Assembly (NCBI GenBank): GCA_000004985.1
Contig: GG738854.1
DNA from: Naegleria gruberi
Taxonomy: Eukaryota
Direction: 5' to 3' (one strand)
Length of the DNA: 64,000 bases
Shown here: positions 1-64,000 of the stretch, piece after piece
Layout of the letters: each line of letters begins with the position of its first letter
How positions within the stretch are numbered: position 1 is the first letter of the stretch
Made by a program: the position numbers and the translations under genes
The notes under the pieces: generated by a model
Database searches by the model: none
The model's input: only the letters and a program-made list of their open reading frames with translations
What the model was told of the DNA's origin: nothing

Positions 1-735
1 AAGAGCCATATTAACATCATCATTACAAGTTGGATAATGATCATAATTTTTCACTGTCGTAATTGTTCCTGTATATTTTCTCAGATAGGGGTTTGAACTG
101 TTATCATAGCCCACATAAAAAGAAGGAAATCCATCTCCATAAACAGCATGAAAAGTTGCTTGTGGTTGATTCATAAAATCCAAAACCTTAATCTTTCTAT
201 TATCCTTAATATTCTTATCGAAAAAGTATCGATACTGAACCCCCTTTTCGTCTGGTTTCGATGTCTGCAAGTTATTATATATCTTATCAAACCCTGCATC
301 AGCTGTAATACCTTTAGAAAATCCAAAAAGCTTGAAATTTCCTGCACTAATAGACAAATTTGCCTCTCCAATAATGATTCTCATTCTAACTACAGGATTC
401 ACATTTGGATTCTGAAACCTTGAACTCTGCGTATCATTGAAGAGGGGATAATAATTCTGAAAGGTATGATTGGATATGAATTTCCATTGTAAAATAGCTC
501 GTCCCTTCTTATCACCATCAAGTGGCAACACTCGACAATGGGTAAATTTCTCCGATATTGTATTAATTGATAGTGTTGTTCCATTATTCCCATAAGTGAG
601 TGCATCACCCTTTGTTAAATTCCAAAACTTTTCCACTAAATTATTCCTCCGAAATTCATTCAATAATTCCAATGATGATGGTGATGATGGCAATAATTGA
701 AAGACACTAATTACTATCGGAAGAGAAATAATCAT
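1..735 (-). CDS. Secreted protein, family unknown; partial, C-terminus runs off the window
   Basis: ATG at 735..733 opens an ORF that stays open to position 1 (the ORF track omits it because no stop lies in the window). N-terminus MIISLPIVISVFQLLPSS is signal-peptide-like. Downstream sequence has moderate complexity (..GEANLSISAGNFKLFGFSKG.., ..FHAVYGDGFPSFYVGYDN..). No family recognised by eye. Confidence 0.5.
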   Translation of the reverse strand, partial: MIISLPIVISVFQLLPSSPSSLELLNEFRRNNLVEKFWNLTKGDALTYGNNGTTLSINTISEKFTHCRVLPLDGDKKGRAILQWKFISNHTFQNYYPLFNDTQSSRFQNPNVNPVVRMRIIIGEANLSISAGNFKLFGFSKGITADAGFDKIYNNLQTSKPDEKGVQYRYFFDKNIKDNRKIKVLDFMNQPQATFHAVYGDGFPSFYVGYDNSSNPYLRKYTGTITTVKNYDHYPTCNDDVNMAL

Positions 736-1120
736 GAGCAAAAGCAGTCTTAGTACTTTCTCCTTTCCAAAGCACGTTTGTGCCAGCAAGCCAAGTTGTT
801 CCGTCTTCACAAGCTTTGGAAGCAGCTTACTGTGAAACGCTTCATCATCACAATTTTCTCGACTTGTTATTACTTTATCCACAATTCTACCTTCCTCCAC
901 ACCATCATCATCAACACCATTATTATCATTCTTTATTTCCGTCCGTTCAAAACAAACATCATCCTCATCGCCATTATTCTTATAATTATAATTCTTATCA
1001 TCGTAATTATTATTACTATTTTTCTTCAATAACAATTCCAAGCTATTATCAAGAGTATTGCCATGAATATTATAACATTTCCCAAAGTTTTGATTTTTTA
1101 CGGATTGAATATCTTCCTCA

Positions 1121-1412
1121 TCATGGTTGAGATGATGAATTGGATAATGATGATGATGAGATCGAATGATGTGAATCATGTTGTTCAGAAGTATCACGAT
1201 AAATGGAGGAAAAAAGTTCACGATAGAATGGTACTGAGAGGATTCTTTGAACCAACTGCTGGTTATTGTCGAGTTGTTGTTGTTCATTCCTTGAAGTGAT
1301 CATCATTGTGGGGATGATTGGTGGTGGTGTGGAAGAGAGGATGATTCGAATGGTGAGATTTGTTGTTATGATCATCCTCGTGCTCGTGATGCAAGTCGTT
1401 TCTAACTTGCAT
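1121..1412 (-). other. His/Ser/Tyr-rich low-complexity region with a possible small ORF
   Basis: A minus-strand ATG at 1412..1410 in a perfect aaaaaaATG context opens MQVRNDLHHEHEDDHNNKSHHSNHPLFHTTTNHPHNDDHFKE*. A second, shifted frame gives the 1121..1450 ORF. The plus strand also reads HHHHQHH. The composition is coding-like but the frames are broken. Confidence 0.2.
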
Positions 1413-1493
1413 TTTTTTATTGTGGTATCTCTGGAAAGTTGTGTTGGCATTTGACAGGAGTACTTTTCCGCAGCAAATTCAACAATGTTTTAT

Positions 1494-4107
1494 TTACATG
1501 ACAAGACAATTTCTATCTGATGAATTATTCATCTTTTTACCTAAACTCTTGTTTCCAGAAGATGAAGGTTTCTGGTGATGTCTATTGACATTGGCATGTA
1601 CAGGTGCATTTGGATTGTGTGATCCGCCAAGAATGGATTTTATCACTTGTACATCATCCTCATCATACTCATCAACCAAATGTTGTCTTTCACCATCTTC
1701 CAGTAAGCTATCATAAGCATCCTTTTGTTCTTTCATGTATTGGAATACTTTCTGTTCATTGTCTTGTTGTTTGGATCTGGCAAGAGTGAATTCTTCATGG
1801 ACTATGGTGATGGTTTCGATCAAGTTTTGATCTAATTCAGCTTCCAATTGCTCTTGTGTGTAATTTGTAAAGTTTCTGGCAATGAGATGGATACAACATT
1901 TTTTGACAATTTCAGCTTGACACATTTCAGCAACTTGACACATTTGTAAAACGTTGGAAGGTTGAAGATAGAGGACAATCTTTCTCTCTGCTGCAAGTTT
2001 GAGTGTATCAATGTTAAATCTGGTAGCCAGTTCAAGGAGAGGTACACTTTGCTCAGCAGTCAACTCATTATCATTGATATTTCCACCTGTGTAAATGTGT
2101 TTCAATAGAATTTCGAATGAATCTCTGGTGGTGCTGTCGAGGTGAATAACCTTTTGGAAACTTTCACTGAATTGACCAATGGAGAACATGGCTCTGAAAT
2201 ATTCCAATCTGGCACATAAAATACAACGATGTGATCTGATAAATGTTCCATCATCCAATGAAAAACTCACGTCTGAGAGGAAGGAGAAGATGGTATCAGC
2301 TGCTGGGTCATTAAGTCCTGAACTTTCTCTCATTGCCAATTTGTACAAATTTTCAAAATCTCTGGTATAATCACTCAGCTCTCCAAGAAGACTGCTTGAT
2401 CCCTTGACTTTTTCATGGATCATTTCTTTGGAAACCACCTCAATCATTGTAGCTAGATCCTTCTTATTCTCATCAGATATATCCTCTTTTTTTAACAATT
2501 CTGTCAAAATTTTGGTAGCTGCTTGTGTATTGTTAATATGTTCATTAATGATGAGAAGCATTCGTTCATTCTTTGCTGAACGACCAGTTGCATTGGTATA
2601 AATGAAATTCAATAGTTCATCCAATTCTTCTTGACTTTCAACAAAATCCAGGGTAATTACTCTTTCAATGTGTGATGTATCTGTGACCTTGAATTTTGAT
2701 GATTGATTATTATTCGATTCCAAATATTCCTTAATCAATAAACTTGTAAATAAAGGACTACGGGCACTAAGAATGGCAGCATGGCAAACAGCTTCATGTC
2801 CATTCTTTGATTTGAGAATACAATCAGCATAGTATTGAGTTTCTTTCAAAAGTTTGGTATAACTTGCTGTGAAACTCATACCAGTCACTAAAAACATATT
2901 GTAACCACCAACAAAAACATCACCAATATAAGTTTCAGCAATGGAACCGACTGGAGTTGGATCATTAACATATTTACCGTGACCATGCCCCAAATTAAAG
3001 TGCAAATTGTGTCCCCAAGAGTAGACATTTCCATCATTGGTCAAGACAATAAATGAACTGTATGATGAGGCAATCTTTTTGATATTTCCTTTTGAAATTG
3101 GAATGCTCACCATTGTGGGGTTCATAATTTCACTGTTTGCATCACTGAGATGATCATTCTTTTCAGTTTTTGCTGTTTTAATTCTTCCCCAAACATAAAT
3201 ATTACCCAAATTATCCAAAGCCATTGTATGTCTCATTCCACAACTCACTTGAACCCAACGAGAACCACTCTCAGCATATGGATGTTTCACTTCAACAATT
3301 TTTTCCTCACTAATATGAGCACTACCGTCCTTAGTCACTTGGCCATCACTATTTTTACCATAGCCAAACAATTTTCCACTCTCAGTCAATACAAATCCAT
3401 GGTGAGTTCCACAATTCACACTGGCACAAACCTCTGAATCAATCAATGAATTTCTCACCATGACAGGTTTATGTCTATTCTCCAAACCCCAAGTGAATAA
3501 TCTTCCATCCTCACTCACAGCAGCCGAATGTCCTTCACCAGCTGCACAATCAACAATTCTATGCGAAAACAAGTATTGAATTGGTTCTGGTATTCCACAC
3601 AATGAAGACATTCCGTGCCCACATCCCATTCCAAAGCCGAAACTAAATAAAGTTCCATCACAAGTCAAAACGAGTGAATGTGTCTTTCCAGCACTTGCTT
3701 TCAATACACGATGATGTGCACTTGTACTGAATGGTTCTTTAACTTCGATCGGAAGTGTATAATTTAAAATATCAAGAGATTCAGGTTCACCTAAACCAAG
3801 AGCACCATATCTATTTCTTCCAACTATTCCATTTAGTTTAGAATAGTTTTTTATATGATTAATTATAAAAAGATCAAATGATCATTACACTACCTCCATA
3901 AAGATGTCCACTTGTAGTAACAATCAGAGAATGCCACAAACCCACCGAAATAGACTGAATATCGAGAGACGAAAGTTGTGGAGATTCCACCAATGTCGTC
4001 TGAGTTTTATAAGTATCAAGTGCTAAACCACCAAATCCTCCGAAACCAACTTGCTACTGTTGGAAATGTATTTCTATTAGAAACTTACCAGCAAGAGTTG
4101 CAGACAT
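1494..4107 (-). CDS. RCC1-repeat plus BTB/POZ domain protein (RCBTB-like), 3 exons
   Basis: Exons on the minus strand are 4107..4089 (MSATLA), 4049..3894 and 3823..1494. Introns are 4088..4050 (39 nt, GTAAGT..AAG, phase 1) and 3893..3824 (70 nt, GTAGTG..ATAG, phase 1). Splicing removes in-frame stops and yields consecutive RCC1 blades (GFGGFGG.., GHLYGVGRNRYGALGLGEPE.., GHSAAVSEDGRLFTWG..). A central BTB-like region and a C-terminal tail follow. About 834 aa in total. Confidence 0.7.
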
Positions 4108-4366
4108 TTTTTTAGATGTTGATAACAAGTGAGAACTCGAATCATCATAATTGTTGGGAACAACAGAACTTGTTTACAATACTTTTTAATATTGCATGAC
4201 ATGTTTAATTTGATTGCAACATAACCTTTAATATTAAATTTTAAAAGCCAAGTTGACCATACTTTGAATCCACCAAGATTCTTCTAGCTCACTGAAAGAG
4301 TTAGAGAAAGAGTGAACCACAAATGGCACGCACAAAATCCAGGAACGAAACTAGCAGTAATAAAAA

Positions 4367-5205
4367 ATGTCGTTATCTGATGATTCTTTCACAAAGACAA
4401 AGAGAAAATACTCCGATTATGAAAAAGATTATAAAGAAGAAGATGATGCTGATGATGAATTAATTTATGATCGTTTTGATAAGAAACGTAAAGGTGAAGA
4501 AGAATTAATTGTCGGAATGAAAACAATGTTAAATGTTCAACCTGATGAGGTGATTTTCTTACTCCGAAGGCAACAATTGGTATTTCGAGTGTTTCTCATC
4601 AATTTAGAAGAGTTTGGAAAGAAACTCCGAATGGAATTGTTTACAATATGATTATTCAATTGAACTATTCCTTTAAGAAACGTTCCTGTTCCTTGGATGA
4701 TAGAATTCAAGTGGCCAATTTTTCCAAATCGGCAATAATAGGAGCTTTCATTCAGGGAGAATCATCAGAAAAGATTCTTTCAAAGACAGAACGTTTTGTT
4801 GATGAATTAAGCAAAATTAAGGATAAATCTGAAAATTTCACAAATGCCATTTCAAGAATTGACAGATTTGATTATGGACAAGATGACAAAATGTATTATG
4901 GAGCTTCCCTTCGTAGAGCTGCTGGTTTTGAAATATCCTTTGGTAAACTTGGAGTATTGAGATATTGGCAATGGAAAGAAAGAGATGAGGAATTTGGAGA
5001 TTCCACAGTATTTGCTAAATTATCCAAAAAATTGGAAACTTTGAATTTGACAGAGGAAGAATGGGATGTTATCATTGAAAATTCGATTGGATATTTGGAG
5101 GAAGAACAAGTGGAAATTTGTTTTTATGAATTTCAGTATGAAGAGGAGATGGGAGATTCAATTTTTATGGATAATGAATTGGTACCATCACTGCCTTGTG
5201 ATTAA
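4367..5205 (+). pseudogene. F-box-like family member, copy 1 of 3 tandem paralogues; apparent frameshift in the F-box region
   Basis: Frame A (4367..4651) encodes an acidic/basic N-terminus that reaches ..QPDEVIF. The conserved continuation (ATIGISSVSHQFRRVWKETPNGIVYNMIIQLNYSF.. and the C-terminal domain, 4549..5205) lies in a different frame. Nucleotide comparison with copy 2 shows a roughly 13-nt, non-multiple-of-3 loss near 4555..4566. No GT..AG intron can repair the frame. Confidence 0.5.
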
Positions 5206-5248
5206 ATTCTATGATTGGCTGTCAGCTTTCAATTTTACAATAAAAAAA

Positions 5249-6091
5249 ATGTCAGCACAAGAAAGTGAAGAAACATCAAACTCATGCTACTCTTCAGATG
5301 ATGAAGAACAGAGTCAGGGAACAAAGAGAAAGCTTGATGATGATGATTTTATTTCCAAAAACAAGAAACAAAAACAAACAATTATTGGAGTGCAAACTCT
5401 CGGACAAATGCCAGACGAAATTATTGAACAAATATTCGATTTTATTCCGAACAGATATTCGGCAATTCGTGTTTCTGGTGTTTCTCAACAATTTAGAAGA
5501 GTTTGGAAGAAGACTACTTTTGGAATCGTTTACAATATGATTATTGAACTAAACTATTCTTTTGTGAAACATTCGTATTCTTTGGATAAACAAATTGGAA
5601 TTGGCCGAATTGTTAAAGAAGAGATCAATCAACTGTTTGCTGAAAAAGAAGATGAAAAGCAAGATTTATTTTATGAACAACAGGCTGATCTTTTAATTGA
5701 AGAATTGAGGAAAAAAGAAAACATGTCAGAAAACTTTACAAAAGCACTTTCAGAGATTACAAGATTTGATTATGGAGAAGAGAGGGATGTGCCTAATGGA
5801 GTATGTATGGGAGTGAGTAAGGGAATGGAGATTGAATTTGGAGATCTAGGGATGATTAGATTTTGGAAATGGGATCAAATCTATGTTAAACATGGAGACT
5901 CTATAGAATCTGGCATAATGTCGGAAAGTTTACTTGATTTGAATTTGACAGAGGAGGAATGGAATATCATTATTGAAACTGCAGGTAGTAAAGCAGATCT
6001 GTGGCTTAGATATAAAAACTTTGAGCACCACAATGAAGTGGGCTCAATATTTGAGGATCATTTGTTAGAAATTTCAAGTGAGCTTTGGTGA
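5249..6091 (+). CDS. F-box-like protein with a conserved C-terminal domain of unknown function (copy 2)
   Basis: aaaaaaaATG start; intact 280-aa ORF. Motifs MPDEIIEQIFDFIP (F-box-like), QQFRRVWKK, IVYNMIIELNYSF, ENFTKALSEITRFDYGE, EFGDLGMIRFWKW and LNLTEEEWN are shared with the copies at 4367 and 6258. Confidence 0.6.
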   Translation: MSAQESEETSNSCYSSDDEEQSQGTKRKLDDDDFISKNKKQKQTIIGVQTLGQMPDEIIEQIFDFIPNRYSAIRVSGVSQQFRRVWKKTTFGIVYNMIIELNYSFVKHSYSLDKQIGIGRIVKEEINQLFAEKEDEKQDLFYEQQADLLIEELRKKENMSENFTKALSEITRFDYGEERDVPNGVCMGVSKGMEIEFGDLGMIRFWKWDQIYVKHGDSIESGIMSESLLDLNLTEEEWNIIIETAGSKADLWLRYKNFEHHNEVGSIFEDHLLEISSELW

Positions 6092-6257
6092 TGATGGAAC
6101 ATAAATTGAGTTTAGAATATTCAAATATTGCTAGAAATAATTATTTTCTGTTCAATAAACCCAGTATCAGTTATACTAAAGTACTTCATATCATGCCGCG
6201 GTATTATCTTTCGAATAATTTCACAGTTTACAAAATATTATTTTTTTTTTTAAAAAA

Positions 6258-7046
6258 ATGTCATCACAACAATCTAATATTATTGATGATAATCAATCCA
6301 CAATGAAAAAACATGACAAAAATAGCCAAATTTCTCACCACCACAAGAAAAATCTGGCAAGTCAACCTGAGGAAATTATTGAGCAAATATTCGAATTTAT
6401 ACCTAGAGATGAAATTATTCGTGTATCGGGAACTTGCCAGCAATTCAGGAGATTGTGGAAAGAAAGTCCTCATGGAATAGTTTTTAACATGATTATTCAA
6501 CTAAACTATTCCTTTCAGAAATATTCCTATTCTTTGAATGATGAAATTGAATTGGGAATATATACAAAGGAAACAATTAGTAGAATGATTTGTAAGAAGG
6601 AAAAGGAAAGGCAACAGTTATTTAATCTTGAAAAGAAAGATCGATTGTTAACTAAATTAAGTGGAAAGGAAAATATTTCTGAAAATTTCAACAAGGCAAT
6701 TAAATTGATTACAAGATTTGATTATGAAGAAATAGAAAGAGAACACAATAATTCACCGTGTTATGCACGTGGATTTGAAATTGAATTTGGTCAACTTGGA
6801 ATGATGCAACTTTGGAAATGGAATTATTTAAGAGAAGACCACAGCGAATTATCAGCCAAAATGTCAGAAAAATTGAAATCATTGAATTTAACAGAAGATG
6901 AATGGGATTTCATTATCAAAATGGCATGTAACTATATTAATTTATCGAGGGTTGATTTGGATGATTTTTACTATCAAGAAATTCGCGAATCAATATTTAA
7001 GGACCATTATATTATGACCAAACCTATAATTTCTTTCAGGTTTTAA
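6258..7046 (+). CDS. F-box-like protein (copy 3)
   Basis: aaaaaaATG start; 262 aa. Motifs QPEEIIEQIFEFIP, QQFRRLWKE, IVFNMIIQLNYSF, ENFNKAIKLITRFDYEE, EFGQLGMMQLWKW and LNLTEDEWD place it in the same family as copies 1 and 2. Confidence 0.6.
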   Translation: MSSQQSNIIDDNQSTMKKHDKNSQISHHHKKNLASQPEEIIEQIFEFIPRDEIIRVSGTCQQFRRLWKESPHGIVFNMIIQLNYSFQKYSYSLNDEIELGIYTKETISRMICKKEKERQQLFNLEKKDRLLTKLSGKENISENFNKAIKLITRFDYEEIEREHNNSPCYARGFEIEFGQLGMMQLWKWNYLREDHSELSAKMSEKLKSLNLTEDEWDFIIKMACNYINLSRVDLDDFYYQEIRESIFKDHYIMTKPIISFRF

Positions 7047-7213
7047 AAGTGTTGATTTCAAATTATAAAATAAAAACTGAATGTATTTAGTTAAAGCAGG
7101 TTTGAAACACTTTCGTATGTGATTTTAATTTTGTTGGTGTTATCTTGTAAATCAAAATTACAGGCTAAGGAACTAATTCAATAAAATAGCATTGCAACAA
7201 AATTAAAATCACA

Positions 7214-7284
7214 GGGGGCGAGGGGGAATCGAACCCCCGGCCACAGCTTTGGAGGCTGCGATGTTACCATTACACCACCGCCCC
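7214..7284 (-). tRNA. tRNA-Trp (anticodon CCA)
   Basis: Reverse complement reads GGGGCGGTGGTGTAATGGTAACATCGCAGCCTCCAAAGCTGTGGCCGGGGGTTCGATTCCCCCTCGCCCC. It has a 7-bp acceptor stem, D-arm, anticodon loop CTCCAAA and T-arm GGGGG-TTCGATT-CCCCC. No intron. Confidence 0.85.
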
Positions 7285-7390
7285 TTGTGTGATAATATTG
7301 TTTTTGGCATTCAATATAACCTGATTGAGCATCAATAATAATGCTTTATTCCCTATCTCTTATTTCTCTTACTAAAAGTCAATATCGTTA

Positions 7391-7860
7391 CTACATGAGG
7401 AAAGCAGCAGAAGCCTTTCTCTTTGTTGATGAAGTAATTCCCTTTTCTGTTTGTTGAGCTACTCTTGTTGTTTTGTTCTTCTTATCGAAACATGACCTAT
7501 CAGTGCGAACACTGTTTTCGTCATTCAACTCCATTTCGCTCCACAAGGACAGTAATCGAGGATTAACCACATCAGCAAGTGTTTGAACATGACTAAAACG
7601 TTTCTCCCAACCATTCAACTTGACTTTAACCTTGAGCAAATTTCTCAAGTTGCAAAGGCAATTAAATCCACCTCCTCCACATTTTCAAAAGCATGATCTG
7701 ATCCCTTGCCGATACTCCGAACGTCCCCTGTTTGCCAAAATCTTCAACAACCTTTCCAAAGTCAAATTCTTCGACAGGGTACATCTTCAAGGAAAGATCT
7801 TTTTTTTTCTTTTAAAAGCCAACTTGCAGGTTTAAGAATATTTGGTTTCGTTTACAACAA
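7391..7860 (-). CDS. Small ORF or ORF pair of unknown function; possibly a frameshifted or mis-spliced small gene
   Basis: An ATG at about 7791 opens MYPVEEFDFGKVVEDFGKQGTFGVSARDQIMLLKMWRRWI*. A +1-frame ORF (7391..7648) continues ..LKVKVKLNGWEKRFSHVQTLADVVNPRLLSLWSEMELNDENSV... GC content is coding-like. I found no canonical intron that joins the two frames. Confidence 0.25.
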
Positions 7861-7895
7861 GATATCCACCAATGAAAATCTACAAACAAAAAAAA

Positions 7896-8444
7896 ATGGC
7901 AACAAGCAAAAATCAACTTGTTTTAACCATGAGCGATTATTATGATTGCCCATTGCATGGAGTGGCCAATCTCTTCGATCAGCCACACATTTACGAGAAA
8001 CATGGAACAATCGATAACGATTTTGAACCCTTTTATTATTTGAAACCAATTTATGATACAAATTTTCTCAAATTACTATTGGAAGATTGGGATATATGGG
8101 TGAGATATTATGATACAATGATTCGGAATGAACTTGGACCCAAAGATTTGCATCCCTGTTTAGCCATTGATCAGGAAAGAAGTAAACAAGTGGAAGAATT
8201 ATTAAAGAAATATTCGTATAATATTTCTACTGAGGAAGTTGATCAAGTGATTAAGGCATATGGAGAATTTACACCGAAAACAAAGGTGAGAGGAGTTGCA
8301 AAGCCGGATACGGTTAATTGGAGTAATATTGAGTATGGAGCTAATTATTCAGTATTAAATTTTCTTTCGGATACGAGAGGAGTGATAAAAAGGGATAAAT
8401 TGACTGATGTGACATTTGAATTCAAGTATTCTGAAGATGAATAA
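7896..8444 (+). CDS. Hypothetical protein (182 aa)
   Basis: aaaaaaaaATG context; ORF MATSKNQLVLTMSDYYDCPLHGVANLFDQPHIYEKHGT...FEFKYSEDE*. Moderate complexity. No domain recognised. Confidence 0.5.
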   Translation: MATSKNQLVLTMSDYYDCPLHGVANLFDQPHIYEKHGTIDNDFEPFYYLKPIYDTNFLKLLLEDWDIWVRYYDTMIRNELGPKDLHPCLAIDQERSKQVEELLKKYSYNISTEEVDQVIKAYGEFTPKTKVRGVAKPDTVNWSNIEYGANYSVLNFLSDTRGVIKRDKLTDVTFEFKYSEDE

Positions 8445-8723
8445 AAAGGATTTAGGAAATATCAATTTGATCAGTAAGAATAAGCTAATCTCCTCAATTA
8501 GCTCACTATTAGAATCTAGTTGAAACTCAACTTATCTTCATCAATATTTTCTTCTATTAAAGAAGAACTAATTTTTCACATTAATAAGGAAGATAACATT
8601 AATTACAAGATTTTTATGATATTATCGTGATTTTCTTAAACCAAGAAAGAAAACAAGAAGAAAACCAAAGAATACATTTCGAGTTCTAAAAAGATCCAAT
8701 CTATCTCACATCACATAAAAAAA

Positions 8724-10460
8724 ATGATTCAACTCCTTGACTTGGATTCTCTTGCTTCCATCTTCTCATTTCTTCCTGACAATCACCGAGGAAAATCTGC
8801 TCAAATATTGAAATGTGTTTCCAAGTACTTTTCCCACTTGTTTTCAGTAAATTATAATCATCAATATACTGATTACTTTCGGGAAGTGTTCGGATCAATG
8901 TTTGTGCCAAAGATGTATATTCAACTATGTAGGCTTTCTACTCAGTCCTCCGATCGTGATGAATTTGGAGATCAATTTAGCAATTGTTTAAAAAGATTAT
9001 TCGGAAGAAGATTTGAAGCAATTTCCAAGACTGAATTTGAATTGGAGTTTGATTTTCCAACTACTACTGAAGAGAAGAATACTGAACATATTTTGAATTT
9101 TCTTCCACACATTGTGGAGCAGAATTCAGACGAAAGGCAATACTTGTTGGATGATGAAAAACATTCTGCCAATCATGATTTGATAAAGCAACTGCTACAT
9201 TGGAAGTTTAATTCTAAAGATTCACTGACATTGAATAATTATCGGAACTTTGATAAAAGGAAGAAAATCAATGCATTTCGTTTCTTCAAAAAATTCAAAT
9301 TTCATTTTCAATTAGTCACTAACTCCACATTGGGAGAAACAGAAATTTACACTTGTAAATACTTTAATCTATTCGAAGTATGGGATAATGTCATAGTTCC
9401 CAAACTAGATTCAACTTCTGTTAGATGTGAAATAGAGAAGAGTTCAGAATCTCAAGCTTATGGAATTATTCGTTCTTCTTTTCTGAACTTCATCAAGTAT
9501 GCAGAAAAATATGGAGACTTTGAATTGCAACAAATATATAATGGGAAAGAGTTGGATGAATTACAAAAAATCTCACAAGAAGGTTCTATTACTGACTTGA
9601 TTGACTATTTGACCATTTCAAGAAATATAATAATGCATTTCACAACGAGTATACTCTCCAACAATACCAACCTGATTCGATATTCTTCCATAGAGAGGCC
9701 ATACTTTCACCCTAAAATACGCACTGCTTTGGGAATTACTGAGAACCTATCACTCATACCATGGAATGTATTTACCAACAATATTAGACTCGAGTTCTCT
9801 TCAATCATTCTCTATCACTTGTTGGAGGATGCGTTGAATATTTCAGAGGAATATCTCACCAAGTACAGAAACATACACAACCTACCAATATATCACCAGA
9901 AAGAGCAGAGGATTACTTTTGTATCGAATAGGAACAATTTTGTTCTCAAATTTCAAACCCTTGAATTCTACAGAACTGTTGCCATAATTAGAAATAACAT
10001 TGTGACAATACCCTTCTACCCAAGTGCATCCCTTGAGGGTTTCTCTCATCATGTTCCTCGCGACCAAGTATCAACCTTCCCTACCACCTTAGATTCAGTC
10101 AATCTGTGTTGCATGAAGTACTGCACCTTCAATACTATCACTGCTCCATTATGGTGTGTTCCTTGCTGTTGCTGGTGGGGTGCCATGACTTGTTGTTGTC
10201 TCTATCCTCTATGTTATCAAGCAGAGAAATTGCTCTCTGGAGATGGTATGTGTGATGCACTGGTGGACAGCAAACATAGATGCATGTCGTGTTTTGATTG
10301 TGATGTATGTTTATTCGTTTCTGCCAACTCCTTGTGTTATCCTTGCTTTTTATTAAAGGCCAGGGTAACCGATGGACCTTTTCTACCAGAGGCCAGAAGT
10401 TGGACCATTGCTGACGACAAGATATTTGGAAATAATAATAACTATTGCAATATTCTGTAG
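8724..10460 (+). CDS. F-box-like N-terminus with an unusual Cys/Trp-rich C-terminal region (578 aa)
   Basis: aaaaaaaATG start; N-terminal LLDLDSLASIFSFLPDN is F-box-like. The last roughly 100 aa are CCMKYCTFNTITAPLWCVPCCCWWGAMTCCCLYPLCYQ...CMSCFDCDVCLFVSANSLCYPCF. Confidence 0.5.
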   Translation: MIQLLDLDSLASIFSFLPDNHRGKSAQILKCVSKYFSHLFSVNYNHQYTDYFREVFGSMFVPKMYIQLCRLSTQSSDRDEFGDQFSNCLKRLFGRRFEAISKTEFELEFDFPTTTEEKNTEHILNFLPHIVEQNSDERQYLLDDEKHSANHDLIKQLLHWKFNSKDSLTLNNYRNFDKRKKINAFRFFKKFKFHFQLVTNSTLGETEIYTCKYFNLFEVWDNVIVPKLDSTSVRCEIEKSSESQAYGIIRSSFLNFIKYAEKYGDFELQQIYNGKELDELQKISQEGSITDLIDYLTISRNIIMHFTTSILSNNTNLIRYSSIERPYFHPKIRTALGITENLSLIPWNVFTNNIRLEFSSIILYHLLEDALNISEEYLTKYRNIHNLPIYHQKEQRITFVSNRNNFVLKFQTLEFYRTVAIIRNNIVTIPFYPSASLEGFSHHVPRDQVSTFPTTLDSVNLCCMKYCTFNTITAPLWCVPCCCWWGAMTCCCLYPLCYQAEKLLSGDGMCDALVDSKHRCMSCFDCDVCLFVSANSLCYPCFLLKARVTDGPFLPEARSWTIADDKIFGNNNNYCNIL

Positions 10461-10720
10461 TTTATGATGAAGGAAGAAAATCAAATAGGAAATATCAATG
10501 GTTGAATTCATTGTTTCTTACGGAGCTACTCGGACAGCTATTGTAAAAAGACTCAAGTGTTCGTTTTGATTGGATTCAATTGATGCATTTATAACACCAC
10601 AACCATTTTAAATGTTTTTTAAATGTTTATTGAACATTGTTCTGAATAGTTCCATTATTGACAATTTGAACAATCCAAATAATATTATTTTATCATTTTC
10701 TAAAATTAAATCAAAAAAAA

Positions 10721-11737
10721 ATGACGCAAATAGAATCAGCACTTACTGAAGATTACAGGCCTGTAAAATTGCTTCTCCTTGATCATTGTCATGATGATAG
10801 AGAAAATAATCTCCATCAAAAATTAACTCTTAAATTGAGACAATCCGATAGAATTGTTTTGATTTATAAAGCCGTGGAAAGATTTAAGAAACATCGAAAA
10901 GTTGATGAGAGATTGGTTCGTGATTTGGACTATGGTTTGCTTGTTGTACAAATAGAAGGTACTGTATTAAGAAAATTGAGAAATCAAGATAGAGAGGTGG
11001 CTTTGGCAGCTGTTGAACAGAATGGAAATTCCTATTCCTATATCAAAGGTGCTTTTCAAAAAGATTTGGAATGTGTGAGGAGGGCTGCCTCCACATGTGG
11101 CAATAGAATTGGTATGAGAATATTGAATCAAACTAAGAATCTATTCACTGATGAAGAGCGAATGGGCGTGATGAAACTAATGTTGGAAAATAGTAGATTG
11201 AATCTGGTTTACCTATTTAGATACATGTCCCCAGATTGGTTCAAAAGCTTGGAATTTTGCATGGAATTGCTTCCCAAAGTTGGGAATCATTTGTTTTCTG
11301 TTTTTTTTGATTCGTTTAGAGGGAATAGAGATGCATTGTTGCAACTCTTAAGAAATTGTACAACATTTGATAATAATTTTCCACAATTAGTGGAAAAACA
11401 TGTGTGGGATAAGGAATTAGTTTTGGAGATGGTGTCAAGGGTGGGTATTTCAATTGAACACGTACCACGAAACTTACAAGCTGACAGAGATGTTATTCTG
11501 ACAGCCGTAAAAAACGATGGAAGAGCATTGATGTTTGCCCATCCTCCACATAATGCTGATTTTGAAATTGTCACAAATGCAGTCAAAAGTAATGCAAGAG
11601 CCTTTTTCTATGTTGATAATGAGTTAAAGTCATCAAAGAAATTCATTGAAATATGCATGAGAGAAAATCTTGATGATTTTATTATTTTGAGAAAATGTGA
11701 TTTCGAGGTTGATAATGCCTTTAAAAAGTTCGAGTGA
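10721..11737 (+). CDS. DUF4116-like repeat protein (338 aa)
   Basis: aaaaaaaaATG start. Repeats such as DREVALAAVEQNGNSYSYIKGAFQKDLECV and DRDVILTAVKNDGRALMFAHPPHNADFEIVTNAVKSNARAFFYVDNELKS match the DUF4116 pattern (xE(v/i)xLxAVxqNGxALxya..l..D.e). The TGA stop at 11735..11737 directly abuts a tRNA-half fragment. Confidence 0.5.
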   Translation: MTQIESALTEDYRPVKLLLLDHCHDDRENNLHQKLTLKLRQSDRIVLIYKAVERFKKHRKVDERLVRDLDYGLLVVQIEGTVLRKLRNQDREVALAAVEQNGNSYSYIKGAFQKDLECVRRAASTCGNRIGMRILNQTKNLFTDEERMGVMKLMLENSRLNLVYLFRYMSPDWFKSLEFCMELLPKVGNHLFSVFFDSFRGNRDALLQLLRNCTTFDNNFPQLVEKHVWDKELVLEMVSRVGISIEHVPRNLQADRDVILTAVKNDGRALMFAHPPHNADFEIVTNAVKSNARAFFYVDNELKSSKKFIEICMRENLDDFIILRKCDFEVDNAFKKFE

Positions 11738-11740
11738 TTA

Positions 11741-11760
11741 ATGTAGCTCACATGGTAGAG
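11741..11760 (+). repeat. Truncated tRNA-Ala 5' half (pseudo-tRNA fragment)
   Basis: ATGTAGCTCACATGGTAGAG is identical to positions 5-24 of the intact tRNA-Ala 121 bp downstream, then diverges (TGGGACTATT). It lacks the acceptor 5' GGGG, the anticodon arm and the T arm. Confidence 0.6.
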
Positions 11761-11861
11761 TGGGACTATTATTATCTATTTTATTAAGTAACTTAAGTGA
11801 TTAGGAAGCATATGAGGCCTATTGGAAATGTTGTATTAAGCATTGGTTAATCTTATTGTAA

Positions 11862-11934
11862 GGGGATGTAGCTCACATGGTAGAGCGCTTCTTTAGCATG
11901 GAAGAGGTACGGGGATCGATACCCCGCATCTCCA
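11862..11934 (+). tRNA. tRNA-Ala (anticodon AGC)
   Basis: GGGGATGTAGCTCACATGGTAGAGCGCTTCTTTAGCATGGAAGAGGTACGGGGATCGATACCCCGCATCTCCA. Acceptor GGGGATG/CATCTCC carries the diagnostic G3:U70 pair. Anticodon loop TTAGCAT; T-arm CGGGG-ATCGATA-CCCCG. 73 nt, no intron. Confidence 0.9.
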
Positions 11935-12004
11935 GCTTACTTTTTGCAGACGTTCATTTATTAGAAAGTTCGAAATGACCTACTTTTTAAATTAGCAAAA
12001 CTTT

Positions 12005-13738
12005 TTAATGAATGTCACCTCCAATGAAATTCAACCGACTTCCAATATTTTCCAATATTATTGGAACATACTCAACAGCTTCTCCGTCAATTGTCAGATA
12101 ACTCTTCTTTGTTGAGGTTGGCTTAAAGTACATCGCCTTAATTTTACGATACAACCACTTGTCATGGTTATGATAGTCTCCCTTCTCACAGCTCAATAAA
12201 ATAGATAAAAGTTCAAGAGGACTGGCAGGCTTCTTCACATACATCAAATCGACAAGGTTGTCATTGTGGAAGCTTAAATGGGAAGCTACAAAATCTGCTG
12301 CAGCATGAGAGACATTACTTGCAAACATATAGGTGAAGGATTGGTCGACTTCTTCGTGCTTTACATATTCTTCAGTATTAACAATACTTGCCTGCTTTGA
12401 ACTATCCAAATATTGGGTCAGGCCCATTTCCTTTAACTCTTTAGAGAGGAATTGACGTGATATTGGACTGTCCAATTCAATTTTTGATTTCAAATCAGTT
12501 TGCACAAAGGCACTGTTAATAGAGTGATTTCCTTTGAATTCTTCAATTTCAGCTCCATTTTGTTTCTTCAAGTATTCATATTTCTTTGGTTGAACAATCG
12601 TCAAATTACCTGTATAGTATCTTCCAAAACAAGCGTACCATACAGATCCTAGAATGAATCTGAAATCTCCAATGAATCTAATAAATTCAGTATCAACATC
12701 CACATCGGCAATGCCACCAAAACTAAAACTAACAAATCCATAAGTCTTTCCTTTTCCAGGTTGGAAGACTGTCCACAAATCCATAGGAGAACAAAGACCT
12801 CTACAAATAAATAGAGTGCCTCTCTTGACCAAGCTTTCGTCATTGGTTATGGTGTTGAATCCAAACAAGAATTTTTGGAAATGACAACTCACTGCATTAC
12901 CACTTCCAGTTGGAATGACACCAAATCTCATCTTTGAAAGTAAATCCAATTTTCCTTCTTTTTCTAATCTTGGAATTAAACCATTTATGACTTCATTCAG
13001 AGTACCGTCTCCACCACAAGCTATAATTTCATTAACCTTACTCAAATCCAACTCTTTTTCACAATATTCTTTAATGTGACCAGATCTCTTAGAAACAATA
13101 AACTCAAAATTATTTCCAATATGACTTTCTGTAATCATTGGCTTGACAATATTCTCAAAATTTTGTAAAGATTGACCTGATCCACTCTTTGGGTTAATAA
13201 ATATCAATAATTTTCTATTGGATTGAACTAATTGCTCTCCAGATTCAACTCTAAATATTTTCTTCTTTAACAAATCAGCAAGTGATTGAACCAATTCCGA
13301 GCTAGGACCACTAATTGTCATCTTTTCCTTGTGATTGGTAATTAAATTCAAACTCAACAAGACCACTCTATCTTCTTCTTCGGAATGGACAGCATAAAAC
13401 TCATAGAGAGGAATAATTCTGGTTTCTTGCTGGTTATTACTGGAGGTAATAATTAATTGTTCATCAAAAACTTCAACAGTACAATCAGAAATTATATTTG
13501 AATAGCCTTGTCCGTCCTGTACTTTATAGTCTACTGTCATATTGGCAGCTTTCATCAAGGATTGTCCCTTCTTTTCCAAGTAGAGTATGTGTTTATCCCG
13601 ATTAGCATGTTTGTTGAGTATTTCACTCATCTGTTGATAGGGAGAGCTATTCTTCTTATTATTCTTCTTCCACAAATATCCGACAACTATCACCACAGCA
13701 ATCACCAAGGCAGTAAATAACCAAGTGTTATCCAACAT
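12005..13738 (-). CDS. Lipid kinase of the diacylglycerol/sphingosine kinase catalytic family (LCB5/SphK-like) with an N-terminal transmembrane anchor
   Basis: True ATG at 13738 (agaaaaaatATG); the ORF-track start at 13783 is TTG. TM helix WLFTALVIAVVIVVGYLW. DAGK_cat motifs KLLIFINPKSGSGQ ... IIACGGDGTLNEVINGL. 577 aa. The HIRA stop lies 64 bp upstream. Confidence 0.65.
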   Translation of the reverse strand: MLDNTWLFTALVIAVVIVVGYLWKKNNKKNSSPYQQMSEILNKHANRDKHILYLEKKGQSLMKAANMTVDYKVQDGQGYSNIISDCTVEVFDEQLIITSSNNQQETRIIPLYEFYAVHSEEEDRVVLLSLNLITNHKEKMTISGPSSELVQSLADLLKKKIFRVESGEQLVQSNRKLLIFINPKSGSGQSLQNFENIVKPMITESHIGNNFEFIVSKRSGHIKEYCEKELDLSKVNEIIACGGDGTLNEVINGLIPRLEKEGKLDLLSKMRFGVIPTGSGNAVSCHFQKFLFGFNTITNDESLVKRGTLFICRGLCSPMDLWTVFQPGKGKTYGFVSFSFGGIADVDVDTEFIRFIGDFRFILGSVWYACFGRYYTGNLTIVQPKKYEYLKKQNGAEIEEFKGNHSINSAFVQTDLKSKIELDSPISRQFLSKELKEMGLTQYLDSSKQASIVNTEEYVKHEEVDQSFTYMFASNVSHAAADFVASHLSFHNDNLVDLMYVKKPASPLELLSILLSCEKGDYHNHDKWLYRKIKAMYFKPTSTKKSYLTIDGEAVEYVPIILENIGSRLNFIGGDIH

Positions 13739-13802
13739 ATTTTTTCTAACAATGATTTTGGATAATAGTGTTAAATCGTTCAATTCGGAAGTATTGAGTG
13801 GT

Positions 13803-16481
13803 TTATTTATTGATTTCGGCTAAGAGATTTGCAAAATCAGAGCAAATTCTCTTTATCAACAAGTCAGGCGAGGAGCTTAACATGGTGACGAGGTGTTGGA
13901 GAATCAATCTCTTTGGAGTTCCAGCAATGAGTGGATTCCAATTTGTGGATGTAGATTTTGGATCCCAAGGACCTAAGAGAGAACGGAAGAGATCAGTCAG
14001 TCTGTTATTATTAATCTTTGCCAAATGTTTTGCATAGGATTGAACAGCATACATGTAACTTCCAATATCTCCAATTGCTGCTGCAGATGTCATGGCAAGC
14101 TCTAGGTCATCTATGATATCAATGTTAGCAGTTTCTGTTGTTGGTGTTATTTCTGGATGTTCAAGTCTGAATTTTTGCACTGCTTTGGCAGCCTTGTTTC
14201 TTAATACTTTGAGTGTCACTTCAGCATCTTCAAAATTAACATCCTCAATTTCTTCAAGGTTTACTCTGCCTTGAGAAAGGAAAGGAGAAAATACTGAATG
14301 TGAATCGGCAACACAAATCCATGTGTTCAAATTTACATCAAAAGCAAAAGATTCACCACTAGTTAATGTTACAATACCAACACCTTTAGCTGTCACAGCA
14401 ATATCATCAACAATTCTCATCTCTACAGAAGTAATGGACGTGTTGCTTAGTAATGGGTCTGCACTGCAACGTACAAGGCACTTTTGCTTCCTGACATCCC
14501 ACACATAAAACATTAGCTCTGCAGTGTAAGCTGCCAAGAAATCTCCTGAACAATTTACATGTTCAATCTTTGAATCTAAAACTAATGGAGGTAATAATCT
14601 CATACCAGACTCTGTTGAAAAAACATGGCACTGATTGGAAGGGAATGTACATACAGCAATAAAGAATTGAGTACCAGCAGCCAAGTTTGGATAACTATGA
14701 AGGACGCTACCCGTTCCTGAAACTGTGCTCTTCCATTCTAGAGCGTTGTTTCGTTTCAATTCAACAATACCCTCCAGTGAGCAGAATAATTCATCTCTGG
14801 CATTAAGTCTTAAATAGAGTGGCTCAGCAGTAATGGTAGATAAATCCCTTAAAGGATTAATTGGATTCTTTGTTTTTTTCTTATTCTTTTTCGAATTATC
14901 TTCTGGTTCAATACGTGTTCTTTTCTTTGTTACTTCGGTTGTTACTTTCAAAATGTCAGATGTTGAATATGTACTAGGGGCAAATCCAATTGATGTCTCC
15001 ACAGCATTAACTCCTATTCTATTTGAAATTACATCATTCAACATGTTTTCCTTTTGCGTATCAATATTGAATGGACCAGTAGCAAAATTTTTGAGAGTGT
15101 TTTCCTCCTCTTCTTCATCATCATCAAAAGAAGTATGTACTGGTACAATTCTCTTTTTACCATTAACTATTTCAGTTCGTTGTGTAACTGATGGTTTTGG
15201 TTTTGGTGGTATGACATTGTTAGAACTACTAGAGGTTGCTAGAGAAGCTAAAGGATTAGACTGCAATTGTGGAAGAGGTGCAATTTCTCCAAGTTGAGGA
15301 ATTGCAAAAATGGTGCTAGGATATTCAGACAAAACTGTACCAAGCTCCATGTCTCCGTAATATTGTTCGAGGTATTCTTTTTTTTCTCTTTGACTTAATG
15401 GATTTCCAAAGAAGCCTGAAGGGAATGTGATTGAGTGTACTGAACCATCATTACTTGATACTAATAAAGACAACCCATCTGCACTCCATACAATGTCACT
15501 AATTGACTGTTTACAAATATTGTTAATATGAATCATTGGCTTTGGAATTTCAGAAGAAAAAACGCTTATCGTATCTTCAGTGCTCACTGCAAAGAAAGTC
15601 CAAGGTTTGGCTTTCTTCTTGAAAATACATGGATTAAAAGCAGTAAACCAAACAGGGTGATTATTGTGGAAAGGGATACATTGGGAGAAATCGTCCTGTC
15701 TCATATAAATATTTGCACAATAAACAGTCTTTGTGTATGCATTTGGAATAATCAAGAATTGACCACAAGGAGAAAATGAAGGTTTGTAAACAGCAATATC
15801 AACCTTACCGAATACATTACTAATCCTTTTGTGAAATTGAAAAACACCATCATTAAGGGCCCAAATAAATACAGAATGATCCGATTGAGATACAAGATAC
15901 TTTCCGATAGGATCAAAGGTAACACCTTTCACAAATTCATTGTGGTCGCTGGATTTCAATACAATATCACCAACATTTTTTGCTCTCATATCATAGACTA
16001 CTACAGAATTGTCAATTGAACAAGAAGCTAAATATCGTGAGTCACCACTCCAAGCAATAGACAGCACATCACTTGTGTGAGTCTTGAAATGTTTGATCCT
16101 CTTCCAACTCTCTTTATCAGTATTTGCTTTGGAGACCTTGTACACACTAACAGAAAAGTCATCAGAATTGGCTGCAATAAATTTACCATCTGGACTAAAC
16201 CTTGCACAATTAGTATTTCCACCAATTTTCTGGATACAGAAATCCGATTCTGTTTTAATAGTAGCGACTGATGAAGATAATTCGGTCTCTGTGATTGCAG
16301 TATCACCTGATGGTTTTGTAGAGTTGATGTAAGAAGTAGCTTTCCATATGTTGATCAACTCATCTGAACAAGTTAAAAATCTACTATTATCGGGATGAAC
16401 ATCAATAGAAAAAACAGGTTGTTCAGAAGAAATCCAGTTAATTTTTTCTGCAATGGCTTTTGGTTGTTGTTGTTCTTCCAT
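13803..16481 (-). CDS. HIRA: HIRA histone chaperone homologue (WD40 N-terminus plus Hira C-terminal region), intronless
   Basis: True ATG at 16481 (aaaaaaaaATGgaagaa). Motifs match HIRA closely: PVFSIDVHPD, IWKATSYIN, LASCSIDNSVVVYD, FVKGVTFDPIGKYLVSQSDHSVFIW, FNPCIFKKKAK and LLVSSNDGSVHSITFPSGFFGNPLSQREKKEY. A central S/T/acidic linker and a conserved C-terminal region follow. 892 aa. Confidence 0.85.
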   Translation of the reverse strand: MEEQQQPKAIAEKINWISSEQPVFSIDVHPDNSRFLTCSDELINIWKATSYINSTKPSGDTAITETELSSSVATIKTESDFCIQKIGGNTNCARFSPDGKFIAANSDDFSVSVYKVSKANTDKESWKRIKHFKTHTSDVLSIAWSGDSRYLASCSIDNSVVVYDMRAKNVGDIVLKSSDHNEFVKGVTFDPIGKYLVSQSDHSVFIWALNDGVFQFHKRISNVFGKVDIAVYKPSFSPCGQFLIIPNAYTKTVYCANIYMRQDDFSQCIPFHNNHPVWFTAFNPCIFKKKAKPWTFFAVSTEDTISVFSSEIPKPMIHINNICKQSISDIVWSADGLSLLVSSNDGSVHSITFPSGFFGNPLSQREKKEYLEQYYGDMELGTVLSEYPSTIFAIPQLGEIAPLPQLQSNPLASLATSSSSNNVIPPKPKPSVTQRTEIVNGKKRIVPVHTSFDDDEEEEENTLKNFATGPFNIDTQKENMLNDVISNRIGVNAVETSIGFAPSTYSTSDILKVTTEVTKKRTRIEPEDNSKKNKKKTKNPINPLRDLSTITAEPLYLRLNARDELFCSLEGIVELKRNNALEWKSTVSGTGSVLHSYPNLAAGTQFFIAVCTFPSNQCHVFSTESGMRLLPPLVLDSKIEHVNCSGDFLAAYTAELMFYVWDVRKQKCLVRCSADPLLSNTSITSVEMRIVDDIAVTAKGVGIVTLTSGESFAFDVNLNTWICVADSHSVFSPFLSQGRVNLEEIEDVNFEDAEVTLKVLRNKAAKAVQKFRLEHPEITPTTETANIDIIDDLELAMTSAAAIGDIGSYMYAVQSYAKHLAKINNNRLTDLFRSLLGPWDPKSTSTNWNPLIAGTPKRLILQHLVTMLSSSPDLLIKRICSDFANLLAEINK

Positions 16482-16642
16482 TTTTTTTAAATTTTTTGAA
16501 AGGAATAATTTTGGCGGCAAGTTAAATTCGAATTTTTTTGTTAAATTTCAACTAATATTTTTGAAAACATAGATTAAATTGTTAATGTTTCTTCCAATAA
16601 ACAGAAAAAGTTTGAATTTTGAAATTTTGAAATATTCTTTAA

Positions 16643-17740
16643 TTATTTCTTCTTCTTTGCAATTTGGAAATCTTTAGAGTCTTTTCTTGGTGCCTTGCTT
16701 CCTTTGACTTTGTAATGACCTTTAGCTTGGGCCATAAGATGTACCTTCTTGGTCTTTCTGGTATCTTTTTCTGTCAAATGTTGGAAGATATTGATGGCGT
16801 TTGTCTTTAATTGACCTGTCTTTTTCTTGGAGTTTTCCTTTAAAATTCTACTACTGATCTTCATAGCCTTAGTCTTTTCATCCTTTGATTTTGATCCAGA
16901 AGCTACCAAGTGTGAAATACCCTTCTTGACAGGCATTGACTTTTCGTCTTTAACTTGTGTATCAAATTTACCCATACTTGCTGTACTCACTCTGGCAAAA
17001 TCATATGCATTAAGAAAATCATCCTTCATTCCAAGATGTGCTCGCTTTGGATTAATTTTACCTCCATTAACGTTAGAAATCTTCAAAGATGATGGAGCAG
17101 TTGGATTATATTTGTTTTTCATAGCAAGAGCTCTATTTTCCTTTTCAGCATCATTTGAACCCTTCTTAGCAGCTCCTTTACCGATATTTGTGACTTGATT
17201 TTTAAGTTGTAGTCTCTTCTTTTCCTTCTTTTCTAATTGTCTTTGTAAGAATGGATCTTCGAATTTCTCGTCACCTGCCTTAGCTGGTATAATTATATCA
17301 TTTTCAGCAGCATTATTGGCCTTCTTCCAACCAAATCTAGGTCTAAATTCGTCATGTACTTCATCATAAACCAAAGCATCCCTTTCATTCTTTCCTCTAA
17401 CACGGAGACCCTTTTCTTGTTGGTATTTTTCAAATCGGGTCATTTCTCGTTTCTTTGGACATGGTTTTCCTCTAGGTAAACGGAACTCTGGGTCAGGTAA
17501 TTCGGCATAAAGACCTGTTTCTTCATGTGTAATATTTTCAATTTGGAAAAGACGATTTACTAATAATTGTACATTGTCTCTAGCACTGTTAAGAAGTTGA
17601 TCTTGTGATGGAGTTTCAATCGGATGTACATCTAAACACATTAAATGACCAATATCATATTCCAAATCATCGGTCTTCTCCACAGATGATGCTTTAAAGG
17701 TTTGTTGCGATGAGGTTTTGTTGAGTGAACGTGCAACCAT
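16643..17740 (-). CDS. RRS1: Ribosome biogenesis regulatory protein RRS1 homologue
   Basis: caaaaaaaATG start. Motifs YDIGHLMCLD, ARDNVQLLVNRLFQI, ELPDPEFRLPRGKPCPK and ARVSTASMGKFD match the RRS1 family. Lys-rich C-terminal tail. 365 aa. Confidence 0.8.
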   Translation of the reverse strand: MVARSLNKTSSQQTFKASSVEKTDDLEYDIGHLMCLDVHPIETPSQDQLLNSARDNVQLLVNRLFQIENITHEETGLYAELPDPEFRLPRGKPCPKKREMTRFEKYQQEKGLRVRGKNERDALVYDEVHDEFRPRFGWKKANNAAENDIIIPAKAGDEKFEDPFLQRQLEKKEKKRLQLKNQVTNIGKGAAKKGSNDAEKENRALAMKNKYNPTAPSSLKISNVNGGKINPKRAHLGMKDDFLNAYDFARVSTASMGKFDTQVKDEKSMPVKKGISHLVASGSKSKDEKTKAMKISSRILKENSKKKTGQLKTNAINIFQHLTEKDTRKTKKVHLMAQAKGHYKVKGSKAPRKDSKDFQIAKKKK

Positions 17741-17961
17741 TTTTTTTGAAGTTATTTTTTCAACTAAATTTTTGATGAAGCGAAAACGAATATCATCACC
17801 ATCAGGAATATTATTTTTTATTTAGTGATTTTAAATTCTAATCCTAAGTAGATGGTATTGTTTAAAAGTTTTAAATATAAGATACATATTGTTCAATATT
17901 ACAATCATTTCATAATATTAAATAGAATTTAATTAAACATTATGTAGAAGGAATTAAAAAA
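17741..17961. promoter_or_regulatory. 221-bp divergent promoter region between RRS1 (-) and the large 17962 gene (+)
   Basis: Both flanking genes start with A-rich ATG contexts facing away from this AT-rich spacer. Confidence 0.4.
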
Positions 17962-20900
17962 ATGCAAAACAATGTAGAGGAAACAAAATTTAATAACAAT
18001 AATAGTAGTACTAATAACATGGTCAACAACAATACAAGTATTGGAAAGGAGAATGGTGGAGAGAATGCCTATATTGATGATTCGTTGGAAACTTTACCAA
18101 TGCGATCTGCTAGAAGAATCATTCAATTCATTGGTGAGAAATTATCAAATGATTCGGAAATTACTCCATCCAAAAGGAAAGCCATCGAATCCATCATTAC
18201 AGAGGATAGAATAATGAAGGAAATTGAACAATTGGTAGGGAAGGATTACTTTAATTTGAGTGAGGAAGTAACAAGCCTTGGAAGGAAAATTAATATGAAT
18301 CAAAAGATGGATGTTGAGTATTCTGATAGACCAGAGCCTATTGTTCTTACCAATCGAGTAAAGATGCTCTATGGAGGAGAGAATGATAAATCAAAGGTAG
18401 TTTCCTCAACATTGAGAAGATTTGATAAATCCAAATATTCTCATGCATCAAAATTGAAACAACAACAAGAATTGAATAGGAAATTAATTAATAATTCGAA
18501 AAACTTGAAGGTAGATCCGAGAGATATCGAGGAAAATCAACCAGTTCGATTAGTTTACGATGAGGAAAAGCCAACCCAGAAAGATATTGAAATTTATAGA
18601 GGTGATAAGAATGAAGAATTGACTGATGAGGAACGTGCACTACAACAAGCAGTGAGCTACATGCAAAAGTACAAGGAATACTTTAAATATATACAGGATA
18701 TTAAGGTTAGTAGAGTTTGATATTTTAATTAGAAATGTAAAGTATTTGAGACATATTCCAAGTAAATCAGCTCGTAGTATGATTATTGAGAATTTTGAGA
18801 AATATTTGGTAGGTTTTTGGATAATTTCACTTTTGTTTCATACTGTTGACTAGATGGATGCCAAGTACTATTTACACTTTTATCATAAATATTCGTATTT
18901 TTGGGCTCCAGAGTCAACTAGATCTGTAGAATCCTACAAAGGGCTATTCGTTCCAATTGACAAGAGAAAAGAAGAGGAAACTTTTGATTTTAAATCACTT
19001 GATACTTACGAACCACTGAGGACAATGATTTATCAAGATTTTCATGACAGAGTAAGGAATGGATTACCACCTTCTTTGGATTTGGATGGAAAACTTCCTC
19101 TTCTTGCAATGCACTATGCAAGAACTACCTTTGTACCACCAATGACAAGAGAGGAAATGAACAGGCTTTTCTATCCAATAACAGAGGATGTTAAATATCA
19201 AATTCCAGAATATAAGGGCACCAAAGTAGATAAGGTACAGAATTCTACCATGCTAAATAGATTCCAAAAGTATTACTTTACCAGAAGGCATTTGGCTGGT
19301 TTAAAAACTTTATTTTGGTATTATGACTCGTATACTGAATGCGTAAAACCTGTTGCGGTCGAAGAATTTCTGGATCATTTATCTCGTCTAGTTTACCTTT
19401 TTGAGAATGATTTAGTGAAGGTCAAACATGAAGATCAATGTCTTGGATTATTTCATTCCTTCACACAACATTCTGCCATATCCAAAGAGCTAATAATGAT
19501 TATTTCTTCTTGTTTCTTCATGGGACTACCATTCGTGACATCCTTTGAGAAAATAGATAATATTCAGGATTTGATTTCCAATATTTCTCAATACTGTTCC
19601 CTTCCTGTTATTGCCTCAGCAGATCACAGGATTGTTTCCAAAATACTTGGTAGCAACCAATCGAATATTAGTAAGCTATTGTACTATGGAAATAACGAGT
19701 CATCTTTTCAAAGCGAAAAAGGAACTACTTCTTTTAAGAAGGATCCAATTTCTAATATTCTCAAACCTATCAAAGTAAGTTGAAAAGTTAGAATGAATTA
19801 ATTTATAATCTCTTTTAGCAAATTAGTGTAAATAACAAGCCATCCCATGTCACCTCGTGGGATTACATTCCATCTAATATAGATACCAATATGCATGTGG
19901 TTAATTACAAGGAATCTATTAAAAGTAGGACGAGCGAGTTGGATTCTGCAGATATAGAGAATGTTAGACAATCTACAATATCTAAATATTCAAGCAGAGA
20001 CAAAAGAAATGACCTTCTCTACATGACTTACCATGGAACTCAAGTTGGATGCATAACAGGCTCAACTTTTGAGAGAGTGATTGATTCATTGAATGAACAA
20101 TTTAAAGATTTACTCAATCATATCAAGCAAACAAAATCAAGTGATACTACACCCAAGAAAGTTAATGTTATGATAATGTCCAATGGTTTCAGTATGCTAA
20201 CAATGTATTTGCTTGCATTTTGTTTTGAAAATGCCCTCTCCTTTTCTTTTATTCCTATAACTGAAAAGGAAACAATGCTAAAAAATTTAGGAGAGTTGCA
20301 ACCAGATATTATCATTAGTGATACACATACCATAAATTGGATATCAGAAATTCTTGACTCGGTAACTTTTAACTATAAGTATCCAAACCATAACACTGTT
20401 ATTGACAGTGAACATTTGAACAATATTAACATTGAATATGAAGGGCTAATAACAGACTGGACCATGTCAAATACACTAAAGAACCTGAAAAATACATTCT
20501 CCCAGATTGGAAAGCAAAACCACAATAACCATTGGAATTTACACGGAATAATAACTATTGGAACAGGTTTACCTATTGAGACCATCCATACTCTATCAAA
20601 GAAAGTCAAATTTATATACCAGTTGATACAAGAGGATCATGTTCAATCTCCTCTTTTGGTAAGAAATTTCTCAAACTCTGGACATTATTCACTTGAACGT
20701 GAGATTATGAAACCATGGACCTTTTCGACAATCAATGAAAAAAATCAAATTGTGATAGAGGGAGTTTCTGCAATTGTTAGAAAGAGACCTTTGTTTGAAT
20801 CCCGTAAGGAAGAGGTTATACTCACAGGTATGGAAAATTCAGTATTCGACACGAACGAAAGGTCTAACACCTTGGAACAATCAAATCAATTAAGAAATAA

Positions 20901-21797
20901 TCTTATAGAACAATACAGACAAGTGGAAATGCCAAAAGATGTTCGAGAATCACTCACCAAATGTCTAAGGTTGAAAGAGGAGTTTGATTTTTATGTTCAA
21001 GTACACAAGATGGTACAAAAACGTGAGAGTAGCACCAAGAAACCAACTTCTTTGGCCCTGTTCGATAACATTTTATATTCAGTCTTATTGGATGAGCTGG
21101 AGAGTATTACATCGATTGGTAAAATTGAAGACCTTACTGAAGTTCTCAAGTATTTGGAACTAAGAATAGACTTGACTGCTCAATGTGTACAATTGCAATT
21201 AATTGATTTTAGATTTAGATTTTCATCATCCCTCAGGGAGAAGAAGGTCAAGTTCCATTTCAAACATGATTCTCTTGGAATATTAATTGATAACGTACAA
21301 ACCACTATCAAGACCAATATTTTCTACATTCAAAATAACTTTTGTTTTAGACCATTCATTTCAGATAATGTTTACTATAGTAAGTTTTATTTGTTTCACA
21401 ATATTAAATTGTTCTAGATTTGGATATGATTGAGGGAATATTCCAACACAAGCTTAAAGAACGAGCTATTATTCAAAAGTATAACAACCAATTATATTTA
21501 ATTCTATTCACAAAAAGACCAGATTACAACCTTAGGCCTATCATATTTTCAATGGTGGAGGAGAGTTTGAGAATGAATGGATTTTCATTTAAGGAGAATA
21601 ACAGATGGCCCCTATCAATGTTCGGAACGAGGGGTGGCTCTAGCAAGCTTATTGATGGGCTGAAAAATAGCAAAATTCTATTCTGTTATGGTTTGGACTG
21701 CTTTGATGGCGATAATAGATTGTGTGAGAGGAATAATCAATTAATAATTCAATTTATAGAGCAATATTTTCGTAGAGAAAAATATTCCAAGATGTAA
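17962..21797 (+). CDS. Large hypothetical protein (about 1200 aa), 4 exons, no recognised domain
   Basis: Exons are 17962..18705, 18854..19774, 19819..21379 and 21418..21797. Introns are 18706..18853 (148 nt, GTTAGT..CTAG; supported only by frame continuity and the lack of an A-rich start context at 18854), 19775..19818 (44 nt, GTAAGT..TTTTAG) and 21380..21417 (38 nt, GTAAGT..TTCTAG, phase 1). N-terminus is N-rich (NNNNSSTNNMVNNNTS). Confidence 0.5.
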
Positions 21798-22049
21798 CTT
21801 GGACAATATGGTTGCAAAAAAGTCCTCAACTGTCGAATGAACGAAAGTAGCAGACACTCCATGATGAATAGACCCAAAATTTTGTTGTGCCTCTTCAATA
21901 TGGACAAGATTAGTATCGACACCCACATATTCAACTGTTCACTGTATTATTTGGGCAGTAGCAATTTTGTACCAGGTGAATTTTTAGGCATACCTTAAAC
22001 TTTGTGCAAGATCAAGAATACTTGAATAAAAGAGTCACAAGCTAGTGTA

Positions 22050-23417
22050 TTAAGAAATCCTCTCCAATAGTCCATTTTGGAAATTAACAATCTTATCGTA
22101 TAACTCATCTGTTTCCTCCAAAAAATATTTTCTTATCAATAATCGTTTCAGCATTTGTACATTGTCTCCAACATTGTCAATGGCTTCATTCAGAAAACGT
22201 AAAAACTTGTCGCTGTCTTGTTGCCATATCGACAACATGTCAACCTCGACCAGGAATGGACTAGCTCTCTTAATTCCATACTTTTGGTAGCAATCCATGA
22301 AAATTTGATTCGCTCTCTTGAAATTACCAATTGAAAAATATGAATCAGCCAAATTCACCAAATAATCAATCATTGTCTCCTTGTATTTACACAAGGCAGT
22401 ACATTTCTCAAAGTCAAGAATTGCCTCCTTGAATTTTCCAAGTTGATGATAGGCATCTGCTCTATTCAGAAATAATAGAGAGTGTTCTGAGAAATAGCTA
22501 CTACCCATATTGTATTGTTCAATAGCTTGCATAGGATTATTCATAGAGAATAACCCTCCTCCTATATTATTGAACAAACCAGCAAGTTGAAACTGTTCCA
22601 ATTTAGGAAGAGTTTCTGTATTAAAGTTAGTATCCAAGGCCTTCTTGTAAAAATCAATTTCCAAATCAAATCGTTCCATATCTGAGTGAGCTATGCCCAA
22701 CCAATTGTATATTGTATAGAAGCATTCATACCTATGGAGAACTGTATTCAAATCAGAATTGGCAAGTTTTACTTGGTGGTCCTCTGAGAGAACAAATTCC
22801 AATGCATTTTCATAACTCTTGATACATAATTGTTGTTTCTTCTCCTGCAAGGCCATGGAGGCACCAAATAAACAAAGCCAATAATCGATATTAAAATAAT
22901 TATTTTGAAATACTTCCGATCTATATTCCTCCATCTCCTTGTAGATATTCTTGTACTTTTCAAAGTTATTTTGAAAATCAGTGCAAGTATAAATTCCATA
23001 AACTAAATTTCTAATATGAGTCCTATAATCACCAATCGACCAAAACAATGAAGCTTTTCGGAAATAACCATACGGATAGAAAGGGATCTTACTAATAGCC
23101 TGATTAATATATTCCTCAGCTATATTGAAATTATTCTTTGCAATTTCCAATTCAAACTTATAAATTAAATTATTGTATTCCTCCGTGAGTACTCTTGGCA
23201 ATTCAATACATCTAACCCGAGGCTCATCATTGGTAATTTTAAAATAGTCGAAAATATCTAACTGGTTCGTATTATTGTTGCATTGTTCAATTGTTGTTGT
23301 TGTTGTTTCTCTGCTGGTTTCTCCTATTTGACTATTTATAAATGCTTGAATTTCTTCTTCACTCTCTTCAATATTGTCGGAAGTAACTTCATAAATAATT
23401 GAATGTTGTCGAGACAT
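22050..23417 (-). CDS. TPR-repeat protein (455 aa)
   Basis: ttaaaaaaATG start. TPR-like helices, for example LFLNRADAYHQLGKFKEAILDFEKCTAL, NLADSYFSIGNFKRANQIF and ASLFWSIGDYRTHIRN. A poly-T (TTTTT) tract is present. Confidence 0.55.
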   Translation of the reverse strand: MSRQHSIIYEVTSDNIEESEEEIQAFINSQIGETSRETTTTTIEQCNNNTNQLDIFDYFKITNDEPRVRCIELPRVLTEEYNNLIYKFELEIAKNNFNIAEEYINQAISKIPFYPYGYFRKASLFWSIGDYRTHIRNLVYGIYTCTDFQNNFEKYKNIYKEMEEYRSEVFQNNYFNIDYWLCLFGASMALQEKKQQLCIKSYENALEFVLSEDHQVKLANSDLNTVLHRYECFYTIYNWLGIAHSDMERFDLEIDFYKKALDTNFNTETLPKLEQFQLAGLFNNIGGGLFSMNNPMQAIEQYNMGSSYFSEHSLLFLNRADAYHQLGKFKEAILDFEKCTALCKYKETMIDYLVNLADSYFSIGNFKRANQIFMDCYQKYGIKRASPFLVEVDMLSIWQQDSDKFLRFLNEAIDNVGDNVQMLKRLLIRKYFLEETDELYDKIVNFQNGLLERIS

Positions 23418-23491
23418 TTTTTTAATTAATATAATACTAATTAAACTATTGCATAATAATTATAACATTTGGTAATCACACATTTGTTAGT

Positions 23492-25165
23492 TTATTGTTT
23501 GTTTTCTAATTTTGAAACTCTATCAAGAAGCATTTCTAATTGAGATTTGAGGAATAAATTCTCCTGTTCAACTCTCCTCACATGCTTGAAAACAAAATTC
23601 AATTGTCTGGCAGAGAGATAATGAATGAGATTCCTTGTAGTTTCGTAAGATGCAACACTGTAAGGTGTTTGACCTCTCTTGTTTCTAAAATTGACATCTG
23701 CACCATTGGAAATCAGTAACTCAATGATTGGGCACCAATTTCTCTCAGCTGCATAATGTAAGCCAGTTTCTAATTCATCATCACATAAATCTATTTGAGC
23801 TCCATAGCTGTAGAGAAGTTTAGTCACAGAGAATAACCCCAATTTACAAGCCAACATGAATGGCGAACGGTTATTCTTGTCCAAAGTGTCCACGCCCACA
23901 TTAGGTTGACTAAGAAGGAATGAAAGCAACTCTTCATTGTTATTTCTTACTGCAGCATGAAGAGGGGACTCAAAACAGGCTCCATGTTGAATGGCAAAGT
24001 CAAAATCGTTAGGATAGTTAGTCATTATATATTTTACAATGTTGGATCTGTTAAATTTAGTGGCAGAGTAGAGGAAGTATTCGTTAGGGTTTGATTTTTC
24101 TCGAATCAAGTATTGCTTGTAATTATTTTCAAAGAGAACTTTGAATGCCTCAACATTGTCTTGACACGATAAAAGAACATAGATTGCATTTCTCCCATTA
24201 ATATCGTACTTGTGAGGTTGGGCTCCAAATTCAATCAGTCTTCTCAACTTTTCCAAATCAATAGTCTCTCTTCTGATTTCTTCAGTGAGTGCCTTGTTGA
24301 GAACAATTCTGTTAATGTTTTGGTTTGGTGTCAGGTCATTCAAAAGTGGTGGAATGTTTCTCTGCAGTCTGGACTCCAATAGGAACATGTACATTTCCTC
24401 TACCATCTCTGTGGTACCTAGCTTACATGCCAATTCATAGCCATTCAGAGTATAGTCAATCAGAGTCTTCTTACAAAGCTTATTTGGCTTGGTCAATTGG
24501 CTTATATTGTAATTTACCAATTCGCTTAACATTTCAGGTGAATAGAGCAACAATCTCACATCATTCTGATAAATTTCTCTTGCCAAATTTCTATCCTTAT
24601 TAACAACAGCCCATTGAAACTCAACCACAGAATTACAAGGAAGAAACACATCATTGGACAAGTGATATTGGAAAGGACAAACTTTGGAATGTTTCAAATT
24701 CTCAAAAAATCGTTGAATTTCATTCTTAATATGAACATTCTCAATAGTTTGAGTTCCAATATTCTCTCTAGTGAATGGAGACTCTGAATTGTGATTTATC
24801 AACCATTGACTAATCAGTTCCTTCTCATATGTTCTTCCATCTCCAGCCAAATAGGGCTCTACCATTATTATATCACTTATTGGACAAAACAAATCATCGG
24901 AAGGTTGCAAAGACTCAAAGTCTACTTCTTCATCTTGTTGACTATTGTTGGCTGGTTGTATGGTTGCAGTTGAAATATTATCAATAACCAAATTTTCAAG
25001 CCTTTGATTTTCTACCAGTAAATTCTCTTCTTCATAATCAACAAGACATGGTTCTTGCTTGTTAGTGGAAGGATTCATATTCAGTAAGACAATTGGTTCT
25101 TCTCCCATTTTCTTTTCATATTGTTCTTCCATCAGATTACAATTAATTTGAGTTGATAAGGTCAT
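23492..25165 (-). CDS. U-box E3 ligase-like protein with C-terminal ankyrin repeats (557 aa)
   Basis: True ATG at 25165. U-box motif LFCPISDIIMVEPYLAGDGRTYEKELISQWLINHNSESPFTRE. C-terminal ankyrin repeats (TPLHAAVRNNNEELLSFLL.., TGLHYAAERNWCPIIELLISNGADVNFRNKRGQTPY). Confidence 0.65.
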   Translation of the reverse strand: MTLSTQINCNLMEEQYEKKMGEEPIVLLNMNPSTNKQEPCLVDYEEENLLVENQRLENLVIDNISTATIQPANNSQQDEEVDFESLQPSDDLFCPISDIIMVEPYLAGDGRTYEKELISQWLINHNSESPFTRENIGTQTIENVHIKNEIQRFFENLKHSKVCPFQYHLSNDVFLPCNSVVEFQWAVVNKDRNLAREIYQNDVRLLLYSPEMLSELVNYNISQLTKPNKLCKKTLIDYTLNGYELACKLGTTEMVEEMYMFLLESRLQRNIPPLLNDLTPNQNINRIVLNKALTEEIRRETIDLEKLRRLIEFGAQPHKYDINGRNAIYVLLSCQDNVEAFKVLFENNYKQYLIREKSNPNEYFLYSATKFNRSNIVKYIMTNYPNDFDFAIQHGACFESPLHAAVRNNNEELLSFLLSQPNVGVDTLDKNNRSPFMLACKLGLFSVTKLLYSYGAQIDLCDDELETGLHYAAERNWCPIIELLISNGADVNFRNKRGQTPYSVASYETTRNLIHYLSARQLNFVFKHVRRVEQENLFLKSQLEMLLDRVSKLENKQ

Positions 25166-25925
25166 GGTCAATTATATTCAATTTACAATTTCAGACTTTG
25201 GGTAATTTTACAATTTGTATATATTTACAAGGGCATATATTTACAGTGTTTTACAAATATTAATATTGGATTGTAGTGAGGTGGTTATACACTTTCCGAT
25301 ATTGAAAATTAAATTGATGAGGAGAATACCAAATTCAAAGATAACTGATTCAGTGCCAAATGATGATTTGAATAAAGCTTGCACTATTTTTAATGTTGGT
25401 GCTTTTTGTTTTGTGGTTTGCGATTCTCTGTTTTGGATAGACAAGATTTTCAAACGTCTTGCCTCAATCGTTCTCGGCGAGTGTTGTATTTTGTTGTTAC
25501 TTGTTGTTGCTTGTAATATTAGTATTAATAATAGACACTAGGGTTTACAATTTTGCCAAGGCAGATTACAAATTGATGATTTTGGGAGAGAAATATGATG
25601 AGTGGCTCTTGATTGAGTGTAAATATGACTTTTAGAGAAGGACATTCTCTTTCAGTTAATTTCATTATTGAATCCAAGTAGTAATATTATTAGATTTTGA
25701 TTGTATTTAAAATAATATATGAGTTTTTTAATAATAATATTCAATCATGATGGAAACTTTATTAGGAACCAATCATTTCATTGTATACAACGTTTCACAA
25801 AATTTAAAGGAAATAGAGGAACAAAATATTCCTAATAGAGTTTTAAAACAATAAGGCAATCATCCTGCTAAACACAATGCAAACTTGATTTCTTTGCCAC
25901 GAATCAAAATTTATTCAAGATAACT

Positions 25926-28904
25926 TTACAAAAGTCCTAACAATAAAAAACCAATAGAAATAAAGGTCAAACCTGATGTTTGGTAATTAGTGAAGGCACT
26001 ACTCAATTTGAAACAATTTTGGGAAGAGCAAACACATTCAAACTTTGAAATTGGATCCAATGTATAGTTATAATTTTCTATATTTGCACAGAAGGGAGTT
26101 AATACTTTGATTTGATTGGTTACAGATATAATGAGCTCACCATTTTCAGTAAGAATGATGGAATGTGGATTATCCAATACCAACTTGTCATTTTCTGCAC
26201 CTGCAATTGTGGTTATAACACCTGTATCATTGTTGATCATTCTCAATCTGCCATTAATTGTGTCAGCAATAATTATGTTTCCTTTTTTGGTGACAGCAAC
26301 ACCAGTTGGAATATTAAGTTTCGAGTTAGCTGCTTTGTCACCATCACCAGAGAGTCCAATCAATCCACTTTGACCAGCAATTGTTGTAATAACTCCATCC
26401 TTAGAAACCTTTCTAATGGTTGAATTGTTCATCAAATAGAGCTCATTAACCACTTCATCATAGAAGAATTCATTAACAAGGATTGAAGAAGAGGTGCTTA
26501 CAACATTGTCTTTTGGAGGAATTGTCTTAATAGACAATCCATTTCCAGCAATAGTCGAAATGACTCCATCTTTGGTAATCTTTCTGATTCTAGTTTGTTC
26601 ATTGAAAATAAGATCTCCTGATTTGGTCATCTTCATACTACCATAAACAGTTCCAATCAATGCGTTGATTGCTAAACCTCCATCGCCAACTCCTCCCATA
26701 ACTACTGAAACAATTGGATTCTTATCTAGTCCAGTTAGTGGCATTTTACGAATTCTGTTATTCTGCATATCAACAATGAATAGGTTATTATCAAAGATAG
26801 CCAATCCTTGGGGAATATTTAACAATGTTTCAGATACAGGTAAATTATCGCCTCTGGAAGTGAGATACGACCTATCATCACCTAAAACTCCATTAATTTT
26901 TGAATTTGAGTCAATTCTCATTATCATGTCACCAGTTGTAATGTAAATTTCATTTGTTTTTTGATTGAAAACTATACCACCAGGAGTAGGCACAGATGTT
27001 TCAGTAGCTAAACTTCCAAATTGAGTTGTTTGTGATTTTCCATTTCCTGCAATGACCTGCACTGAACCGTCAACAATCTTCTTTACCATGTTATTGAATG
27101 TATCACATACATACAATTCTTCTTCATTATTGGCATTAACTTTCAACATCATGTGTGAAGGATTCTTCATTCCAGATGCTATAGTTATAATAGATCCATT
27201 GATAAATCTTTTTTTAACTGAGTTTCGCTCCAGTATGAATATTTCATTTGTGAGAGGGGATTGAATGGCATGACTTGGATAATCTAATCCAGACACGATT
27301 GTTGTAATAATTCCATTAGAAACCTTTCGAATGGCTTGATTACCATTATCTGCAATTAGTAAGTCTCCACTTGAAGTTAAAGATAATCCACTTGGAGAAA
27401 ATAATTGAGCCTTATTGGAAGGACCATTGTCACCTACATCACCTGCCTCTCCTGTTCCAGCTACAGTTGTAACTATACCACTCTTTCCGTCAATCTTTCT
27501 AACACAATTCAGATAACCATCCGAAATGAAAACATCTCCATTACTTGGGTCTACAACAACACCATATGGATCTACCACAGATGCAGTTGTAGCTGGTATG
27601 TTATCAATTAGTTTTCCTTGATTAGTTCCAATAATAGTTGAAACAGATTTATCTGCAGCAGACATTTTCTTAATGACTGAATTTTGGTAAAAGAATACAT
27701 CCTGAGTAGATGGATCAAAAGTGAATGATCTCAAATTGTCGTCAAGGAAAATTCTTTTAGCTATTCCATCACTATTAGATACTTTTACAACATCTCCAAA
27801 TACGGAATCACCAATCCACAAGTCCTTTGTTTTAGTATCATATTGAAGATTGGGAACCCTCAAATTCAACAAGCTTGCCTTGATATTATCTCCCTTGAAA
27901 ACAGACTTTCCATTACCCATTACTCCATTGTAAAGAGTCTTTCCATTTTCGAACCTTAGTGAAAATATCTTGTTATTAGTATAATCTGAAACATAGATTT
28001 TACCACCCCAATAGCTGACTTGAAAAGGGACCATTTCAATTGTCAAAGCATCAACATTCTCTAGAGGCTTATCCACGGAAAGACCATTACCATTTCCAGC
28101 GATAGTTCTTAATACTCCAGTTTTAGTATTAATGGCAAAAACTCTAAAATTTCCAGAATCGCTAACAATCAACTCCTCTGTTTGCGGATTAATAGTTAAG
28201 TAGCTTATACTATTAAAAAGACAATCCACAGCAATAGAACAAGATGCACTAAAACCAGACATTCCCTTAGTCCCTGCAAAATTTGAAACAATTCCACTGG
28301 AAACAGAAACACGGCTAATGGATGTAGATCCTTCAACATATAAATATCCATCATAAATAGCCATAGTATTTGGATCATTTAAACCTGCATCACTAATTAA
28401 TGTGTTTGTTTGCTTTGTTGCCAAATCGTAATACTTAATCACTGAAGCAGAATACATGGTGTAGTAAATTCTGTTGTTTTTATCATCAACTAGAATGCTT
28501 CTTGGATCATCTTCTGTTAAGACACTAGTTTCACCAGAGGTAAAATTGTACACTGCTAATCCTTGAACACCATTGATGAAATATGCAACGTTGTCAGAAA
28601 ATGTGCTGAAATAGGGAATTACAGGTCTATCAGTAGCTAGTGGTACAGATTTGATGAAGCCACTTGATTTATCAATTTTGAAAAGATCATAATTGTAATA
28701 ATAAATTTCACCAGCAATTGGAGATATCCCAAAATACCAAGCAGAAAAAGGAATTTGTAAAGCTGAAACTGAATTACCAAATGGATTTCCACCAATAAGA
28801 GTTGATTCTTTAAAGAGAGGTGGAACTGTACTGACTTGACAATTGCACCAAGTCAATATGCAGGCAATCAAACAGGTTGCAATAATGAGTGTAACTGTTT
28901 GCAT
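25926..28904 (-). CDS. Large NHL/beta-propeller-repeat surface protein with signal peptide and GPI-anchor-like C-terminus (992 aa)
   Basis: True ATG at 28904 (aaaaaaaaagATG). Signal peptide MQTVTLIIATCLIACILTWCNC. Many NHL-like repeats (..GIAVD.. ..IYVSD.. ..IADTINGRLRMI.., ..FIVDMQNNRIRKM..). The C-terminus ..NYQTSGLTFISIGFLLLGLL* is a hydrophobic tail typical of a GPI signal. Confidence 0.65.
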   Translation of the reverse strand: MQTVTLIIATCLIACILTWCNCQVSTVPPLFKESTLIGGNPFGNSVSALQIPFSAWYFGISPIAGEIYYYNYDLFKIDKSSGFIKSVPLATDRPVIPYFSTFSDNVAYFINGVQGLAVYNFTSGETSVLTEDDPRSILVDDKNNRIYYTMYSASVIKYYDLATKQTNTLISDAGLNDPNTMAIYDGYLYVEGSTSISRVSVSSGIVSNFAGTKGMSGFSASCSIAVDCLFNSISYLTINPQTEELIVSDSGNFRVFAINTKTGVLRTIAGNGNGLSVDKPLENVDALTIEMVPFQVSYWGGKIYVSDYTNNKIFSLRFENGKTLYNGVMGNGKSVFKGDNIKASLLNLRVPNLQYDTKTKDLWIGDSVFGDVVKVSNSDGIAKRIFLDDNLRSFTFDPSTQDVFFYQNSVIKKMSAADKSVSTIIGTNQGKLIDNIPATTASVVDPYGVVVDPSNGDVFISDGYLNCVRKIDGKSGIVTTVAGTGEAGDVGDNGPSNKAQLFSPSGLSLTSSGDLLIADNGNQAIRKVSNGIITTIVSGLDYPSHAIQSPLTNEIFILERNSVKKRFINGSIITIASGMKNPSHMMLKVNANNEEELYVCDTFNNMVKKIVDGSVQVIAGNGKSQTTQFGSLATETSVPTPGGIVFNQKTNEIYITTGDMIMRIDSNSKINGVLGDDRSYLTSRGDNLPVSETLLNIPQGLAIFDNNLFIVDMQNNRIRKMPLTGLDKNPIVSVVMGGVGDGGLAINALIGTVYGSMKMTKSGDLIFNEQTRIRKITKDGVISTIAGNGLSIKTIPPKDNVVSTSSSILVNEFFYDEVVNELYLMNNSTIRKVSKDGVITTIAGQSGLIGLSGDGDKAANSKLNIPTGVAVTKKGNIIIADTINGRLRMINNDTGVITTIAGAENDKLVLDNPHSIILTENGELIISVTNQIKVLTPFCANIENYNYTLDPISKFECVCSSQNCFKLSSAFTNYQTSGLTFISIGFLLLGLL

Positions 28905-29183
28905 CTTTTTTTTCAATGAGAAGATCACAATTCTATTTGCCTGTTACTTATGGATTGTCCACATGGATATTAAACGTTCTTGTTGGTGAATGGTCTGTTA
29001 GTTTCTAGGATTTCACTGATTTAAATTACCCGTTCGGCTTATTTCGAATTGTTCTAGCTTAAATCTTTTACAAAATTCGTATCATTGTAAGCATAAGAAT
29101 TAAAGTAGCACAAAAGAATTTTGCAAGGTATCTAAATTATATTTGATTTTATTTACAATTAGTTCAATAAGAGTTTCAAAGAT

Positions 29184-30141
29184 TTACATGAATTTTCCAT
29201 CATGATAATCTTCAAAAGCTTGTTCAATTTCCTCTCTAGTATTCATAACAAAAGGTCCATATCGTGACATTGGTTCATGCATTGGTTCACCTGCAATGAT
29301 TACCATTTGTACAAAATCAGAAGTTGATTTGAATTCAAAAAGTTGATCTTCTGTAGTTTCAGAAAAGAGAAGAGCTGCCTTTTCCTTAGCATTTTCAAAC
29401 TTGTTTCCATCTTGAGTCAAGACTCCACTTCCCTTAATGACATATACGAAACCTTGATAACCCTTTGGAATGAGTTCCTTAAATGTATGACCTGATTTTG
29501 TAATCTTGACATCAAAATACAAGACCTTAGTTCTCAATTCGAGAGGACTTTCAATATCTGCATATTGACTCTTTCCACCAATTACTGCAATTGATGTGTG
29601 TTCATCAATTTGCTTTTTTGGAATGTTTTCTGCTTTCAAATCTTGATATTTTGGAGGAACCATCTTATCCTTTGCTTTAAGATTAACCCACAATTGCATT
29701 CCTGTATTGACATTCAATCCAACAGGTGTTTCAGAGTGAATAAGTCCACTGCCAGCTGTCATCCATTGAATATCACCAGCATGAATAACACCACCACCTC
29801 CTCTATTATCCTTGTGTTCAAAAGCTCCATCCATCATGTATGTCACAGTTTCAAATCCTTTTATTTCCATTAAATAATTATAAATATCATGATAATTAAA
29901 TAATTAAATAGAATAGGAAAGGATGTAAATTGAAAATGCACAAATTAAACTTACCTCTATGAGGATGATTTGGAAAACCTGCAGGTTTAGCAACCTTAAA
30001 TTCGTCCAACAAGAGGAATGGATCATGATACGACACAGAACCTCCAATGGTTCTAATAACTCTGGCACCTACGCCTTCACTTTGTTCCTTTCCCAAAATT
30101 GTCTTGATAACTTTTACAAATGATGCTGATGAGGAGGACAT
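29184..30141 (-). CDS. Pirin (cupin superfamily), 2 exons
   Basis: Exon 1 is 30141..29955 (MSSSSASFVKVIK...FPNHPHRG). The intron is 29954..29858 (97 nt, GTAAGT..AAAAG, phase 1). Exon 2 is 29857..29184 (FETVTYMMDGAFEHKDNRGGGGVIHAGDIQWMTAGSGLIHSE...). Splicing recreates the canonical pirin motif HPHRGFETVTY. About 286 aa. Confidence 0.85.
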
Positions 30142-30723
30142 TCTTGATAATGATGATAACTTGTTTGATGATACTTTCAATTCTAATTTGTTAATTTTTG
30201 ATGATGATTCTTTCAAATTAACAATGATTGGTTCTTGCTGTTGTTCCGATGATAAAGATTGATTCTGCTTCTTATTCAAAATAAATGTACCAATGATGAT
30301 AAATAAAAGTATGATAAAAGCAACTGTTATGTGAAGTGTTTGTTTCTTGAATCGATTTGAGGCGCTGTATGCTTCAAAGAAATGTTTTTGAGTATGCTCT
30401 GTTTGTGGAGGCACTTTTTTTGAGTTTTTATTTGAAAAGTGTGTTTGTGTTCCTGCTTCTTTTTGTGACTTTCTGTTTTTAGGGTGAGGGAATTGATGGA
30501 TTTGGTAGCGTGCGCAATAATTGTACTGTTTGTGCGTACTATGAGTGGAAAAACTCAATGGATAGTGCTTGCTTAATCACAGCCGAATTATGCAACTGTA
30601 ATTAAGCTCCTCTTTGAAAATTAATCTCTAATTGGATATTATTATTCATCATCAATTTATTTAATTTTTTATTTAAATAAAAAACGGAAATGAAAATAAT
30701 GGAATGAAAATCTATTAAAAAAT
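30142..30723. promoter_or_regulatory. Divergent (head-to-head) intergenic region between pirin (-) and DPP3 (+)
   Basis: A 582-bp spacer lies between the two divergently oriented start codons. It contains an ATG-less reading frame with a hydrophobic segment, which I read as a non-coding 5' region. Confidence 0.4.
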
Positions 30724-32973
30724 ATGCTTAGGAAGATCATTCTAAAAAAAACAAAGACATTCTCCGCTGCTTCGTGTTTTAATCTTTCTCTCCAACAAAA
30801 GAAGATCTTTAAACAACAACAACATCAGCAACAGCCTCTTTTTGTACCATATTACATTCATCAACACTCACAACAATTTAGAGAATTTTCTTCTTCGACT
30901 TTAAAAAACAAAATAATCAACATGACTATTGCTCAAGTTCTTCAAGATGAAAAATTGAAACACTTTGTTTGCCCAGAGAAGGTTCCTGTTACTAGATTGG
31001 AATTGGATGAAGCTTGGAATGCTTTGGATGAACAACAAAAGTTGTATGCTCACTACTTTTCCAGAGCAGCTATTAGTGGAACAGGAATTGTTTTAGGGCA
31101 ATGTTCTGAAGAATCTCCATTGATTTACAAATTGTTGGTTTTGCTTTGTGATGATTTGGCATTATTGAAGGAAAAGACATTGAATGCTGGAGTGAGTGAA
31201 AAGGACTATGATTCCTTCTTGCAATATTCTGTCCAATTCTTTGGTAATTTGGGAAATTATGTGTCCTTTGGTGACAGTAAATTCGTTCCAAGATTGGAGG
31301 TTTCAGAATTTGAAAAGATTGTTAATTGTGTAAATAATGAACAAGCTGTTACCTTGTTCCAACAAGTTAAGGAACCATTGTATAGTTTGGATACTAATTT
31401 ATTGGAATTATCCTTTGGTAACTCTTCATATTATAATAGAGAAGTCACTTCTCATGATGCTGAAAGAGTCAAGTCATTCATGGAATCCAACTCAATTGCT
31501 GCTGAAAATACTAGACTTTTCAAGACTGGAGAAAATCAATTCGAACTCAAGATTGCAAGTGCTAGTCCAAAGGCTTCCACCACTCACACCCATGAAGATT
31601 TGACCATTACCACTACTTATGGTGATTTCAGTAAGGAATTGGCTGGTGTTCGTGACAATTTGGAGAGAGCTCTTCCATATTCCGCAAACGAATTCCAAAA
31701 GAACATGTTAATCAAATATCGTCAACACTTTGATGGAGGTGATTTCAAAGATTTCTGTGACTCTCAAATTCAATGGGTTCAAGATAAGGGGCCTATTATT
31801 GAAACCAACATTGGTTTCATAGAGACCTACCGTGATGTTTTAAGAGTCAGAGCAGAATTTGAAGGATTTGTTGCTGTTGTCAATCGTATTGCTAGTATGA
31901 AAGCCCAAGCTGTCGTTGAGGATGCTGAAAAATTCATTTCTCGTTTGCCATGGAATACTGACAAGACTAATGGAGACAAGAAGCCATTCGAAGTTGAAAC
32001 ATTTACCAAGCCAGATTTTACTAGTTTGGAGGTTTTGACATTTACATCAAGTGGTTTGCCAGCTGGTATCAATATTCCAAATCAATTCTTTATCAGAGAA
32101 TCTCATGGTTTCAAGAATGTTTCTTTGGGTAATGTTCTCAATGCTCCAACTGCTCAAGGTGAAGAAATTACCTTCTTGAATGAGGAAGATAAGAAGATTT
32201 TCAAGGACTACAAAGGAAAGGCATTTGAAATTCAAGTCTTGATTCACGAATTGCTTGGTCACGGAAGTGGTAAGCTCATGAAGGAAAATGACATTAAGGG
32301 TATTATTCACCCAATTACCAAACAACCAATCACTACCTTCTATAAGGAAGGCGAAACTTTCAATAGTGTAATTGGTGAAATCAGTAATGCTTTTGAAGAA
32401 TGTCGTGCTGAATGTACTGGTATCTATTTGTGCTTGGATAGAGAAATCTTAAAGATTTGTGGTGTTGAAGGTGAAGAAGCTAACAAGATTATCTATGCCA
32501 ACTGGTTGCTCATGGTTAGATCTGGTTTGTTAGCTCTTCAATTCTACAACCCAGATACCAAGACTTGGAATCAAGCCCACATGATGGCCAGATATTCAAT
32601 TCTCAGAGTTTTGATGGAAGCTGGATTGGTTAAAATCAGCAAGTTGGAAGATGATTTACAAATTGTTTTTGATGGTAGCAAGATTGAAACTGCTGGAAAG
32701 GAAGCAATTGGAAACTATTTGCTCCATATCAATGTTTCAAAGGCTACTGCTGACAAGGCAGATGCTACTCAACTTTTTGGTAAATATACAGCTGTTAATG
32801 AAGAATTTGTTGAGATGAGAAAGATTGTCTTGAATAAGAAACAACCAAGACGTGTGTTTGCTCAACCTCATACTGTCATTAATAAGGACGGTAAGGTTGA
32901 ATTGCTAAACTTCCCAGCAACATCTGAAGGAATGATTAATGCCTTTGTTGCCCAAGCAAAGCTTAATCAATAA
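30724..32973 (+). CDS. DPP3: Dipeptidyl peptidase III (M49 zinc peptidase) with an N-terminal extension
   Basis: HELLGHGSGK zinc motif, EECRAE second zinc motif, WVQDKGPIIETNIGFIETYRDVLRVRAEFEGFVAVVNR and the whole sequence is collinear with metazoan DPP3. The conserved core starts at MTIAQVL (30917). The 64-aa K/Q-rich extension from the aaaaaatATG at 30724 could be a targeting peptide or 5' UTR. Confidence 0.85.
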   Translation: MLRKIILKKTKTFSAASCFNLSLQQKKIFKQQQHQQQPLFVPYYIHQHSQQFREFSSSTLKNKIINMTIAQVLQDEKLKHFVCPEKVPVTRLELDEAWNALDEQQKLYAHYFSRAAISGTGIVLGQCSEESPLIYKLLVLLCDDLALLKEKTLNAGVSEKDYDSFLQYSVQFFGNLGNYVSFGDSKFVPRLEVSEFEKIVNCVNNEQAVTLFQQVKEPLYSLDTNLLELSFGNSSYYNREVTSHDAERVKSFMESNSIAAENTRLFKTGENQFELKIASASPKASTTHTHEDLTITTTYGDFSKELAGVRDNLERALPYSANEFQKNMLIKYRQHFDGGDFKDFCDSQIQWVQDKGPIIETNIGFIETYRDVLRVRAEFEGFVAVVNRIASMKAQAVVEDAEKFISRLPWNTDKTNGDKKPFEVETFTKPDFTSLEVLTFTSSGLPAGINIPNQFFIRESHGFKNVSLGNVLNAPTAQGEEITFLNEEDKKIFKDYKGKAFEIQVLIHELLGHGSGKLMKENDIKGIIHPITKQPITTFYKEGETFNSVIGEISNAFEECRAECTGIYLCLDREILKICGVEGEEANKIIYANWLLMVRSGLLALQFYNPDTKTWNQAHMMARYSILRVLMEAGLVKISKLEDDLQIVFDGSKIETAGKEAIGNYLLHINVSKATADKADATQLFGKYTAVNEEFVEMRKIVLNKKQPRRVFAQPHTVINKDGKVELLNFPATSEGMINAFVAQAKLNQ

Positions 32974-32974
32974 A

Positions 32975-34325
32975 TTATTTATTTATTGTCTTCCAAATTT
33001 CTGGATCGATCCAATCTGGTTGAGCCAGTTCACTCTTAAAATCATATTCTCCAACCTTGTAGTTGTACGAAAAGAGATTCAATTCGTCTGGTAGTTTAAA
33101 TTCTTGTTTATCCAAAACAGTATCTTGAAGAGCTTGCTTTTCAGCTTCTTGGCTAAAACCAAATCTTTCAAATAAATCCAATTTGTAGTTCCATATTTCA
33201 GATGCCTTTTCAGATCTTTGATATAAATAATCTGATTTCTCCTTGGAGGATGAAGAAATATCTCCAACAATAGTATAACCTCTTCCAATTAAATGTTCTC
33301 TTATTTGATGGTTTCTTCCTGTTATTGGACTGCAACTAAGTAGGGTTGTGTTTTCGTTAAAATCCTTGTGTAAAATTCGAAATATGGTTCTTCACAATCT
33401 TCCAACCAAGTTGAAAATTATTTGAAACTTACTTTGAGGGTTTTGGTTGAAATGCAACCCGATTCTTCTTACAAATCTCACGATATTCCTTTTCAACTTC
33501 CTTATTCGATATGGATTTGAAAATATTATCCCATCTCTGAATGCAGACAAGTGGGTCATTAATTTCAAATTGGGGTTTTCCTTTCACAATCCCATCAACC
33601 CTAGCAATATATTGTTTTTCGACTTGTTTCTCCTTCAAAAGTTTTTGGAAATACTTGGCTCCCTCAGATGTTTTTCCAACAATTAAAACTCCACATGTTT
33701 CCTTATCCAATCTGTGAATAGCTACATTATTCCAAAGTATTTTAAATATTCCAATATGATGAAATAATTATTACATACTCTTACAATGTAAATCATTTCC
33801 AAAGTGATGAGCATATTCATGTTCCAACATGTAAAAGAGTGAATTTTTGTGATATCTTTTAATGGGATGGACACAAATACCTGGTGGTTTGGTAACCACA
33901 ACAAAATCATTCTCCTCTTTGATAATTTCCAATTTATCAAAATGTTTAATAGGTCTATCCATTCTCATGTCCTTCACTTGAAAACAATCATCATCCTTTA
34001 ATTTATATTTCAATAACGATTTGGTAATTGGTTTTTCATTCAATGTAATGACATTCATTTCACACATTCTCCTAAAGGTACTCTCATCCACTCCATATTC
34101 TCTACAATACGACTCTTGGAGAGTTTTATTCGTCATTCTTCCTTCATAATTTTCAACTTTTTGGTGATAGCAATGAACATAGGGAATTACGTGACGAAGA
34201 GTTGTAATTTTAGCATCCCGATCGTTCACAGTTGCTTTCCGAAGAATACCTCCTTCCAAGACATGTTTAGTTAAAACATACTCTCCTAACTTCTCAAAGT
34301 GAGAGTGAATCACTTGTTTACTCAT
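32975..34325 (-). CDS. RluA-family pseudouridine synthase, 3 exons
   Basis: Exons are 34325..33785, 33721..33433 and 33335..32975. Introns are 33784..33722 (63 nt, GTAAGA..GTAG, phase 1) and 33432..33336 (97 nt, GTAAGT..TTAG, phase 2). Spliced motifs are VVVTKPPGICVHP, HRLDKETCGVLIVGKT, YIARVDG and SPITGRNHQIREHL (RluA-family catalytic signatures). aaaaaaaATG start. Confidence 0.75.
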
Positions 34326-34439
34326 TTTTTTTACAAAATATTTAAATATTTAACAAAATTTAATATTATTCCAAAAATTACAAAATAAGGAATTTTAAAC
34401 TCCTTCCTATTATCTCTAATGTGAAATATCTCTTTTTGA

Positions 34440-36121
34440 TTATTTTCCAAAACGTTTGTTAATAAAATTTTCATACAAGCTACTCTTTTTAAATCTGACA
34501 AAACTTCCCTTTTGCATATTTCTGATAACTTCCTCCTTAGCCTTATCAAAGGTTCTCATATTTGGTTTGGCAAGGTTTTTAGAAATTTCATCACGTAGAG
34601 CACCTGGAATATTGACCTCGAATGCTGATCCAATTTGAATATAAGTGTCAAAGAGATTTTTCGAAACTTCTTTCAGTGAATGGTCATCATCAATATCCAA
34701 TCCCTTGTAATGTTCCACTTCCATGCAAAACATCAAGCTCTCAACGTGAAATTCTCTCACTAAAAATTGTTTGAAAACCTCTCTAGCATTCACATCAGTT
34801 AAGAAAAACTCAAAGGTTTCATAAAGTGGTATAATTGGCTGCTCAGTTTTGGTTGTTGGAATTGGGTTTCGTTTCCTAAAGATGTTGAATTTAGACATGT
34901 CCATATTACGAGTCCATGTCGAAGAGAGTGGGAGAATAATGGAAATGAAAAAACTTCCTAACAATTCAATACCGAGGAAATAACCAATGGTTGGTTGTTG
35001 AGGCCAAAATTGATTCGGTACTGCAATTAAAACAATCATTGGTATGGCCACAACGAAAATACTGAAAAACAGCATGATTGTCATTTCCTTTCTAATGGAG
35101 AAGGCATCATTAATCTTTCTCATTTTCATTAAAAGATATCCAAATGGAATAATCAAAATAATGGTAATACAGACATAAACTCTGACAGCAATACCCTCTT
35201 GCTCATTACAACGTTTCTGACATGTTGGGTTGATAATATCAGCAGAAAATAACAGTACCATATGTATGATAAAAATCAAAGTTGCCCAAGTCAATAGCAC
35301 TACACTCAATAATATAACAAGAAATCTCTCAGAGAAGTAAAACTGATTCTTGAACAATTTAGAATACTTATCACTGTTGGCTACCGTCGTGTAGAGTGGC
35401 ATCTTTTTCAATCCAATATTACTATCGAGAGCAAAAGAGGTCACATCGCTCGAAACATCTGAACTGTCCAATAAACTTTCTCCCAATTCAGCTGCTAATC
35501 TTTTTTCTCTCCTATTGTTTCTTCGAATGTATGATGAGTTAAAACTCTGTAGAGCTATTGGTGATGATACCTCTTCATTCTCTTTCATAATTTGTGACTG
35601 AGCTTCAGCCAATTTATATTGCATAATAGTTCTGTAGCATCTGAAAATATATGGCAAAAAGTATGAAAATTGAATGAAACCAACAATGTAATACGTTATT
35701 GGGCAAACTAAAATCAAATCAAAATATAATCTCGAATACCTTTCCAATATTTCCAATAATTAAATTATTCGAATCTAAATTAAAATCCTTACATATAGGC
35801 CAAAGCAATAGATCCCGTAACTCCAGAAATTAATAATAAAAATACAGAACGATCCTTCAATGGCTGCTTATTTCTCCTCCAAATTGTCAGTGAAAAGGCA
35901 ACAACATAACACAACAATCCAAATCCGAAAATAAATCCCAACACATAGACTCTCCACGATTGATGAGGAGGAATTCTATTAATTCTCGATATATATAAAG
36001 GATAGGCATATGAACATTGATCCAAAATATCATGAGTTTGATCCTGATTCCAAGGTATTGGAGGTGAAACTATTATCGATGATAATAACTTGGTCATATT
36101 ATTCAGAATCGTGATGGACAT
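34440..36121 (-). CDS. Multi-pass membrane protein with C-terminal RGS domain (7TM-RGS-like), 2 exons
   Basis: Exon 1 is 36121..35793, the intron is 35792..35740 (53 nt, GTAAGG..AAAG, phase 2) and exon 2 is 35739..34440. There are at least 6-7 predicted hydrophobic helices (YVLGFIFGFGLLCYVVAFSL, LLISGVTGSIALAYMYSRLYFDLILVCPITYYIVGFI, FLVILLSVVLLTWATLIFIIHMVLL, VYVCITIILIIPFGYLLM, IMLFFSIFVVAIPMIVLIAV, GIELLGSFFISIILPL). The C-terminal RGS domain is ..EVFKQFLVREFHVESLMFCMEVEHYKG...SFVRFKKS. About 542 aa. Confidence 0.65.
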
Positions 36122-36422
36122 TTTTTTCTTCTATTGATGATGTTTAATCGGAGTCTTGTGATTTGTGAAGTTGGGAAGAATTGTAATTGATTATTTAGAG
36201 TTCTTGTTTTACGTATTGTACATCTATGCTCAACTGAGTGATATCAACAAGGCATCATGGTGTGTGATGATTGATTTGAAGGCTTCTTTTTGTCTTTAGA
36301 AAATTTGGAGGGAACAAAGAAAAAATAACGAAATATTAATATTGAGAGGAATCCAGTATTGTTAAATTTTATATTTATTGTTGACTTCTGTCTTGTTTTT
36401 AGTCATCATAGATTATTGGAAA

Positions 36423-39400
36423 ATGTCTTCATCAAATTTGGAACAATTGGAAAGTAGTTCTTCTTCTATGGCTCCTTCCATGCATAAATACGGAGCATGT
36501 ATTGAAGAATTTAATGCAAATATTTCATTTGGAAATTCTATCAAGTGGTGCAAGGATGAAAATTATATTGCCATGCAAACAAATAATACAGTATATATTA
36601 AGAATGTAATTAATGAAAAAAGAGGAACCATAGTATTGAACAAAGAATCGGAATCGGAAGATGGCACAGTAACAACAAGTCAAGAGCCTAATAGAACATC
36701 TACACACTTTAAAGACAGAACAGTCATACATCCGAGTATGTTTGTTCGTTTTTTACAATCATCTTTTAGATCGATATGTTGGAGTTCTCCGATTGAAAAT
36801 TATGAAACTTTTGAAATTACAAATGAAATTGGATGTTTAATATCATGTATTACAAGTGATAATAATTGCAGAATTTACAAGAGGCCAACCCAAGGATATA
36901 CCACAAATTGGGAGCTTGTTTGTGATGTTAGAGCCATTTTGCAAGATAATGACAAAATTCTTCTCTCAATTGAAAATGACAATGATGTCATCGTGACTCC
37001 ACAAGGAATTATTACAACAAATGGATTGGTCAATGAAGGTGAATTGATTACTAACAAGAAAACCAGAAATCATGTCTCTAAAAAGACATCTTCTGTTATG
37101 GGTTTGGAACAACAATTCTTTTCTCATTTCTACAAATCATTTACTGATGCATCTGGATTCGATCCAACAAAGCAGGAATATCAGGTTGGCTATAGAAAAT
37201 GGACAGATGAGGAACAAAAAATCTATGATAAGGTCTTGGAGAGTTCATTGGAATATTTCAAACCACAACTTGAGGAAAATTCACTTTCAACGGAAAGTCT
37301 CACTAAGAATTTGTATGTAAAACTGAGAACCAAAATGAGAAAGGATAAGGAAAAAGGAAAATTAACTGACACCAATATCAGTTCATCAACAAGAGAAACT
37401 AGAAGAACATCAACAGGATCTACAACTGAAGATCTTACCCAAGAAGATGTTGTAGAAACACCAGAAAAAAAGAGAAAAGAATCCCCATCTGAATCACAAC
37501 AACCAAAAAAGCTGAAAAGACTTTACTTTTCCAGAGGAGTTGCTAGAGCCAAAGACGAGGAGGTCAATCAGTCAGAGTATAACCATTGCCTTTATATTAC
37601 AGAACTTATGTGTTCAGACTTTTCCCAACCTTTCAAAAAGTCTATTGATGGAGCATTTAGACAATCTCTTTACATGGTGTGTGGATCTAAAACTGGTTTC
37701 TTATCTATCTTTGTTATTACCAACTTTGATAGAAAACTTGAAGTTGAACTTGTTGGTTATTCAAAGATTTTCTCTAATTTCATATCATTTGTGAAATTCC
37801 TCCCCTCTAGATCTGGTGATGAATTCTTTCGAATTGTTGTTGCAAGTTGTGAAGGTCAAATCAAAATTTTATCCATTCCTAAAAGCTACACTCAATCAAT
37901 TGAAAAACTAGACGATTTGGTAACTCCTAAAGAAATTTGTAAAGAGTACTCCTCATACTTTGAATCTGACAGTATCCCTCTTACAAGTTTGGAGACATTC
38001 TACGTTTCAAAGGATCAATCTAAAAAAGCGCTAGATGAAATGTACATGTGTTATTCGAAAGGCACGAATCTCTATGTGTGCAAATTTGAATTCCAAGATC
38101 AAGAAACTCTCTTGACTTGGCGAAAGAAATTTTCATGCCAAAACTTTACAATTTCTTCCATCTCGATGCAATACATAACAATTGACCGATCTGATAAGGA
38201 AAACAGTACTATTAATACCTTACTTGTATATACAACCTCTTTGGATGGAAGTCTTGTTCAGTGGAAGATTAATGAGGATACTACAGATGATGGATACACT
38301 TCAGTATATATTATTTCTAAAAATTTTGAATTACCAGTTTGGGGCTGTTCACTCTCTCCCAATAATGTTCAAATGGCTATTTCAGTTGAGAGACCTTCAA
38401 CCAGAGAAGTAAGAGCAGATTTGGAACATAGAAACAAGATTAGAATGTACATTCTCCCTCTATATTATCATGCCTTGAGAGCTATTTATCATATTCCTCA
38501 AACTGATCCAATTCCTTCACATTGTATTGTTGACTATTTCACAACTCTGTTGAGGAGAGGAATATTCAGAAAGCAACAAGCTTTTGATATTGCTGATTGT
38601 CTTTCCTCGAGTGATATGGTTGAGTACATTGAAAAGATTTTATCCAATGTATATGACACTGCCAATAATCTACCTCTGAAAAAGATTTTATACTTCATCT
38701 ATTCATGGATTTGTCGTGAGAAGAGTTATCCTCTCAGAGAAACTCTATTGGAACGAAAGGCCATCTTGGAAGAAGAATTGAGATATATTTATTCTGTGAC
38801 ACTCTTTGATATTCAATCTAAAAAGCAAGAAAAACCAAACTTGACTCAATATCTTCTCTGTGATTGGATCCTGCTGTACTATCAAGATTTTGTTGCTGAA
38901 CATTTTCCATCCAACAACCTTAATAATATGACTCCTTACATTCTCCAACAAGTGGCACAATTTTTACCAATCCTAGATTCTATAATCAAGACACTAAAGA
39001 ATGAAGATAATGCTGAGAAGAATTTGAAGGAAATTCAATTCGCTCAAAAACTCTTTGCATTATTTACTAGAGTATCGAACAAGGAAGATCATGCAGCAAG
39101 CATTTCGAATGAAATTATCAGTGAGACTAATTTCATCACTCCCCGAGATTCATGTTCTGTTTGTAAGCCAACAAGTGAAGAAAGATTTGTTCCAATTGTT
39201 TTTGGTTCCCAATTTTCACATGCCACTTGTTGTTCAACGAGAAAACATCCAATTGCTAGGGATGGTTTTACATTTGAGATCATCAGAGATGTTTATCAAA
39301 TGTTGGAGTGTTCTTGTTGTTGCCAACAGACAAGCCGTGATGGATTATTCTCTGTCTTGTACAGAAATTGTACTCAACATAATACTACTGCTGTTGTTGG

Positions 39401-39557
39401 AGGAGAAGAACAACATAATCAACCATCGGAAGAAGTTGTTGTTGATGAGAATTTGATGAGTCTGTTGTGTCCATCCCACAAGGATGTTCACATTGAAGCT
39501 TGTTCTTTTAAGATTGAATGTTGTTTGTGTGGTTCCTCTTTCAATGCAAAAGTTTGA
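36423..39557 (+). CDS. Large protein (1044 aa) with a C-terminal Cys-rich zinc-finger-like region; tentatively a TFIIIC subunit (tau90/GTF3C4-like)
   Basis: True ATG at 36423. N-terminal region with ..FRSICWSSPIENYETFEITNEIGCLISCITSDNNCRIY.. The C-terminus CSVCKPTSE..HATCCSTRKHPIARDGFTFEI..ECSCCCQQTS...CPSHKDVHIEACSFKIECCLCG resembles the zf-TFIIIC architecture. Assignment is tentative. Confidence 0.35.
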   Translation: MSSSNLEQLESSSSSMAPSMHKYGACIEEFNANISFGNSIKWCKDENYIAMQTNNTVYIKNVINEKRGTIVLNKESESEDGTVTTSQEPNRTSTHFKDRTVIHPSMFVRFLQSSFRSICWSSPIENYETFEITNEIGCLISCITSDNNCRIYKRPTQGYTTNWELVCDVRAILQDNDKILLSIENDNDVIVTPQGIITTNGLVNEGELITNKKTRNHVSKKTSSVMGLEQQFFSHFYKSFTDASGFDPTKQEYQVGYRKWTDEEQKIYDKVLESSLEYFKPQLEENSLSTESLTKNLYVKLRTKMRKDKEKGKLTDTNISSSTRETRRTSTGSTTEDLTQEDVVETPEKKRKESPSESQQPKKLKRLYFSRGVARAKDEEVNQSEYNHCLYITELMCSDFSQPFKKSIDGAFRQSLYMVCGSKTGFLSIFVITNFDRKLEVELVGYSKIFSNFISFVKFLPSRSGDEFFRIVVASCEGQIKILSIPKSYTQSIEKLDDLVTPKEICKEYSSYFESDSIPLTSLETFYVSKDQSKKALDEMYMCYSKGTNLYVCKFEFQDQETLLTWRKKFSCQNFTISSISMQYITIDRSDKENSTINTLLVYTTSLDGSLVQWKINEDTTDDGYTSVYIISKNFELPVWGCSLSPNNVQMAISVERPSTREVRADLEHRNKIRMYILPLYYHALRAIYHIPQTDPIPSHCIVDYFTTLLRRGIFRKQQAFDIADCLSSSDMVEYIEKILSNVYDTANNLPLKKILYFIYSWICREKSYPLRETLLERKAILEEELRYIYSVTLFDIQSKKQEKPNLTQYLLCDWILLYYQDFVAEHFPSNNLNNMTPYILQQVAQFLPILDSIIKTLKNEDNAEKNLKEIQFAQKLFALFTRVSNKEDHAASISNEIISETNFITPRDSCSVCKPTSEERFVPIVFGSQFSHATCCSTRKHPIARDGFTFEIIRDVYQMLECSCCCQQTSRDGLFSVLYRNCTQHNTTAVVGGEEQHNQPSEEVVVDENLMSLLCPSHKDVHIEACSFKIECCLCGSSFNAKV

Positions 39558-39753
39558 TGATGGTTTAAGAGGAGAAGATTTGTCATTGAATTTGTGATGG
39601 TCATTTTATTAATAGCTTGCCAAAAACTTTCATTGTAAAAATCTATCAACCAAGAGCAGTTTTAATAAAATTTGTTTCGAAAAAAAAATCTCAAAGTCAC
39701 AAAAGTATGTATTGCTGCTGTTGAAAAATTTTATTAACACGCTTCTTTAATAG

Positions 39754-40536
39754 ATGGGTAAGAGAATTAGAGCTCAAAGAAAGGGTAACGGTGCTGGTCC
39801 ATACAAGACTAGATCTATCTACAAGATCGCCAAACCACAATACAGACATTTGGACTACTCTGAAAGAGAAGGTTTCATGAAGGGTGTCGTTAGACAAATC
39901 GTTCACGAACCAGGTCGTGGTGCTCCATTGGCTGAAGTTGCCTTCAGACATCCATTGAAGCCAAAGAAGGATATCCAATACTTCCTTGCTCCAGAAGGTT
40001 TATATACTGGTCAATTCGTTTTCTGCGGTCAAAAGGCTGAATTGAAGATTGGTAACGTCCTCCCAATTGGTAACTTGCCAGAAGGTACTGTCTGTTGTAA
40101 CGTTGAAAGAAAGACTGGTGATAGAGGTGCATTGGCTAGAGCTGCTGGTGAATCCGCTGTTATTATTGCCCACTCTGAAGATGGTAAGACTAGAGTTAAG
40201 CTCCCATCTGGTGTCAAGAAGACTCTCCCATCCGATAACAGAGCTACCATTGGTGTTATTGCCTGTGGTGGTAAGACTGAAAGACCTGTCTTGAAGGCTT
40301 CAACCAATTACTTCAGATTCAAGGCTAAGGGTAGAAAGCAATGGCCAAGAGTTAGAGGTGTTGCCATGAACCCTGTTGAACATCCACACGGTGGTGGTAA
40401 CCATCAACACATTGGTAAGCCATCTACTGTTTCCAGATTGACACCTGCCGGTAGAAAGGTCGGTTTGATCGGTGCCAGAAGAACTGGTAGAATTAGAGGT
40501 GGTAAGGCCAACGTCAACCAAGTTGAAAAGGATTAA
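39754..40536 (+). CDS. RPL8: 60S ribosomal protein L8 (uL2)
   Basis: 260 aa, near-universal uL2 sequence (..GRGAPLA.., ..[11 protein letters not shown].., ..[22 protein letters not shown]..). Strongly biased codons (GGT, AAG, AGA, CCA, GCT, TTG) indicate high expression. Confidence 0.95.
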
Positions 40537-40751
40537 ATTTAAAGCTCCAAACCCTATTAAACAAAAAAATTATCTTAAAAAACAATTATCTGTGTTATTT
40601 ATTTTCAAAAACAATAACGATTACTATCCCAACTTAGTTTCAACTTTGTTTTTAGCCTACTAATACCTTGCTTGACAAAGGTTTACATGATTTTTCTAAG
40701 GGAAAAGCATAATATTTTAAATTGTTTAGAATAAATAAGATACTTGTAATT

Positions 40752-41709
40752 TTATTGACAACACTTTTTCTTTTCCTTTGGTTTGGTGTTGGTTTCTTGA
40801 TTGAGATTGACTTTGGTTGTGGTTGGTTCTGTAGGGGGTGTTTGTTGTGGAGTGGTTTCATCATTTTGAGCTTGTTCGAGTTTGTTATAATAATCAATGG
40901 CTATGGTTTGGAAAACTAAACATGATGATTAAAATTTGAGAAGGGTAATAATGTGATAACTTACTTTCCTTAACATTCAAATTTTCTTTCACACTAGCTC
41001 TGAAAAATTTAATACCCAACTCTGTGGCAAGTACTTCTGCTTCTGAACTATTGAAATGTGTCAAATAAAAATTCGAAATAAACTTACGGCTGTATGACAG
41101 CTTGGTCTATCAAATCAATCTTATTTTGAATTAAAACTTTACATAAATTAGTGTCGTCACATTGAGTATCCACTTTTTCATTCCAAGCTTTGATGGCTTC
41201 GAAACTTCTACGATCAGTTGTTGAAAATACCAGAATGGCTCCTTTGGCTCCTCTATAGTATTGTCTGGTCATGTCAGCAAATTCTAAATTCCACACACAA
41301 AATTAGTTTTCATTAATTAAATATATTTACCTTCCTAAAATAATACAGTTATTAATTACTCAACATTCCAATATCGTTTTTTGATAAACTTACTTGTCCA
41401 GCAGTGTCCCACAACATGAAAGTTACTATTTATCAATTAAAAGTTTGATGAAATTAAAAGGTTTGATGAAGGCAAGTCATTAAAAATCCATCAAATATTA
41501 ATTCCATTCTACATACCTGCCTCGTTTATAGGATCGGGTATATATTGTTGTTTTTCTTTGAAAGCAACTCCAATAGTTTGTCTATAATCAGGATCATATT
41601 TTGAATCGACAAATCTTCGGACCAAACTGGTTTTACCAACTTGACCGTCTCCAACAATAATTACTTTCATATGTTCTGTTATTATTTTCCAAATATAACA
41701 ATTGTTCAT
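40752..41709 (-). CDS. RAB23: Rab23-like small GTPase, 6 exons including a 4-nt micro-exon
   Basis: Exons are 41709..41517, 41425..41394, 41334..41331 (GAAG), 41283..41088, 41047..40965 and about 40914..40752. Introns are 91, 59, 47, 40 and about 50 nt (GTATGT, GTAAGT, GTAAAT, GTAAGT, GTAAGT donors). Product is ..[90 protein letters not shown]...KKKCCQ*. Close to Rab23 ([34 protein letters not shown]..). C-terminal CC prenylation motif. Confidence 0.75.
41331..41334 (-). CDS. 4-nt coding micro-exon (GAAG) of the Rab23-like gene
   Basis: Flanked by a canonical acceptor (tattttag|GAAG) and donor (GAAG|gtaaatat). It is needed to connect phase-0 exon 2 (..WDTAGQ) to phase-1 exon 3 (aa ttt gct..) and it generates the conserved QEEF of switch II. 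Confidence 0.65.
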
Positions 41710-42604
41710 AATAGTTTCATGGTTATCATTGAATATTCAATTTAAATTTGATCATCATCGTTAATTCCACATCATCACAATAATGAAAATTAATATTAAT
41801 GAATTAAATATAATGCGATTCGAATCATCATCATGCTGGTGGCTATCAAAAACCTACTCTCTAATTCCTCCATTTTTTTATATAGCTAATAGGTGTTCTT
41901 TGTCAGTGTGTGTTGATAGTTGTTGTTGTATTGAATTTATTCTACGGCTAGTGATGTTTTACTACTTTTTCTGATGAAGATTTGGCTCTGTAATAAAATC
42001 CCTCCAAAGAAGCAGCTGAATTTGCACAATAAAAAAAAGCGCGCCACAAGTGTAATCAAACATCAATCGTCGCCACTCAGCCAGGTAAAGTAAGGTATAA
42101 ACAAATGAATGAAACAGAGATTGTTATTTGACTATTAATCCAAGTAATGAAAGAATTAAAGATAATGTCATCTTTGAGTAGATGTTAATAGATATATTGA
42201 TGGTGGGAAAATTTCCTTATTATACTTTTAATGGCAAATATTTGAGATGAATATTTTGAGGATTGAATGGTAATTTAAGGTTAGAATGACAAATTTGTTC
42301 ATCAAAAGAAGAAGGGGCAATGGCAACCTATTACCATGATAGTGCACTTAATAATTGGCCAAATACTCCAGTTGGAAATTTCTCATCTTGATTCCGAAAT
42401 TCAATCATCATAATAATGTATTCAAAATTTATTATATTTTATAGTTCATACTAGCTAGAGAATTGTCATCCCGTAAATGACATTATTGATGTGGATGTGT
42501 GTAACAATGTACAATATATTATTTACATTAGTAATATATTTTCTATTACTACTAAATTACTATTCGATTTCGAATAAATGGTATTAGATAAAGATAATAC
42601 TATT

Positions 42605-42985
42605 CTAATTGAACATATTTGGGTCAGTAGCCTTGACGAAACTCTTGACAGGACTCTTGAAAGCATGAGTCAATTTGTTTATCGACTCTATCCAAACATT
42701 CCTTTCATTTTCCGATTCGGCATAAATCTGATAATCTCTACCAAGATTTGTCTTGACCAAGAATTCATAATAATTCTTTCCTTTGATATTTTCTACATTA
42801 CCAGTATTCTCAGCACATACAATAAGTCTCAGATAAATTCTATCAATAGGAGGAGCACTAGTCGATGAAACATCATCGAAATAGGCCAATTCCTCATCGG
42901 TCAGAATGAGCCATCTCTTCTTTGTCGACTTGAACAACCCTCCCTTCTTGAAGATGTATCCACTTCTATGTGTTTTAATAGCCAT
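42605..42985 (-). CDS. Small PH-domain protein (126 aa)
   Basis: ATG at 42985. GYIFKKGGLFKSTKKRWLILTDEELAYF..(beta strands)..ERNVWIESINKL matches the PH-domain fold pattern. Confidence 0.55.
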   Translation of the reverse strand: MAIKTHRSGYIFKKGGLFKSTKKRWLILTDEELAYFDDVSSTSAPPIDRIYLRLIVCAENTGNVENIKGKNYYEFLVKTNLGRDYQIYAESENERNVWIESINKLTHAFKSPVKSFVKATDPNMFN

Positions 42986-43529
42986 GTTGTTTGTGTTCGG
43001 TCTTTGTTCTTTGTATTTTGGAAAAAGAGGTGACAGTATTCCAGTGTTTACTACAAAGGTGTTGTGTTCTTTTTTCTGTTGAAATGAAGAAGTGATGTGG
43101 TCTGCTCTTTCGTAATGTTGAGAAACAGAAATAGCAAATTCTGCAATTCTCGAAGTTGACTGGATATTTTGGGAAGTGTTTGGTTAGACTTGGAAGAATC
43201 TGTCACAATATTGATATTGAGCAAGGTGGTGGGTTATCTATTGAATGTTAATAAACTCAAGATGATTCGGCTGGTATTTAAACTCAATATTTAATTTTAA
43301 AAAATGTCAAAAGTGTTCATAAAATGTTAGACTTGTCATTTCATAGGAGCTTTCAATGACATCCTTAAACAGCTAGACATTCCATATTTATTTTTTTGAG
43401 AATTTTGAATTCTCATTGTTATTTCATCATCTACAGCCTTTAACTAATACTTCCAGAACAGTATTTATTAATACAATTGATTTATTCAATATAGTATTAA
43501 TTTTTTTAATTATTGCAAATTTAAAAAAA

Positions 43530-44513
43530 ATGAATGAAAATGAATCGAGCCAATTTGATGAAATTCAAGTATTGCAATCAATGTACACTACCGAAGAATT
43601 AAAACCTCGGACGGGAATGGATAGATGTTGGCTCATTCCGATAAATGTTAATAATAATATTGATGATGATGAAACGACAGGATTGTTGGATTGTTTGGTT
43701 TTTGAATTTTGGTTTCATAGAAATTATCCTTCTGAATCGGAACCATTCTTTGAATTGAAAGGAGCTAAAAATTGGATTAATTTACCATATAATCAATTTA
43801 AGAATAATAACTATTTTGCTCAATCGGGATTGGATGAATTGGATAAAATTACTATAAAGGAGGCTCTGCAGATGGAGTTAAAGGCCATGTTCTCTCTTGG
43901 AGTACCAATTGCTTTTACTTGGATTGAGTTTTTGAGAAATGATTTATCGAACATGTTGGACGTAAATGAGATTTATAATCATGTTAAATTGAATCAAAAG
44001 GTTGTATCAATTCAACCAAATTCAAGAAAGTCTAACGAGGATAAAATCTCAACAAGGGTATTGGATATTATTCATGGGGAATCATTCACAGAAAAGAAAT
44101 CCAAATTTGTTGGACATGTGGCAATTGTAAAATCTTTGGAAGATGTCAACTTGATGCTGTCTCAATTATTGGAAGATGATAAAGTGGCAAATGCTACTCA
44201 CAACATTTATGCATATAGAATACGGCAAGGTGATCAAATTTTGGAAAATAGAGATGACGATGGAGAGACTGGAGCTGCTGATCAAATTCTTTATCTGATG
44301 CAAATCTCCAATGCAGAGAATGTATGCTGTGTGGTGACAAGATGGTATGGTGGTATAAAATTGGGAGCAGATAGATTCAGAGTAAGTAGTTCATTTCTAA
44401 TTGTTCATTGAACTAGGTTATCCATGATGAAACAATGAAAATTGAAATAGATCATTACAAACGTTGCCAAAAAAGTACTGCAGGATAATAACTTTATTGC
44501 TACGAGAAAGTAA
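43530..44513 (+). CDS. IMPACT: IMPACT/Yih1 homologue (RWD plus UPF0029 domains), 2 exons
   Basis: Exon 1 is 43530..44381 (aaaaaaaATG). The intron is 44382..44450 (69 nt, GTAAGT..AAATAG, phase 0). Exon 2 is 44451..44513. RWD-like N-terminus (EIQVLQSMYTTEEL..). UPF0029 core GHVAIVKSLEDVNLMLSQLLEDDKVANATHNIYAYRI...TGAADQILYLMQ..VVTRWYGGIKLGADRFR|IITNVAKKVLQDNNFIATRK*. Confidence 0.75.
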
Positions 44514-44628
44514 TCATTTCCATTGCAGCAATCGAAACATTTTGATTTCTTCTAGATTTCATCAAGATAATGATTTTGATCTTTTCAATTTCCCGCCTTT
44601 TTTTATTTGTTTTTAACTTGAATAAAAA

Positions 44629-45489
44629 ATGAGTCAAAGCCCACCTTCTGTTACATCCTCTATTGAAAACCAATTTTTGGATGACCAAATCTTTATCGGA
44701 GTCAGTGGTATGATTGGTTCAGGTGAGTATAATATCAATTTCGTCTGTTGTTTAACAATAATTTAATTAATAATAGGAAAGGTAAATATTTAGCCTATTT
44801 TTGTAAATTCATAAAATCAATATTCTTTAGACCACTCTCGCTAAAGCACTCGCTGAAAAGATTGGAGTTGGAGTACATTATGAACCAGTTATTGATAATT
44901 CCTACTTGGCTGATTTTTATTCTGATATGAAGACTTATTCTTTCCGTTTGCAAGTTTATTTGTTGAATAAGAGATTCGAACAACACCAGAAAATTATTTG
45001 GGGATCAAATGGAGGAGTTCAAGATAGAACTATCTATGAAGATGCTATCTTTGCCAAGGTTTTGATGGATACTGGAATGATGGAAAAGAGAGATTATGAA
45101 ACCTATGTTTCCCTTTTCAGAAACATGTCGAAGGTATGTTGTTATTGTGGTGATTTTTAATGAAGCCTTTTATGTTAAAATAGTTTATGAAACACAATAC
45201 AATGATTATTCACTTGGATGTTTCTCCAGAAACAAGCATGGAAAGAATCAAGATGAGAGGAAGAGAATGTGAAAGTGGAATTACTCTCGAATATCTTCAA
45301 AAGTTGCATAGTGGATATGAAGAATGGCTCACCAAGATTTCAAAGATTATTCCAGTTATTAAGGTTAATTGGAGTCAATTCAGAAGTCTTGAAAATGTTT
45401 TGGAAGAAGTTATGAAAGCCTATAATCAAATTCAAAATATTCAACATGTTACTTTTGAAAATAAGGATACCAGCAGTACAGTTCTCTAA
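44629..45489 (+). CDS. Deoxyribonucleoside kinase (dCK/dGK/TK2 family), 4 exons including a 5-nt micro-exon
   Basis: Exons are 44629..44722, 44777..44781 (GAAAG), 44831..45133 and 45184..45489. Introns are 54, 49 and 50 nt (GTGAGT, GTAAAT, GTATGT donors). Spliced product is ..IFIGVSGMIGSGKTTLAKALAEKIGVGVHYEPV...GGVQDRTIYEDAIFAKV...RIKMRGRECESGITLEYLQKL.. It shows the P-loop, the ERS-like DRTIYED motif and the Arg-rich lid typical of dNKs. About 236 aa. Confidence 0.75.
44777..44781 (+). CDS. 5-nt coding micro-exon (GAAAG) of the deoxynucleoside kinase gene
   Basis: taataatag|GAAAG|gtaaatat. Joining ggt tca g + ga aag + acc act gives G-S-G-K-T-T, the Walker-A/P-loop. A single-intron model shifts the frame into a stop. 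Confidence 0.7.
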
Positions 45490-45660
45490 ACATACAAGAT
45501 TCACTCTTTCAGAGATTTTACATTATAGTCTTGAATAATACTCAAAACTATCATTGGAAAAATGATCCAACATGAAAGGATCAAAGATTTTGAAGAGTTT
45601 ATAAAAACACTTAGTTTTCTCGATTCATCTATCGGCATTCTTATGTACATTGCCTGTATT

Positions 45661-46792
45661 TTACACATTTTCAATCCCTCCAACTTTAGCTGATTCACTT
45701 TCTAATAATTGTTGCCAAGAAATACTAAGAACAACCATTCCTCTCGTCACAACTGGTTCTGTTTTGGCCAAATCTTTCAGCTCATCAATCATCATTACTA
45801 ATTCTTGAGCTACCTCATTATTTTCACTTCGTCTTTCTTCGTCAGCCAAAAACTTTATACAATAAATAAAATCGTCCACTGCCAGGATGTCATCTTCGTT
45901 CTGGTGGTGAATTGTCACAGAGCCCGAGCAACAAAAAAGTGATAAGGCATTCTCTAGTACTGTAAACAATGAATGGGCTGTAAGGGTGATGCAATAAATA
46001 ATGAATTTGTTGTACTCAATTGCAGATTCATTCTCCATAGACCTAGACTTTTCAATAAGAACTTCCAATATTTTTGGTTGTATGGCAACCCTATTTCCAA
46101 GAATTGTTTTAAGTCTGTCAATATTGACTAATCCATTTGGTTGAAGGATTCTGGTCTTTAAAACTAGATCATACATCTGAGAGACACTTTCCAGAGTTAA
46201 CCAATCTTTACTTCTTTCCCCATAGTCTATTGATTGAGATTAGAATTTTGAACATGAATAAATACAAACCCTTTTCTTCTTCCTCAAAGAACTTAATGGC
46301 AATTTTTATGGATTCCAAATCAAGGGGGGAGTTGGCATCAATCTTACGTTTCAATCTATCCCTAATCATTACTTTTCCTAATTTTTTAATTACTGACTGA
46401 AGGGCTGTTGTTATTTGTTGACTTGTTTCCTTATCTACTCCACTCAGAGTAGACCTGCTCGAAAGATTTGATGAAGGTCTCGATGTTTCCGAGCTGTTTG
46501 TACGATCCCTATACGAAGATAAAGGACGAGTATCTTCGTCATAGGCATGGTCAAACCTTACTTGTCTCCTCTCACTCATCCTACTACTTGAACGTAAAAC
46601 ACTCTCCCTATTTGTTGTTTCCTCTTCATCCTCAACACTATTTGTTTCAAATTCATCACCACTCATCCCAAGCCTAGTAAATTTATTTCTCTTCTCTCCT
46701 TCTCCATCTTCCTCAATATTAAATTCATTATTATTCTCTTCGCCATATTCTCCATCAGAGAGTTCATCCATATCCACACTTTCTCGAATCAT
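45661..46792 (-). CDS. Hypothetical protein (about 365 aa), 2 exons; acidic/Ser-rich N-terminus and a helical C-terminal half (possibly EF-hand-like)
   Basis: Exon 1 is 46792..46270 (acataaaaATG), the intron is 46269..46227 (43 nt, GTTTGT..CAATAG, phase 1) and exon 2 is 46226..45661. Junction reads ..KFFEEEEKG|DYGERSKDWLTLESVSQMYDLVLKTRIL... Confidence 0.5.
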
Positions 46793-46930
46793 TTTTATGT
46801 AGTGTCGACAATTGATGGTATTTTGTTTTGCTTGTTTTTTTTTGCAACTTTTTAGGGTAAATTTTTGGCGCCAAAGTTCGCTTTCATGAAGTTTTAAACA
46901 ATTAGCTGTAAAGTTTGAAAGAAGATTAAT

Positions 46931-48042
46931 TTATTGCTCAGCAGATTCATCTTCCACTTGCTCACCTTGATTCTCTTGATGTTTCCTCTTTCGTTTTGGA
47001 ATGATTTTTTCAAGAGCTTGACCCCAAATTTCAAAATTAGTGAGCTCTGGTTTGGTTTGTTTCAATTCGATACAATCAGCAATGATTTCTACACATTGGT
47101 TGGTGGTCAGAACACTACATGCCTTCATGTCAATGTGCTTATCGAGTGGGAATTTAGCTGTTGGAATGTTATATTCTTTGGTGGCAATTTCATTACACAG
47201 ATTCTTGTGTCTGTTTCTATCAATAATACCTCCACTATTATTTTGTAATGAATATTTAAATTGTAAAATTTGAAAACTTACATTACATAGACATGTCCTT
47301 TTTCAAATTCTGTAATTTCATTCTCAGCATCAGCAGAAAGATAAATCACCTTATTTTCCTTCAATTTGTCCTCAAATTCCTTTGTAAAATGTTGATCTGT
47401 TAATTTCATCATCCACTTTTCAGGAAATCCTTCAAATTTCTTTAAACTATTGTATAATTCACCTTGTAAGGATGTAAATGTCATATAGAAAGGATTCTCC
47501 ATTCTCTTATAGGCAGCATAGCATTTTCCAAGTTGTTGAGCCAATGAAATAACTTCATTATTTGTCATCTTATCATTAAAGGAACAATCCACATTTATGC
47601 AAACATTGCAATCATTGGTTATTCCATTTTCTGTGGCTTGTTTCAACTTGTTGATGAGGTTCTCCTTTTTCATTCTTTGTGAACGAATTCTTTCTTCCTT
47701 CTTCTTTTTATTTTCTTCCACCAATTTTTCAAATTCCTCTGGAGCCAATTCGTCTCTCATCTTGGTGAAAAAATCATCACTATTCTTTTTCTTTTGTTCT
47801 TGTTTAACTTCCTTTTTTTGCTTTTTATGTTTCTTGAAATTATTCTTCCTGGTTTCCCATCTTTCCTTTCTCTTTTGCAATTTTTCATCCTTTGATGGTT
47901 TGTTTTCCGAATTTTCAGAAGTGTCATTACTGGCTTCCGATGGTGGTAATGTTATATTATTTTCTGCCATTGTTGATTGTTCCGATTTTTGTTCTTGCTC
48001 GACAAAATTTGATGAATTTCCTTCTGTTTGATGTTCAGTCAT
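46931..48042 (-). CDS. TRM10: tRNA (guanine9-N1)-methyltransferase TRM10 homologue (SPOUT class), 2 exons
   Basis: Exon 1 is 48042..47282 (tcaaaaaaATG), the intron is 47281..47235 (47 nt, GTAAGT..AATAG, phase 2) and exon 2 is 47234..46931. K/E-rich N-terminal region, then ..ITNDCNVCINVDCSFNDKMTNNEVISLAQQLGKCYA.. and ..GHVYVIGGIIDRNRHKNLCNE..FPLDKHIDM..VLTTNQCVEIIA.., the TRM10 SPOUT signatures. Confidence 0.7.
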
Positions 48043-48140
48043 TTTTTTGAATTTAAAAAGTGCAATTTTGTAATTTCATAAATATTTGAAATATATTTTG
48101 TTAAAACTTGAAGGGAGAGTGGTATTTATTTATGAGTCAA

Positions 48141-51100
48141 TTAAATGACAAATTCATTTTCAACCTTTTCATTGATAGTAATGAAAGGAATTTGTGTTTC
48201 CTTAACAATGGAGGGACCATCAACTGGACACGATTTACCAATCATTTCATCGAGACGTTTACTGGCATTCTTGAATTCTAATTGCCAGTAGAGTTGAGTC
48301 TTTTCACTTCCATCATTCATTGCTTCGGCCAATTCTAAACGAGCCTTGTGCCAATTTTCATAGGTCTCTTCAAGGAGATTGAGCCTTTTGTAGAGGGCAT
48401 TTCTTTGGTCTGCTTCTTCTTGGGTAAAGATTGGATTGATTTCTGACAATTTGAATCTTCCTTGTTTGATATCTTGGATGTTAAATTCAATTTGCCTAAC
48501 CTTCATTTGAAGTGTTGCAATTTCACTTTCCTTTTCTGCCTTATCTACTGATCGTTTGAGTCTTTCTAACTTTCTTTGTTTCTTGAGTTTCTTTTCTTCG
48601 AGGTGTGTCAAGTTTTCATTCACTGCCTCTTCGATAGCAGTTTGTTGAGCCTTATCTTCAATGGCAATCAATTGATTCTTGAGTTGGTGCTTGTTGATTC
48701 TATAGAGACAGTTCAAGTGGAATTTTTGACCTGATGGGAATACATAGAAGAAGTAATTCTTTCTCTCGTTTGGATCTTGAAGGTTAGGAAGGAGGACTCT
48801 TGATTTACACCTTTCACAAGTGTCATCATAGTCAATATCATAGTAAATATTCATAGATGATAAATCATTTCTGATCAATTCAGCATCATTGGTGGCATCT
48901 CTCATTTGGACTTCAACTCTGTTATTTTGGAATGAATAGGTATCCAAAATCGATTCAACATCTTTCAAGAGTTCATCGAGTTGAATCTTGGATGGGAAAT
49001 ATTTGATAACATCATCCAACAATAAGACATCACCAAAGTCTGTAATGAGATCGAGTGCTTTCTTGTAATTTTCTTCCTTGACATAGTATTTTACAATCTT
49101 GATAGCAAGTTTACGTTTGAGTTCTGGGTCTTCAACAAATTGAAGAACTGTTTCTTCTGCAAGCTTGACATTGTTAACTTTAGAGTCAAGAGCCAAGTCA
49201 ACTGCTTCCTCATAGAGTTCCAAAAGTCTGTATAACAATACACATGCTTTCCATTTTCTTCCTTCAATAGCCAATCTGAGTGCATATTCTTTAGTAAAGT
49301 AGATATTTTCGGATTCTTTAGTTTCCTTTAGGTAAGTTTCTAACAAGTCAGTATTTCTTTGATTGACCAGCAAGTAGACAAAGAGATCGTGAACAGTTCT
49401 ATTTTCATTCTTTTGATCCTCAATACACCATTTCAAATATTCTAATACTTGAGATTCCTCTTGTCTAACAGATCTTCTTCTTGTTTGACCAGCTTGAGAT
49501 CTGGTAATGTAGTCATATTTCAATATGGCTGGGACCAAATCTCTTGGGTTAAGGAATTGCAAACGTTTGAATGATTTAACAATTTCATCTCTCTTCTCAT
49601 AATTCATCAAAAGTGGAGTGTATCTGTACCAAATCAAGTTTTGAGGAGAAATACCTTCAGACTTTTCAGAGAAGGCATTTGGCTCAGTACAAAAGCTATT
49701 CAGGATAGTGTAGGCATTCTCGTAGTATCCAAGTTCCTTAGAGTGATTGGATTCGTATTCAGAGCTCTTAGCCATAGTAACACAATATTGAATAATTGTC
49801 AAATAATCACCAATAGCACTTGCAAAGAAGAGGAATTCTCTGACAAAGTTATTACTCAAAAAGATGTCATAAACAACGTCCTTGGCTTTTGCTAACAATT
49901 CCTTCTTATTGTAGGTAAACTTTCTCATAACAGCCTTAATTTTGTGAAGTTGTTGTTCTGCCTTGGTTTTTTCTTCCAATTGTTCTCTGTATTGATCTTC
50001 AGAGCATGCAACAGTAATAAATTTACCCATGATATGTCTCTGTTGATTCATCTTGAAGCACAATAATTCAACAATCCAAACAGCAAGAATGACACTCTCA
50101 GGACATTCTTCAATTTTCTTATCATTCTTCTAATTTCAAAGTTAGAAAATTCATAAAATTATTGCAAACTTACAAATCTGTGAAGCATATAGTACAAGTA
50201 GTTGTAGAGACCATTCTTCTTATCTTCTGGATCAACTTCCATGAATTTCATGGCAATTTCTTCAAAGTTTCTGTTTGTTCTGGCATAATCAAGAGCAGCA
50301 GTGTTGAAATCTCCCTTCTTAAAATGGTGATCAGCTTTAGCAGAGTAGATAGCCATTCTATTTTCCTCTGAGTTCATATCAAAAAGAGCTGACAAGTGAA
50401 GGGCCATCTTGAAGTATTCAGACTTGATCGATTCCATATCCTTGTCTTCAATTTCCAAAGCAGCATCAAGGAAAATTCTCCAAAATCCTTTAGCTTGATC
50501 ATCAATTGAAACTCTGTATAATTTCGAAGAGTTGAAAACAAAAACTGATTGATTACTCTCTTCTTTGGATTTGTCAATAAAGGATCTGTCAATCTTTACA
50601 CCGAGTGTATTAATCATTCTAACACCAAGAACGTGCTTACTCAACAATGAATACCTTGAATTACTTGGTGGAAGGAATGCAGGTTGCATAATAACATAAA
50701 ATTCGTCCTTGTAGCACACAAACAAATGGAAGCTGTTGAGTTCAATATCAACTGGTACATCATTTGGATTCTTGTGAGGTAATTTACCGGCCTTGTCGAG
50801 AGTCTTTTGAGAATCAGCGTAAATTCTACCAAAGACAACTTGTTTGGCTGTAATACAGGCAAAACAGAGTGAGTCATAGATTTTAAGAACACTCTTGTGC
50901 ATAATCTTTGGCTTCTCCAAATCGAGATGATCATCCTCATCGTAATTCTTGAAAGATGGAATGGCTGATTGCTCTGGGCCATACCTATCGAAAATATCAG
51001 TAATTTCACCACTTCCAGTAAATACTGCAACACCAGCAACACTTGAAACAAAAGCCATAAATTCGTTTCTTTCCTTAATTTCTGCAAATTCAATACTATC

Positions 51101-52456
51101 AATTCCAAAACCTTGCAAGTGAGAGTGAATAATAATTTGCTTCTCATTGTACAAGGTATCCATATTATAAACTTCTTCGCAGAGCATCTTGTCCATATTC
51201 TTCTTAAAATTAATGTGCCAGTCGTATTCTTCTCCTTCCACATTAAAGTCAACCTTGTAGATAGCACGTCCAGGAGAGACAGCCATAAACAACACCTTTC
51301 TTGTGGTGATATCATCTTGAACAATAGAGTGTGGAAAACCAATAGCTGTAATATATCGAGATCCATCCAAAACTAAATTCTTTTGTGTTCCAATTAATTT
51401 TGGTTCGAATTTGTAATAGTCAAAAGTGAGAGGATCCTTCACATCGGCCTCACTATCAGATTGTTCCAATTTTTGCTTATCAATATCAATAACATAATGA
51501 ACATAGGTTTCAGTTTCAGGATTTTCCAACACTACATAACATTCGAATCCATATGGAATACTGAGGAAAATCTTCTTGACATTGTAACCTTTCAATTCCT
51601 TTCTCTTATCAAACTTGACTTCAATACAGTGATCGTACTCATCGACAAACATTATTCTATCCTTAAAAGCAACAACGTGTAAAATTCTATCAGAAATTTC
51701 ACTCGATTCCACACTTGACATGGCATAATCAATAATTTGACCATAAAGTTTCAAACGATCAACTTCACCAATGGTAAATTTGGATTGCATTTCACGTCTT
51801 TCCTGAATAAAACGTTGAACATATTCATTCTCCTGAGAAACCATGAATGTTTGATTTTTAGATTCAGATTGATCATCTTCCTCATCATCAGAAAAATCAT
51901 CATCAGTTAAACTTTCACTTTCAGATTCTTCCTTTTCTTCTGCTTGTGGTTTAACATCTTCATAATTGGATTTTAATTCAGAAACTTTGGCATCATATTC
52001 AGCATCTTCGTGATCGACAGAGTGTGCCTTCCATCCATCAAAACCACCATCATCACTCATTGAATAATCAGAATAGAAAGAAGCTCCCGTCATTAAATCT
52101 CTCTTTCTCAATCTACTTTCTTCCTTTCGTTGGAGCATGAGTCTTTCCTGTTCCAATCTTTCCTCTTCATTATCTCCAAAGAATCGATTGAACATTTTAC
52201 GAAGTCCACCTCTCTTTCTCTTTGGTTCTTCCTTCTTGTTGTCATTTGATGGAGAAGGAGGATTTTGTGTTGTTGTATTGTTATTGGAAGAATCATTGTT
52301 TGTTGTTGTTGTTGTTGCTGAATTATTTGCTTCTTGATTTATTGTTGTTGAAGGTTGTTGATCGGCAACTGTGGGTGATGCTGATTGTGGAGATGATGTT
52401 GTTGGGAGAACTGTCAGGGTAATGTCATCAGCAGCTGCAAGGTTTGATGAAGACAT
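48141..52456 (-). CDS. VPS18: VPS18/Pep3 (class C Vps, HOPS/CORVET core subunit) with a long low-complexity N-terminal extension, 2 exons
   Basis: Exon 1 is 52456..50174, the intron is 50173..50130 (44 nt, GTAAGT..AATTAG, phase 0) and exon 2 is 50129..48141. It shares with human VPS18 the motifs YALRLAIEGRKWKACVLLYRLLELYEEAVDLAL (human YALRLCAEHGHHRACVHVYKVLELYEEAVDLAL) and FEEIAMKFMEVDPED (human FEEIALKFLEARQEE). RING-H2-like CERCKSRVLLPN..FYVFPSGQKFHLNCL, then a coiled coil. N-terminal S/T/N/D/E-rich region of about 250 aa. About 1420 aa. Confidence 0.8.
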
Positions 52457-52517
52457 TTTTTATTATGATAGACAGCTGATGGGCAGTGCAAGACCTGAAG
52501 TGGGTTTTTCAGTTCTT

Positions 52518-55346
52518 TTACTTCCAATATCCTGCAAATCTGTGCATAATATCATGAACTGCAAATAGGGTTCTTTCAGAATCTGTAATAACACTCCTCA
52601 TGAATTGAATGGCTTCCTCCTCAGTGAGTTCGAGACATAGACGTTGCTGAACTGTGAGAATGTTAAGGAGCTGCTCACCAATTTTTGAATCTCTCGAAAT
52701 ACCATGATCAATATTTGGAATACCTGCATCAATCATTAAAATGAACAAATTGAGAATCATTCTAGAGTGTTGTCTTAATATATTGTAGGCGCTGCAGCAA
52801 TTTTTGATGAAACTCTTGTACCTTTCACTTCCAGAACCTCCCATTCCCAAGACCATGTCAGCACAGAGTTTCATTGGTGGAGGATACGGTTTTGGATCGT
52901 GGCCTAGAATGAATCCAAAATCAATGTGGAATAGTTTTCCATCAGGAGTCAGCAAAATATTATCCAAGTGTCTATCTCCAATTCCAAGAATATATGTAAT
53001 GACACAATATCCTGCACAACTCTTCATAAAGTTATCGAGAACTTCGTTCATCTCTTGATGAGATTTGTTCTTGTTCTGGTCTTTGAGCCATTCTTCAATG
53101 CTTTGTTTTTCAATTATTTTGGCAAATGGCGTGCTTGGAAGAACACACTCCAAAAATCCCTCCTGCTTTCCACAAGCTAACACTCTGTATGGTGTCAACT
53201 TTAAATCCATACCATTGTCTTTCAGAATAGTATCCATAGTATTAATAATTTGAATAATTAACTGATCTTGTCTCAAATCGTCGCCAATTTTAAAGATTGC
53301 ATGATATGTGCTCTTAGGACTGGTCTTGAATGCCAACTTCATTGGTCTAGCATTACTACTGAAAATAGTCACACCTGTAGGATCTACATTATTAACAGAA
53401 ACTCTTGGATCCAATGGAAGTATCAGTGATGAATTATCTTCAAATATACCATCCCATGAAGAGACTTTTCTTTCTGCTATTTCTCTGAATTTTTCCTTTA
53501 CAATTTCAGTGCTATTTCTATTGGTCTTACCAAAGAGACAAATTTCACTAAGGTTTTGAACCATCTTTGTTTGTCTTTGTAACATTTTTACAGTCTCGTG
53601 TTGTTTTTTCTAAATTAAATTTTTAGAATAATGTCATTCAATGTATTTAAACTTACCGTCTTGTAATTTTCTAGCACTCTAGCTCTGTAAGAATAGTAAA
53701 ATTCACCCATTATGCTATCCTCACATGCTATTGTCAAGTACCAGTATAAATCGTTCGATACCATTAAAGATCTCTCTGCCTTCTCAATTAAAAGATCTGC
53801 CAATTTACAAGTTCTCATATCATGCTCATATCTCAATGCTTGAACTAATTGGAGTAAGACAGACAATATATCTTGTTCTGGGGCGTCTTTCAGTACATTA
53901 ACAGCGTGATTTCTTACAGAATCCACTCCTTTGAAATATTTACTCAGCAAGAACAGAGCATCAGGTATATCAATCTTGGTCCAACCTTGCATTAATGAAG
54001 CAGCTTCCTTAGCTTCTCTGTCAATACTCCAATCCACAGATCGTAAAAATTTTGTAAGAGCTTTGGTTCCAATTCTCTTTTCTGATTGCAAGAATTTTCT
54101 ATACCTCCACAATAATGTCTTTTCATCCACTGAAATTTCTTGCAATGGTGACTTTTTCACAATTGCCTCAAGCATTTTCTTATCCCTTGCTTCTGGGTAA
54201 AGTAATAGATTATCATCCAAATTCATGGTCATCTTGAAATGCTTTACGGCTGATGGATTTTCCTTATCCCTGGCAACTTCTGGGTCTATGAAGAATTGAA
54301 CACCCTTTGTTTCAAAGCACTTGATCATTTGCTCTGCTCCATTGATATTACTCTGTTGTTTAAAGCTATTGAGTGTTGTAGGAGGAACTTCACGATTGAG
54401 CATGGAATAAGTTTCATTTTCAAAGAAAATTACTGGTGCTGAAAAATCACAAAATTCCAAATCCAAAAAAGCTATTCCTTTTCTCACAAGCAGACCCTCT
54501 CGTCTCATATTATTGATGGATTTTAATGAGGCCTCTCTCAGCCACTTTGAATTTTCATCCCATATATCCTTACAGGAATCAATTTCAATTTGAGTGAGTA
54601 AATCTGTAACAATTCCATCTTCTTCAAACACCGATAAAGGATTAGGTGCTACCCGTGGTGAAAGTAGGCATTTGTGATTGCCCGATCGCATAAGTCTTTA
54701 GATTCAGTTATTAATTCCATAAATTTCATCAAAATTACATACTTGCTTCTCAAATCAAAAACTGAATAGGAAGAACTGGCAACTATAATAGGCTTTCTTG
54801 GAGTAAATATATCATAAATTGTAACACATAATACAGTATCTACTGGAAGTTCGCTATACTTTACAGGAAATGAAATCCATTCCTTCCAACTGAAAATATT
54901 AATAATACAAATCAATAAATTCATACCTTTTCACAGATTTCATTTGATTTTTGTAACATGTCCTTGATGGTGGACATATCAGATGATTATTTACATAAAG
55001 GCCACATTCTACAAATAAATCCTCTAATTTTGGCAATAAAGAAGAGGAAGGCATTGTCGGATCAATAATAAATTCATTAATTTGATTTGCATAATTATTC
55101 TGATTCACTGAAACACTAAAATCAATTAAAACACCACTATTTGATTGATCAGTAGTAATTTTTCTAGCAAAGAAATCAGCATCCAACACTCCATCAATAT
55201 CTCCACTACATTAATTCCGATCATATAGATGATTTATATTTAAATATATTTGTTGTTGTATTCCGAACCTACATCCTAACAGAAAAGTAACAATCCAAAT
55301 CACAACTCTTGATGGCTTTTATAGCCTTCAATCCGTTGAGTTTCAT
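52518..55346 (-). CDS. VPS34: Class III phosphatidylinositol 3-kinase VPS34 (PIK3C3), 5 exons
   Basis: Exons are 55346..55273, 55205..54927, 54889..54743, 54695..53657 and 53609..52518. Introns are 67, 37, 47 and 47 nt (GTAGGT, GTATGA, GTATGT, GTAAGT donors). Spliced product: MKLNGLKAIKAIKSCDLDCYFSVRIGDIDGVLD.. (compare human YSCDLDINVQLKIGSLEG), C2 domain ..WKEWISFPVKYSELPVDTVLCVTIYD.., helical domain ..LLQLVQALRYEH.., and catalytic domain ..YHAIFKIGDDLRQDQLIIQI..GDRHLDNILLT..HIDFGFILG... About 876 aa. The stop lies 61 bp from the VPS18 start. Confidence 0.85.
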
Positions 55347-55646
55347 TTTTTTGAATTTTGCTTTTTATTAATAGCAGAAATTCTAATCGAAATACTGGAT
55401 GGAAAATAATTGAAACGTGATTAAGGTGGATTAAACGTGAATTTGTTTCATATGTTTGTTGCGAATTGTTGAGTTGATTGGGAATAAGAAATTAAAGTGG
55501 AATAGTTTAAGAATTATTGAGAATATTGAGTGTTTTAAATGTCTCGAAAAGGCAAAAATGTGTGTGATTGAGAAAGCACTTTCAATATTGAATTGAACTC
55601 GTATTCCAATCATAATGTACAAAATTTCAAGTGAGTGGATGAACAA

Positions 55647-56975
55647 TTAATCAAAAACTTTGAAAATAAATTGCATGAAACGATCAGAATAACTGCTTGG
55701 TGGAACTGTCGAGATGGTAGATGAATCATTCTTCATACTCTTGATATTGTTTGCTGCCTTCTTTCTCAGACCATACTTGGTGAAATAATCAATAAATCCA
55801 AAGTAATAAAATTCCTGAGAGTTTTTGGTGTTGGTAATTATTTGAAATTTGTCTCTTCCTTTTTCATTATTAGATTTGATATGATTTTGAATTGCTTCCA
55901 AAGTTCCCTCTTTTGGTGCCACAATGCCTGTGATGAGGGAATAGTCCATTACTATTTCACAAATTAGAAAGAGTTAGGTAAATTTGGATTATTTGAATTA
56001 CAAACCTTCACATGATGTGAAAAAGTTAACATCCTTCTTGAGTTGGAAAAGCATTTCTATTGACAAATCTTGCCCAATGTGGAACTTCATATTTTCATTA
56101 ATTAAATCCAAATCCTTCTTGATATTTTCTCCTTCCTTTGCAATTCTATCTGTTGTCGATCCTTTCAAATCATAAATCTTATTCATTTCAAAACCAACAT
56201 TAGGATCTTGAAGTTTGGCTCCAGAATTTGCAGTTGTTGGTGATGAAACTGAGCTGACACTCGAAGTTGTAGCAGTTGGTGCCTGGAACAAGTATTTCAT
56301 CACTACAAATCTAAAATCAGAGCCGTCCAATGTAAATTTGTGAAGTCCAAAAACTGGTACAATCAATGTATTTGGTTCATTCTTGATATATTCCATTAAG
56401 AGAGGTAAAATAACATTTCTAATAGTCTTGCTTTCATCCTTTGTCACTGTCTTGATGAGTAATTTCTTATCCTCTGTTACTGCAAACAAGGAACCACTTT
56501 TCCCATTCATTGTCTTCCATTCAAACTTGGTGTGACCTATTGAATTGAAATATTCTCTATCATTCATGCCACATGTTTTTCTCAAGTTTCCAAAATCGAG
56601 AGGACGAAAATCCTTGAATGAAAAAGCTTTGCAACTGTTGGTTTGTTTTTACATCATCACGAATCACATCAGACGTTTGATTGAAGTGCCAAAAAATCCA
56701 ATAATGGCCATGAAAAACCATCACGGATACAGATTATTTTAAATGATTTTACAACCTTTCCAATAAGAAGATTAGTATAATACTTACTCATTAGTCTTTG
56801 GCATCTTTAGTGATTTTTCCTTCTCAACTTCCTTTGCATATTTTTCACCTTCCTCAGCAGTTCTCTTCAATGAATATCTAATCACTGCTTTAATTTTAAG
56901 TTCAATTTCTTTAAAACGTGGTGAGTCCAAGGAGTTGTCACCAGGGCTATTTGTTGTTGGTGTTGAAGCCTTCAT
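55647..56975 (-). CDS. Phosphatidylinositol phosphate kinase (PIPK catalytic domain; small PIP4K/PIP5K-like), 3 exons
   Basis: Exon 1 is 56975..56788 (aaagaaaaATG), intron 56787..56635 (153 nt, GTAAGT..CAACAG, phase 2), exon 2 56634..56006, intron 56005..55952 (54 nt, GTTTGT..AATAG, phase 1) and exon 3 55951..55647. Motifs: FKDFRPLDFGNLRKTCGM, NGKSGSLFAVTEDKKLLIKTV, LLMEYIKNEPNTLIVPVFGLHKF, FRFVVMKYLF, MDYSLITGIV and YYFGFIDYFTKY. About 373 aa. The long first intron contains a coding-like stretch and is the least certain boundary. Confidence 0.7.
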
Positions 56976-57619
56976 TTTTCTTTGTATTTCGTTATTCGAA
57001 ATTGGCCGAAACAGACTTGGGACCTTGTCAGTGTGTTTTGTTTGTTTTTAAAAGAGAAATTGTCTCTTGCTGTTTGTATCGTCTAAAATACAGAGATTCG
57101 TCAAAGTGTGCTCTACAGTTCGCTGTTTTTCCACAACATGAAGAAGAAAATGCACAAAAGGTCTCCTTGTTAATTTTGTAGCACCAATTTATCGAGATGA
57201 CAAACGTCACAATTTTTTTTGGACATGTTTGGTTGAGTATGTGCAACATTCCTGTTTGTGAAGGATAGCAAGGTCCTTAAGGTTTGAGGAAATTGTTTCC
57301 TTTGGAAGTGTTTTGTGTCTATTTACAAATCTTCCTTAGTGGATGCTTAACAGATAAGGACTAAAGGAAAGTAATATTCGGTTGATATTCGAAATGATGT
57401 GTTTACCCTTAACAATGAAAAAATGAGAGGATATTTAGATTTATGTGTGGTTTGAAATAATAGATCTGATCATTTAAGGGAGTTTGATAAGAAATAAACA
57501 AGGCATGTTCATACAATTTTAACTTTGAATAATATCTTTTATTGTTCTTTCAGGAAACTTTGATTCACAAACATTTAAATACATTGTAAGTGATGCTTCC
57601 TCATCACAGAACATTAGCA

Positions 57620-58582
57620 TCATTGAAGAGTTTCAACTCTCCAGCAGAATGCCTCATCTTTTACTCTGGAGAAAAACAATTCCATCTTATTTCTATCATA
57701 CAAATCTTCGTGCTCTTCTTCTTCTTCATATTCATCTGAATAATTAATGAAAGGATAGTTGTATGCTACAGCAAGCTTAATACCCTGACCGTAAGGTAAG
57801 AACTCCAGATAGAGATAGGTTTGATGTTCCTCCACGAAATACATCTTACATGATTCATCATACTTGAGAGTTTTTTGTTTCTTTCTACAAGATTCCTCTC
57901 TGGAAGTTTCTTCTTCATCAATAGCTACAGTTTCATCACTAGCACTTTGTGAATTCACTTCTTGTTCTCTAGTGTTGATTGAAATATCATAAAATCCCTT
58001 CGATATCTTCAATACTGAAATGTTTTCTAAAGGATTTTCTAGATATTGCTTAAAGTGATTATGTAGTTCATCATAACTTTTAAAATCAATTCGTTCTTCA
58101 AAAAAGCCTTCAATCTCAGTATACTCTTTAGGTATTGCAGAGCGAGCCATGCTGTTCGCAAATAGAGTAAACAACATATTTTTAATGCCAATTCCATTCA
58201 TTCCAAAGTTATCTTGAAAAAGTGGTTGGATAGCCTTAACCTTACTCTCATAACATTGCATTCCATTGATGCTCATTGCCTCATAAACAACATATAAACC
58301 AGCAATCATTTCGGAATCAAAGTAACCATAGAATTTCGATTCATTAACAATATTACCAAAGTCTTTCAAAGTGATAAACTCTTCGCCATTTTCATCTTTT
58401 TGAATAGCTGTACAGGATTTAATTTCTCTCAAGAACCAAGCCTGATTTCTTGTAGTCGATTCACTGAGGTATTTTCTAATCTTTTCTACCATTATTTTGC
58501 AATTACCTGTTGCCTTGATAAATTCACTAATATTGCCCATTTTTTTTACTATTGGTTTAATTTCTAGTTTTGCAACGAACAT
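57620..58582 (-). CDS. Hypothetical protein (320 aa)
   Basis: ATG at 58582 (MFVAKLEIKPIV...); intact ORF with an acidic Glu-rich tail (DEYEEEEEHEDLY). No domain recognised. Further 3' exons cannot be excluded. Confidence 0.45.
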   Translation of the reverse strand: MFVAKLEIKPIVKKMGNISEFIKATGNCKIMVEKIRKYLSESTTRNQAWFLREIKSCTAIQKDENGEEFITLKDFGNIVNESKFYGYFDSEMIAGLYVVYEAMSINGMQCYESKVKAIQPLFQDNFGMNGIGIKNMLFTLFANSMARSAIPKEYTEIEGFFEERIDFKSYDELHNHFKQYLENPLENISVLKISKGFYDISINTREQEVNSQSASDETVAIDEEETSREESCRKKQKTLKYDESCKMYFVEEHQTYLYLEFLPYGQGIKLAVAYNYPFINYSDEYEEEEEHEDLYDRNKMELFFSRVKDEAFCWRVETLQ

Positions 58583-58800
58583 CTAATTAACTGCTGTAGA
58601 ATGTTGTTGTGCTATGTATTCGTTCTACGAACAAAATTTTTAGAGTTGAGGAAAAGTAATTTTAATAAATAAATTATCATTCGATTCATTTGTGAATACT
58701 CTTCATTAGATTCCAACTCAACAAAGAAACCCCAAGAAATAGGCAACAAGGAAATAATTAGATGAAAGTTCAAAAGATCATTTATATTGTTTTTCAGTTA

Positions 58801-59565
58801 TTAGAAACTTTTCAATCTTTCATTTACTTGTTCTAAATTGAATTCACCTTCAACCTTCATATTCGTTTCATCAATTTCTCCTCCCTGTCCATCAATGCAA
58901 TAAACCAACCTATTCTCACCCAATGAATTATTCCTTTCTTCCACTAACTTTTCCTGTTTATCACTTTGCAATTCAATATTCACTTTCCACTCCTTTCCAT
59001 AAGTATAGAATAATTGCATTTCTCTATTCTTATCCTCTGCAAATACATCCTGCAATAGGAAGTCATGTTCTTCCTGAATGTGTGGAAAGTGTCGATGCGT
59101 GGCATTCTCACTACTCTCATACGACGGCATTTGGAGAATACTTTTAGTATTTCCATAGAATTTTCCAGAAGAATCAATATAGTAATGAGGATGAATTCGA
59201 TGAGTTTCATTATTCCAATCCAAAGCATCCATTACAATATTGAAAAAATAATGCAAATTGATGGTGGAAGGAACGTGAATCGTTCTGAAAAAGTGTGATA
59301 GATGGGAAACTGAAATTTTGAAAATCAAATAAGGGGATTCAGAGTGATCGATTTTGGAAACCTTGTTGGATGGTTGAGTATGTTCATTGAGTGATTCATC
59401 TTCGATGAATGAGTCTTTTTTGGTGTTGGGACTTGTGTTTTCAATGTTTGCACGCTTTTTATCGATATGATGGGATTCTTGTTCTTGCAGATGTTGTTGG
59501 TGAAGTTCAATTTTGTGAGGCAAGTGGTGATAAACCGAATCCTTTCGAATATTAGAAGTAGACAT
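58801..59565 (-). CDS. Protein with a pRiA4b ORF-3-like domain (PF07929-like) (254 aa)
   Basis: aaaaaaaaATG start. Core SPYLIFKISVSHLSHFFRTIHVPSTINLHYFFNIVMDALDWNNETHRIHPHYYIDSSGKFYG matches the hallmark pattern of that family (L.V.L.g..P.iWRRi.VP...TL.dLH.viQ.a.gW.d.HLh.F...g..yG). Confidence 0.5.
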   Translation of the reverse strand: MSTSNIRKDSVYHHLPHKIELHQQHLQEQESHHIDKKRANIENTSPNTKKDSFIEDESLNEHTQPSNKVSKIDHSESPYLIFKISVSHLSHFFRTIHVPSTINLHYFFNIVMDALDWNNETHRIHPHYYIDSSGKFYGNTKSILQMPSYESSENATHRHFPHIQEEHDFLLQDVFAEDKNREMQLFYTYGKEWKVNIELQSDKQEKLVEERNNSLGENRLVYCIDGQGGEIDETNMKVEGEFNLEQVNERLKSF

Positions 59566-59723
59566 TTTTTTTTAAGGTTTGAAAATCAAATTTAGGAATT
59601 TTCCAACTTTATTTCGTTCAATTTATTCAATGCAAGATTATCTTCAATATTCAAATTAAGATTACAATTTCAAAAATCAAGTTTATTTCAAAATATTAAA
59701 TTTAAAAAAAAATATTGAAATGA

Positions 59724-60764
59724 ATGAACGCTAACACTCACCACACAAAGCCATCAAGAACATCAAGCCTTGAGCAAAAATCTGTGATGAAAACAAATAA
59801 TCACAAAAGCAAGAACAAATCCTATGCTAACGATTCATCCATTGAAAGATTATTAGATGCACTCGATCAGATATTCTCCCTCTTGGAACAATTTTCCTTT
59901 GCCAATATTAGTCATTTCCTATCCATTCCGATGCAATATGTGGGAAAGATTGCGAGTCGATTGGCAATTTCGGGAGGAAAAGTAGGCTCCAATTTATTTG
60001 ATACAGTTTTGGATTTGCTAACGCCAGTTTCTACTCTCTTTGATCAGTATCAAACTTGTATGTATTTGTTTTTGTAATATATAGGAGGAATTTATGAAGG
60101 AATTATTTAATATTAAAAATTAAATAATATTTAATCATCATGATGAAAATTAGATTATGGATATTATAGAGGAAGTTCCTATTTTAATGCAAATGAATTG
60201 GTAGTAACGAGGATTTATAATTATTTGGAACGACAAATTGTTGGAGTGATGGAAAAATTCAAGAATTACTTTTCATCACAATCGAATGCAAACAAATTTG
60301 TGCTGAAGAGTTTCATTGTTGGAGGATTGCTTTTGATTTGGAGATTAATGTATGTCTATTGGAGATTTAAGAGAGATTATGAGAGAAATACATCAGCTAC
60401 AATGTATAATACGAATTTTATTGATGGACATGTTTCACAGACCTATGTTGATGATATGCCACTTGCTGAGAGACTGAAAAGGAGAAGTGAGTGGGAAAGA
60501 GAGAGGAAGGATCCATTCTCTAGATCAAATTCAGATATGGTTTATATGAACTCACCGAAATATTATTTACAAAATCCTTACTTTCCTCTTCAGGTTAGAA
60601 ATAACCCTCCTCAAGAAAGAAACTTTTTCACCTACTATCCTTCCTATAGAAATAGAGTTGAGGATTTGGAGTTTAGAGATGCATCATCCACCATTAATCG
60701 TTCAAACAATGGAAATAGAAGAATGAATGAGCACCGAACAGAACCTATACATCCTATAATGTAA
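59724..60764 (+). CDS. Hypothetical single-pass membrane protein, 2 exons, Y/G/N-rich
   Basis: Exon 1 is 59724..60057 (aaaaaaaatattgaaATG), the intron is 60058..60153 (96 nt, GTATGT..AAATTAG, phase 1) and exon 2 is 60154..60764. TM helix FVLKSFIVGGLLLIWRLMYVYW. The TAA stop overlaps the ATG of the next ORF (60764..60976) in the sequence TAATGG. Confidence 0.45.
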
Positions 60765-60976
60765 TGGAAGATGTTATGGAAAGGGATAGAAATCTGGTAG
60801 GATTGAGGAGAAGATCTCCAAATGATCCTTCTTCAGGAAATTCAAATGGCACATATCCAATGTTTTCACAACAACAGCAAGCATACTCTAATTCTTTTAA
60901 CCAATATGGAAATGGATATGGATCCTATGAAGGTTTTAATAATAATTATGGAGATGGATATGGATATTCAATCTAA
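60764..60976 (+). CDS. Gly/Tyr/Asn/Gln-rich ORF (70 aa); possibly the frameshifted C-terminal continuation of the preceding gene
   Basis: MEDVMERDRNLVGLRRRSPNDPSSGNSNGTYPMFSQQQQAYSNSFNQYGNGYGSYEGFNNNYGDGYGYSI*, a prion-like composition. It starts 1 nt inside the upstream stop codon. Confidence 0.3.
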   Translation: MEDVMERDRNLVGLRRRSPNDPSSGNSNGTYPMFSQQQQAYSNSFNQYGNGYGSYEGFNNNYGDGYGYSI

Positions 60977-61068
60977 TTGATGCACATAACGAATAATTGA
61001 AATAGTGTTTATTATTTACATTGGACGATTAATTTACATTTGCTTAGTGATCATATGGGCTAGAAGGT

Positions 61069-61530
61069 TTAGTTTAGTTTAAATTTCAGAATAGATTCCA
61101 TGTCGACATCTAAAAATGAGTACCTTCTTCCCACGTATGCTCCATTTTGCTGCTCTGAAGCGTGAGAATCACTAGATGTATTAGATTGGTTACTTAATTC
61201 TGACATGGTACATTCGTCTATGATCTGATTATCGTCCTCGTTTGTATTTGCGAGTAACGAAAAGTTGGGGCTTCCACCAAATGAGGATTTACTGTTTTCA
61301 CACTTGTCACTCTTTGCAAAATTTGAGGATACAACACTCATGGTATCACGTGTCACTATTGATTGCTTTCTCTTGAGTGTCTTTTTGGTTTTGTTAATCT
61401 TTGAGTTATTGGGAAATGAGTAGGAATGCAGGTTCTTATCTACTTGCTCAGAGGTATTGGATGTTGGAACTATGGTTGTAGCTGGTAATCCCATCATTGC
61501 AGGGTTTGCTGGTTGATGATTTAATGCCAT
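61069..61530 (-). CDS. Hypothetical Ser/Asn-rich protein (153 aa)
   Basis: aaaaaaaagaATG start; ORF MALNHQPANPAMMGLPATTIVPTSN... Low to moderate complexity. Confidence 0.4.
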   Translation of the reverse strand: MALNHQPANPAMMGLPATTIVPTSNTSEQVDKNLHSYSFPNNSKINKTKKTLKRKQSIVTRDTMSVVSSNFAKSDKCENSKSSFGGSPNFSLLANTNEDDNQIIDECTMSELSNQSNTSSDSHASEQQNGAYVGRRYSFLDVDMESILKFKLN

Positions 61531-61733
61531 TCTTTTTTTTGTGGAAAAGTCAAAGCAGCCAGACAGTTATTTTAAACCGTGACCCAATGTGTTACTTAGT
61601 ACGGATAACGTATGGGTGATTAAAAAAGTACTGTTCCTGTTTGTTTGTTGTACAAGTTGAGTAATTTCTCAAAATTGATTGAAAACCCAAAAGCTAACAG
61701 AAAGCTAAAAATAAGTTTATTTTCTTATCCTTA

Positions 61734-63021
61734 TTACTTTTCTGGTTTTGGTGATTCTAAATTTCTGAGGAACTCTTCCTCTTTGCTTGAAGGTGGACAA
61801 ATAGAATTATTCAATGTGACAAAATCACCTTGATTATACAAACTCACTACAACAAACCAATTTCCATCAGCAAGTTCTTTTGTTAGACCATCAAAAGCAA
61901 CACCCATACTTCTTCCATTTCTGAAATATTCAACATAACCTAATGCTGTGTTTATATAAATACCAATTCTGTCACCTCTTTCACAACGTTCTCCATAATC
62001 CACTTGAGTCTTTTTTGAATACTTTTTCATTGACCAAACATTATATCCGTATGAGTTGGCAATAAATCCAACAGTCCATGAATCATTACTATTATTTTGG
62101 TTTGAAGTTTGTAAGAAAAATTCAACTAAATACATACAAATATGATGTTTTTTGTTTGCTGATACCAATTACAATATTGAAATTCTTAGTACTCTCAATT
62201 GTTACTTCATAATAATTCTTAATGTGGTATTTCAGTAATTTCATATTTCCGTAATATGTTGACAATTTTGAAGCTGTTATTTGTAATTCGTCTATTCTTT
62301 CATTTTCGAATGGTTTGTAAGATCCTACGGATGGTGATGTAATTTCTGGTCCAAGATAATTATTACCATCAGCACCAGCAACTTTGAGAATGTAATTATT
62401 ACTTGATGGAAACCCATTCACTTCCTCACTATCAGCAAAACATTCTTCCTCGATCTCTGGTTTTTCATCCAAATAACTCCAATCATCCATTTCAGAAGGT
62501 TGAGAGGACGAATAGTCCATAGCAATAATTGGATACCTTGCTGATACACTGTACCAATTCTTTCCAGTAGATTCCTTGCATATTAAGGTTTTTCCTCCAT
62601 CCACAACTACAACATTTGGGTGGCAGTTTGCCATTTGGAATCTCTTCTTTAAAAGCCACTTTTGAACAGTAAAGTAATCCACCAATTCTGTTAATCCATA
62701 ATATGATGCTTCCAATTGAACAGCCTTGGCAGTTACTGGTTGATACTTTACAGAAGGCAACATTGTAAGTGATAAATTACCTCCATTTCTCAAGTAATTC
62801 AAAAGGAAATGAAAATATGTTCCATCCCGATCAATAAATATATTTCCATCTCTATCTCGATCAACAGGGTGTCTTCCATTTGTCATTGAAGCCAACACAT
62901 GTTCCAGGTCATTCTTTCCAACCTGTTGAGTCAATGTAAATCTACTCGTAGTAAATAATTTACCACCCACATTCAATGTAATAACAGAAGGTTCCGACAA
63001 ATCAGCCGATAACAAGGACAT
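61734..63021 (-). CDS. BTB (T1/KCTD-type) plus SPRY domain protein, 2 exons
   Basis: Exon 1 is 63021..62138 (true ATG 63021, MSLLSADLSEPSV), the intron is 62137..62089 (49 nt, GTATGT..AATAG, phase 2) and exon 2 is 62088..61734. T1-type BTB: ITLNVGGKLFTTSRFTLTQ...NIFIDRDGTYFHFLLNYLRNG. SPRY: ..SWTVGFIANSYGYNVW..GDRIGIYINTALGYVEYFRNGRSMGVAFDGL..VVSLYNQGD.. About 423 aa. Confidence 0.65.
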
Positions 63022-63608
63022 ATTAAAAATTAATGTAATATTATAATACAACGCAATCAGATGATTAAATATTTTACAACAACAAGACGTGAGGGAGAGA
63101 AGGTCCTAGGTAGACGTCGTCTTGTGTAGGCAATTTTTTTAGGCTTTGATTTATTAATAATTCGGAGGAGAGAAGCTTATTAGAGAGGAAGTACCTTTGT
63201 ACAGTTTTTCTCCACAACAAGAATAAGATTGAGGGTTTTAGCAATTAATCGATGAAGTAGTACTGGATGAGGTGTATTGATTTTTTCAGTACTTGGATTG
63301 GACAAGTTCATTTCAAAGATTGGTCCATTCGAGATGAAGCATCAATAATATCTATCTGTTGTATTGGTGTTGCCTTAAGGGGCAGGTATGATCGAATATA
63401 TTTTTGCATTACTAATAGCAAAGAGAGTTGAGTGTTCTTGTTGATAGAAGTAAAGCTGTTTACTTTTTTCGCTTTTAATTGTTGTTTTCCAAATATTTTC
63501 AAAATAAATTAATTAATTGTATGATGATGATTGTAATCCTAAATAATTTTCTATTCCTTTCATCAATATTAATTCCAATTTAATTTTCTCATCTAAGTGA
63601 TAATAAAT

Positions 63609-63929
63609 CTATTGCTTGTTGTGCTCGGAAGGAGTTTTGGCTTTAATAGAAAGAGCATGCAAACCACTCTTAAATTCCTCAGCAACAGCATCATTCACCA
63701 TACGATGACGTTCCAATAACCTCTTTCCTTGAAAGCTCTCACTCACAACAAGTAAATCAAAGTGAGTTTCTCCTGCACCTCCCGAATGTCTTGTTTCAGC
63801 ATGGTGAGCATGTCTATGTGATTGGTCTTCAAATTCCAACACGATTGGATTCAACTTTTCAGTGATTGCCTTTTGCATACGTAAGAGTCTTGTTGTTACT
63901 TGTGTGGCTTGGCTCATGATTTTGTTCAT
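63609..63929 (-). CDS. BolA-family protein (106 aa)
   Basis: caaaaatATG start. Motifs LEFEDQSHRHAHHAE..GETHFDLLVVSESFQGKRLLERHRMVNDAV..HALSIKAKTPSE are the BolA signature (vHvEVeDeSh.H....HF.l.ivS..F.G.....RHR.V...L.....HALsi...TP.E). Confidence 0.8.
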   Translation of the reverse strand: MNKIMSQATQVTTRLLRMQKAITEKLNPIVLEFEDQSHRHAHHAETRHSGGAGETHFDLLVVSESFQGKRLLERHRMVNDAVAEEFKSGLHALSIKAKTPSEHNKQ

Positions 63930-64000
63930 TATTTTTGATTGTTGAAATTGATGGGATTATCCTCATCCAAAAATTTATTATTATCTGATGACGATGGATT

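What the first reader, a model, noticed from the sequence alone, without database searches (positions are those of the whole stretch)
4367..7046. Tandem triplication of an F-box-like gene family; the first copy carries a frameshift in the F-box
Three head-to-tail paralogues (4367, 5249, 6258) share an F-box-like motif (PDEIIEQIFDFIP) and a roughly 170-aa conserved C-terminal domain (NYSF, ENFT/NxA..RFDYGE, EFGxLGMxxxWKW, LNLTE(E/D)EWD). I do not recognise this C-terminal domain. In copy 1, the N-terminus (frame A) and the F-box plus C-terminal domain (frame B) are in different frames. Alignment to copy 2 shows a 9-nt plus 4-nt loss around 4555..4566. This looks like a recent duplication array with one decaying copy, or a sequencing error.
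Basis: seen in the sequence. Interest (0 to 1): 0.5.

Follow-up and report, generated by a model that had tools for sequence, protein, structure and literature searches.

The report
Naegleria F-box trio, one broken
Three neighbouring genes of the amoeba Naegleria gruberi encode related F-box (ubiquitin-ligase adaptor) proteins with an uncharacterised C-terminal domain found only in this species; the first copy has lost 16 bases that remove the core of its F-box and shift the reading frame, and the public annotation hides this by fusing it to the second copy, so this is ordinary gene-family turnover.

Summary
The window is Naegleria gruberi nuclear DNA. It carries three head-to-tail paralogues (4367-5205, 5249-6091, 6258-7046). 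Each has a disordered basic/acidic N-terminus, an F-box and a conserved C-terminal domain of about 190 aa. Copies 2 and 3 pass Pfam's F-box threshold. Copy 1 lacks exactly the six residues of F-box helix 1 (IIEQIF). The simplest cause is one 16-nt deletion at 4550-4555, which also shifts the frame. No GT..AG excision restores the F-box.

The duplication is old, not recent: amino-acid identity is 40-48% and dS is at or above 1. The lesion in copy 1 is young. The 217 codons after it have no further defect and keep 40 of 41 family-invariant residues.

The family has six members, all in N. gruberi, and none in N. fowleri or N. lovaniensis. The C-terminal domain has no Pfam match. It folds confidently (pLDDT 88.5) into a long helix plus a four-stranded sheet, with no convincing PDB match.

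The public gene model NAEGRDRAFT_47059 fuses copies 1 and 2 through two implausible introns.

Verdict: a lineage-specific family of SCF substrate receptors with one freshly disabled copy. Interest is low.

The parts
4367..4549 (+). Copy 1, N-terminal part in the original frame (61 codons). It holds basic clusters KRK...KKRK and ends in QPDE, the first residues of the F-box.
   Evidence: The stretch KKRKGEEELIVGMKTMLNVQPDE aligns to P0005 (E = 0.005). It has the same A-rich context before the ATG as copies 2 and 3.
4550..4555 (+). Deletion junction (GTGATT). A net 16 nt is missing relative to the family, which removes F-box helix 1 (IIEQIF) and shifts the frame. The ATG 4367 frame then runs out of frame to the TGA at 4649-4651.
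   Evidence: all paralogues align from nt 4552. The repeated ATT/GATT flanking a 16-nt interval in copy 2 suggests slippage; that is inference.
4552..5205 (+). Copy 1, remainder in the shifted frame (217 codons plus stop): the second half of the F-box (DFLTPKATIGISSVSHQFRRVW) and the complete C-terminal domain (4636-5202).
   Evidence: It keeps 40 of the 41 residues that are invariant in the other five members and has no further stop or frameshift.
5206..5248 (+). A spacer of only 43 nt between the copy 1 stop and the copy 2 ATG.
   Evidence: GC 0.26.
5249..6091 (+). Copy 2, intact, 280 aa. The F-box lies at about 5405-5518 and the C-terminal domain at 5519-6088.
   Evidence: PF00646 22.7 bits, cut-off 20.5, residues 53-90. 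It is 100% identical to the C-terminal 280 aa of P0001.
6258..7046 (+). Copy 3, intact, 262 aa (= NAEGRDRAFT_64435). The F-box lies at about 6366-6467 and the C-terminal domain at 6477-7043.
   Evidence: PF00646 26.8 bits, residues 37-70. The sequence is identical to P0002.
4511..4569 (+). The 59-nt 'intron 1' of the public fused gene model NAEGRDRAFT_47059 (GTCGGA...GAAG, GC 0.37). It is probably not a real intron.
   Evidence: exon map. It covers sequence homologous to coding sequence of the paralogues. Credible introns in this window are GTAAGTTT...TAG with GC 0.15-0.21.
4943..5225 (+). The 283-nt 'intron 2' of the same public model (GTAAAC...GTCAG). It removes the conserved second half of copy 1's C-terminal domain and then reads through copy 2's 5' leader.
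   Evidence: The removed stretch encodes GKLGVLRYWQW...LNLTEEEWD, which is conserved in all members.

Best explanation
The array encodes three members of a six-member F-box family confined to Naegleria gruberi. Each protein has the layout of an SCF (Skp1-Cul1-F-box) substrate receptor:
- a disordered N-terminus with two basic clusters (KRK ... KKxK), read here as a possible bipartite nuclear-localisation signal (inference);
- a roughly 40-aa F-box that would dock on Skp1 (inferred from the family);
- a roughly 190-aa C-terminal domain that would hold the substrate (inferred from its position).

The C-terminal domain is predicted as a 43-residue helix, a short helix, a four-stranded antiparallel sheet with long strands, and two helices.

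Copies 2 and 3 are intact. Copy 1 suffered one microdeletion of 16 nt at 4550-4555. This removed helix 1 of the F-box and shifted the frame. Translation from its ATG now ends after 33 out-of-frame codons, and no Skp1-binding protein can be made. It is therefore a young pseudogene, or a null allele of the sequenced strain.

The array itself is old. The public 460-aa model that joins copy 1 to copy 2 is a gene-caller artefact that bridges the frameshift.
For: Shown:
- Organism and identity of the genes.
- The F-box scores above Pfam's cut-off in five of six members (22.7-38.6 bits). It is undetectable in copy 1 even at E <= 10, whether the frame is repaired or the public splicing is used.
- The gap is exactly IIEQIF, and every paralogue's alignment to copy 1 starts at nt 4552.
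- None of 19 frame-restoring GT..AG excisions restores helix 1.
- The copies are old: 40-48% amino-acid identity, dS 1.0-1.2, pairwise dN/dS 0.38-0.50.
- Copy 1 has a typical branch length and keeps 40 of 41 invariant residues, so the lesion is young.
- A profile HMM search of 1.84 billion representative proteins and a word-indexed search of 5.8 billion clusters find only the six N. gruberi proteins plus one fragment from an ENA metagenome.
- The flanking RCC1-BTB gene does have N. fowleri and N. lovaniensis orthologues in the same collection, which serves as a positive control.
- The domain model is confident (pLDDT 88.5, pTM 0.79).
- The public model's introns are GTCGGA (GC 0.37) and a 283-nt stretch of conserved coding sequence. 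Six credible local introns are GTAAGTTT...TAG, 38-97 nt, GC 0.15-0.21.

From established knowledge: F-box families evolve by lineage-specific birth and death and carry many pseudogenes (PMC3030570, PMC3984280).
Against: - No transcript or read data could be consulted, so neither splicing nor an intact second allele is excluded.
- The 217 downstream codons are flawless and conserved. This equally fits continued selection on a product without an F-box.
- dN/dS for pairs that include copy 1 (0.44, 0.50) is only slightly above that for copy 2 against copy 3 (0.38).
- Skp1 binding, substrate binding and nuclear localisation are all inferred, not tested.
- The AF2 confidence of the F-box helices themselves is low (pLDDT about 50-57).
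- The single 16-nt event is the most parsimonious reading, not a demonstrated one.
Confidence: 0.6

Rival explanations
1. Copy 1 is still a working gene that makes a protein without an F-box. This could happen by excision of a short GT..AG segment (for example the annotated 4511-4569, or 4488-4549 with its GTAAAG donor), or by use of the internal ATG at 4648. Such a product could bind the family's substrate without recruiting Skp1, acting as a decoy or a protective paralogue.
For: The downstream frame is open for 217 codons and keeps 40 of 41 invariant residues, with a typical branch length. dN/dS is below 1. Nineteen GT..AG pairs restore a continuous ORF. The N-terminal ORF, including its basic clusters, is also intact.
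Against: All candidate 'introns' lie in sequence homologous to coding sequence of the paralogues. They have GC 0.31-0.43 and none has the GTAAGTTT donor seen in the credible introns of this window. The ATG at 4648 lies behind several upstream ATGs, including the ancestral start. An intact sequence is also what a very recent lesion would leave. There is no expression evidence either way.
Confidence: 0.17
2. Copy 1 is intact in the organism. On this reading the 16-nt gap is an assembly or cloning artefact.
For: There is only one lesion in an otherwise perfectly conserved gene. The sequence around the junction has short direct repeats (ATT/GATT) that could also promote deletion during cloning or replication (inference). 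A sister locus differs by frame between strain NEG-M (P0003) and a nearly identical metagenome contig, so single-read-level discrepancies do exist in this family's data.
Against: A 16-nt loss is not a typical base-calling error. Nothing else in the window looks like low-quality sequence. The public gene model was built on the same gap. No data available here bear on it directly.
Confidence: 0.15
3. The public model is right: copy 1 and copy 2 are one three-exon gene that encodes a 460-aa protein (NAEGRDRAFT_47059).
For: Both proposed introns have GT..AG ends. Only 43 nt separate the copy 1 stop from the copy 2 ATG, which is little room for a terminator and a promoter.
Against: Intron 2 would discard the most conserved part of copy 1's C-terminal domain (FGxLG..W.W, LNLTEEEWD). 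It would also translate copy 2's A-rich leader (AFNFTIKK) in front of a methionine that aligns with the start codons of all other members. Intron 1 has a non-consensus donor and coding-like composition. All five other members are 197-286 aa single-unit proteins.
Confidence: 0.05

Closest known systems
F-box proteins (Pfam PF00646), the substrate receptors of SCF (Skp1-Cul1-F-box) ubiquitin ligases
   Same: An N-terminal F-box of about 40 aa with the canonical pattern (P-x-E-I-I-x-x-I-F-x-F-I-P ... V-S-x-x-F-R-R-x-W), followed by a separate C-terminal domain in the position where other F-box proteins carry their substrate-binding module. Five of the six members pass Pfam's cut-off.
   Different: The C-terminal domain matches none of the Pfam domain families, including those that accompany F-boxes elsewhere (LRR, WD40, Kelch, FBA and others), and no solved structure. 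Copy 1 no longer has a recognisable F-box.
Lineage-specific, tandemly arrayed F-box gene families of plants and animals that evolve by birth and death ('genomic drift'; PMC3030570, PMC3984280)
   Same: Tandem arrays (a trio here and a pair, EFC39625/EFC39626, on another scaffold). Restriction to one lineage. Presence of disabled copies beside intact ones.
   Different: The family is tiny (six members) and old within the species (dS saturated). It is not a large, recently expanding family. Positive selection was not tested.
NAP/SET histone-chaperone fold (long dimerisation helix plus an alpha/beta 'earmuff' with a four-stranded antiparallel sheet)

Membership tests
F-box protein (PF00646) | Sequence match to the F-box profile above the curated cut-off (20.5 bits) | tested here: met
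   Copy 2 scores 22.7, copy 3 26.8, P0003 38.6, P0004 28.9 and P0005 29.1 bits.
F-box protein (PF00646), copy 1 only | Sequence match to the F-box profile | tested here: not met
   No F-box hit even at E <= 10, either for the frame-repaired copy 1 or for the publicly spliced version. Helix 1 (IIEQIF) is missing.
F-box protein / SCF substrate receptor | Binding of the F-box to Skp1 and assembly with Cul1 | not testable with these tools
   This needs an interaction assay or a complex prediction with N. gruberi Skp1.
F-box protein / SCF substrate receptor | A C-terminal domain that recruits a substrate | tested here: inconclusive
   A conserved, confidently folded domain is present (pLDDT 88.5). 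It has no known relatives, so its binding role is inferred from its position only.
NAP/SET histone chaperones (PF00956) | Sequence or profile similarity to the NAP domain | tested here: not met
   No Pfam NAP hit at E <= 1 or E <= 10. hhalign probability 0.14%. No PDB sequence hit.
NAP/SET histone chaperones (PF00956) | Significant structural superposition | tested here: not met
Spliceosomal intron of N. gruberi (for 4511-4569) | GT..AG ends and a length that restores the frame | tested here: met
   59 nt, GT..AG, restores an ORF. So do 18 other GT..AG pairs, so this has little weight.
Spliceosomal intron of N. gruberi (for 4511-4569) | Donor and composition like the credible introns of the same window (GTAAGTTT, GC 0.15-0.21), and no homology to coding sequence | tested here: not met
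   The donor is GTCGGAAT and GC is 0.37. The segment encodes the region homologous to VGMKTMLNVQPDE..DFLTPK of the paralogues. The local intron set is small (six) and was picked by a heuristic.

The most novel reading that the evidence does not exclude
The C-terminal domain is a new fold that arose in the N. gruberi lineage as a private substrate-recognition module. Copy 1 is not dead: it is expressed as an F-box-less protein that competes with its intact neighbours for the same substrate, acting as a natural dominant-negative regulator of an SCF ligase.
Probability: 0.08. Interest if true: 0.45.

Novelty: new member of a known kind. Interest (0 to 1): 0.2.

Why it matters
It matters mainly for annotation.
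- A public protein (XP_002680188 / D2V6G9, 460 aa) is very probably a chimera of a broken gene and its intact neighbour. It should be split into a pseudogene and a 280-aa F-box protein.
- The six proteins define a small, undescribed domain family that could be added to the domain databases.

Biologically it is one more example of lineage-specific turnover of ubiquitin-ligase adaptors, here in a heterolobosean amoeba. The substrate is unknown, and nothing here opens a long-standing question.

Tried and rejected
- **Giant-virus or phage origin.** This was my first impression from the dense ORFs and 33% GC. There was no blastn match in the phage collection, the genes are identical to N. gruberi nuclear genes, and the IMG/VR scan was negative.
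- **Relatives in metagenomes.** Two scans of the JGI metagenome contigs, one with a peptide pattern and one with a degenerate GIVYNMIIxLNYSF DNA pattern, found nothing.
- **P0006 and P0007** (E = 1.9e-9 and 1.5e-6). Both are long repeat proteins that match a 30-50 residue stretch many times. I judged them repeat-driven and spurious.
- **NAP/SET relationship.** Rejected, see the membership tests.
- **PDB sequence search.** The best hit was PrsA at E = 0.018, which is not meaningful.
- **Programmed -1 frameshift.** There is no slippery heptamer at CCTGATGAGGTGATT (read from the sequence).
- **ATGA stop/start overlap at 4648-4651.** The same nucleotides (AAT ATG ATT) are conserved coding sequence in all copies, so this is coincidence.
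- **Synteny with N. fowleri.** The orthologue of the flanking RCC1-BTB gene sits next to TRAPPC10 and Ku genes, with no F-box gene nearby.
- **DNA of the other N. gruberi paralogues.** It could not be fetched, so dN/dS was limited to the three window copies.
- **The afdb50 fold library** was not available.
Full report
**What the window is.** The ORF of copy 2 is 100% identical to the C-terminal 280 residues of 'predicted protein [Naegleria gruberi]' (P0001, EFC47444 / XP_002680188, NAEGRDRAFT_47059). The ORF of copy 3 is identical to NAEGRDRAFT_64435 (P0002). The GC content is 31-37% throughout, which fits the published 33% for N. gruberi NEG-M; the same source gives 1.7 exons per gene (PMC8296547). 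The rest of the window holds ordinary eukaryotic genes: RCC1-BTB, HIRA, RRS1, pirin, peptidase M49, ribosomal protein L2/L8, PI3-kinase and PIP5K. The sequence is therefore nuclear DNA of a eukaryote that has spliceosomal introns, and this matters for judging the 'frameshift'.

**Check of the observation.** Three same-strand units start at 4367, 5249 and 6258.
- Copy 2 (280 aa) and copy 3 (262 aa) are uninterrupted.
- In copy 1 the frame of ATG 4367 is open for 94 codons, to the TGA at 4649-4651. The rest of the homology lies in another frame, which is open from just after TGA TGA (4546-4551) to the TAA at 5203-5205.
- The similarity is far beyond chance. Copy 1 (4552-5202) against copy 2 gives E = 2e-49 at 42% identity. 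Copy 3 against copy 2 gives E = 3e-54.
- tblastn with five family members finds only these three places in the 64 kb.

**The lesion.** In the protein alignment of all members, copy 1 reads QPDE------DFLTPK-ATIGISSVSHQFRRVW where the others read QPDEIIEQIFDFIP....
- In the loop that follows, copy 1 has the same length as copy 3, P0003, P0004 and P0005. Only copy 2 carries an extra codon there.
- At the DNA level, copy 1 has CCT GAT GAG GT GAT TTT where copy 2 has CCA GAC GAA ATT ATT GAA CAA ATA TTC GAT TTT. Eighteen bases are replaced by two, a net loss of 16 nt.
- All five paralogues begin their tblastn alignment to copy 1 at exactly nt 4552.
- One deletion therefore explains both the missing helix and the frameshift. 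P0005 has PDEVV at this point, so the remaining GT can be read as the remnant of a valine codon. ATT/GATT repeats 16 nt apart in copy 2 suggest slippage. Both of these last points are inference.

**Is it an F-box family?** Pfam PF00646 scores above its 20.5-bit cut-off in copy 2 (22.7), copy 3 (26.8), P0003 (38.6), P0004 (28.9) and P0005 (29.1). For copy 1 there is no F-box hit even at E <= 10, whether the frame is repaired conceptually or the public splicing is applied. The first helix of an F-box carries the core hydrophobic contacts with Skp1 (established knowledge of the family). Copy 1 therefore cannot be expected to bind Skp1 under any reading.

**Could an intron rescue copy 1?** I listed every GT..AG pair that gives a continuous ORF from ATG 4367 to the stop at 5205. 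There are 19, and none restores helix 1.
- The public model uses 4511-4569 (59 nt, GTCGGAAT...CCGAAG, GC 0.37).
- It then uses a second 'intron' at 4943-5225 (283 nt, GTAAAC...GTCAG). This removes the conserved FGxLG..W.W and LNLTEEEWD part of copy 1. It also reads through copy 2's A-rich leader into the methionine that aligns with the start of every other member.
- For comparison, I found introns in this window that are supported by domain continuity: pirin (HPHRG|FETVTY) and PI3-kinase (PIK accessory domain to kinase domain). A heuristic scan gives six introns of one clear type: GTAAGTTT...TAG, 38-97 nt, GC 0.15-0.21.
- The two public 'introns' do not look like these, and both lie in sequence homologous to coding sequence. 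I conclude that the 460-aa protein is a chimera created by a gene caller that bridged the frameshift.
- One caveat: the local intron sample is small and no transcript data were available.

**Age of the array and of the lesion.** Pairwise values for the three copies are as follows.

| Measure | Value |
|---|---|
| Amino-acid identity | 40-48% |
| Nucleotide identity | about 60% |
| pS | 0.56-0.59 |
| dS | 1.0-1.2 (saturated) |
| dN/dS, copy 2 vs copy 3 | 0.38 |
| dN/dS, copy 1 vs copy 2 | 0.44 |
| dN/dS, copy 1 vs copy 3 | 0.50 |

- In a neighbour-joining tree on 179 ungapped columns, copies 2 and 3 pair with each other. Copy 1 joins the P0004/P0005 pair from another scaffold, on long branches throughout. 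The triplication is therefore old.
- The lesion is young or harmless. Copy 1's terminal branch (0.39) is typical of the family (0.35-0.59).
- Of the 41 positions invariant in the other five members, copy 1 keeps 40. The other members kept 40 of 43-50 in the same test, so copy 1 has the best ratio.
- There is no second stop or frameshift in the 61 + 217 codons.

**Distribution.** A profile HMM of the C-terminal domain was run against 1.84 billion representative proteins. It found five proteins at E <= 1e-30, all from N. gruberi NEG-M:
- the fused P0001;
- P0002;
- P0003 (EFC47012);
- the adjacent pair P0005/P0004 (EFC39625/EFC39626).

It also found a 61-aa fragment from an ENA metagenome contig and two repeat proteins that I regard as spurious. 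The word-indexed search of 5.8 billion clusters gave the same set. JGI metagenome and IMG/VR scans were negative. As a positive control, the flanking RCC1-BTB protein has full-length orthologues at 51% identity in N. fowleri and a partial one in N. lovaniensis in the same collection. Those proteomes were therefore searched, and they lack the family. In N. fowleri, the neighbours of that orthologue are TRAPPC10 and Ku, not F-box genes.

**The C-terminal domain.**
- It has no Pfam hit and no PDB sequence hit.
- The AlphaFold2 model of full-length copy 2 shows a disordered N-terminus (residues 1-53, pLDDT below 50), low-confidence F-box helices (about 50-57) and a confident C-terminal part.
- The domain alone gives pLDDT 88.5 and pTM 0.79 from only seven sequences. 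It consists of a 43-residue helix, a short helix, four long antiparallel strands, two helices and a short strand.
- Foldseek finds nothing (best E = 0.55).
- I therefore treat the domain as unclassified. The AlphaFold-database library was unavailable, so 'new fold' is not established.

**Mechanism (best reading).**
- Copies 2 and 3 are SCF substrate receptors. The F-box binds Skp1 and the C-terminal domain binds an unknown substrate. The N-terminal KRK...KKxK clusters, present in most members, may direct the protein to the nucleus. All three steps are inferred.
- Copy 1 is a recently disabled member. From its ATG it would give a 94-aa product with 33 out-of-frame residues.
- The rivals are an F-box-less functional product, an assembly artefact, and the public fused gene. 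They are weighed in the report sections.
- F-box families are known to evolve by lineage-specific birth and death with many pseudogenes (PMC3030570, PMC3984280), so this picture is ordinary.

**Verdict.** The useful outcomes are a correction to a public gene model and the definition of a small species-restricted domain family. Interest is low.

Noticed in passing
window 4367-6091: The public N. gruberi gene model NAEGRDRAFT_47059 (XP_002680188, 460 aa) maps to exons 4367-4510, 4570-4942 and 5226-6091. It fuses the broken copy 1 with the intact copy 2 through two implausible introns.
   Followed up: yes
window 5206-5248: Only 43 nt separate the stop codon of copy 1 from the start codon of copy 2. 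This leaves almost no room for a 3' end and a promoter. Copy 2's promoter may lie inside copy 1.
   Followed up: no
L001 1-372 (ENA ERZ929261 metagenome contig) compared with P0003: The singleton family member P0003 (EFC47012, 197 aa) ends in a shifted frame after LNLTND. A metagenome contig that is 100% identical over residues 110-156 continues in frame into the conserved family tail. That contig has its own frame change at W156/E157. A second family member may therefore be damaged, or mis-sequenced in one of the two sources.
   Followed up: partly
window 19775-19818(+), 21380-21417(+), 29858-29954(-), 47235-47281(-), 50130-50173(-), 53610-53656(-): Six short introns of one uniform type: donor GTAAGTTT, acceptor TAG (AAG in pirin), 38-97 nt, GC 0.15-0.21. 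The pirin and PI3-kinase introns are supported by Pfam domain continuity across the junction.
   Followed up: partly
window 58801-59565 (-): An ORF of 254 aa matches Pfam PF07929 (plasmid pRiA4b ORF-3-like protein, E = 1.9e-10). This family is named after a bacterial plasmid protein, and here it sits in an amoeba's nuclear genome.
   Followed up: no
window 8724-10460 (+): A 578-aa ORF whose N-terminus (LDLDSLASIFSFLPDN...) looks like an F-box but gets no Pfam F-box hit. Its C-terminus is very cysteine-rich (CCMKYC...CVPCCCWWGAMTCCCLYPLC).
   Followed up: no
window 1494-3704 (-), 23492-25171 (-), 62122-63051 (-): Several other ubiquitin-ligase adaptor-type genes lie in the same 64 kb: RCC1 repeats with two BTB domains, U-box plus ankyrin repeats, and a BTB_2 (T1-type) protein. 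The RCC1-BTB gene has N. fowleri and N. lovaniensis orthologues, but its neighbourhood is not conserved there (L002).
   Followed up: partly

Follow-up and report, generated by a model that had tools for sequence, protein, structure and literature searches.

A 4-base coding exon that probably restores the conserved switch II of Rab23 in the amoeba Naegleria gruberi

Introduction

How is a GTPase gene read when two of its exons do not fit together? In the Rab23-like gene of Naegleria gruberi, exon 2 ends in phase 0, directly after the residues WDTAGQ of switch II, and the next long exon needs one base carried in from upstream to be read as EFADM. A sequence-only reading of this locus had proposed that a 4-nt coding exon, GAAG, lies between the two.

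Ultra-short exons are known in animals as well as in plants and fungi. The APC11 gene of Arabidopsis contains a 1-nt exon (PMC4674806). In ten plants, 2,398 exons of at most 15 nt were found, mostly unannotated and often within conserved domains (PMC8831610). In Fusarium, assembly of CYP621A is reported to require a 1-nt exon (PMC12940212). Rab23 itself has been associated with flagellated taxa, including N. gruberi (PMC3138460).

Here we analyze the locus within a window of 64,000 nucleotides (the whole stretch of DNA that was examined, from contig GG738854.1, assembly GCA_000004985.1). We find that the Rab23 gene of this amoeba very probably contains the 4-base coding exon GAAG, which would restore the switch-II motif QEEF. 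The result is a three-fold correction of an annotation and a new lineage for a known type of exon, not a new mechanism.

Results

A candidate micro-exon between exon 2 and exon 4

The gene is encoded by the minus strand. Its exon 2 ends at 41394 with the codons TGG GAC ACT GCT GGA CAA, followed by gtaagt. Exon 4 begins at 41283 with AATTTGCT (AATTTGCTGAC). Between them, at 41336-41325, we find tattttAG^GAAG^GTaaat (carets mark exon-intron boundaries), so that an AG acceptor stands before GAAG and a GT donor after it; the bases on its 5' side are gtattattttag and those on its 3' side are gtaaatat. The conceptual splice GGACAA-GAAG-AATTT yields a normal Rab23 switch II (WDTAGQEEF), and the full spliced coding sequence is open, with 217 aa and one terminal stop. 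The sequence-only reading was right about the position and the bases of GAAG, and conceptual splicing confirmed its argument from phase, in which exon 2 ends in phase 0, the next exon is in phase 1 and GAAG resolves the frame.

We enumerated the one- and two-intron GT/GC-AG models of the region exhaustively. Among the two-intron GT-AG models with an internal exon of at most 30 nt, GAAG alone yields QEEF together with a complete exon 4. Skipping GAAG produces QNLLT*, and an early stop also follows when intron 2 or intron 3 is retained; thus, only the doubly spliced mRNA would be productive. The two flanking introns measure 59 and 47 nt, versus 40-182 nt for the other introns of the gene, and both have GT..AG ends and a T-rich 3' end. 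Branch-like motifs can be read in both of them (TAATAAC in intron 2, ACTAAT in intron 3), 15-20 nt before the acceptors. We predict that GAAG is present in the mature mRNA. The predicted junction of the micro-exon form contains GGACAAGAAGAATTTGCT, and the 30-mer across it is CTGCTGGACAAGAAGAATTTGCTGACATGA; the corresponding 30-mer of the skipped, unproductive form is ACTGCTGGACAAAATTTGCTGACATGACCA.

The corrected gene has seven exons and six introns of 182, 91, 59, 47, 40, and 49 nt (Table 1). Its donors are, in order, GTAGGT, GTATGT, GTAAGT, GTAAAT, GTAAGT, and GTAAGT, and its acceptors are CAG once and TAG five times.

Table 1. Features of the Rab23 gene and of its surroundings, in window coordinates
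Feature	Position	Strand	Length	Description
1059-aa ORF	36378-39557	+		single uninterrupted ORF, no Pfam match
Ribosomal protein uL2	39754-40536	+		single uninterrupted ORF
Last exon	40752..40915	-		ends KEKKKCCQ + TAA, prenylation-type CC motif
Intron 5	40916..40964	-	49 nt	GTAAGT..GTTTAG; orthologues splice here, public model reads through
Exon 5	40965..41047	-	83 nt	
Intron 4	41048..41087	-	40 nt	GTAAGT..CAATAG
Exon 4	41088..41283	-	196 nt	(E)FADMTRQYY...AVIQP; 98.6% amino-acid identity to N. lovaniensis (tblastx)
Intron 3	41284..41330	-	47 nt	GTAAAT..GAATTTAG, phase 1; ACTAAT ~20 nt from 3' end (putative branch site); all Naegleria
Micro-exon GAAG (predicted)	41331..41334	-	4 nt	Glu codon + first base of second Glu codon
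Intron 2	41335..41393	-	59 nt	GTAAGT..TATTTTAG; TAATAAC ~15 nt from 3' end (putative branch site); N. gruberi lineage only
Rival donor GTTTAT	41384..41389	-		used by public model; gives QVKF
Exon 2	41394..41425	-	32 nt	ends phase 0
Intron 1	41426..41516	-	91 nt	GTATGT..AAATAG; position common to all Naegleria loci
Exon 1	41517..41675	-		P-loop to PINEA, ends phase 1; 94% identity to N. lovaniensis (tblastx)
Intron 0	41676..41857	-	182 nt	GTAGGT..AACAG; same position in N. lovaniensis, N. fowleri, Willaertia
Probable first coding exon	41858..41873	-	16 nt	ATGGAGGAATTAGAGA = MEELE + 1 nt; then gtaggt
Small PH-domain protein	42605-42985	-		single uninterrupted ORF
RWD/UPF0029 (IMPACT-like) protein	43416-44411	+		single uninterrupted ORF

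The public gene model

The public model of this gene, XP_002680325.1 (NAEGRDRAFT_31544, 179 aa), passes through the same region in another way. We reproduced it exactly from the window by splicing from position 41389 (donor gtaa^GTTTAT) into the acceptor at 41284 and reading through the last intron. The join is in frame, leaves the length of the protein unchanged and gives QVKF; it places GGACAAGTAA directly before AATTTGCT (predicted 30-mer, CTGCTGGACAAGTAAAATTTGCTGACATGA). A second in-frame single-intron GT-AG model uses a donor at 41359 and inserts 11 residues. Because the donor at 41389 is in frame and reproduces the public model, the earlier claim that any single-intron model gives a stop or drops a residue was wrong.

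The public annotation could thus be correct: one canonical GT-AG intron of 106 nt, a QVKF switch II and an AG-GAAG-GT inside the intron by coincidence, with no unusual exon needed. We consider this very unlikely. At its 3' end the same model is demonstrably in error: the last 49-nt intron is left unspliced and the protein ends SKLSHYYPSQILIIMFSFPNHSH in place of the conserved form IFQTIAIDYY...KKKCCQ, without the prenylation cysteines. It is probably wrong at its 5' end as well, lacking the 16-nt first coding exon that would encode MEELE-. Counterparts of this exon (ATGGAnGAnnTnGAGA/GAAA followed by gta(a/g)gt) are found in N. lovaniensis, N. fowleri, the Naegleria locus L003 and Willaertia. 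In N. gruberi the exon would give MEELEKHM, parallel to MDEVEKHM; the N-termini in N. lovaniensis, N. fowleri and Willaertia read MDEVE, MDEIE or MDELE.

The bases of the candidate micro-exon end exon 2 in other Naegleria

The sequence-only reading had named a comparison with Rab23 orthologues in related genomes as a check on the micro-exon, and this comparison was run. We used two N. fowleri loci (L002, plus L006 of a Logan assembly), the N. lovaniensis locus (L001) and those of two metagenomic Naegleria lineages (one represented by L003, L004 and L005, the other by L039), together with Willaertia magna (L040), Acrasis kona (L037), and an acrasid-like contig (L035). The last of these was reached by a homology search with the exon-4 peptide alone, which returned four candidates and missed the identical N. 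lovaniensis protein. A scan of metagenome contigs for relatives recovered distant Rab23 loci only and no further Naegleria lineage. The N. gruberi type is represented by one lineage, the window and a 99.2% identical environmental contig (L038). In exon DNA, the four other Naegleria lineages differ by 13-18% from N. gruberi and from each other, except that N. fowleri and N. lovaniensis differ by 3%.

All four of these lineages read GGA CAR GAR G^gt..ag^AR TTT GCN GAY ATG. In N. lovaniensis, N. fowleri, L003-L005 and L039, exon 2 ends with the 4 nt GAAG (GAGG in N. fowleri), and the phase-1 intron that follows GARG occupies the exact position of the 47-nt intron of N. gruberi. The junctions are GGACAAGAAG^gtacgt..tag^AATTTGCT in N. 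lovaniensis, CAAGAGG^gtaagt..tag^AGTTTGCT in N. fowleri, CAAGAAG^gtatgt..ttag^AATTTGCG in L003, and CAGGAAG^gttagt..cag^AGTTTGCT in L039. The sole difference of N. gruberi from the other Naegleria here is an extra 59-nt GT..AG segment between CAA and GAAG. The orthologue structures match what the micro-exon model predicts. The QVKF model leaves them an unexplained coincidence, one that would have to copy base for base the GAAG^gt junction found in sister species.

Conservation of switch II and identity of the product

The spliced product matches Pfam Ras with 169 bits over residues 9-169, and the P-loop, switch I/II and NKID are present. The score is 169.2 bits with QEEF versus 164.0 bits with QVKF. 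The best matches among solved structures in the PDB are Rab23 chains, with 163-174 bits, while Rab35, Rab1 and Sec4 reach at most 126 bits; the named database matches are almost all Rab-23. The product thus appears closer to Rab23 than to other Rab subfamilies, an assignment by PDB scores and named matches. In the comparison with human and mouse Rab23 (PDB 9rs9, 8yim, 1z22), it aligns with the human protein across the GTPase domain from end to end, and one stretch of 11 residues is identical between the two. It differs in ending with CCQ after a short tail rich in Thr, Pro and Lys, and its function in Naegleria is a putative one.

The nearest protein is that of N. lovaniensis (87%), whose 90% cluster also holds the N. 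fowleri protein and XP_002680325.1. Identity to orthologues is 87-88% over the whole protein, and the full product is colinear with them to the CC terminus, where prenylation-type cysteines stand in KKKCCQ here, in CCN in N. lovaniensis and in CCQ in Willaertia. No match was obtained when four full-length variants (either N-terminus, with QEEF or with QVKF) and the exon-4 ORFs were looked up exactly, no transcript-derived N. gruberi sequence turned up in the protein and contig collections searched, and a full-length homology search returned the public model as the only protein of the N. gruberi type. With this single N. gruberi match, the species apparently has one Rab23 gene.

We counted the motif in 122 sequences containing D[TS]AG; with the public N. 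gruberi model set aside, 121 homologues remain. QEEF occurs in 115 of the 121, QDEF in two, and QEEY, QEVF and QEQF in one each; the remaining one is an evident mis-model. An acidic residue follows the Gln in 120 of the 121 homologues. QVKF is confined to the public N. gruberi model (0/121 elsewhere), where it takes the place of two residues, acidic or near-invariant in 120/121 homologues. As the rest of the GTPase is frozen (exon 4 is 98.6% identical), a switch II without both glutamates is implausible. The proposal that GAAG restores the Rab23-type QEEF is thus backed both by the exon 2 ends of the four other Naegleria lineages (GARG) and by the motif counts (QEEF, 115/121).

Chance, sequence quality, and splice donors

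AGGARGGT occurs five times in 128 kb (both strands), versus 2.6 times expected from shuffles. In a first-order Markov simulation, the probability of finding AG-GARG-GT within 110 nt, placed so that each sub-intron measures 35 nt or more, was ~6e-4. The AG-GAAG-GT arrangement is more than chance, and the public single intron needs exactly this ~6e-4 coincidence.

The environmental metagenome contig L038 (ENA ERZ929261, run ERR1078381) is 99.2% identical to window positions 41174-42529 over 1356 nt. The 8 substitutions and 2 indels that separate them all lie in the 5' flank and the first intron, upstream of exon 1. Because the micro-exon region is identical in this independent contig, an assembly artefact is excluded, and we rejected the reading of the locus as an assembly error. 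L038 also indicates that a very close N. gruberi strain was present in the sampled environment.

We assembled a set of splice donors from the Rab23 gene in six heterolobosean loci; after removal of 7 regex matches within coding sequence, 26 donors remained. A heuristic intron finder that joins ORFs was tried as a source of donors and was too noisy to give a clean set, and the gene's own introns were used instead. A stands at +3 in 25/26 donors, G at +5 and T at +6 in 26/26, and GTANGT is found in 25/26. The upstream donor GTAAGT (41393) is a perfect match to this consensus. Across the window GTAAGT shows no enrichment over a Markov model, owing to the low number of introns in the genome. The rival donor GTTTAT mismatches the consensus at +3 and +5, and the public single intron would ignore the perfect GTAAGT 4 nt upstream of it.

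GAAG had been described as flanked by perfect splice signals. Both are present (acceptor tattttag, donor gtaaatat), but the donor GTAAAT (41325-41330, minus strand) has A and not G at +5, unlike all 26 comparison donors. This weak donor is the one sequence-level weakness of the micro-exon model, and it is partly offset by the AAG with which the exon ends.

The sub-consensus +5 position raises the possibility of a mixed output, in which GAAG is included in part of the transcripts and the rest is skipped (QNLLT*) or spliced at GTTTAT, a leaky or regulated step that would lower Rab23 output. Skipping GAAG or retaining either intron would indeed end in an early stop, and some plant ultra-short exons coexist with alternative isoforms (PMC8831610). 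We regard such a mixture as unlikely. The sequence does not require it, as both introns have good ends and normal sizes. Moreover, N. gruberi apparently has only one Rab23 gene, so productive splicing must be at least common.

Could the frame problem instead be a lesion in a decaying pseudogene? The direct join of GTAAGT to TAG does give a stop, and the gene neighbours are unlike those of N. lovaniensis and N. fowleri. In these two species and in the L003 lineage, a large TOG-domain (XMAP215/CLASP) gene adjoins Rab23; the neighbour on the opposite flank is a P-type cation ATPase in N. lovaniensis, N. fowleri and L006. Within positions 40000-45000 of the N. gruberi window, neither a TOG-domain gene nor a P-type ATPase is adjacent, and local gene order is not conserved; orthology thus rests on sequence (87-88% identity and the single N. 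gruberi match). We rejected the pseudogene reading as extremely improbable. All other exons are open and encode a protein nearly identical to those of orthologues ~15% different in DNA, every splice site is intact, and this is the sole N. gruberi Rab23 found. The gene is intact, under strong constraint and colinear to the CC terminus. With 6 introns in 1.1 kb, it is intron-rich compared to its apparently intronless neighbours.

The 59-nt intron is seen in N. gruberi only

The 59-nt intron was found in N. gruberi only (the window and L038). Its position is empty in N. lovaniensis, N. fowleri, L003-L005, L039, Willaertia, Acrasis, L035, Chlamydomonas and Lottia, and also in eleven metagenomic Rab23 loci. 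With this distribution, a lineage-specific gain is the simplest reading, and we infer that the intron would have been gained rather than repeatedly lost. The window holds no other copies of it, hence no sign of an introner-type element. When it was aligned locally with the 47-nt intron, the score was reached by 30% of shuffles, which gives no sign of an origin by tandem duplication.

Five intron positions fall within ~22 nt of the sequence coding for WDTAGQEE (TGG GAY ACN GCN GGN CAR GAR GAR): TGG^GAT in the L003 group of Naegleria, ACNG^CTGG in Willaertia and Chlamydomonas, GG^ACAA in Acrasis kona and L035, CAA^GAAG in N. gruberi, and GARG^AR in all Naegleria. This cluster is unusually dense and lineage-specific, in a perfectly conserved coding stretch. 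That the 4-nt exon arose through a recent gain of an intron, specific to this lineage, within this 22-nt stretch of switch II is a proposal that we hold to be evenly balanced.

The extra intron of L003 (2875-2968; also in L004 and L005), at TGG^GAT, would leave exons of 17 nt (TAACGTTCATGTTGTGG) and 19 nt (GATACTGCCGGACAAGAAG). It is a precedent within the genus and supports the micro-exon reading.

Discussion

How could two introns be removed from either side of 4 nt? In the scheme that we propose, an older phase-1 intron followed CAAGAAG, and a younger 59-nt phase-0 intron came to lie between CAA and GAAG, which would thereby have been isolated as an exon. Most likely, both introns would be recognized singly, each as a whole (intron definition), and then removed sequentially. 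A spacing of 4 nt leaves little room for U1 at the downstream donor and U2AF/U2 at the upstream acceptor to be bound together, hence the sequential removal. Intron definition is the likeliest mode because both introns are short, begin with GT and end with AG, are T-rich at the 3' end and carry a branch-like TAAC or CTAAT. The strong 59-nt intron (GTAAGT...TTTTAG) may leave first, generating CAAGAAG^GTAAAT, the exon context in which the older donor is found in the sister species. The order of splicing and the branch sites in this scheme are putative. If RNA confirms the micro-exon, it would be direct evidence of strict intron definition by the Naegleria spliceosome.

The proposed exon has close counterparts. 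Plant micro-exons of 1-15 nt, among them the 1-nt exons of APC11 and VPS55, are likewise few-base coding exons between canonical introns in conserved regions (PMC4674806, PMC8831610). Like GAAG, they are missed or mis-modelled by annotation, and relatives carry the same bases within a larger neighbouring exon (PMC8831610). They differ in having been validated by RNA-seq or RT-PCR and in being conserved over long spans, while GAAG is predicted from DNA alone, appears young (one Naegleria lineage) and belongs to a heterolobosean protist with few, very short introns. With Fusarium CYP621A, the likeness is that only inclusion of the exon restores a conserved protein and that the gene model was corrected by comparison with orthologues; the difference is that the gene is a fungal P450 and the exon 1 nt rather than 4 nt long (PMC12940212).

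A further comparison is recursive splicing. It takes place at AG^GT ratchet points, with zero-length exons and spans of tens of kilobases. The scheme proposed here resembles it in the stepwise removal through an internal 3' splice site that lies directly before a regenerated 5' splice site. It differs in that 4 coding nucleotides are predicted to be kept in the mRNA and in that the total span is 110 nt.

A literature search combining Naegleria and microexon gave nothing relevant, and a full-text search for the QEEF- or QVKF-form peptide found no paper quoting either. As far as our literature search found, GAAG would be, if confirmed by RNA, the first ultra-short constitutive exon documented in Heterolobosea/Discoba.

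XP_002680325.1 would be wrong in three places, with QVKF in the catalytic switch II, the first coding exon missing and the prenylation site lost. Such errors pass into phylogenetic, structural and cell-biological uses, such as work on Rab23 during the amoeba-to-flagellate transition.

More generally, a protist lineage that is neither plant, animal nor fungus may possess exons too short for gene finders and read mappers to detect. DNA sequence alone can reveal them, provided that a frame problem comes after a strong donor and that sister species contain the bases that are lacking. The contrast between two introns 4 nt apart in N. gruberi and one in four sister lineages offers a clean natural experiment for the study of intron gain and of how tightly splice sites can be packed. 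If confirmed by RNA, the micro-exon would mean that intron gain is ongoing in Naegleria, in an otherwise intron-poor genome.

What the first reader, a model, noticed from the sequence alone, without database searches (positions are those of the whole stretch)
44723..44830. 5-nt micro-exon (GAAAG) completes the P-loop GSGKTT of a deoxynucleoside kinase
Exon 1 ends ..GMIGS + g (phase 1, gtgagt donor). The long downstream exon starts acc act ctc (TTLAKALAEK) in phase 0. A direct join frameshifts into a TAA. Inserting GAAAG (taataatag|GAAAG|gtaaatat) gives ggt tca gga aag acc act, that is GSGKTT, the Walker-A motif of dCK/dGK-family kinases. This is the second micro-exon in 3.5 kb. Both are G-A-A-(A)-G and both are followed by a gtaaatat donor, which suggests a recurring micro-exon architecture in this genome.
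Basis: partly seen in the sequence, partly recalled or inferred. Interest (0 to 1): 0.7.

Follow-up and report, generated by a model that had tools for sequence, protein, structure and literature searches.

The report
Five-base exon completes kinase ATP-binding loop
A conserved 5-base exon (GAAAG) in the amoeba Naegleria gruberi supplies the Gly-Lys codons of a deoxynucleoside kinase's ATP-binding loop; the kind of feature is known, but two of three reference annotations, including that of the pathogen N. fowleri, miss it and give a truncated or loop-less protein.

Summary
There is no direct transcript read.

- **Organism.** The window is Naegleria gruberi. NCBI EFC47453.1 ("predicted protein, partial", 202 aa) is identical to exons 3+4 here.
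- **Gene model.** Exon 1 (44629-44722), micro-exon GAAAG (44777-44781), exon 3 (44831-45133) and exon 4 (45184-45489) give a 235-aa deoxynucleoside kinase. Pfam dNK scores 172.9 bits, and every alternative splice model scores at least 12 bits lower. The introns are 54, 49 and 50 nt.
- **Conservation.** The same ag|GNAAG|gt sits between otherwise unalignable introns in N. fowleri, N. lovaniensis and an environmental Naegleria-like species. The environmental copy is GCAAG, a synonymous GGA to GGC change.
- **Existing annotations.** The RNA-seq-guided N. lovaniensis annotation already contains the micro-exon. The N. fowleri model splices out the P-loop. The N. gruberi model is 5'-partial.
- **Second micro-exon.** GAAG at 41331-41334 on the minus strand completes DTAGQEEF of a Rab23-like GTPase. 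It is real and specific to N. gruberi.
- **Shared "GAA(A)G + gtaaatat" architecture.** Not supported. Orthologous micro-exons are followed by gttggt or gtatgt donors, and the flanking introns are unrelated.

This is a new member of a known kind. Its value is mainly as an annotation correction.

The parts
44629..44722 (+). dNK exon 1 (ATG to ...GGT TCA G, phase 1): MSQSPPSVTSSIENQFLDDQIFIGVSGMIGS + first base of the Gly codon
   Evidence: The last 8 codons differ from N. fowleri, N. lovaniensis and the environmental species only at third positions.
44723..44776 (+). Intron 1, 54 nt, gtgagt...aataatag
   Evidence: The orthologous introns are 65, 60 and 37 nt and cannot be aligned.
44777..44781 (+). 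5-nt micro-exon GAAAG, supplying (G)GA AAG = the Gly-Lys of Walker A GSGKTT
   Evidence: Conserved as GAAAG in N. fowleri (L001 6157-6161) and N. lovaniensis (L003 6152-6156), and as GCAAG in the environmental contig (L010 552-556).
44782..44830 (+). Intron 2, 49 nt, gtaaatat...attctttag
   Evidence: The orthologous introns are 136, 45 and 37 nt, with donors gttggt, gttggt and gtatgt.
44831..45133 (+). dNK exon 3 (TTLAKALAEK...FRNMSK), phase 0
   Evidence: The deposited partial N. gruberi protein EFC47453.1 starts exactly here.
45134..45183 (+). Intron 3, 50 nt, gtatgt...aaaatag
   Evidence: An intron sits at the same position in the three other Naegleria genomes.
45184..45489 (+). dNK exon 4 (FMKHNTMIIHLD...TSSTVL, stop included)
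41331..41334 (-). Second micro-exon, 4 nt GAAG, in a Rab23-like GTPase gene (exons 41670-41517, 41425-41394, 41334-41331, 41283-41088, 41047-40965, 40915-40752). It completes the switch-II motif WDTAGQ-EE-F.
   Evidence: Pfam Ras scores 169.4 bits against 156.9 for the deposited N. gruberi model, which reads DTAGQVKF. In N. lovaniensis and an N. fowleri-like contig the same bases are contiguous with the upstream exon (CAAGAAG|gt, CAAGAGG|gt).

Best explanation
The window is Naegleria gruberi nuclear DNA. Positions 44629-45489 (+) hold a four-exon gene for a non-TK1-type deoxyribonucleoside kinase. Its second exon is the 5-nt micro-exon GAAAG (44777-44781), flanked by two ordinary short GT-AG introns of 54 and 49 nt.

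In the mature mRNA the exon supplies the last two bases of the Gly codon and the whole Lys codon of the Walker-A loop GVSGMIGSGKTT. Without it the frame breaks after five codons.

Inferred mechanism, not shown here:
- In this short-intron genome splice sites are probably paired across introns (intron definition).
- The 3' splice site of intron 1 and the 5' splice site of intron 2 are only 5 nt apart, so the two introns are most likely removed one after the other.
- Removing either one first fuses the micro-exon to a normal-sized exon and leaves an ordinary splice site for the second step.
- All five exon bases lie within the splice-site consensus (acceptor +1 G; donor -3..-1 AAG). This may help recognition and explains why both micro-exons in the window look alike.

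The arrangement dates at least to the common ancestor of the sampled Naegleria species. It is absent from Willaertia magna.
For: **Shown**
1. Only the model 44723-44776 / GAAAG / 44782-44830 gives the family's GxxGxGKT[ST] loop. Other in-frame GT-AG models shorten or delete it.
2. Pfam dNK scores 172.9 bits over profile positions 1-200 for this model, against 151.5-160.8 bits for the alternatives.
3. Homologues from many eukaryotes and the solved Giardia dAK (8PUU, E 3.7e-76) have I-S-G-[LM]-I-G-[AS]-G-K-[ST]-T at the same place.
4. Exactly one AG|GNAAG|GT lies in the exon1-exon3 interval of N. gruberi, N. fowleri, N. lovaniensis and an environmental Naegleria-like contig. The flanking introns (37-136 nt) cannot be aligned.
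5. The environmental copy is GCAAG, a synonymous change at the exon's only degenerate codon position.
6. Synonymous sites between these species are close to saturated (pS 0.6-0.7, dS at least 1.3) and dN/dS is 0.03-0.05. Retention of the 9-mer therefore reflects selection, and the gene is not a pseudogene.
7. My five-exon N. lovaniensis model, including the 5-nt exon, reproduces the deposited protein KAG2378571.1 exactly. That annotation was made with BRAKER1 using RNA-seq (PMC6125883).
8. The chance of the motif in the interval is 0.1-0.25%.
9. Each half of the 108-nt interval matches the gene's other intron (50 nt) and the 38-50 nt range of GTAAGT- and GTATGT-type introns in the window.
Against: - No transcript sequence from N. 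gruberi was available. The exact spliced proteins are not in the protein collection, and a scan of metagenome and metatranscriptome contigs for the spliced junction found nothing.
- The N. fowleri BRAKER1 + RNA-seq annotation does not include the micro-exon. Short-read aligners commonly fail on such exons (PMC8831610), which could account for that.
- The donor after the micro-exon (gtaaat; gttggt in two orthologues) departs from the window's dominant GTAAGT.
- An in-frame single-intron alternative, 44701-44830, exists.
- The order of intron removal and the intron-definition mechanism are inferred from general knowledge, not tested.
Confidence: 0.92

Rival explanations
1. There is one long intron (44701-44830, donor GGA|gtcagt) and no micro-exon. 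The real protein reads ...QIFIG-TTLAKAL... and lacks the P-loop, as in the deposited N. fowleri model FDP41_008735.
For: This join is in frame and free of stops. A BRAKER1 + RNA-seq annotation of N. fowleri chose the equivalent model.
Against: - It deletes the Walker-A Gly-Lys that every homologue and the solved Giardia enzyme retain.
- The Pfam score drops by 21 bits.
- The 22 nt it treats as intron (GTC AGT GGT ATG ATT GGT TCA G) change only at synonymous third positions among four species, whereas true intron sequence is unalignable.
- The N. lovaniensis annotation includes the loop.
Confidence: 0.03
2. The gene is a decaying pseudogene or carries an assembly error, and the GAAAG match is coincidental.
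For: The reference N. gruberi annotation could only call a 5'-partial protein.
Against: - Four independent assemblies show the same structure.
- dN/dS is 0.03-0.05 with near-saturated synonymous sites.
- All exons are intact.
- The motif probability is 0.1-0.25% per genome.
Confidence: 0.01
3. The micro-exon is real but is a regulated cassette. A substantial share of transcripts skip it, giving a frameshift and a TAA after 5 codons, so that skipping down-regulates the kinase through unproductive splicing.
For: Skipping gives an immediate premature stop. The donors after the micro-exon are weak in three of four species.
Against: No data bear on splicing ratios. According to PMC8831610, intron retention is the more common alternative outcome for micro-exons in plants, whereas skipping is frequent in animals. 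Nothing about the locus requires regulation.
Confidence: 0.1
4. GAA(A)G followed by gtaaatat marks a special, recurrent micro-exon class or module in this genome.
For: - The two instances in the window are the only matches to AG-GAAG/GAAAG-GTAAAT.
- Both are micro-exons.
- GTAAAT is not evidently used as a donor by ordinary introns in the window (a noisy estimate).
Against: - Orthologous dNK micro-exons use gttggt, gttggt and gtatgt donors, and one is GCAAG.
- The Rab23 GAAG is not a separate exon in the relatives.
- Flanking introns are no more similar than shuffled sequence, and no repeated intron family was found.
- The scan found no third case.
- G...AAG is what the splice consensus plus the codons GGA-AAG and GAA-G would produce.
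Confidence: 0.07

Closest known systems
Ultra-short constitutive coding micro-exons (1-15 nt) that annotation pipelines miss, as catalogued in plants (Yu et al. 2022, Nat Commun, PMC8831610; for example the 1-nt exons of APC11 and VPS55 and an RT-PCR-verified 5-nt exon in rice)
   Same: - An internal coding exon of a few bases between canonical GT-AG introns.
- Conserved across species.
- Reference annotations miss or mis-model it, giving truncated or altered proteins.
- Related lineages carry the same bases fused to a neighbouring exon, as with Rab23 GAAG here.
   Different: - The organism is a heterolobosean amoeba (Discoba) with 37-136 nt introns, not a plant.
- Full-text searches found no paper on micro-exons in Naegleria.
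- There is no RNA-seq or RT-PCR confirmation here.
Giardia intestinalis deoxyadenosine kinase (PDB 8PUU; Ranjbarian et al. 2024, NAR, PMC11662666), a non-TK1-like dNK
   Same: - It is the best solved relative: E 3.7e-76 over residues 18-227.
- It shares the P-loop ISGLIGAGKTT, the QDR[ST]IYED motif and the arginine-rich ERIKxRxRxCE lid segment.
- Same Pfam family, PF01712.
   Different: - Substrate preference and oligomeric state of the Naegleria protein are untested.
- The Naegleria N- and C-terminal tails differ from the Giardia tails that mediate tetramerisation.
- Whether the Giardia gene has introns was not examined; 8PUU was compared as a protein only.
N. lovaniensis C9374_008210 (KAG2378571.1), the orthologous gene as deposited
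   Same: The exon-intron structure around the P-loop is the same, including a 5-nt GAAAG exon. The deposited protein is reproduced only if that exon is used. It is 87% identical in protein sequence.
   Different: It has one extra intron near the 3' end, and its donor after the micro-exon is gttggt. In N. gruberi and N. fowleri the deposited models lack the micro-exon.

Membership tests
Deoxynucleoside kinase family (Pfam PF01712; non-TK1-like dNKs) | Profile match above the curated threshold over the whole domain | tested here: met
   172.9 bits against a cutoff of 27; residues 23-216 cover profile positions 1-200 of 203.
Deoxynucleoside kinase family (Pfam PF01712; non-TK1-like dNKs) | N-terminal Walker-A / P-loop GxxxxGK[ST]T | tested here: met
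   GMIGSGKTT is present only when the micro-exon is included. It aligns to GLIGAGKTT of 8PUU and GTVGAGKST of 2JAS.
Deoxynucleoside kinase family (Pfam PF01712; non-TK1-like dNKs) | Conserved (E/D)R(S/T) substrate-site motif and arginine-rich lid segment | tested here: met
   QDRTIYED aligns with QDRSIYED, and ERIKMRGRECE with ERIKERSRNCE of 8PUU. That these motifs define the family rests on my own knowledge of it.
Deoxynucleoside kinase family (Pfam PF01712; non-TK1-like dNKs) | Phosphorylates deoxyribonucleosides; substrate specificity | not testable with these tools
   Needs an enzyme assay.
Coding micro-exon (internal exon of 15 nt or less) | Flanked on both sides by canonical AG / GT splice sites, with introns of viable length | tested here: met
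   aataatag|GAAAG|gtaaatat, with introns of 54 and 49 nt. The gene's third intron is 50 nt.
Coding micro-exon (internal exon of 15 nt or less) | Needed to keep the reading frame and to restore conserved residues | tested here: met
   Skipping gives GSDHSR then a stop. Inclusion gives GSGKTT and the best profile score.
Coding micro-exon (internal exon of 15 nt or less) | Conserved in orthologues while the flanking introns diverge | tested here: met
   GAAAG in three genomes and GCAAG in one, with unalignable introns.
Coding micro-exon (internal exon of 15 nt or less) | Present in mature mRNA (junction reads or cDNA) | not testable with these tools
   Only indirect evidence: the RNA-seq-guided N. 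lovaniensis model contains it. No N. gruberi transcript was found.
Rab23-type small GTPase (second gene, 40752-41670 minus strand) | Ras-family domain with an intact switch-II DTAGQE motif, and best named matches to Rab23 | tested here: met
   Pfam Ras scores 169.4 bits. WDTAGQEEF is present only with the GAAG micro-exon. The named hits are Rab-23 from many eukaryotes at 44-62% identity.

The most novel reading that the evidence does not exclude
Naegleria genomes may carry an unusually dense, largely unannotated population of constitutive 4-5 nt micro-exons.

- They would arise when a lineage-specific intron is gained or shifted a few bases from an existing intron. The Rab23 gene shows three different states in three lineages: a 4-nt exon, a 19-nt exon, and fusion to the upstream exon.
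- They often fall inside catalytic motifs.
- Reference proteomes, including that of the pathogen N. fowleri, would then systematically lack key residues in a meaningful number of enzymes.
Probability: 0.15. Interest if true: 0.55.

Novelty: new member of a known kind. Interest (0 to 1): 0.35.

Why it matters
- **Corrected gene models.** The result fixes two N. gruberi models: dNK goes from 5'-partial to a complete 235-aa protein, and the Rab23-like protein goes from DTAGQVKF with a retained intron to DTAGQEEF. It also fixes one N. fowleri model, FDP41_008735, which as deposited lacks the ATP-binding loop.
- **Possible drug relevance.** The closest characterised relative, Giardia dAK, activates deoxyadenosine analogues that kill the parasite (PMC11662666). 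A correct N. fowleri dNK sequence therefore matters for any target or prodrug work on primary amoebic meningoencephalitis.
- **Wider points.** A discobid spliceosome appears to handle 4-5 nt exons. Standard RNA-seq-guided pipelines give inconsistent results on the same micro-exon in sister species.

Tried and rejected
- **Exact look-up** of the spliced N. gruberi and corrected N. fowleri proteins: neither is in the collection. The N. gruberi partial protein has no recorded contig.
- **Scan of metagenome contigs** for the spliced junction GGNATGATTGGNTCAGGAAAGACNAC: 0 hits.
- **The search for related loci in metagenomes:** only relatives at 47% identity or less, plus L027. L027 is an error-ridden copy of the environmental species in which G runs are collapsed, so it adds no independent evidence for the micro-exon.
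- **Literature:** no paper on micro-exons in Naegleria and none on a Naegleria deoxynucleoside kinase.
- **ORF-based harvest of introns** to obtain a donor consensus: too noisy, with a background compatibility of 3.7%. Only GTAAGT (7 of 21) and GTATGT (5 of 31) stand out.
- **Window-wide micro-exon scan:** it recovered the dNK case, but all other candidates failed on inspection. ATGG at 39754 is simply the uL2 start ATG GGT AAG after a 5'-UTR intron. The candidates at 24517 and 14654 lie in continuous ORFs. Those at 19775 and 50173 are ordinary single introns. The scan cannot see micro-exons next to short exons, and it missed the Rab23 one.
- **Intron duplication or an introner origin:** the flanking introns are no more alike than shuffles (fraction of shuffles reaching the observed score 0.11-0.48), and there are no repeated copies in the window.
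- **Minus strand under the finding:** only short, unconvincing ORFs.

Full report
**What is in the sequence**

The window is AT-rich (about 33% G+C) and eukaryotic, with short introns. On the + strand an ATG at 44629 opens a frame that reads MSQSPPSVTSSIENQFLDDQIFIGVSGMIGS. It reaches G|gtgagt at 44722/44723. A long open frame begins at 44831 after tctttag with ACC ACT CTC (TTLAKALAEK...). Joining the two directly gives GSDHSR followed by TAA.

Between them lies taataatag|GAAAG|gtaaatat, with GAAAG at 44777-44781. Using it as an exon gives GGT TCA GGA AAG ACC ACT, which is GSGKTT. With a further 50-nt intron (45134-45183) the result is a clean 235-codon ORF ending at 45489. The three introns are 54, 49 and 50 nt.

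**What the gene is and where the window comes from**

The 235-aa product matches Pfam dNK (PF01712) at 172.9 bits over profile positions 1-200. Its nearest database proteins are from Naegleria fowleri and Willaertia magna.

The 90% cluster of the N. fowleri hit also holds N. gruberi EFC47453.1, "predicted protein, partial", 202 aa. That sequence is identical to exons 3+4 of the window and starts exactly at TTLAKAL. The window is therefore N. gruberi, and the reference annotation failed to find the 5' end of this gene.

The closest solved structure is the Giardia intestinalis deoxyadenosine kinase 8PUU, at E 3.7e-76. It shares the P-loop, the QDR[ST]IYED motif and the arginine-rich ERIKxRxRxCE segment (PMC11662666).

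**Is the micro-exon the right model?**

I enumerated all GT/GC-AG single-intron models and all two-intron models with an internal exon of 1-30 nt. Several keep the frame. Only 44723-44776 / GAAAG / 44782-44830 gives the loop G-V-S-G-M-I-G-S-G-K-T-T with the spacing seen in every homologue.

Pfam scores rank the models in the same order:

| Model | Pfam dNK bits |
|---|---|
| Micro-exon model | 172.9 |
| Two shortened-loop models | 160.8 and 160.4 |
| Read-through variant | 156.1 |
| P-loop-less single intron 44701-44830 | 151.5 |

A motif AG|GNAAR|GT turns up in 0.25% of dinucleotide shuffles of the 108-nt interval. The figure is 0.12% if both flanking introns must be at least 30 nt.

**Comparative evidence**

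This is the main support. I fetched the orthologous loci.

| Genome | Micro-exon and flanks | Position | Introns either side |
|---|---|---|---|
| N. gruberi (window) | taataatag\|GAAAG\|gtaaatat | 44777-44781 | 54 and 49 nt |
| N. fowleri | ...ataaaag\|GAAAG\|gttggtaa... | L001 6157-6161 | 65 and 136 nt |
| N. lovaniensis | ...catacag\|GAAAG\|gttggttg... | L003 6152-6156 | 60 and 45 nt |
| Environmental Naegleria-like contig (84-89% protein identity to the three) | ...ttgaaag\|GCAAG\|gtatgttt... | L010 552-556 | 37 and 37 nt |

- In each genome exactly one AG|GNAAG|GT lies in the exon1-exon3 interval.
- The intron sequence around it cannot be aligned. MAFFT did not even place the N. lovaniensis copy in register.
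- The one substitution inside the micro-exon, GGA to GGC, is synonymous.
- The eight codons before the first donor differ among species only at third positions.
- Over the whole CDS, dN/dS is 0.03-0.05 against N. gruberi, with synonymous sites nearly saturated (pS 0.6-0.7). Retention of the 9-mer therefore cannot be put down to too little divergence time, and the gene is under strong purifying selection.
- Willaertia magna, the sister genus, has a single intron 6 nt further upstream (ATT G|gt...ag|GC GCT GGA AAG TCA) and no micro-exon. The arrangement is thus at least as old as the sampled Naegleria species but not shared with Willaertia.

**State of the existing annotations**

- **N. lovaniensis.** My five-exon reconstruction, including the 5-nt exon, reproduces the deposited protein KAG2378571.1 residue for residue. 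That annotation came from BRAKER1 with RNA-seq data (PMC6125883). The micro-exon is therefore already implicitly present in a public annotation, probably through spliced-read support. That last step is my inference.
- **N. fowleri.** The deposited model FDP41_008735, also from BRAKER1 + RNA-seq (PMC6831594), uses the internal GGA|gtgagt as its donor. It reads ...VFIG-TTLAKAL..., which deletes VSGMIGSGK, the whole P-loop.
- **N. gruberi.** The model is 5'-partial.

So two of three reference proteomes have a defective kinase sequence. This inconsistency is the behaviour described for plant micro-exons, where aligners and predictors miss exons of a few bases (PMC8831610).

**The second micro-exon and the "recurring architecture" idea**

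On the minus strand a six-exon gene (41670-40752) encodes a 210-aa Rab23-like GTPase. This requires that ttttag|GAAG|gtaaatat (41334-41331) be used as a 4-nt exon. It turns ...WDTAGQ / FADM... into WDTAGQEEFADM. Pfam Ras scores 169.4 bits, and the best named hits are Rab-23.

The deposited N. gruberi model NAEGRDRAFT_31544 instead reads DTAGQVKF. This fits a donor shifted 4 nt downstream, which is my inference. It also retains the last intron and scores 156.9 bits.

In N. lovaniensis and an N. fowleri-like contig the same bases are simply the end of the upstream exon (CAAGAAG|gt, CAAGAGG|gt). In the environmental species an intron lies 15 nt further upstream, giving a 19-nt exon. The GAAG micro-exon is therefore real. 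It exists only because N. gruberi has an extra intron 4 nt from a conserved one.

This argues against a fixed GAA(A)G + gtaaatat module, as do four further points:
- The orthologous dNK micro-exons are followed by gttggt, gttggt and gtatgt.
- The four flanking introns are no more similar to each other than to shuffled sequence, and they have no other copies in the window.
- The window's dominant donor is GTAAGT(TT), and GTAAAT is not evidently used elsewhere (a noisy estimate).
- A limited scan for further micro-exons found only false positives.

The likeness of the two exons follows from two constraints:
- In a 4-5 nt exon every base lies in the exonic part of a splice-site consensus (G after the acceptor, AAG before the donor).
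- The codons needed are GGA-AAG and GAA-G.

The identical 8-mer gtaaatat remains a small, post-hoc coincidence that I cannot explain further.

**How it most likely works**

- **Shown:** the gene structure, its conservation and its coding necessity.
- **Inferred from established knowledge of splicing:**
  - With introns of 37-136 nt, splice sites are probably paired across introns.
  - An acceptor and a donor only 5 nt apart probably cannot both be occupied at once. PMC8831610 argues the same in its discussion.
  - The two introns are therefore probably removed in sequence.
  - Removing either one first fuses GAAAG to a normal exon and leaves an ordinary site: TCAGGAAAG|gtaaat or aatag|GAAAGACCACT.
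- **Not known:** whether skipping, which gives a premature stop, is used for regulation.

**Verdict**

The kind of feature is known and is already captured in one sister-species annotation, so this is a new member of a known kind. Its practical value is corrected gene models, notably for a possible nucleoside-analogue-activating enzyme of N. fowleri. It also hints that Naegleria may hide more such exons. The "recurring architecture" reading is not supported.

Noticed in passing
L001 6001-7024 (N. fowleri VFQX01000063.1): The deposited N. fowleri dNK model FDP41_008735 (KAF0973071.1 / XP_044557784.1) splices from GGA|gtgagtgg to tag|ACCACT, which removes VSGMIGSGK, the whole Walker-A loop. Using the micro-exon at 6157-6161 gives a 234-aa protein with GSGKTT.
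   Followed up: yes
window 40752-41670 (minus strand): The deposited N. gruberi Rab23-like model NAEGRDRAFT_31544 (EFC47581.1, 179 aa) reads DTAGQVKF instead of DTAGQEEF and ends in a retained intron (KESKLSHYYPSQILIIMFSFPNHSH). A six-exon model with the 4-nt exon gives 210 aa ending in a CCQ prenylation-type tail. A possible extra 5' exon (ATGGAGGAATTAGAGA|gtaggt at 41873-41858) would add MEELEKH, matching the MDEVEKH of N. lovaniensis. It was not added to the model.
   Followed up: partly
L007 5660-5800; L004 3240-3430; window 41284-41425: Intron positions around the Rab23 switch-II motif differ among Naegleria lineages. N. gruberi has introns after CAA and after GAAG. The environmental species has them after TGG and after GAAG, giving a 19-nt exon. 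N. lovaniensis and the N. fowleri-like contig have one only after GAAG or GAGG. This points to recent intron gain, loss or sliding within a few bases of a conserved intron.
   Followed up: partly
L010 415-1230 and L027 296-1130: In the environmental Naegleria-like dNK gene all three introns are exactly 37 nt. A second, error-prone contig of a near-identical organism (L027, with G runs collapsed) carries one additional intron of about 45 nt after AAAATGAG that L010 lacks. This is an intron presence/absence difference between very close relatives.
   Followed up: no
L002 5990-6060 (Willaertia magna JBEGDK010000037.1): The Willaertia dNK has a single phase-1 intron 6 nt upstream of the Naegleria intron-1 position and no micro-exon. 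The deposited model starts at the internal Met of MIGAGKST, so it is probably N-terminally truncated. Upstream sequence encodes ...SSIENQFLNDQIFIGISG in frame.
   Followed up: no
window 39705-39760 (+): The ribosomal protein uL2 (RPL8) gene has a 49-nt 5'-UTR intron that ends immediately before the start codon (taatag|ATGGGTAAGAGA). The ATG GGT AAG mimics a 4-nt exon plus a gtaaga donor and can fool micro-exon scans.
   Followed up: yes
window 44300-44510 (+): The gene upstream of dNK looks like an IMPACT/RWD-family gene (...RWYGGIKLGADRF, then an intron AGA|gtaagtag). N. fowleri has an RWD/Impact_N gene about 5 kb upstream of its dNK, so synteny is partly kept. The Rab23-like gene is not a neighbour of dNK in N. 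fowleri or N. lovaniensis.
   Followed up: no
(database behaviour): A search with the 101-aa exon-3 peptide did not return the N. fowleri / N. gruberi cluster (P0001), although it is 82-100% identical. Absence from homologous-protein output is therefore not evidence of absence.
   Followed up: no

What the first reader, a model, noticed from the sequence alone, without database searches (positions are those of the whole stretch)
48141..56975. Same-strand cluster of three endolysosomal/phosphoinositide genes: VPS18, VPS34 (class III PI3K) and a PIP kinase; a Rab23-like GTPase lies 7 kb upstream
VPS18 (HOPS/CORVET), VPS34 (which makes PI3P for endosomal and autophagic trafficking) and a PIPK are consecutive genes on the minus strand in under 9 kb. 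The VPS34 stop is only 61 bp from the VPS18 ATG. Functionally coherent clustering of non-paralogous genes is uncommon in eukaryotes. It could reflect co-regulation, polycistronic or read-through transcription, or conserved microsynteny.
Basis: inference. Interest (0 to 1): 0.55.

Follow-up and report, generated by a model that had tools for sequence, protein, structure and literature searches.

The report
Chance neighbours in compact Naegleria genome
Three membrane-traffic and lipid-kinase genes do sit side by side in this Naegleria gruberi sequence, but tight spacing is normal in this compact genome and relatives keep unrelated neighbours together at least as well, so this looks like ordinary inherited gene order, not a functional cluster.

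Summary
The window is Naegleria gruberi. On the minus strand, with clean GT-AG gene models, lie:
- a 373-aa PIPK (56975-55647);
- an 876-aa class III PI3K of the VPS34 family (55346-52518);
- a 1423-aa VPS18 (52456-48141).

The VPS34 stop is 61 bp from the VPS18 ATG. A Rab23-like GTPase lies 6.5 kb away.

The functional-cluster reading is not supported:
- **Spacing.** 61 bp is the low end of the normal range. Unrelated head-to-tail pairs in the same window have 64, 74 and 98 bp.
- **Synteny.** In N. fowleri the whole stretch PIPK...VPS34-VPS18...TRM10...dNK...IMPACT is collinear with the window. Unrelated genes separate PIPK from VPS34 there (2 genes) and in N. lovaniensis (5 genes).
- **Deeper relatives.** VPS34-VPS18 adjacency holds in four Naegleria sequences. 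In Willaertia the two genes are about 172 kb apart. In Acrasis neither VPS18 nor a PIPK lies within 10 kb of VPS34. The unrelated VPS18-TRM10 adjacency does survive in Willaertia.
- **PIPK type.** It resembles type II/I PIP kinases, not the endolysosomal PIKfyve.
- **Genome architecture.** A 2026 preprint reports no polycistronic architecture in Heterolobosea.

Best reading: chance adjacency kept as neutral genus-level microsynteny. Transcript data were not available, so read-through remains untested. Interest is low.

The parts
55647..56975 (-). PIPK gene (373 aa, 3 exons: 56975-56788, 56634-56006, 55951-55647). A small stand-alone PIP kinase domain protein.
   Evidence: Spliced model. It is 100% identical over 100% of its length to the NCBI N. 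gruberi 'phosphatidylinositol-4-phosphate 5-kinase' P0039. Pfam PIP5K domain. PDB matches: type II PI5P4K 121 bits, type I PIP5K 80 bits, PIKfyve 30 bits.
55347..55646 (-). PIPK-VPS34 intergenic spacer (300 bp). N. fowleri has 2 extra genes at this position and N. lovaniensis has 5.
   Evidence: tblastx finds no relic of those genes in the window.
52518..55346 (-). Class III PI3K (VPS34 family, 'paralogue A'; 876 aa, 5 exons).
   Evidence: Model. Pfam PI3K_C2, PI3Ka and PI3_PI4_kinase domains. PDB PIK3C3 E 1e-129 against class I/II about 1e-63. The N. gruberi fragment P0002 is 100% identical over 61% of the model.
52457..52517 (-). VPS34-VPS18 spacer, 61 bp. An AATAAA hexamer ends 2 nt before the VPS18 ATG.
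   Evidence: In the alignment with three other Naegleria spacers (77, 83 and 118 bp) only the AAAAAATG start context is conserved.
48141..52456 (-). VPS18 (HOPS/CORVET core subunit; 1423 aa, 2 exons, one 44-nt intron at 50173-50130).
   Evidence: Model. The only PDB hits are VPS18 (8dit_C) and yeast Pep3 (7zu0_C). Orthologues: N. fowleri 79% and W. magna 68% identity. No Pfam family is detected.
48043..48140 (-). VPS18-TRM10 spacer, 98 bp.
47278..48042 (-). First coding ORF of a TRM10-like tRNA m1G methyltransferase. It is the functionally unrelated downstream neighbour of VPS18. This adjacency is conserved in an ENA Naegleria sp. and in Willaertia magna.
   Evidence: Pfam tRNA_m1G_MT. Neighbours in L007 and L008.
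43416..47248 (.). Rest of the block that is collinear with N. fowleri: IMPACT-like RWD/UPF0029 gene (43416-44411, +), deoxynucleoside kinase (44906-45489, +) and an unknown gene (45661-46792, -).
   Evidence: Pfam; collinear tblastx matches to L006.
40752..41670 (-). Rab23-like small GTPase (5 exons, C-terminal CCQ). It lies 6.5 kb from the VPS18 stop, on the transcriptionally downstream side.

Best explanation
This is an ordinary stretch of the compact Naegleria gruberi nuclear genome. It carries about 35 genes in 64 kb.

The three genes are independent, monocistronic, intron-containing genes that happen to be neighbours: a small type I/II-like PIP kinase, one of two class III PI3K (VPS34-family) paralogues, and VPS18. 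The adjacency is inherited gene order, that is, neutral microsynteny. It belongs to a larger block (PIPK to IMPACT) that is collinear between N. gruberi and N. fowleri and is made up mostly of unrelated genes.

VPS34-VPS18 has stayed adjacent within the genus because the 61-119 bp spacer is a tiny target for insertions and breakpoints. Selection for co-regulation is not needed to explain it. With so short a spacer, the VPS18 promoter and 5' end must overlap the 3' end of VPS34. This arrangement is inferred, not shown, and the same would apply to other unrelated pairs in the window.
For: **Shown**
1. Organism and gene models.
2. Head-to-tail spacers in the window, counted from the ORF table and each ORF's first ATG (plus 7, 8 and 10): 61, 64 (HIRA to DAG kinase), 74 (U-box/Ank to TPR), 98, 107, 114, 133, 161, 166, 196, 218, 260, 279, 279, 300, 644, 760, 825 bp. 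So 61 bp is the low end of the normal range.
3. N. fowleri order (L006/L009): RasGEF - PIPK - [erythromycin-esterase-like, RNase_T] - VPS34 - 83 bp - VPS18 - [zf-A20/Ank] - TRM10 - unknown - dNK - [F-box, 2OG/actin] - IMPACT. All seven N. gruberi genes are collinear and five extra genes are interspersed. Only 3 of the 6 N. gruberi adjacencies are retained. VPS34-VPS18 is one of the three. The others are the unrelated pairs TRM10-unknown and unknown-dNK.
4. N. lovaniensis (L001): five unrelated genes (9 kb) lie between PIPK and VPS34, and VPS34-VPS18 is adjacent (118 bp).
5. ENA Naegleria sp. (L008): VPS34 - VPS18 - TRM10 - unknown.
6. Willaertia magna: VPS18 is followed by TRM10 after 50 bp. 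VPS34 is about 172 kb away on the same contig in the opposite orientation. The closest PIPK homologue is on another contig.
7. Acrasis kona and a JGI metagenome contig encoding a related VPS34: VPS34 has unrelated neighbours.
8. The four Naegleria VPS34-VPS18 spacers share only the AAAAAATG start context.
9. The PIPK is nearest to type II and type I PIP kinases, not PIKfyve.
10. A 2026 preprint on Discoba reports about 2 genes per directon in Heterolobosea. It finds no heavy tail of long directons and an inter-/intra-directon spacer-length ratio of about 1, as in yeast (10.64898/2026.07.29.740908).

**Inferred (rough arithmetic)**
Assume about 15,700 genes, of which about 2.5% are membrane-traffic or phosphoinositide genes. 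Random gene order then gives about 10 adjacent pairs and about 0.25 consecutive triples per genome for this one category. Summed over some 20 comparable categories, a coherent triple is expected many times per genome.
Against: - VPS34-VPS18 is the shortest head-to-tail spacer in the window. It is unbroken in all four Naegleria sequences examined, while both flanking junctions acquired insertions in the N. fowleri lineage.
- VPS34 and HOPS/CORVET act in the same endosome-to-lysosome pathway (established knowledge).
- Under a narrow, post-hoc definition of the category (about 40 genes), a chance pair would be expected only about 0.1 times per genome.
- No transcript or expression data could be examined, so functional read-through is not excluded.
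Confidence: 0.78

Rival explanations
1. VPS34 and VPS18 form a transcriptionally coupled pair that selection maintains in Naegleria. The coupling would be read-through or dicistronic transcription, or a VPS18 promoter embedded in VPS34. Its effect would be that the PI3P-producing kinase and the HOPS/CORVET core subunit are expressed together.
For: The 61-bp spacer is the shortest in the window. The adjacency has the same orientation and short spacers (61, 77, 83, 118 bp) in four Naegleria sequences, while both flanks gained insertions. In N. gruberi an AATAAA hexamer ends only 2 nt before the VPS18 ATG. If it is used, the VPS34 3' end would fall inside VPS18.
Against: Unrelated pairs have spacers that are almost as short, at 64, 74 and 98 bp. 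The adjacency is absent from Willaertia and Acrasis, while the unrelated VPS18-TRM10 pair persists in Willaertia. No sequence element is conserved in the spacer, and the AATAAA is specific to N. gruberi. Heterolobosea are reported to have a yeast-like, non-polycistronic architecture. To my knowledge spliced-leader trans-splicing has not been described in Heterolobosea.
Confidence: 0.12
2. PIPK, VPS34 and VPS18 (with Rab23 nearby) form a selected three-gene 'phosphoinositide/endolysosome' cluster. It would be comparable to fungal or plant pathway clusters or to nematode operons.
For: The three genes are consecutive and co-directional in under 9 kb. All three stay within about 18 kb on one strand in N. 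fowleri and N. lovaniensis.
Against: In the other Naegleria species 2-5 unrelated genes are tolerated between PIPK and VPS34. The genes are dispersed in Willaertia and Acrasis. The PIPK is type II/I-like, not the PI3P 5-kinase PIKfyve, so the biochemical link to VPS34 is weak. Rab23 is generally linked to cilia rather than endolysosomes (established knowledge). It is separated from VPS18 by five unrelated genes, among them TRM10, dNK and IMPACT. The linkage is shared by the unrelated genes of the same collinear block.
Confidence: 0.04

Closest known systems
Conserved microsynteny blocks between Naegleria genomes. Collinearity of N. fowleri and N. lovaniensis is described in the Naegleria pangenome paper, PMC9928731.
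   Same: Gene order and orientation are shared over a multi-gene block of mostly unrelated genes. Lineage-specific insertions occur between some neighbours.
   Different: That paper left N. gruberi out of its synteny analysis as too distant. Here a local block (PIPK to IMPACT) is shown to persist between N. gruberi and N. fowleri.
Polycistronic transcription units of Euglenozoa (trypanosomatids, diplonemids, euglenids), the sister group of Heterolobosea within Discoba.
   Same: Co-directional genes with short spacers. The genes of a unit are often functionally unrelated.
   Different: This directon has only 7 genes in a window that averages about 2.7. Heterolobosea are reported to have about 2 genes per directon with no heavy tail. 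The genes contain cis-spliced introns. No spliced-leader trans-splicing or polycistronic transcript is known or shown.
Eukaryotic functional gene clusters and operons, such as the yeast GAL and DAL clusters, fungal and plant metabolic clusters, and C. elegans operons.
   Same: Non-homologous genes with a loosely shared theme lie next to each other on one strand.
   Different: The trio is not conserved as a unit. It does not form one biochemical pathway (the PIPK is not PIKfyve). No co-regulation is shown. Unrelated neighbours are conserved at least as well.

Membership tests
Class III PI3K (VPS34/PIK3C3) | Domain order: C2, then helical (PIK accessory), then PI3/4-kinase domain, with no Ras-binding or adaptor-binding domain. 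| tested here: met
   Pfam PI3K_C2, PI3Ka and PI3_PI4_kinase in that order along the exons. No other domains.
Class III PI3K (VPS34/PIK3C3) | Closer in sequence to VPS34 than to class I or class II PI3Ks. | tested here: met
   PIK3C3 437 bits (E 1e-129) and yeast Vps34 372 bits, against about 219 bits for class II and 213 bits for class I.
Class III PI3K (VPS34/PIK3C3) | Single-copy 1:1 orthologue of canonical VPS34. | tested here: not met
   N. lovaniensis and W. magna carry a second class III paralogue (P0009, P0008). It scores higher against human PIK3C3 (563 bits). A rough NJ tree separates an A clade, which includes the window gene, from a B clade. The tree has no bootstrap support.
VPS18/Pep3 (HOPS/CORVET core) | Specific sequence similarity to VPS18 and not to the related subunits VPS11, VPS16, VPS39, VPS41, VPS8 or VPS3. 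| tested here: met
   The only PDB hits at E <= 0.1 are VPS18 (8dit_C, E 1.1e-38 with a profile) and yeast Pep3 (7zu0_C). They align in two collinear stretches covering VPS18 residues 379-899.
VPS18/Pep3 (HOPS/CORVET core) | N-terminal beta-propeller, alpha-solenoid and C-terminal RING-H2 with intact zinc ligands. | tested here: inconclusive
   The solenoid and the start of the RING align. The RING 'C-x-H' aligns to 'S-G-Q', which is invariant in the three heterolobosean sequences. The propeller was not modelled. Pfam detects no Vps18 family.
PIKfyve/Fab1 (endolysosomal PI3P 5-kinase) | Large protein with FYVE and CCT-like domains, and a kinase domain closest to PIKfyve. | tested here: not met
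   The protein is 373 aa and has only a PIP5K domain. PIKfyve scores 30 bits, against 121 bits for type II PI5P4K and 80 bits for type I PIP5K.
Polycistronic unit / operon | Co-directional genes whose spacers are unusually short relative to the rest of the genome. | tested here: not met
   The genes are co-directional. The spacers of 61, 300 and 98 bp fall inside the window's normal range of 61-825 bp, and unrelated pairs have 64 and 74 bp.
Polycistronic unit / operon | A single transcript spanning the genes, or spliced-leader processing. | not testable with these tools
   No transcript data were accessible. The literature reports no polycistronic architecture in Heterolobosea.
Selected functional gene cluster | The cluster is conserved as a contiguous unit across related species, beyond background synteny. 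| tested here: not met
   PIPK is separated from VPS34 by 2 genes in N. fowleri and 5 in N. lovaniensis. The genes are dispersed in Willaertia and Acrasis. The unrelated VPS18-TRM10 pair is conserved more deeply.
Selected functional gene cluster | Co-expression of the members. | not tested
   No expression data were examined.
Rab23 subfamily | Best match to Rab23 over other Rabs, and a C-terminal prenylation motif. | tested here: met
   Rab23 scores 162-171 bits, against 125 bits or less for Sec4, Rab35 and Rab1. The C-terminus is ...KKKCCQ.

The most novel reading that the evidence does not exclude
In the genus Naegleria, the divergent class III PI3K paralogue and VPS18 form a selected, transcriptionally coupled gene pair. 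VPS18 would be expressed by read-through from VPS34 or from a promoter embedded in it. This would be a rare functionally meaningful two-gene unit in a heterolobosean, the sister lineage of the polycistronic Euglenozoa.
Probability: 0.08. Interest if true: 0.45.

Novelty: already known. Interest (0 to 1): 0.12.

Why it matters
It matters little. The result mainly shows that short spacers and thematically related neighbours in a compact protist genome are not evidence of operon-like organisation. The control is that the functionally unrelated VPS18-TRM10 pair is conserved more deeply than VPS34-VPS18.

If the minority reading were true, and VPS34 and VPS18 were transcriptionally coupled, it would bear modestly on how polycistronic organisation arose in Discoba.

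There are also by-products for annotation. VPS18 is labelled 'hypothetical protein' in N. fowleri and W. magna. The NCBI N. gruberi VPS34 model lacks its N-terminal third. Naegleria and Willaertia carry two class III PI3K paralogues.

Tried and rejected
- **Pfam on VPS18.** Neither the exon ORFs nor the full-length heterolobosean proteins match any Vps18, Pep3 or RING family. The identification rests on PDB sequence and profile matches.
- **Transcript evidence.** I tried to look up the spliced 876-aa VPS34 in Logan and other assemblies, to see whether any contig spans VPS34 and VPS18.
- **Annotated N. gruberi locus.** The look-up through P0039 found nothing on record.
- **Literature.** I found no paper on Naegleria VPS34/VPS18 linkage. 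I found no usable statement on N. gruberi intergenic lengths. I did not pursue locus-tag searches for expression tables, because mapping the tags to usable co-expression data looked unlikely.
- **RNA genes.** Rfam and tRNA scans find nothing in 47-58 kb, including the unusually long 153-nt first intron of PIPK.
- **Relics of inserted genes.** I looked for traces of the N. fowleri and N. lovaniensis intervening genes in the N. gruberi window and found none.
- **Willaertia C2 protein.** I considered whether the C2-domain protein upstream of Willaertia VPS18 is a VPS34 remnant. It shows no similarity.
- **Prokaryote-oriented tools.** The promoter/terminator scan and the phage, plasmid and defence libraries were judged irrelevant to a eukaryotic nuclear locus and were not run.

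Full report
**Source and gene models**

The window is nuclear DNA of the heterolobosean amoeboflagellate Naegleria gruberi. A fragment annotated 'phosphatidylinositol 3-kinase [Naegleria gruberi]' is 100% identical to my VPS34 model. The annotated N. gruberi PIP kinase is 100% identical over 100% of my PIPK model. The window has 32-37% GC. It is gene-dense, with about 35 genes in 64 kb.

I read the minus strand and joined ORFs at GT-AG introns of 37-153 nt. This gave three uninterrupted coding sequences:
- PIPK: 56975-56788, 56634-56006, 55951-55647 (373 aa).
- VPS34: 55346-55273, 55205-54927, 54889-54743, 54695-53657, 53609-52518 (876 aa).
- VPS18: 52456-50174, 50129-48141 (1423 aa).

The finding's coordinates, 48141-56975, run exactly from the VPS18 stop to the PIPK ATG. 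The VPS34 stop is 61 bp from the VPS18 ATG.

**Gene identities**

VPS34:
- It has the PI3K_C2, PI3Ka and PI3/4-kinase domains.
- It matches solved PIK3C3/VPS34 structures far better than class I or II PI3Ks: 437 bits against about 219.
- It is one of two class III paralogues in this lineage. N. lovaniensis and Willaertia magna each have a second copy (P0009, P0008).
- The N. lovaniensis second copy (P0009) scores higher against human PIK3C3, at 563 bits.
- A rough neighbour-joining tree puts the window gene in a faster-evolving 'A' clade.

VPS18:
- Pfam does not recognise it.
- It is annotated 'hypothetical protein' in N. fowleri and W. magna.
- The only solved-structure matches are VPS18 (8dit_C) and yeast Pep3 (7zu0_C).
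- A three-sequence profile gives E 1.1e-38 in two collinear stretches covering VPS18 residues 379-899.
- No other HOPS/CORVET subunit is hit.

PIPK:
- It is a minimal PIP5K-domain protein.
- It is nearest to type II PI5P 4-kinases (121 bits), then type I PIP5K (80 bits). PIKfyve is far behind at 30 bits.
- It is therefore not the kinase that acts on the PI3P made by VPS34, so the claimed functional coherence of the trio is only partial.

Rab23-like GTPase:
- It is real and lies at 41670-40752 on the minus strand. Rab23 scores 162-171 bits, against 125 bits or less for other Rabs, and the protein ends in CCQ.
- It lies on the transcriptionally downstream side of VPS18.
- Five unrelated genes separate it from VPS18.

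**Is the tight spacing unusual?**

It is not. I took stop-to-next-ATG distances for head-to-tail pairs across the window from the ORF table and each ORF's first ATG. The values are 61, 64, 74, 98, 107, 114, 133, 161, 166, 196, 218, 260, 279, 279, 300, 644, 760 and 825 bp.

The 64-bp pair is HIRA followed by a DAG kinase. The 74-bp pair is a U-box/ankyrin protein followed by a TPR protein. Neither pair is functionally related. The three genes sit in a 7-gene same-strand run, while the window averages about 2.7 genes per run. Under random orientation, a run of 7 or more among 13 runs has roughly a one-in-five chance, so this is not notable.

**Is the adjacency conserved, and more so than background?**

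I fetched the loci of the VPS34, VPS18 and PIPK homologues found in relatives. I compared them with the window by tblastn and tblastx.

| Genome | Arrangement |
|---|---|
| N. fowleri | RasGEF - PIPK - [erythromycin-esterase-like, RNase_T] - VPS34 - (83 bp) - VPS18 - [zf-A20/Ank] - TRM10 - unknown - dNK - [F-box, 2OG/actin] - IMPACT |
| N. lovaniensis | Five unrelated genes (9 kb) between PIPK and VPS34; VPS34-VPS18 adjacent (118 bp) |
| ENA metagenomic Naegleria sp. | VPS34 - (77 bp) - VPS18 - TRM10 - unknown |
| Willaertia magna | VPS18 followed by TRM10 after 50 bp, preceded by a C2-domain protein; VPS34 about 172 kb away on the same contig in opposite orientation; nearest PIPK homologue on another contig |
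| Acrasis kona and a JGI metagenome contig with a related VPS34 | VPS34 has unrelated neighbours |

In N. fowleri, every one of the seven N. gruberi genes from PIPK to IMPACT (window 43416-56975) is collinear, and five extra genes are interspersed. Three of the six N. gruberi adjacencies survive. VPS34-VPS18 is one of them. The other two are the unrelated pairs TRM10-unknown and unknown-dNK.

Three conclusions follow:
- The trio is not conserved as a unit.
- VPS34-VPS18 is a genus-level adjacency inside a larger collinear block of unrelated genes.
- The functionally unrelated VPS18-TRM10 adjacency is evolutionarily older than VPS34-VPS18.

This is the pattern expected from neutral microsynteny. 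Very short spacers are small targets for insertions and breakpoints. The 300-bp PIPK-VPS34 spacer and the 98-bp VPS18-TRM10 spacer were both invaded in the N. fowleri lineage. The 61-bp spacer was not.

**Signals in the spacer**

An alignment of the four Naegleria VPS34-VPS18 spacers shows no conserved element apart from the A-rich AAAAAATG start context. That context also precedes the ATGs of the other genes here. An AATAAA hexamer ends 2 nt before the N. gruberi VPS18 ATG. It is absent from the other species. Rfam and tRNA scans find nothing in 47-58 kb.

**Context from the literature**

A 2026 preprint analysed gene organisation across Discoba and reports three things for Heterolobosea (10.64898/2026.07.29.740908). 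They have about 2 genes per directon. They lack the heavy tail of long directons seen in Euglenozoa. Their ratio of inter-directon to intra-directon spacer lengths is about 1, as in yeast. That is a conventional monocistronic architecture.

[quoted passage not shown] It omitted N. gruberi as too distant (PMC9928731). I found no paper mentioning VPS34-VPS18 linkage in Naegleria.

**Chance estimate (inference, not computed on the genome)**

Assume about 15,700 genes, of which about 2.5% belong to a broad 'membrane traffic plus phosphoinositide' category. Random order then gives about 10 adjacent pairs and about 0.25 consecutive triples per genome for that category. Across about 20 comparable categories, coherent triples are expected many times per genome, and coherent pairs in most 64-kb windows. 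A narrower, post-hoc category would make the pair rarer, at about 0.1 per genome. That is the main residual argument for significance.

**Verdict**

The interpretation as a functionally meaningful, co-regulated or polycistronic cluster is not supported. The 'conserved microsynteny' option is supported at genus level for VPS34-VPS18, but it is not specific to the functionally related genes.

The most likely mechanism is independent transcription of each gene, with regulatory sequences compressed into, and overlapping, the neighbouring gene's ends. This overlap is inferred from spacer length and is not shown. Transcript-level coupling of VPS34 and VPS18 remains untested. I give it about 0.1.

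The genes are already annotated in public Naegleria genomes, and the phenomenon is ordinary. Interest is low.

Noticed in passing
window 52518-55346; P0009 (N. lovaniensis), P0008 (W. magna): Naegleria and Willaertia carry two class III PI3K (VPS34-family) paralogues. The window gene belongs to the more divergent 'A' copy: 437 bits against human PIK3C3, compared with 563 bits for the N. lovaniensis 'B' copy P0009. The B copy has a long low-complexity N-terminal extension. I did not check whether N. gruberi itself has B, or when the duplication happened.
   Followed up: partly
window 47278-52456; L007 10001-15473; L008 520-5911: The functionally unrelated VPS18-TRM10 head-to-tail adjacency (spacers of 98, 50 and 66 bp) is conserved from N. 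gruberi to Willaertia magna. It is older than the VPS34-VPS18 adjacency.
   Followed up: yes
L006 1915-3327; L001 8509-9921; L009 12506-13918: An erythromycin-esterase-family gene (Pfam PF05139, in my recollection a mostly bacterial family) lies between PIPK and VPS34 in N. fowleri and N. lovaniensis. It is absent from the N. gruberi window. It may be a lineage-specific insertion or a horizontal acquisition.
   Followed up: no
window 48141-52456 (VPS18 residues about 1199-1236): The VPS18 RING region is degenerate. Where the VPS18 in PDB entry 8dit has F-P-C-Q-H-A-F-H, the three heterolobosean proteins have the invariant F-P-S-G-Q-K-F-H, so a Cys and a His zinc ligand are lost. The protein also has a low-complexity N-terminal extension of about 225 aa and a long coiled-coil stretch after this motif. 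Pfam does not recognise the protein, and it is annotated 'hypothetical' in N. fowleri and W. magna.
   Followed up: partly
window 52518-55346 versus P0002: The public N. gruberi PI3K protein model (536 aa) covers only 61% of the 876-aa model derived here. The exons for the N-terminal C2 region (55346-54743) appear to be missing from that annotation.
   Followed up: partly
window 56635-56787: PIPK intron 1 is 153 nt, against 37-67 nt for the other six introns in the three genes. Rfam finds no RNA family in it.
   Followed up: partly
window 7214-7284 (-) and 11862-11934 (+): Two tRNA genes, tRNA-Trp(CCA) and tRNA-Ala(AGC), lie in intergenic regions.
   Followed up: no
window 12005-13783 (-) and 42605-42985 (-): There may be other lipid-signalling genes in the window. 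One is a diacylglycerol-kinase catalytic-domain protein (Pfam). The other is a short ORF that looks like a PH domain by eye; it was not checked against Pfam.
   Followed up: no
window 52459-52464: An AATAAA hexamer ends 2 nt before the VPS18 ATG in N. gruberi only. If it serves as the VPS34 poly(A) signal, VPS34 mRNA would end inside the VPS18 coding sequence.
   Followed up: partly
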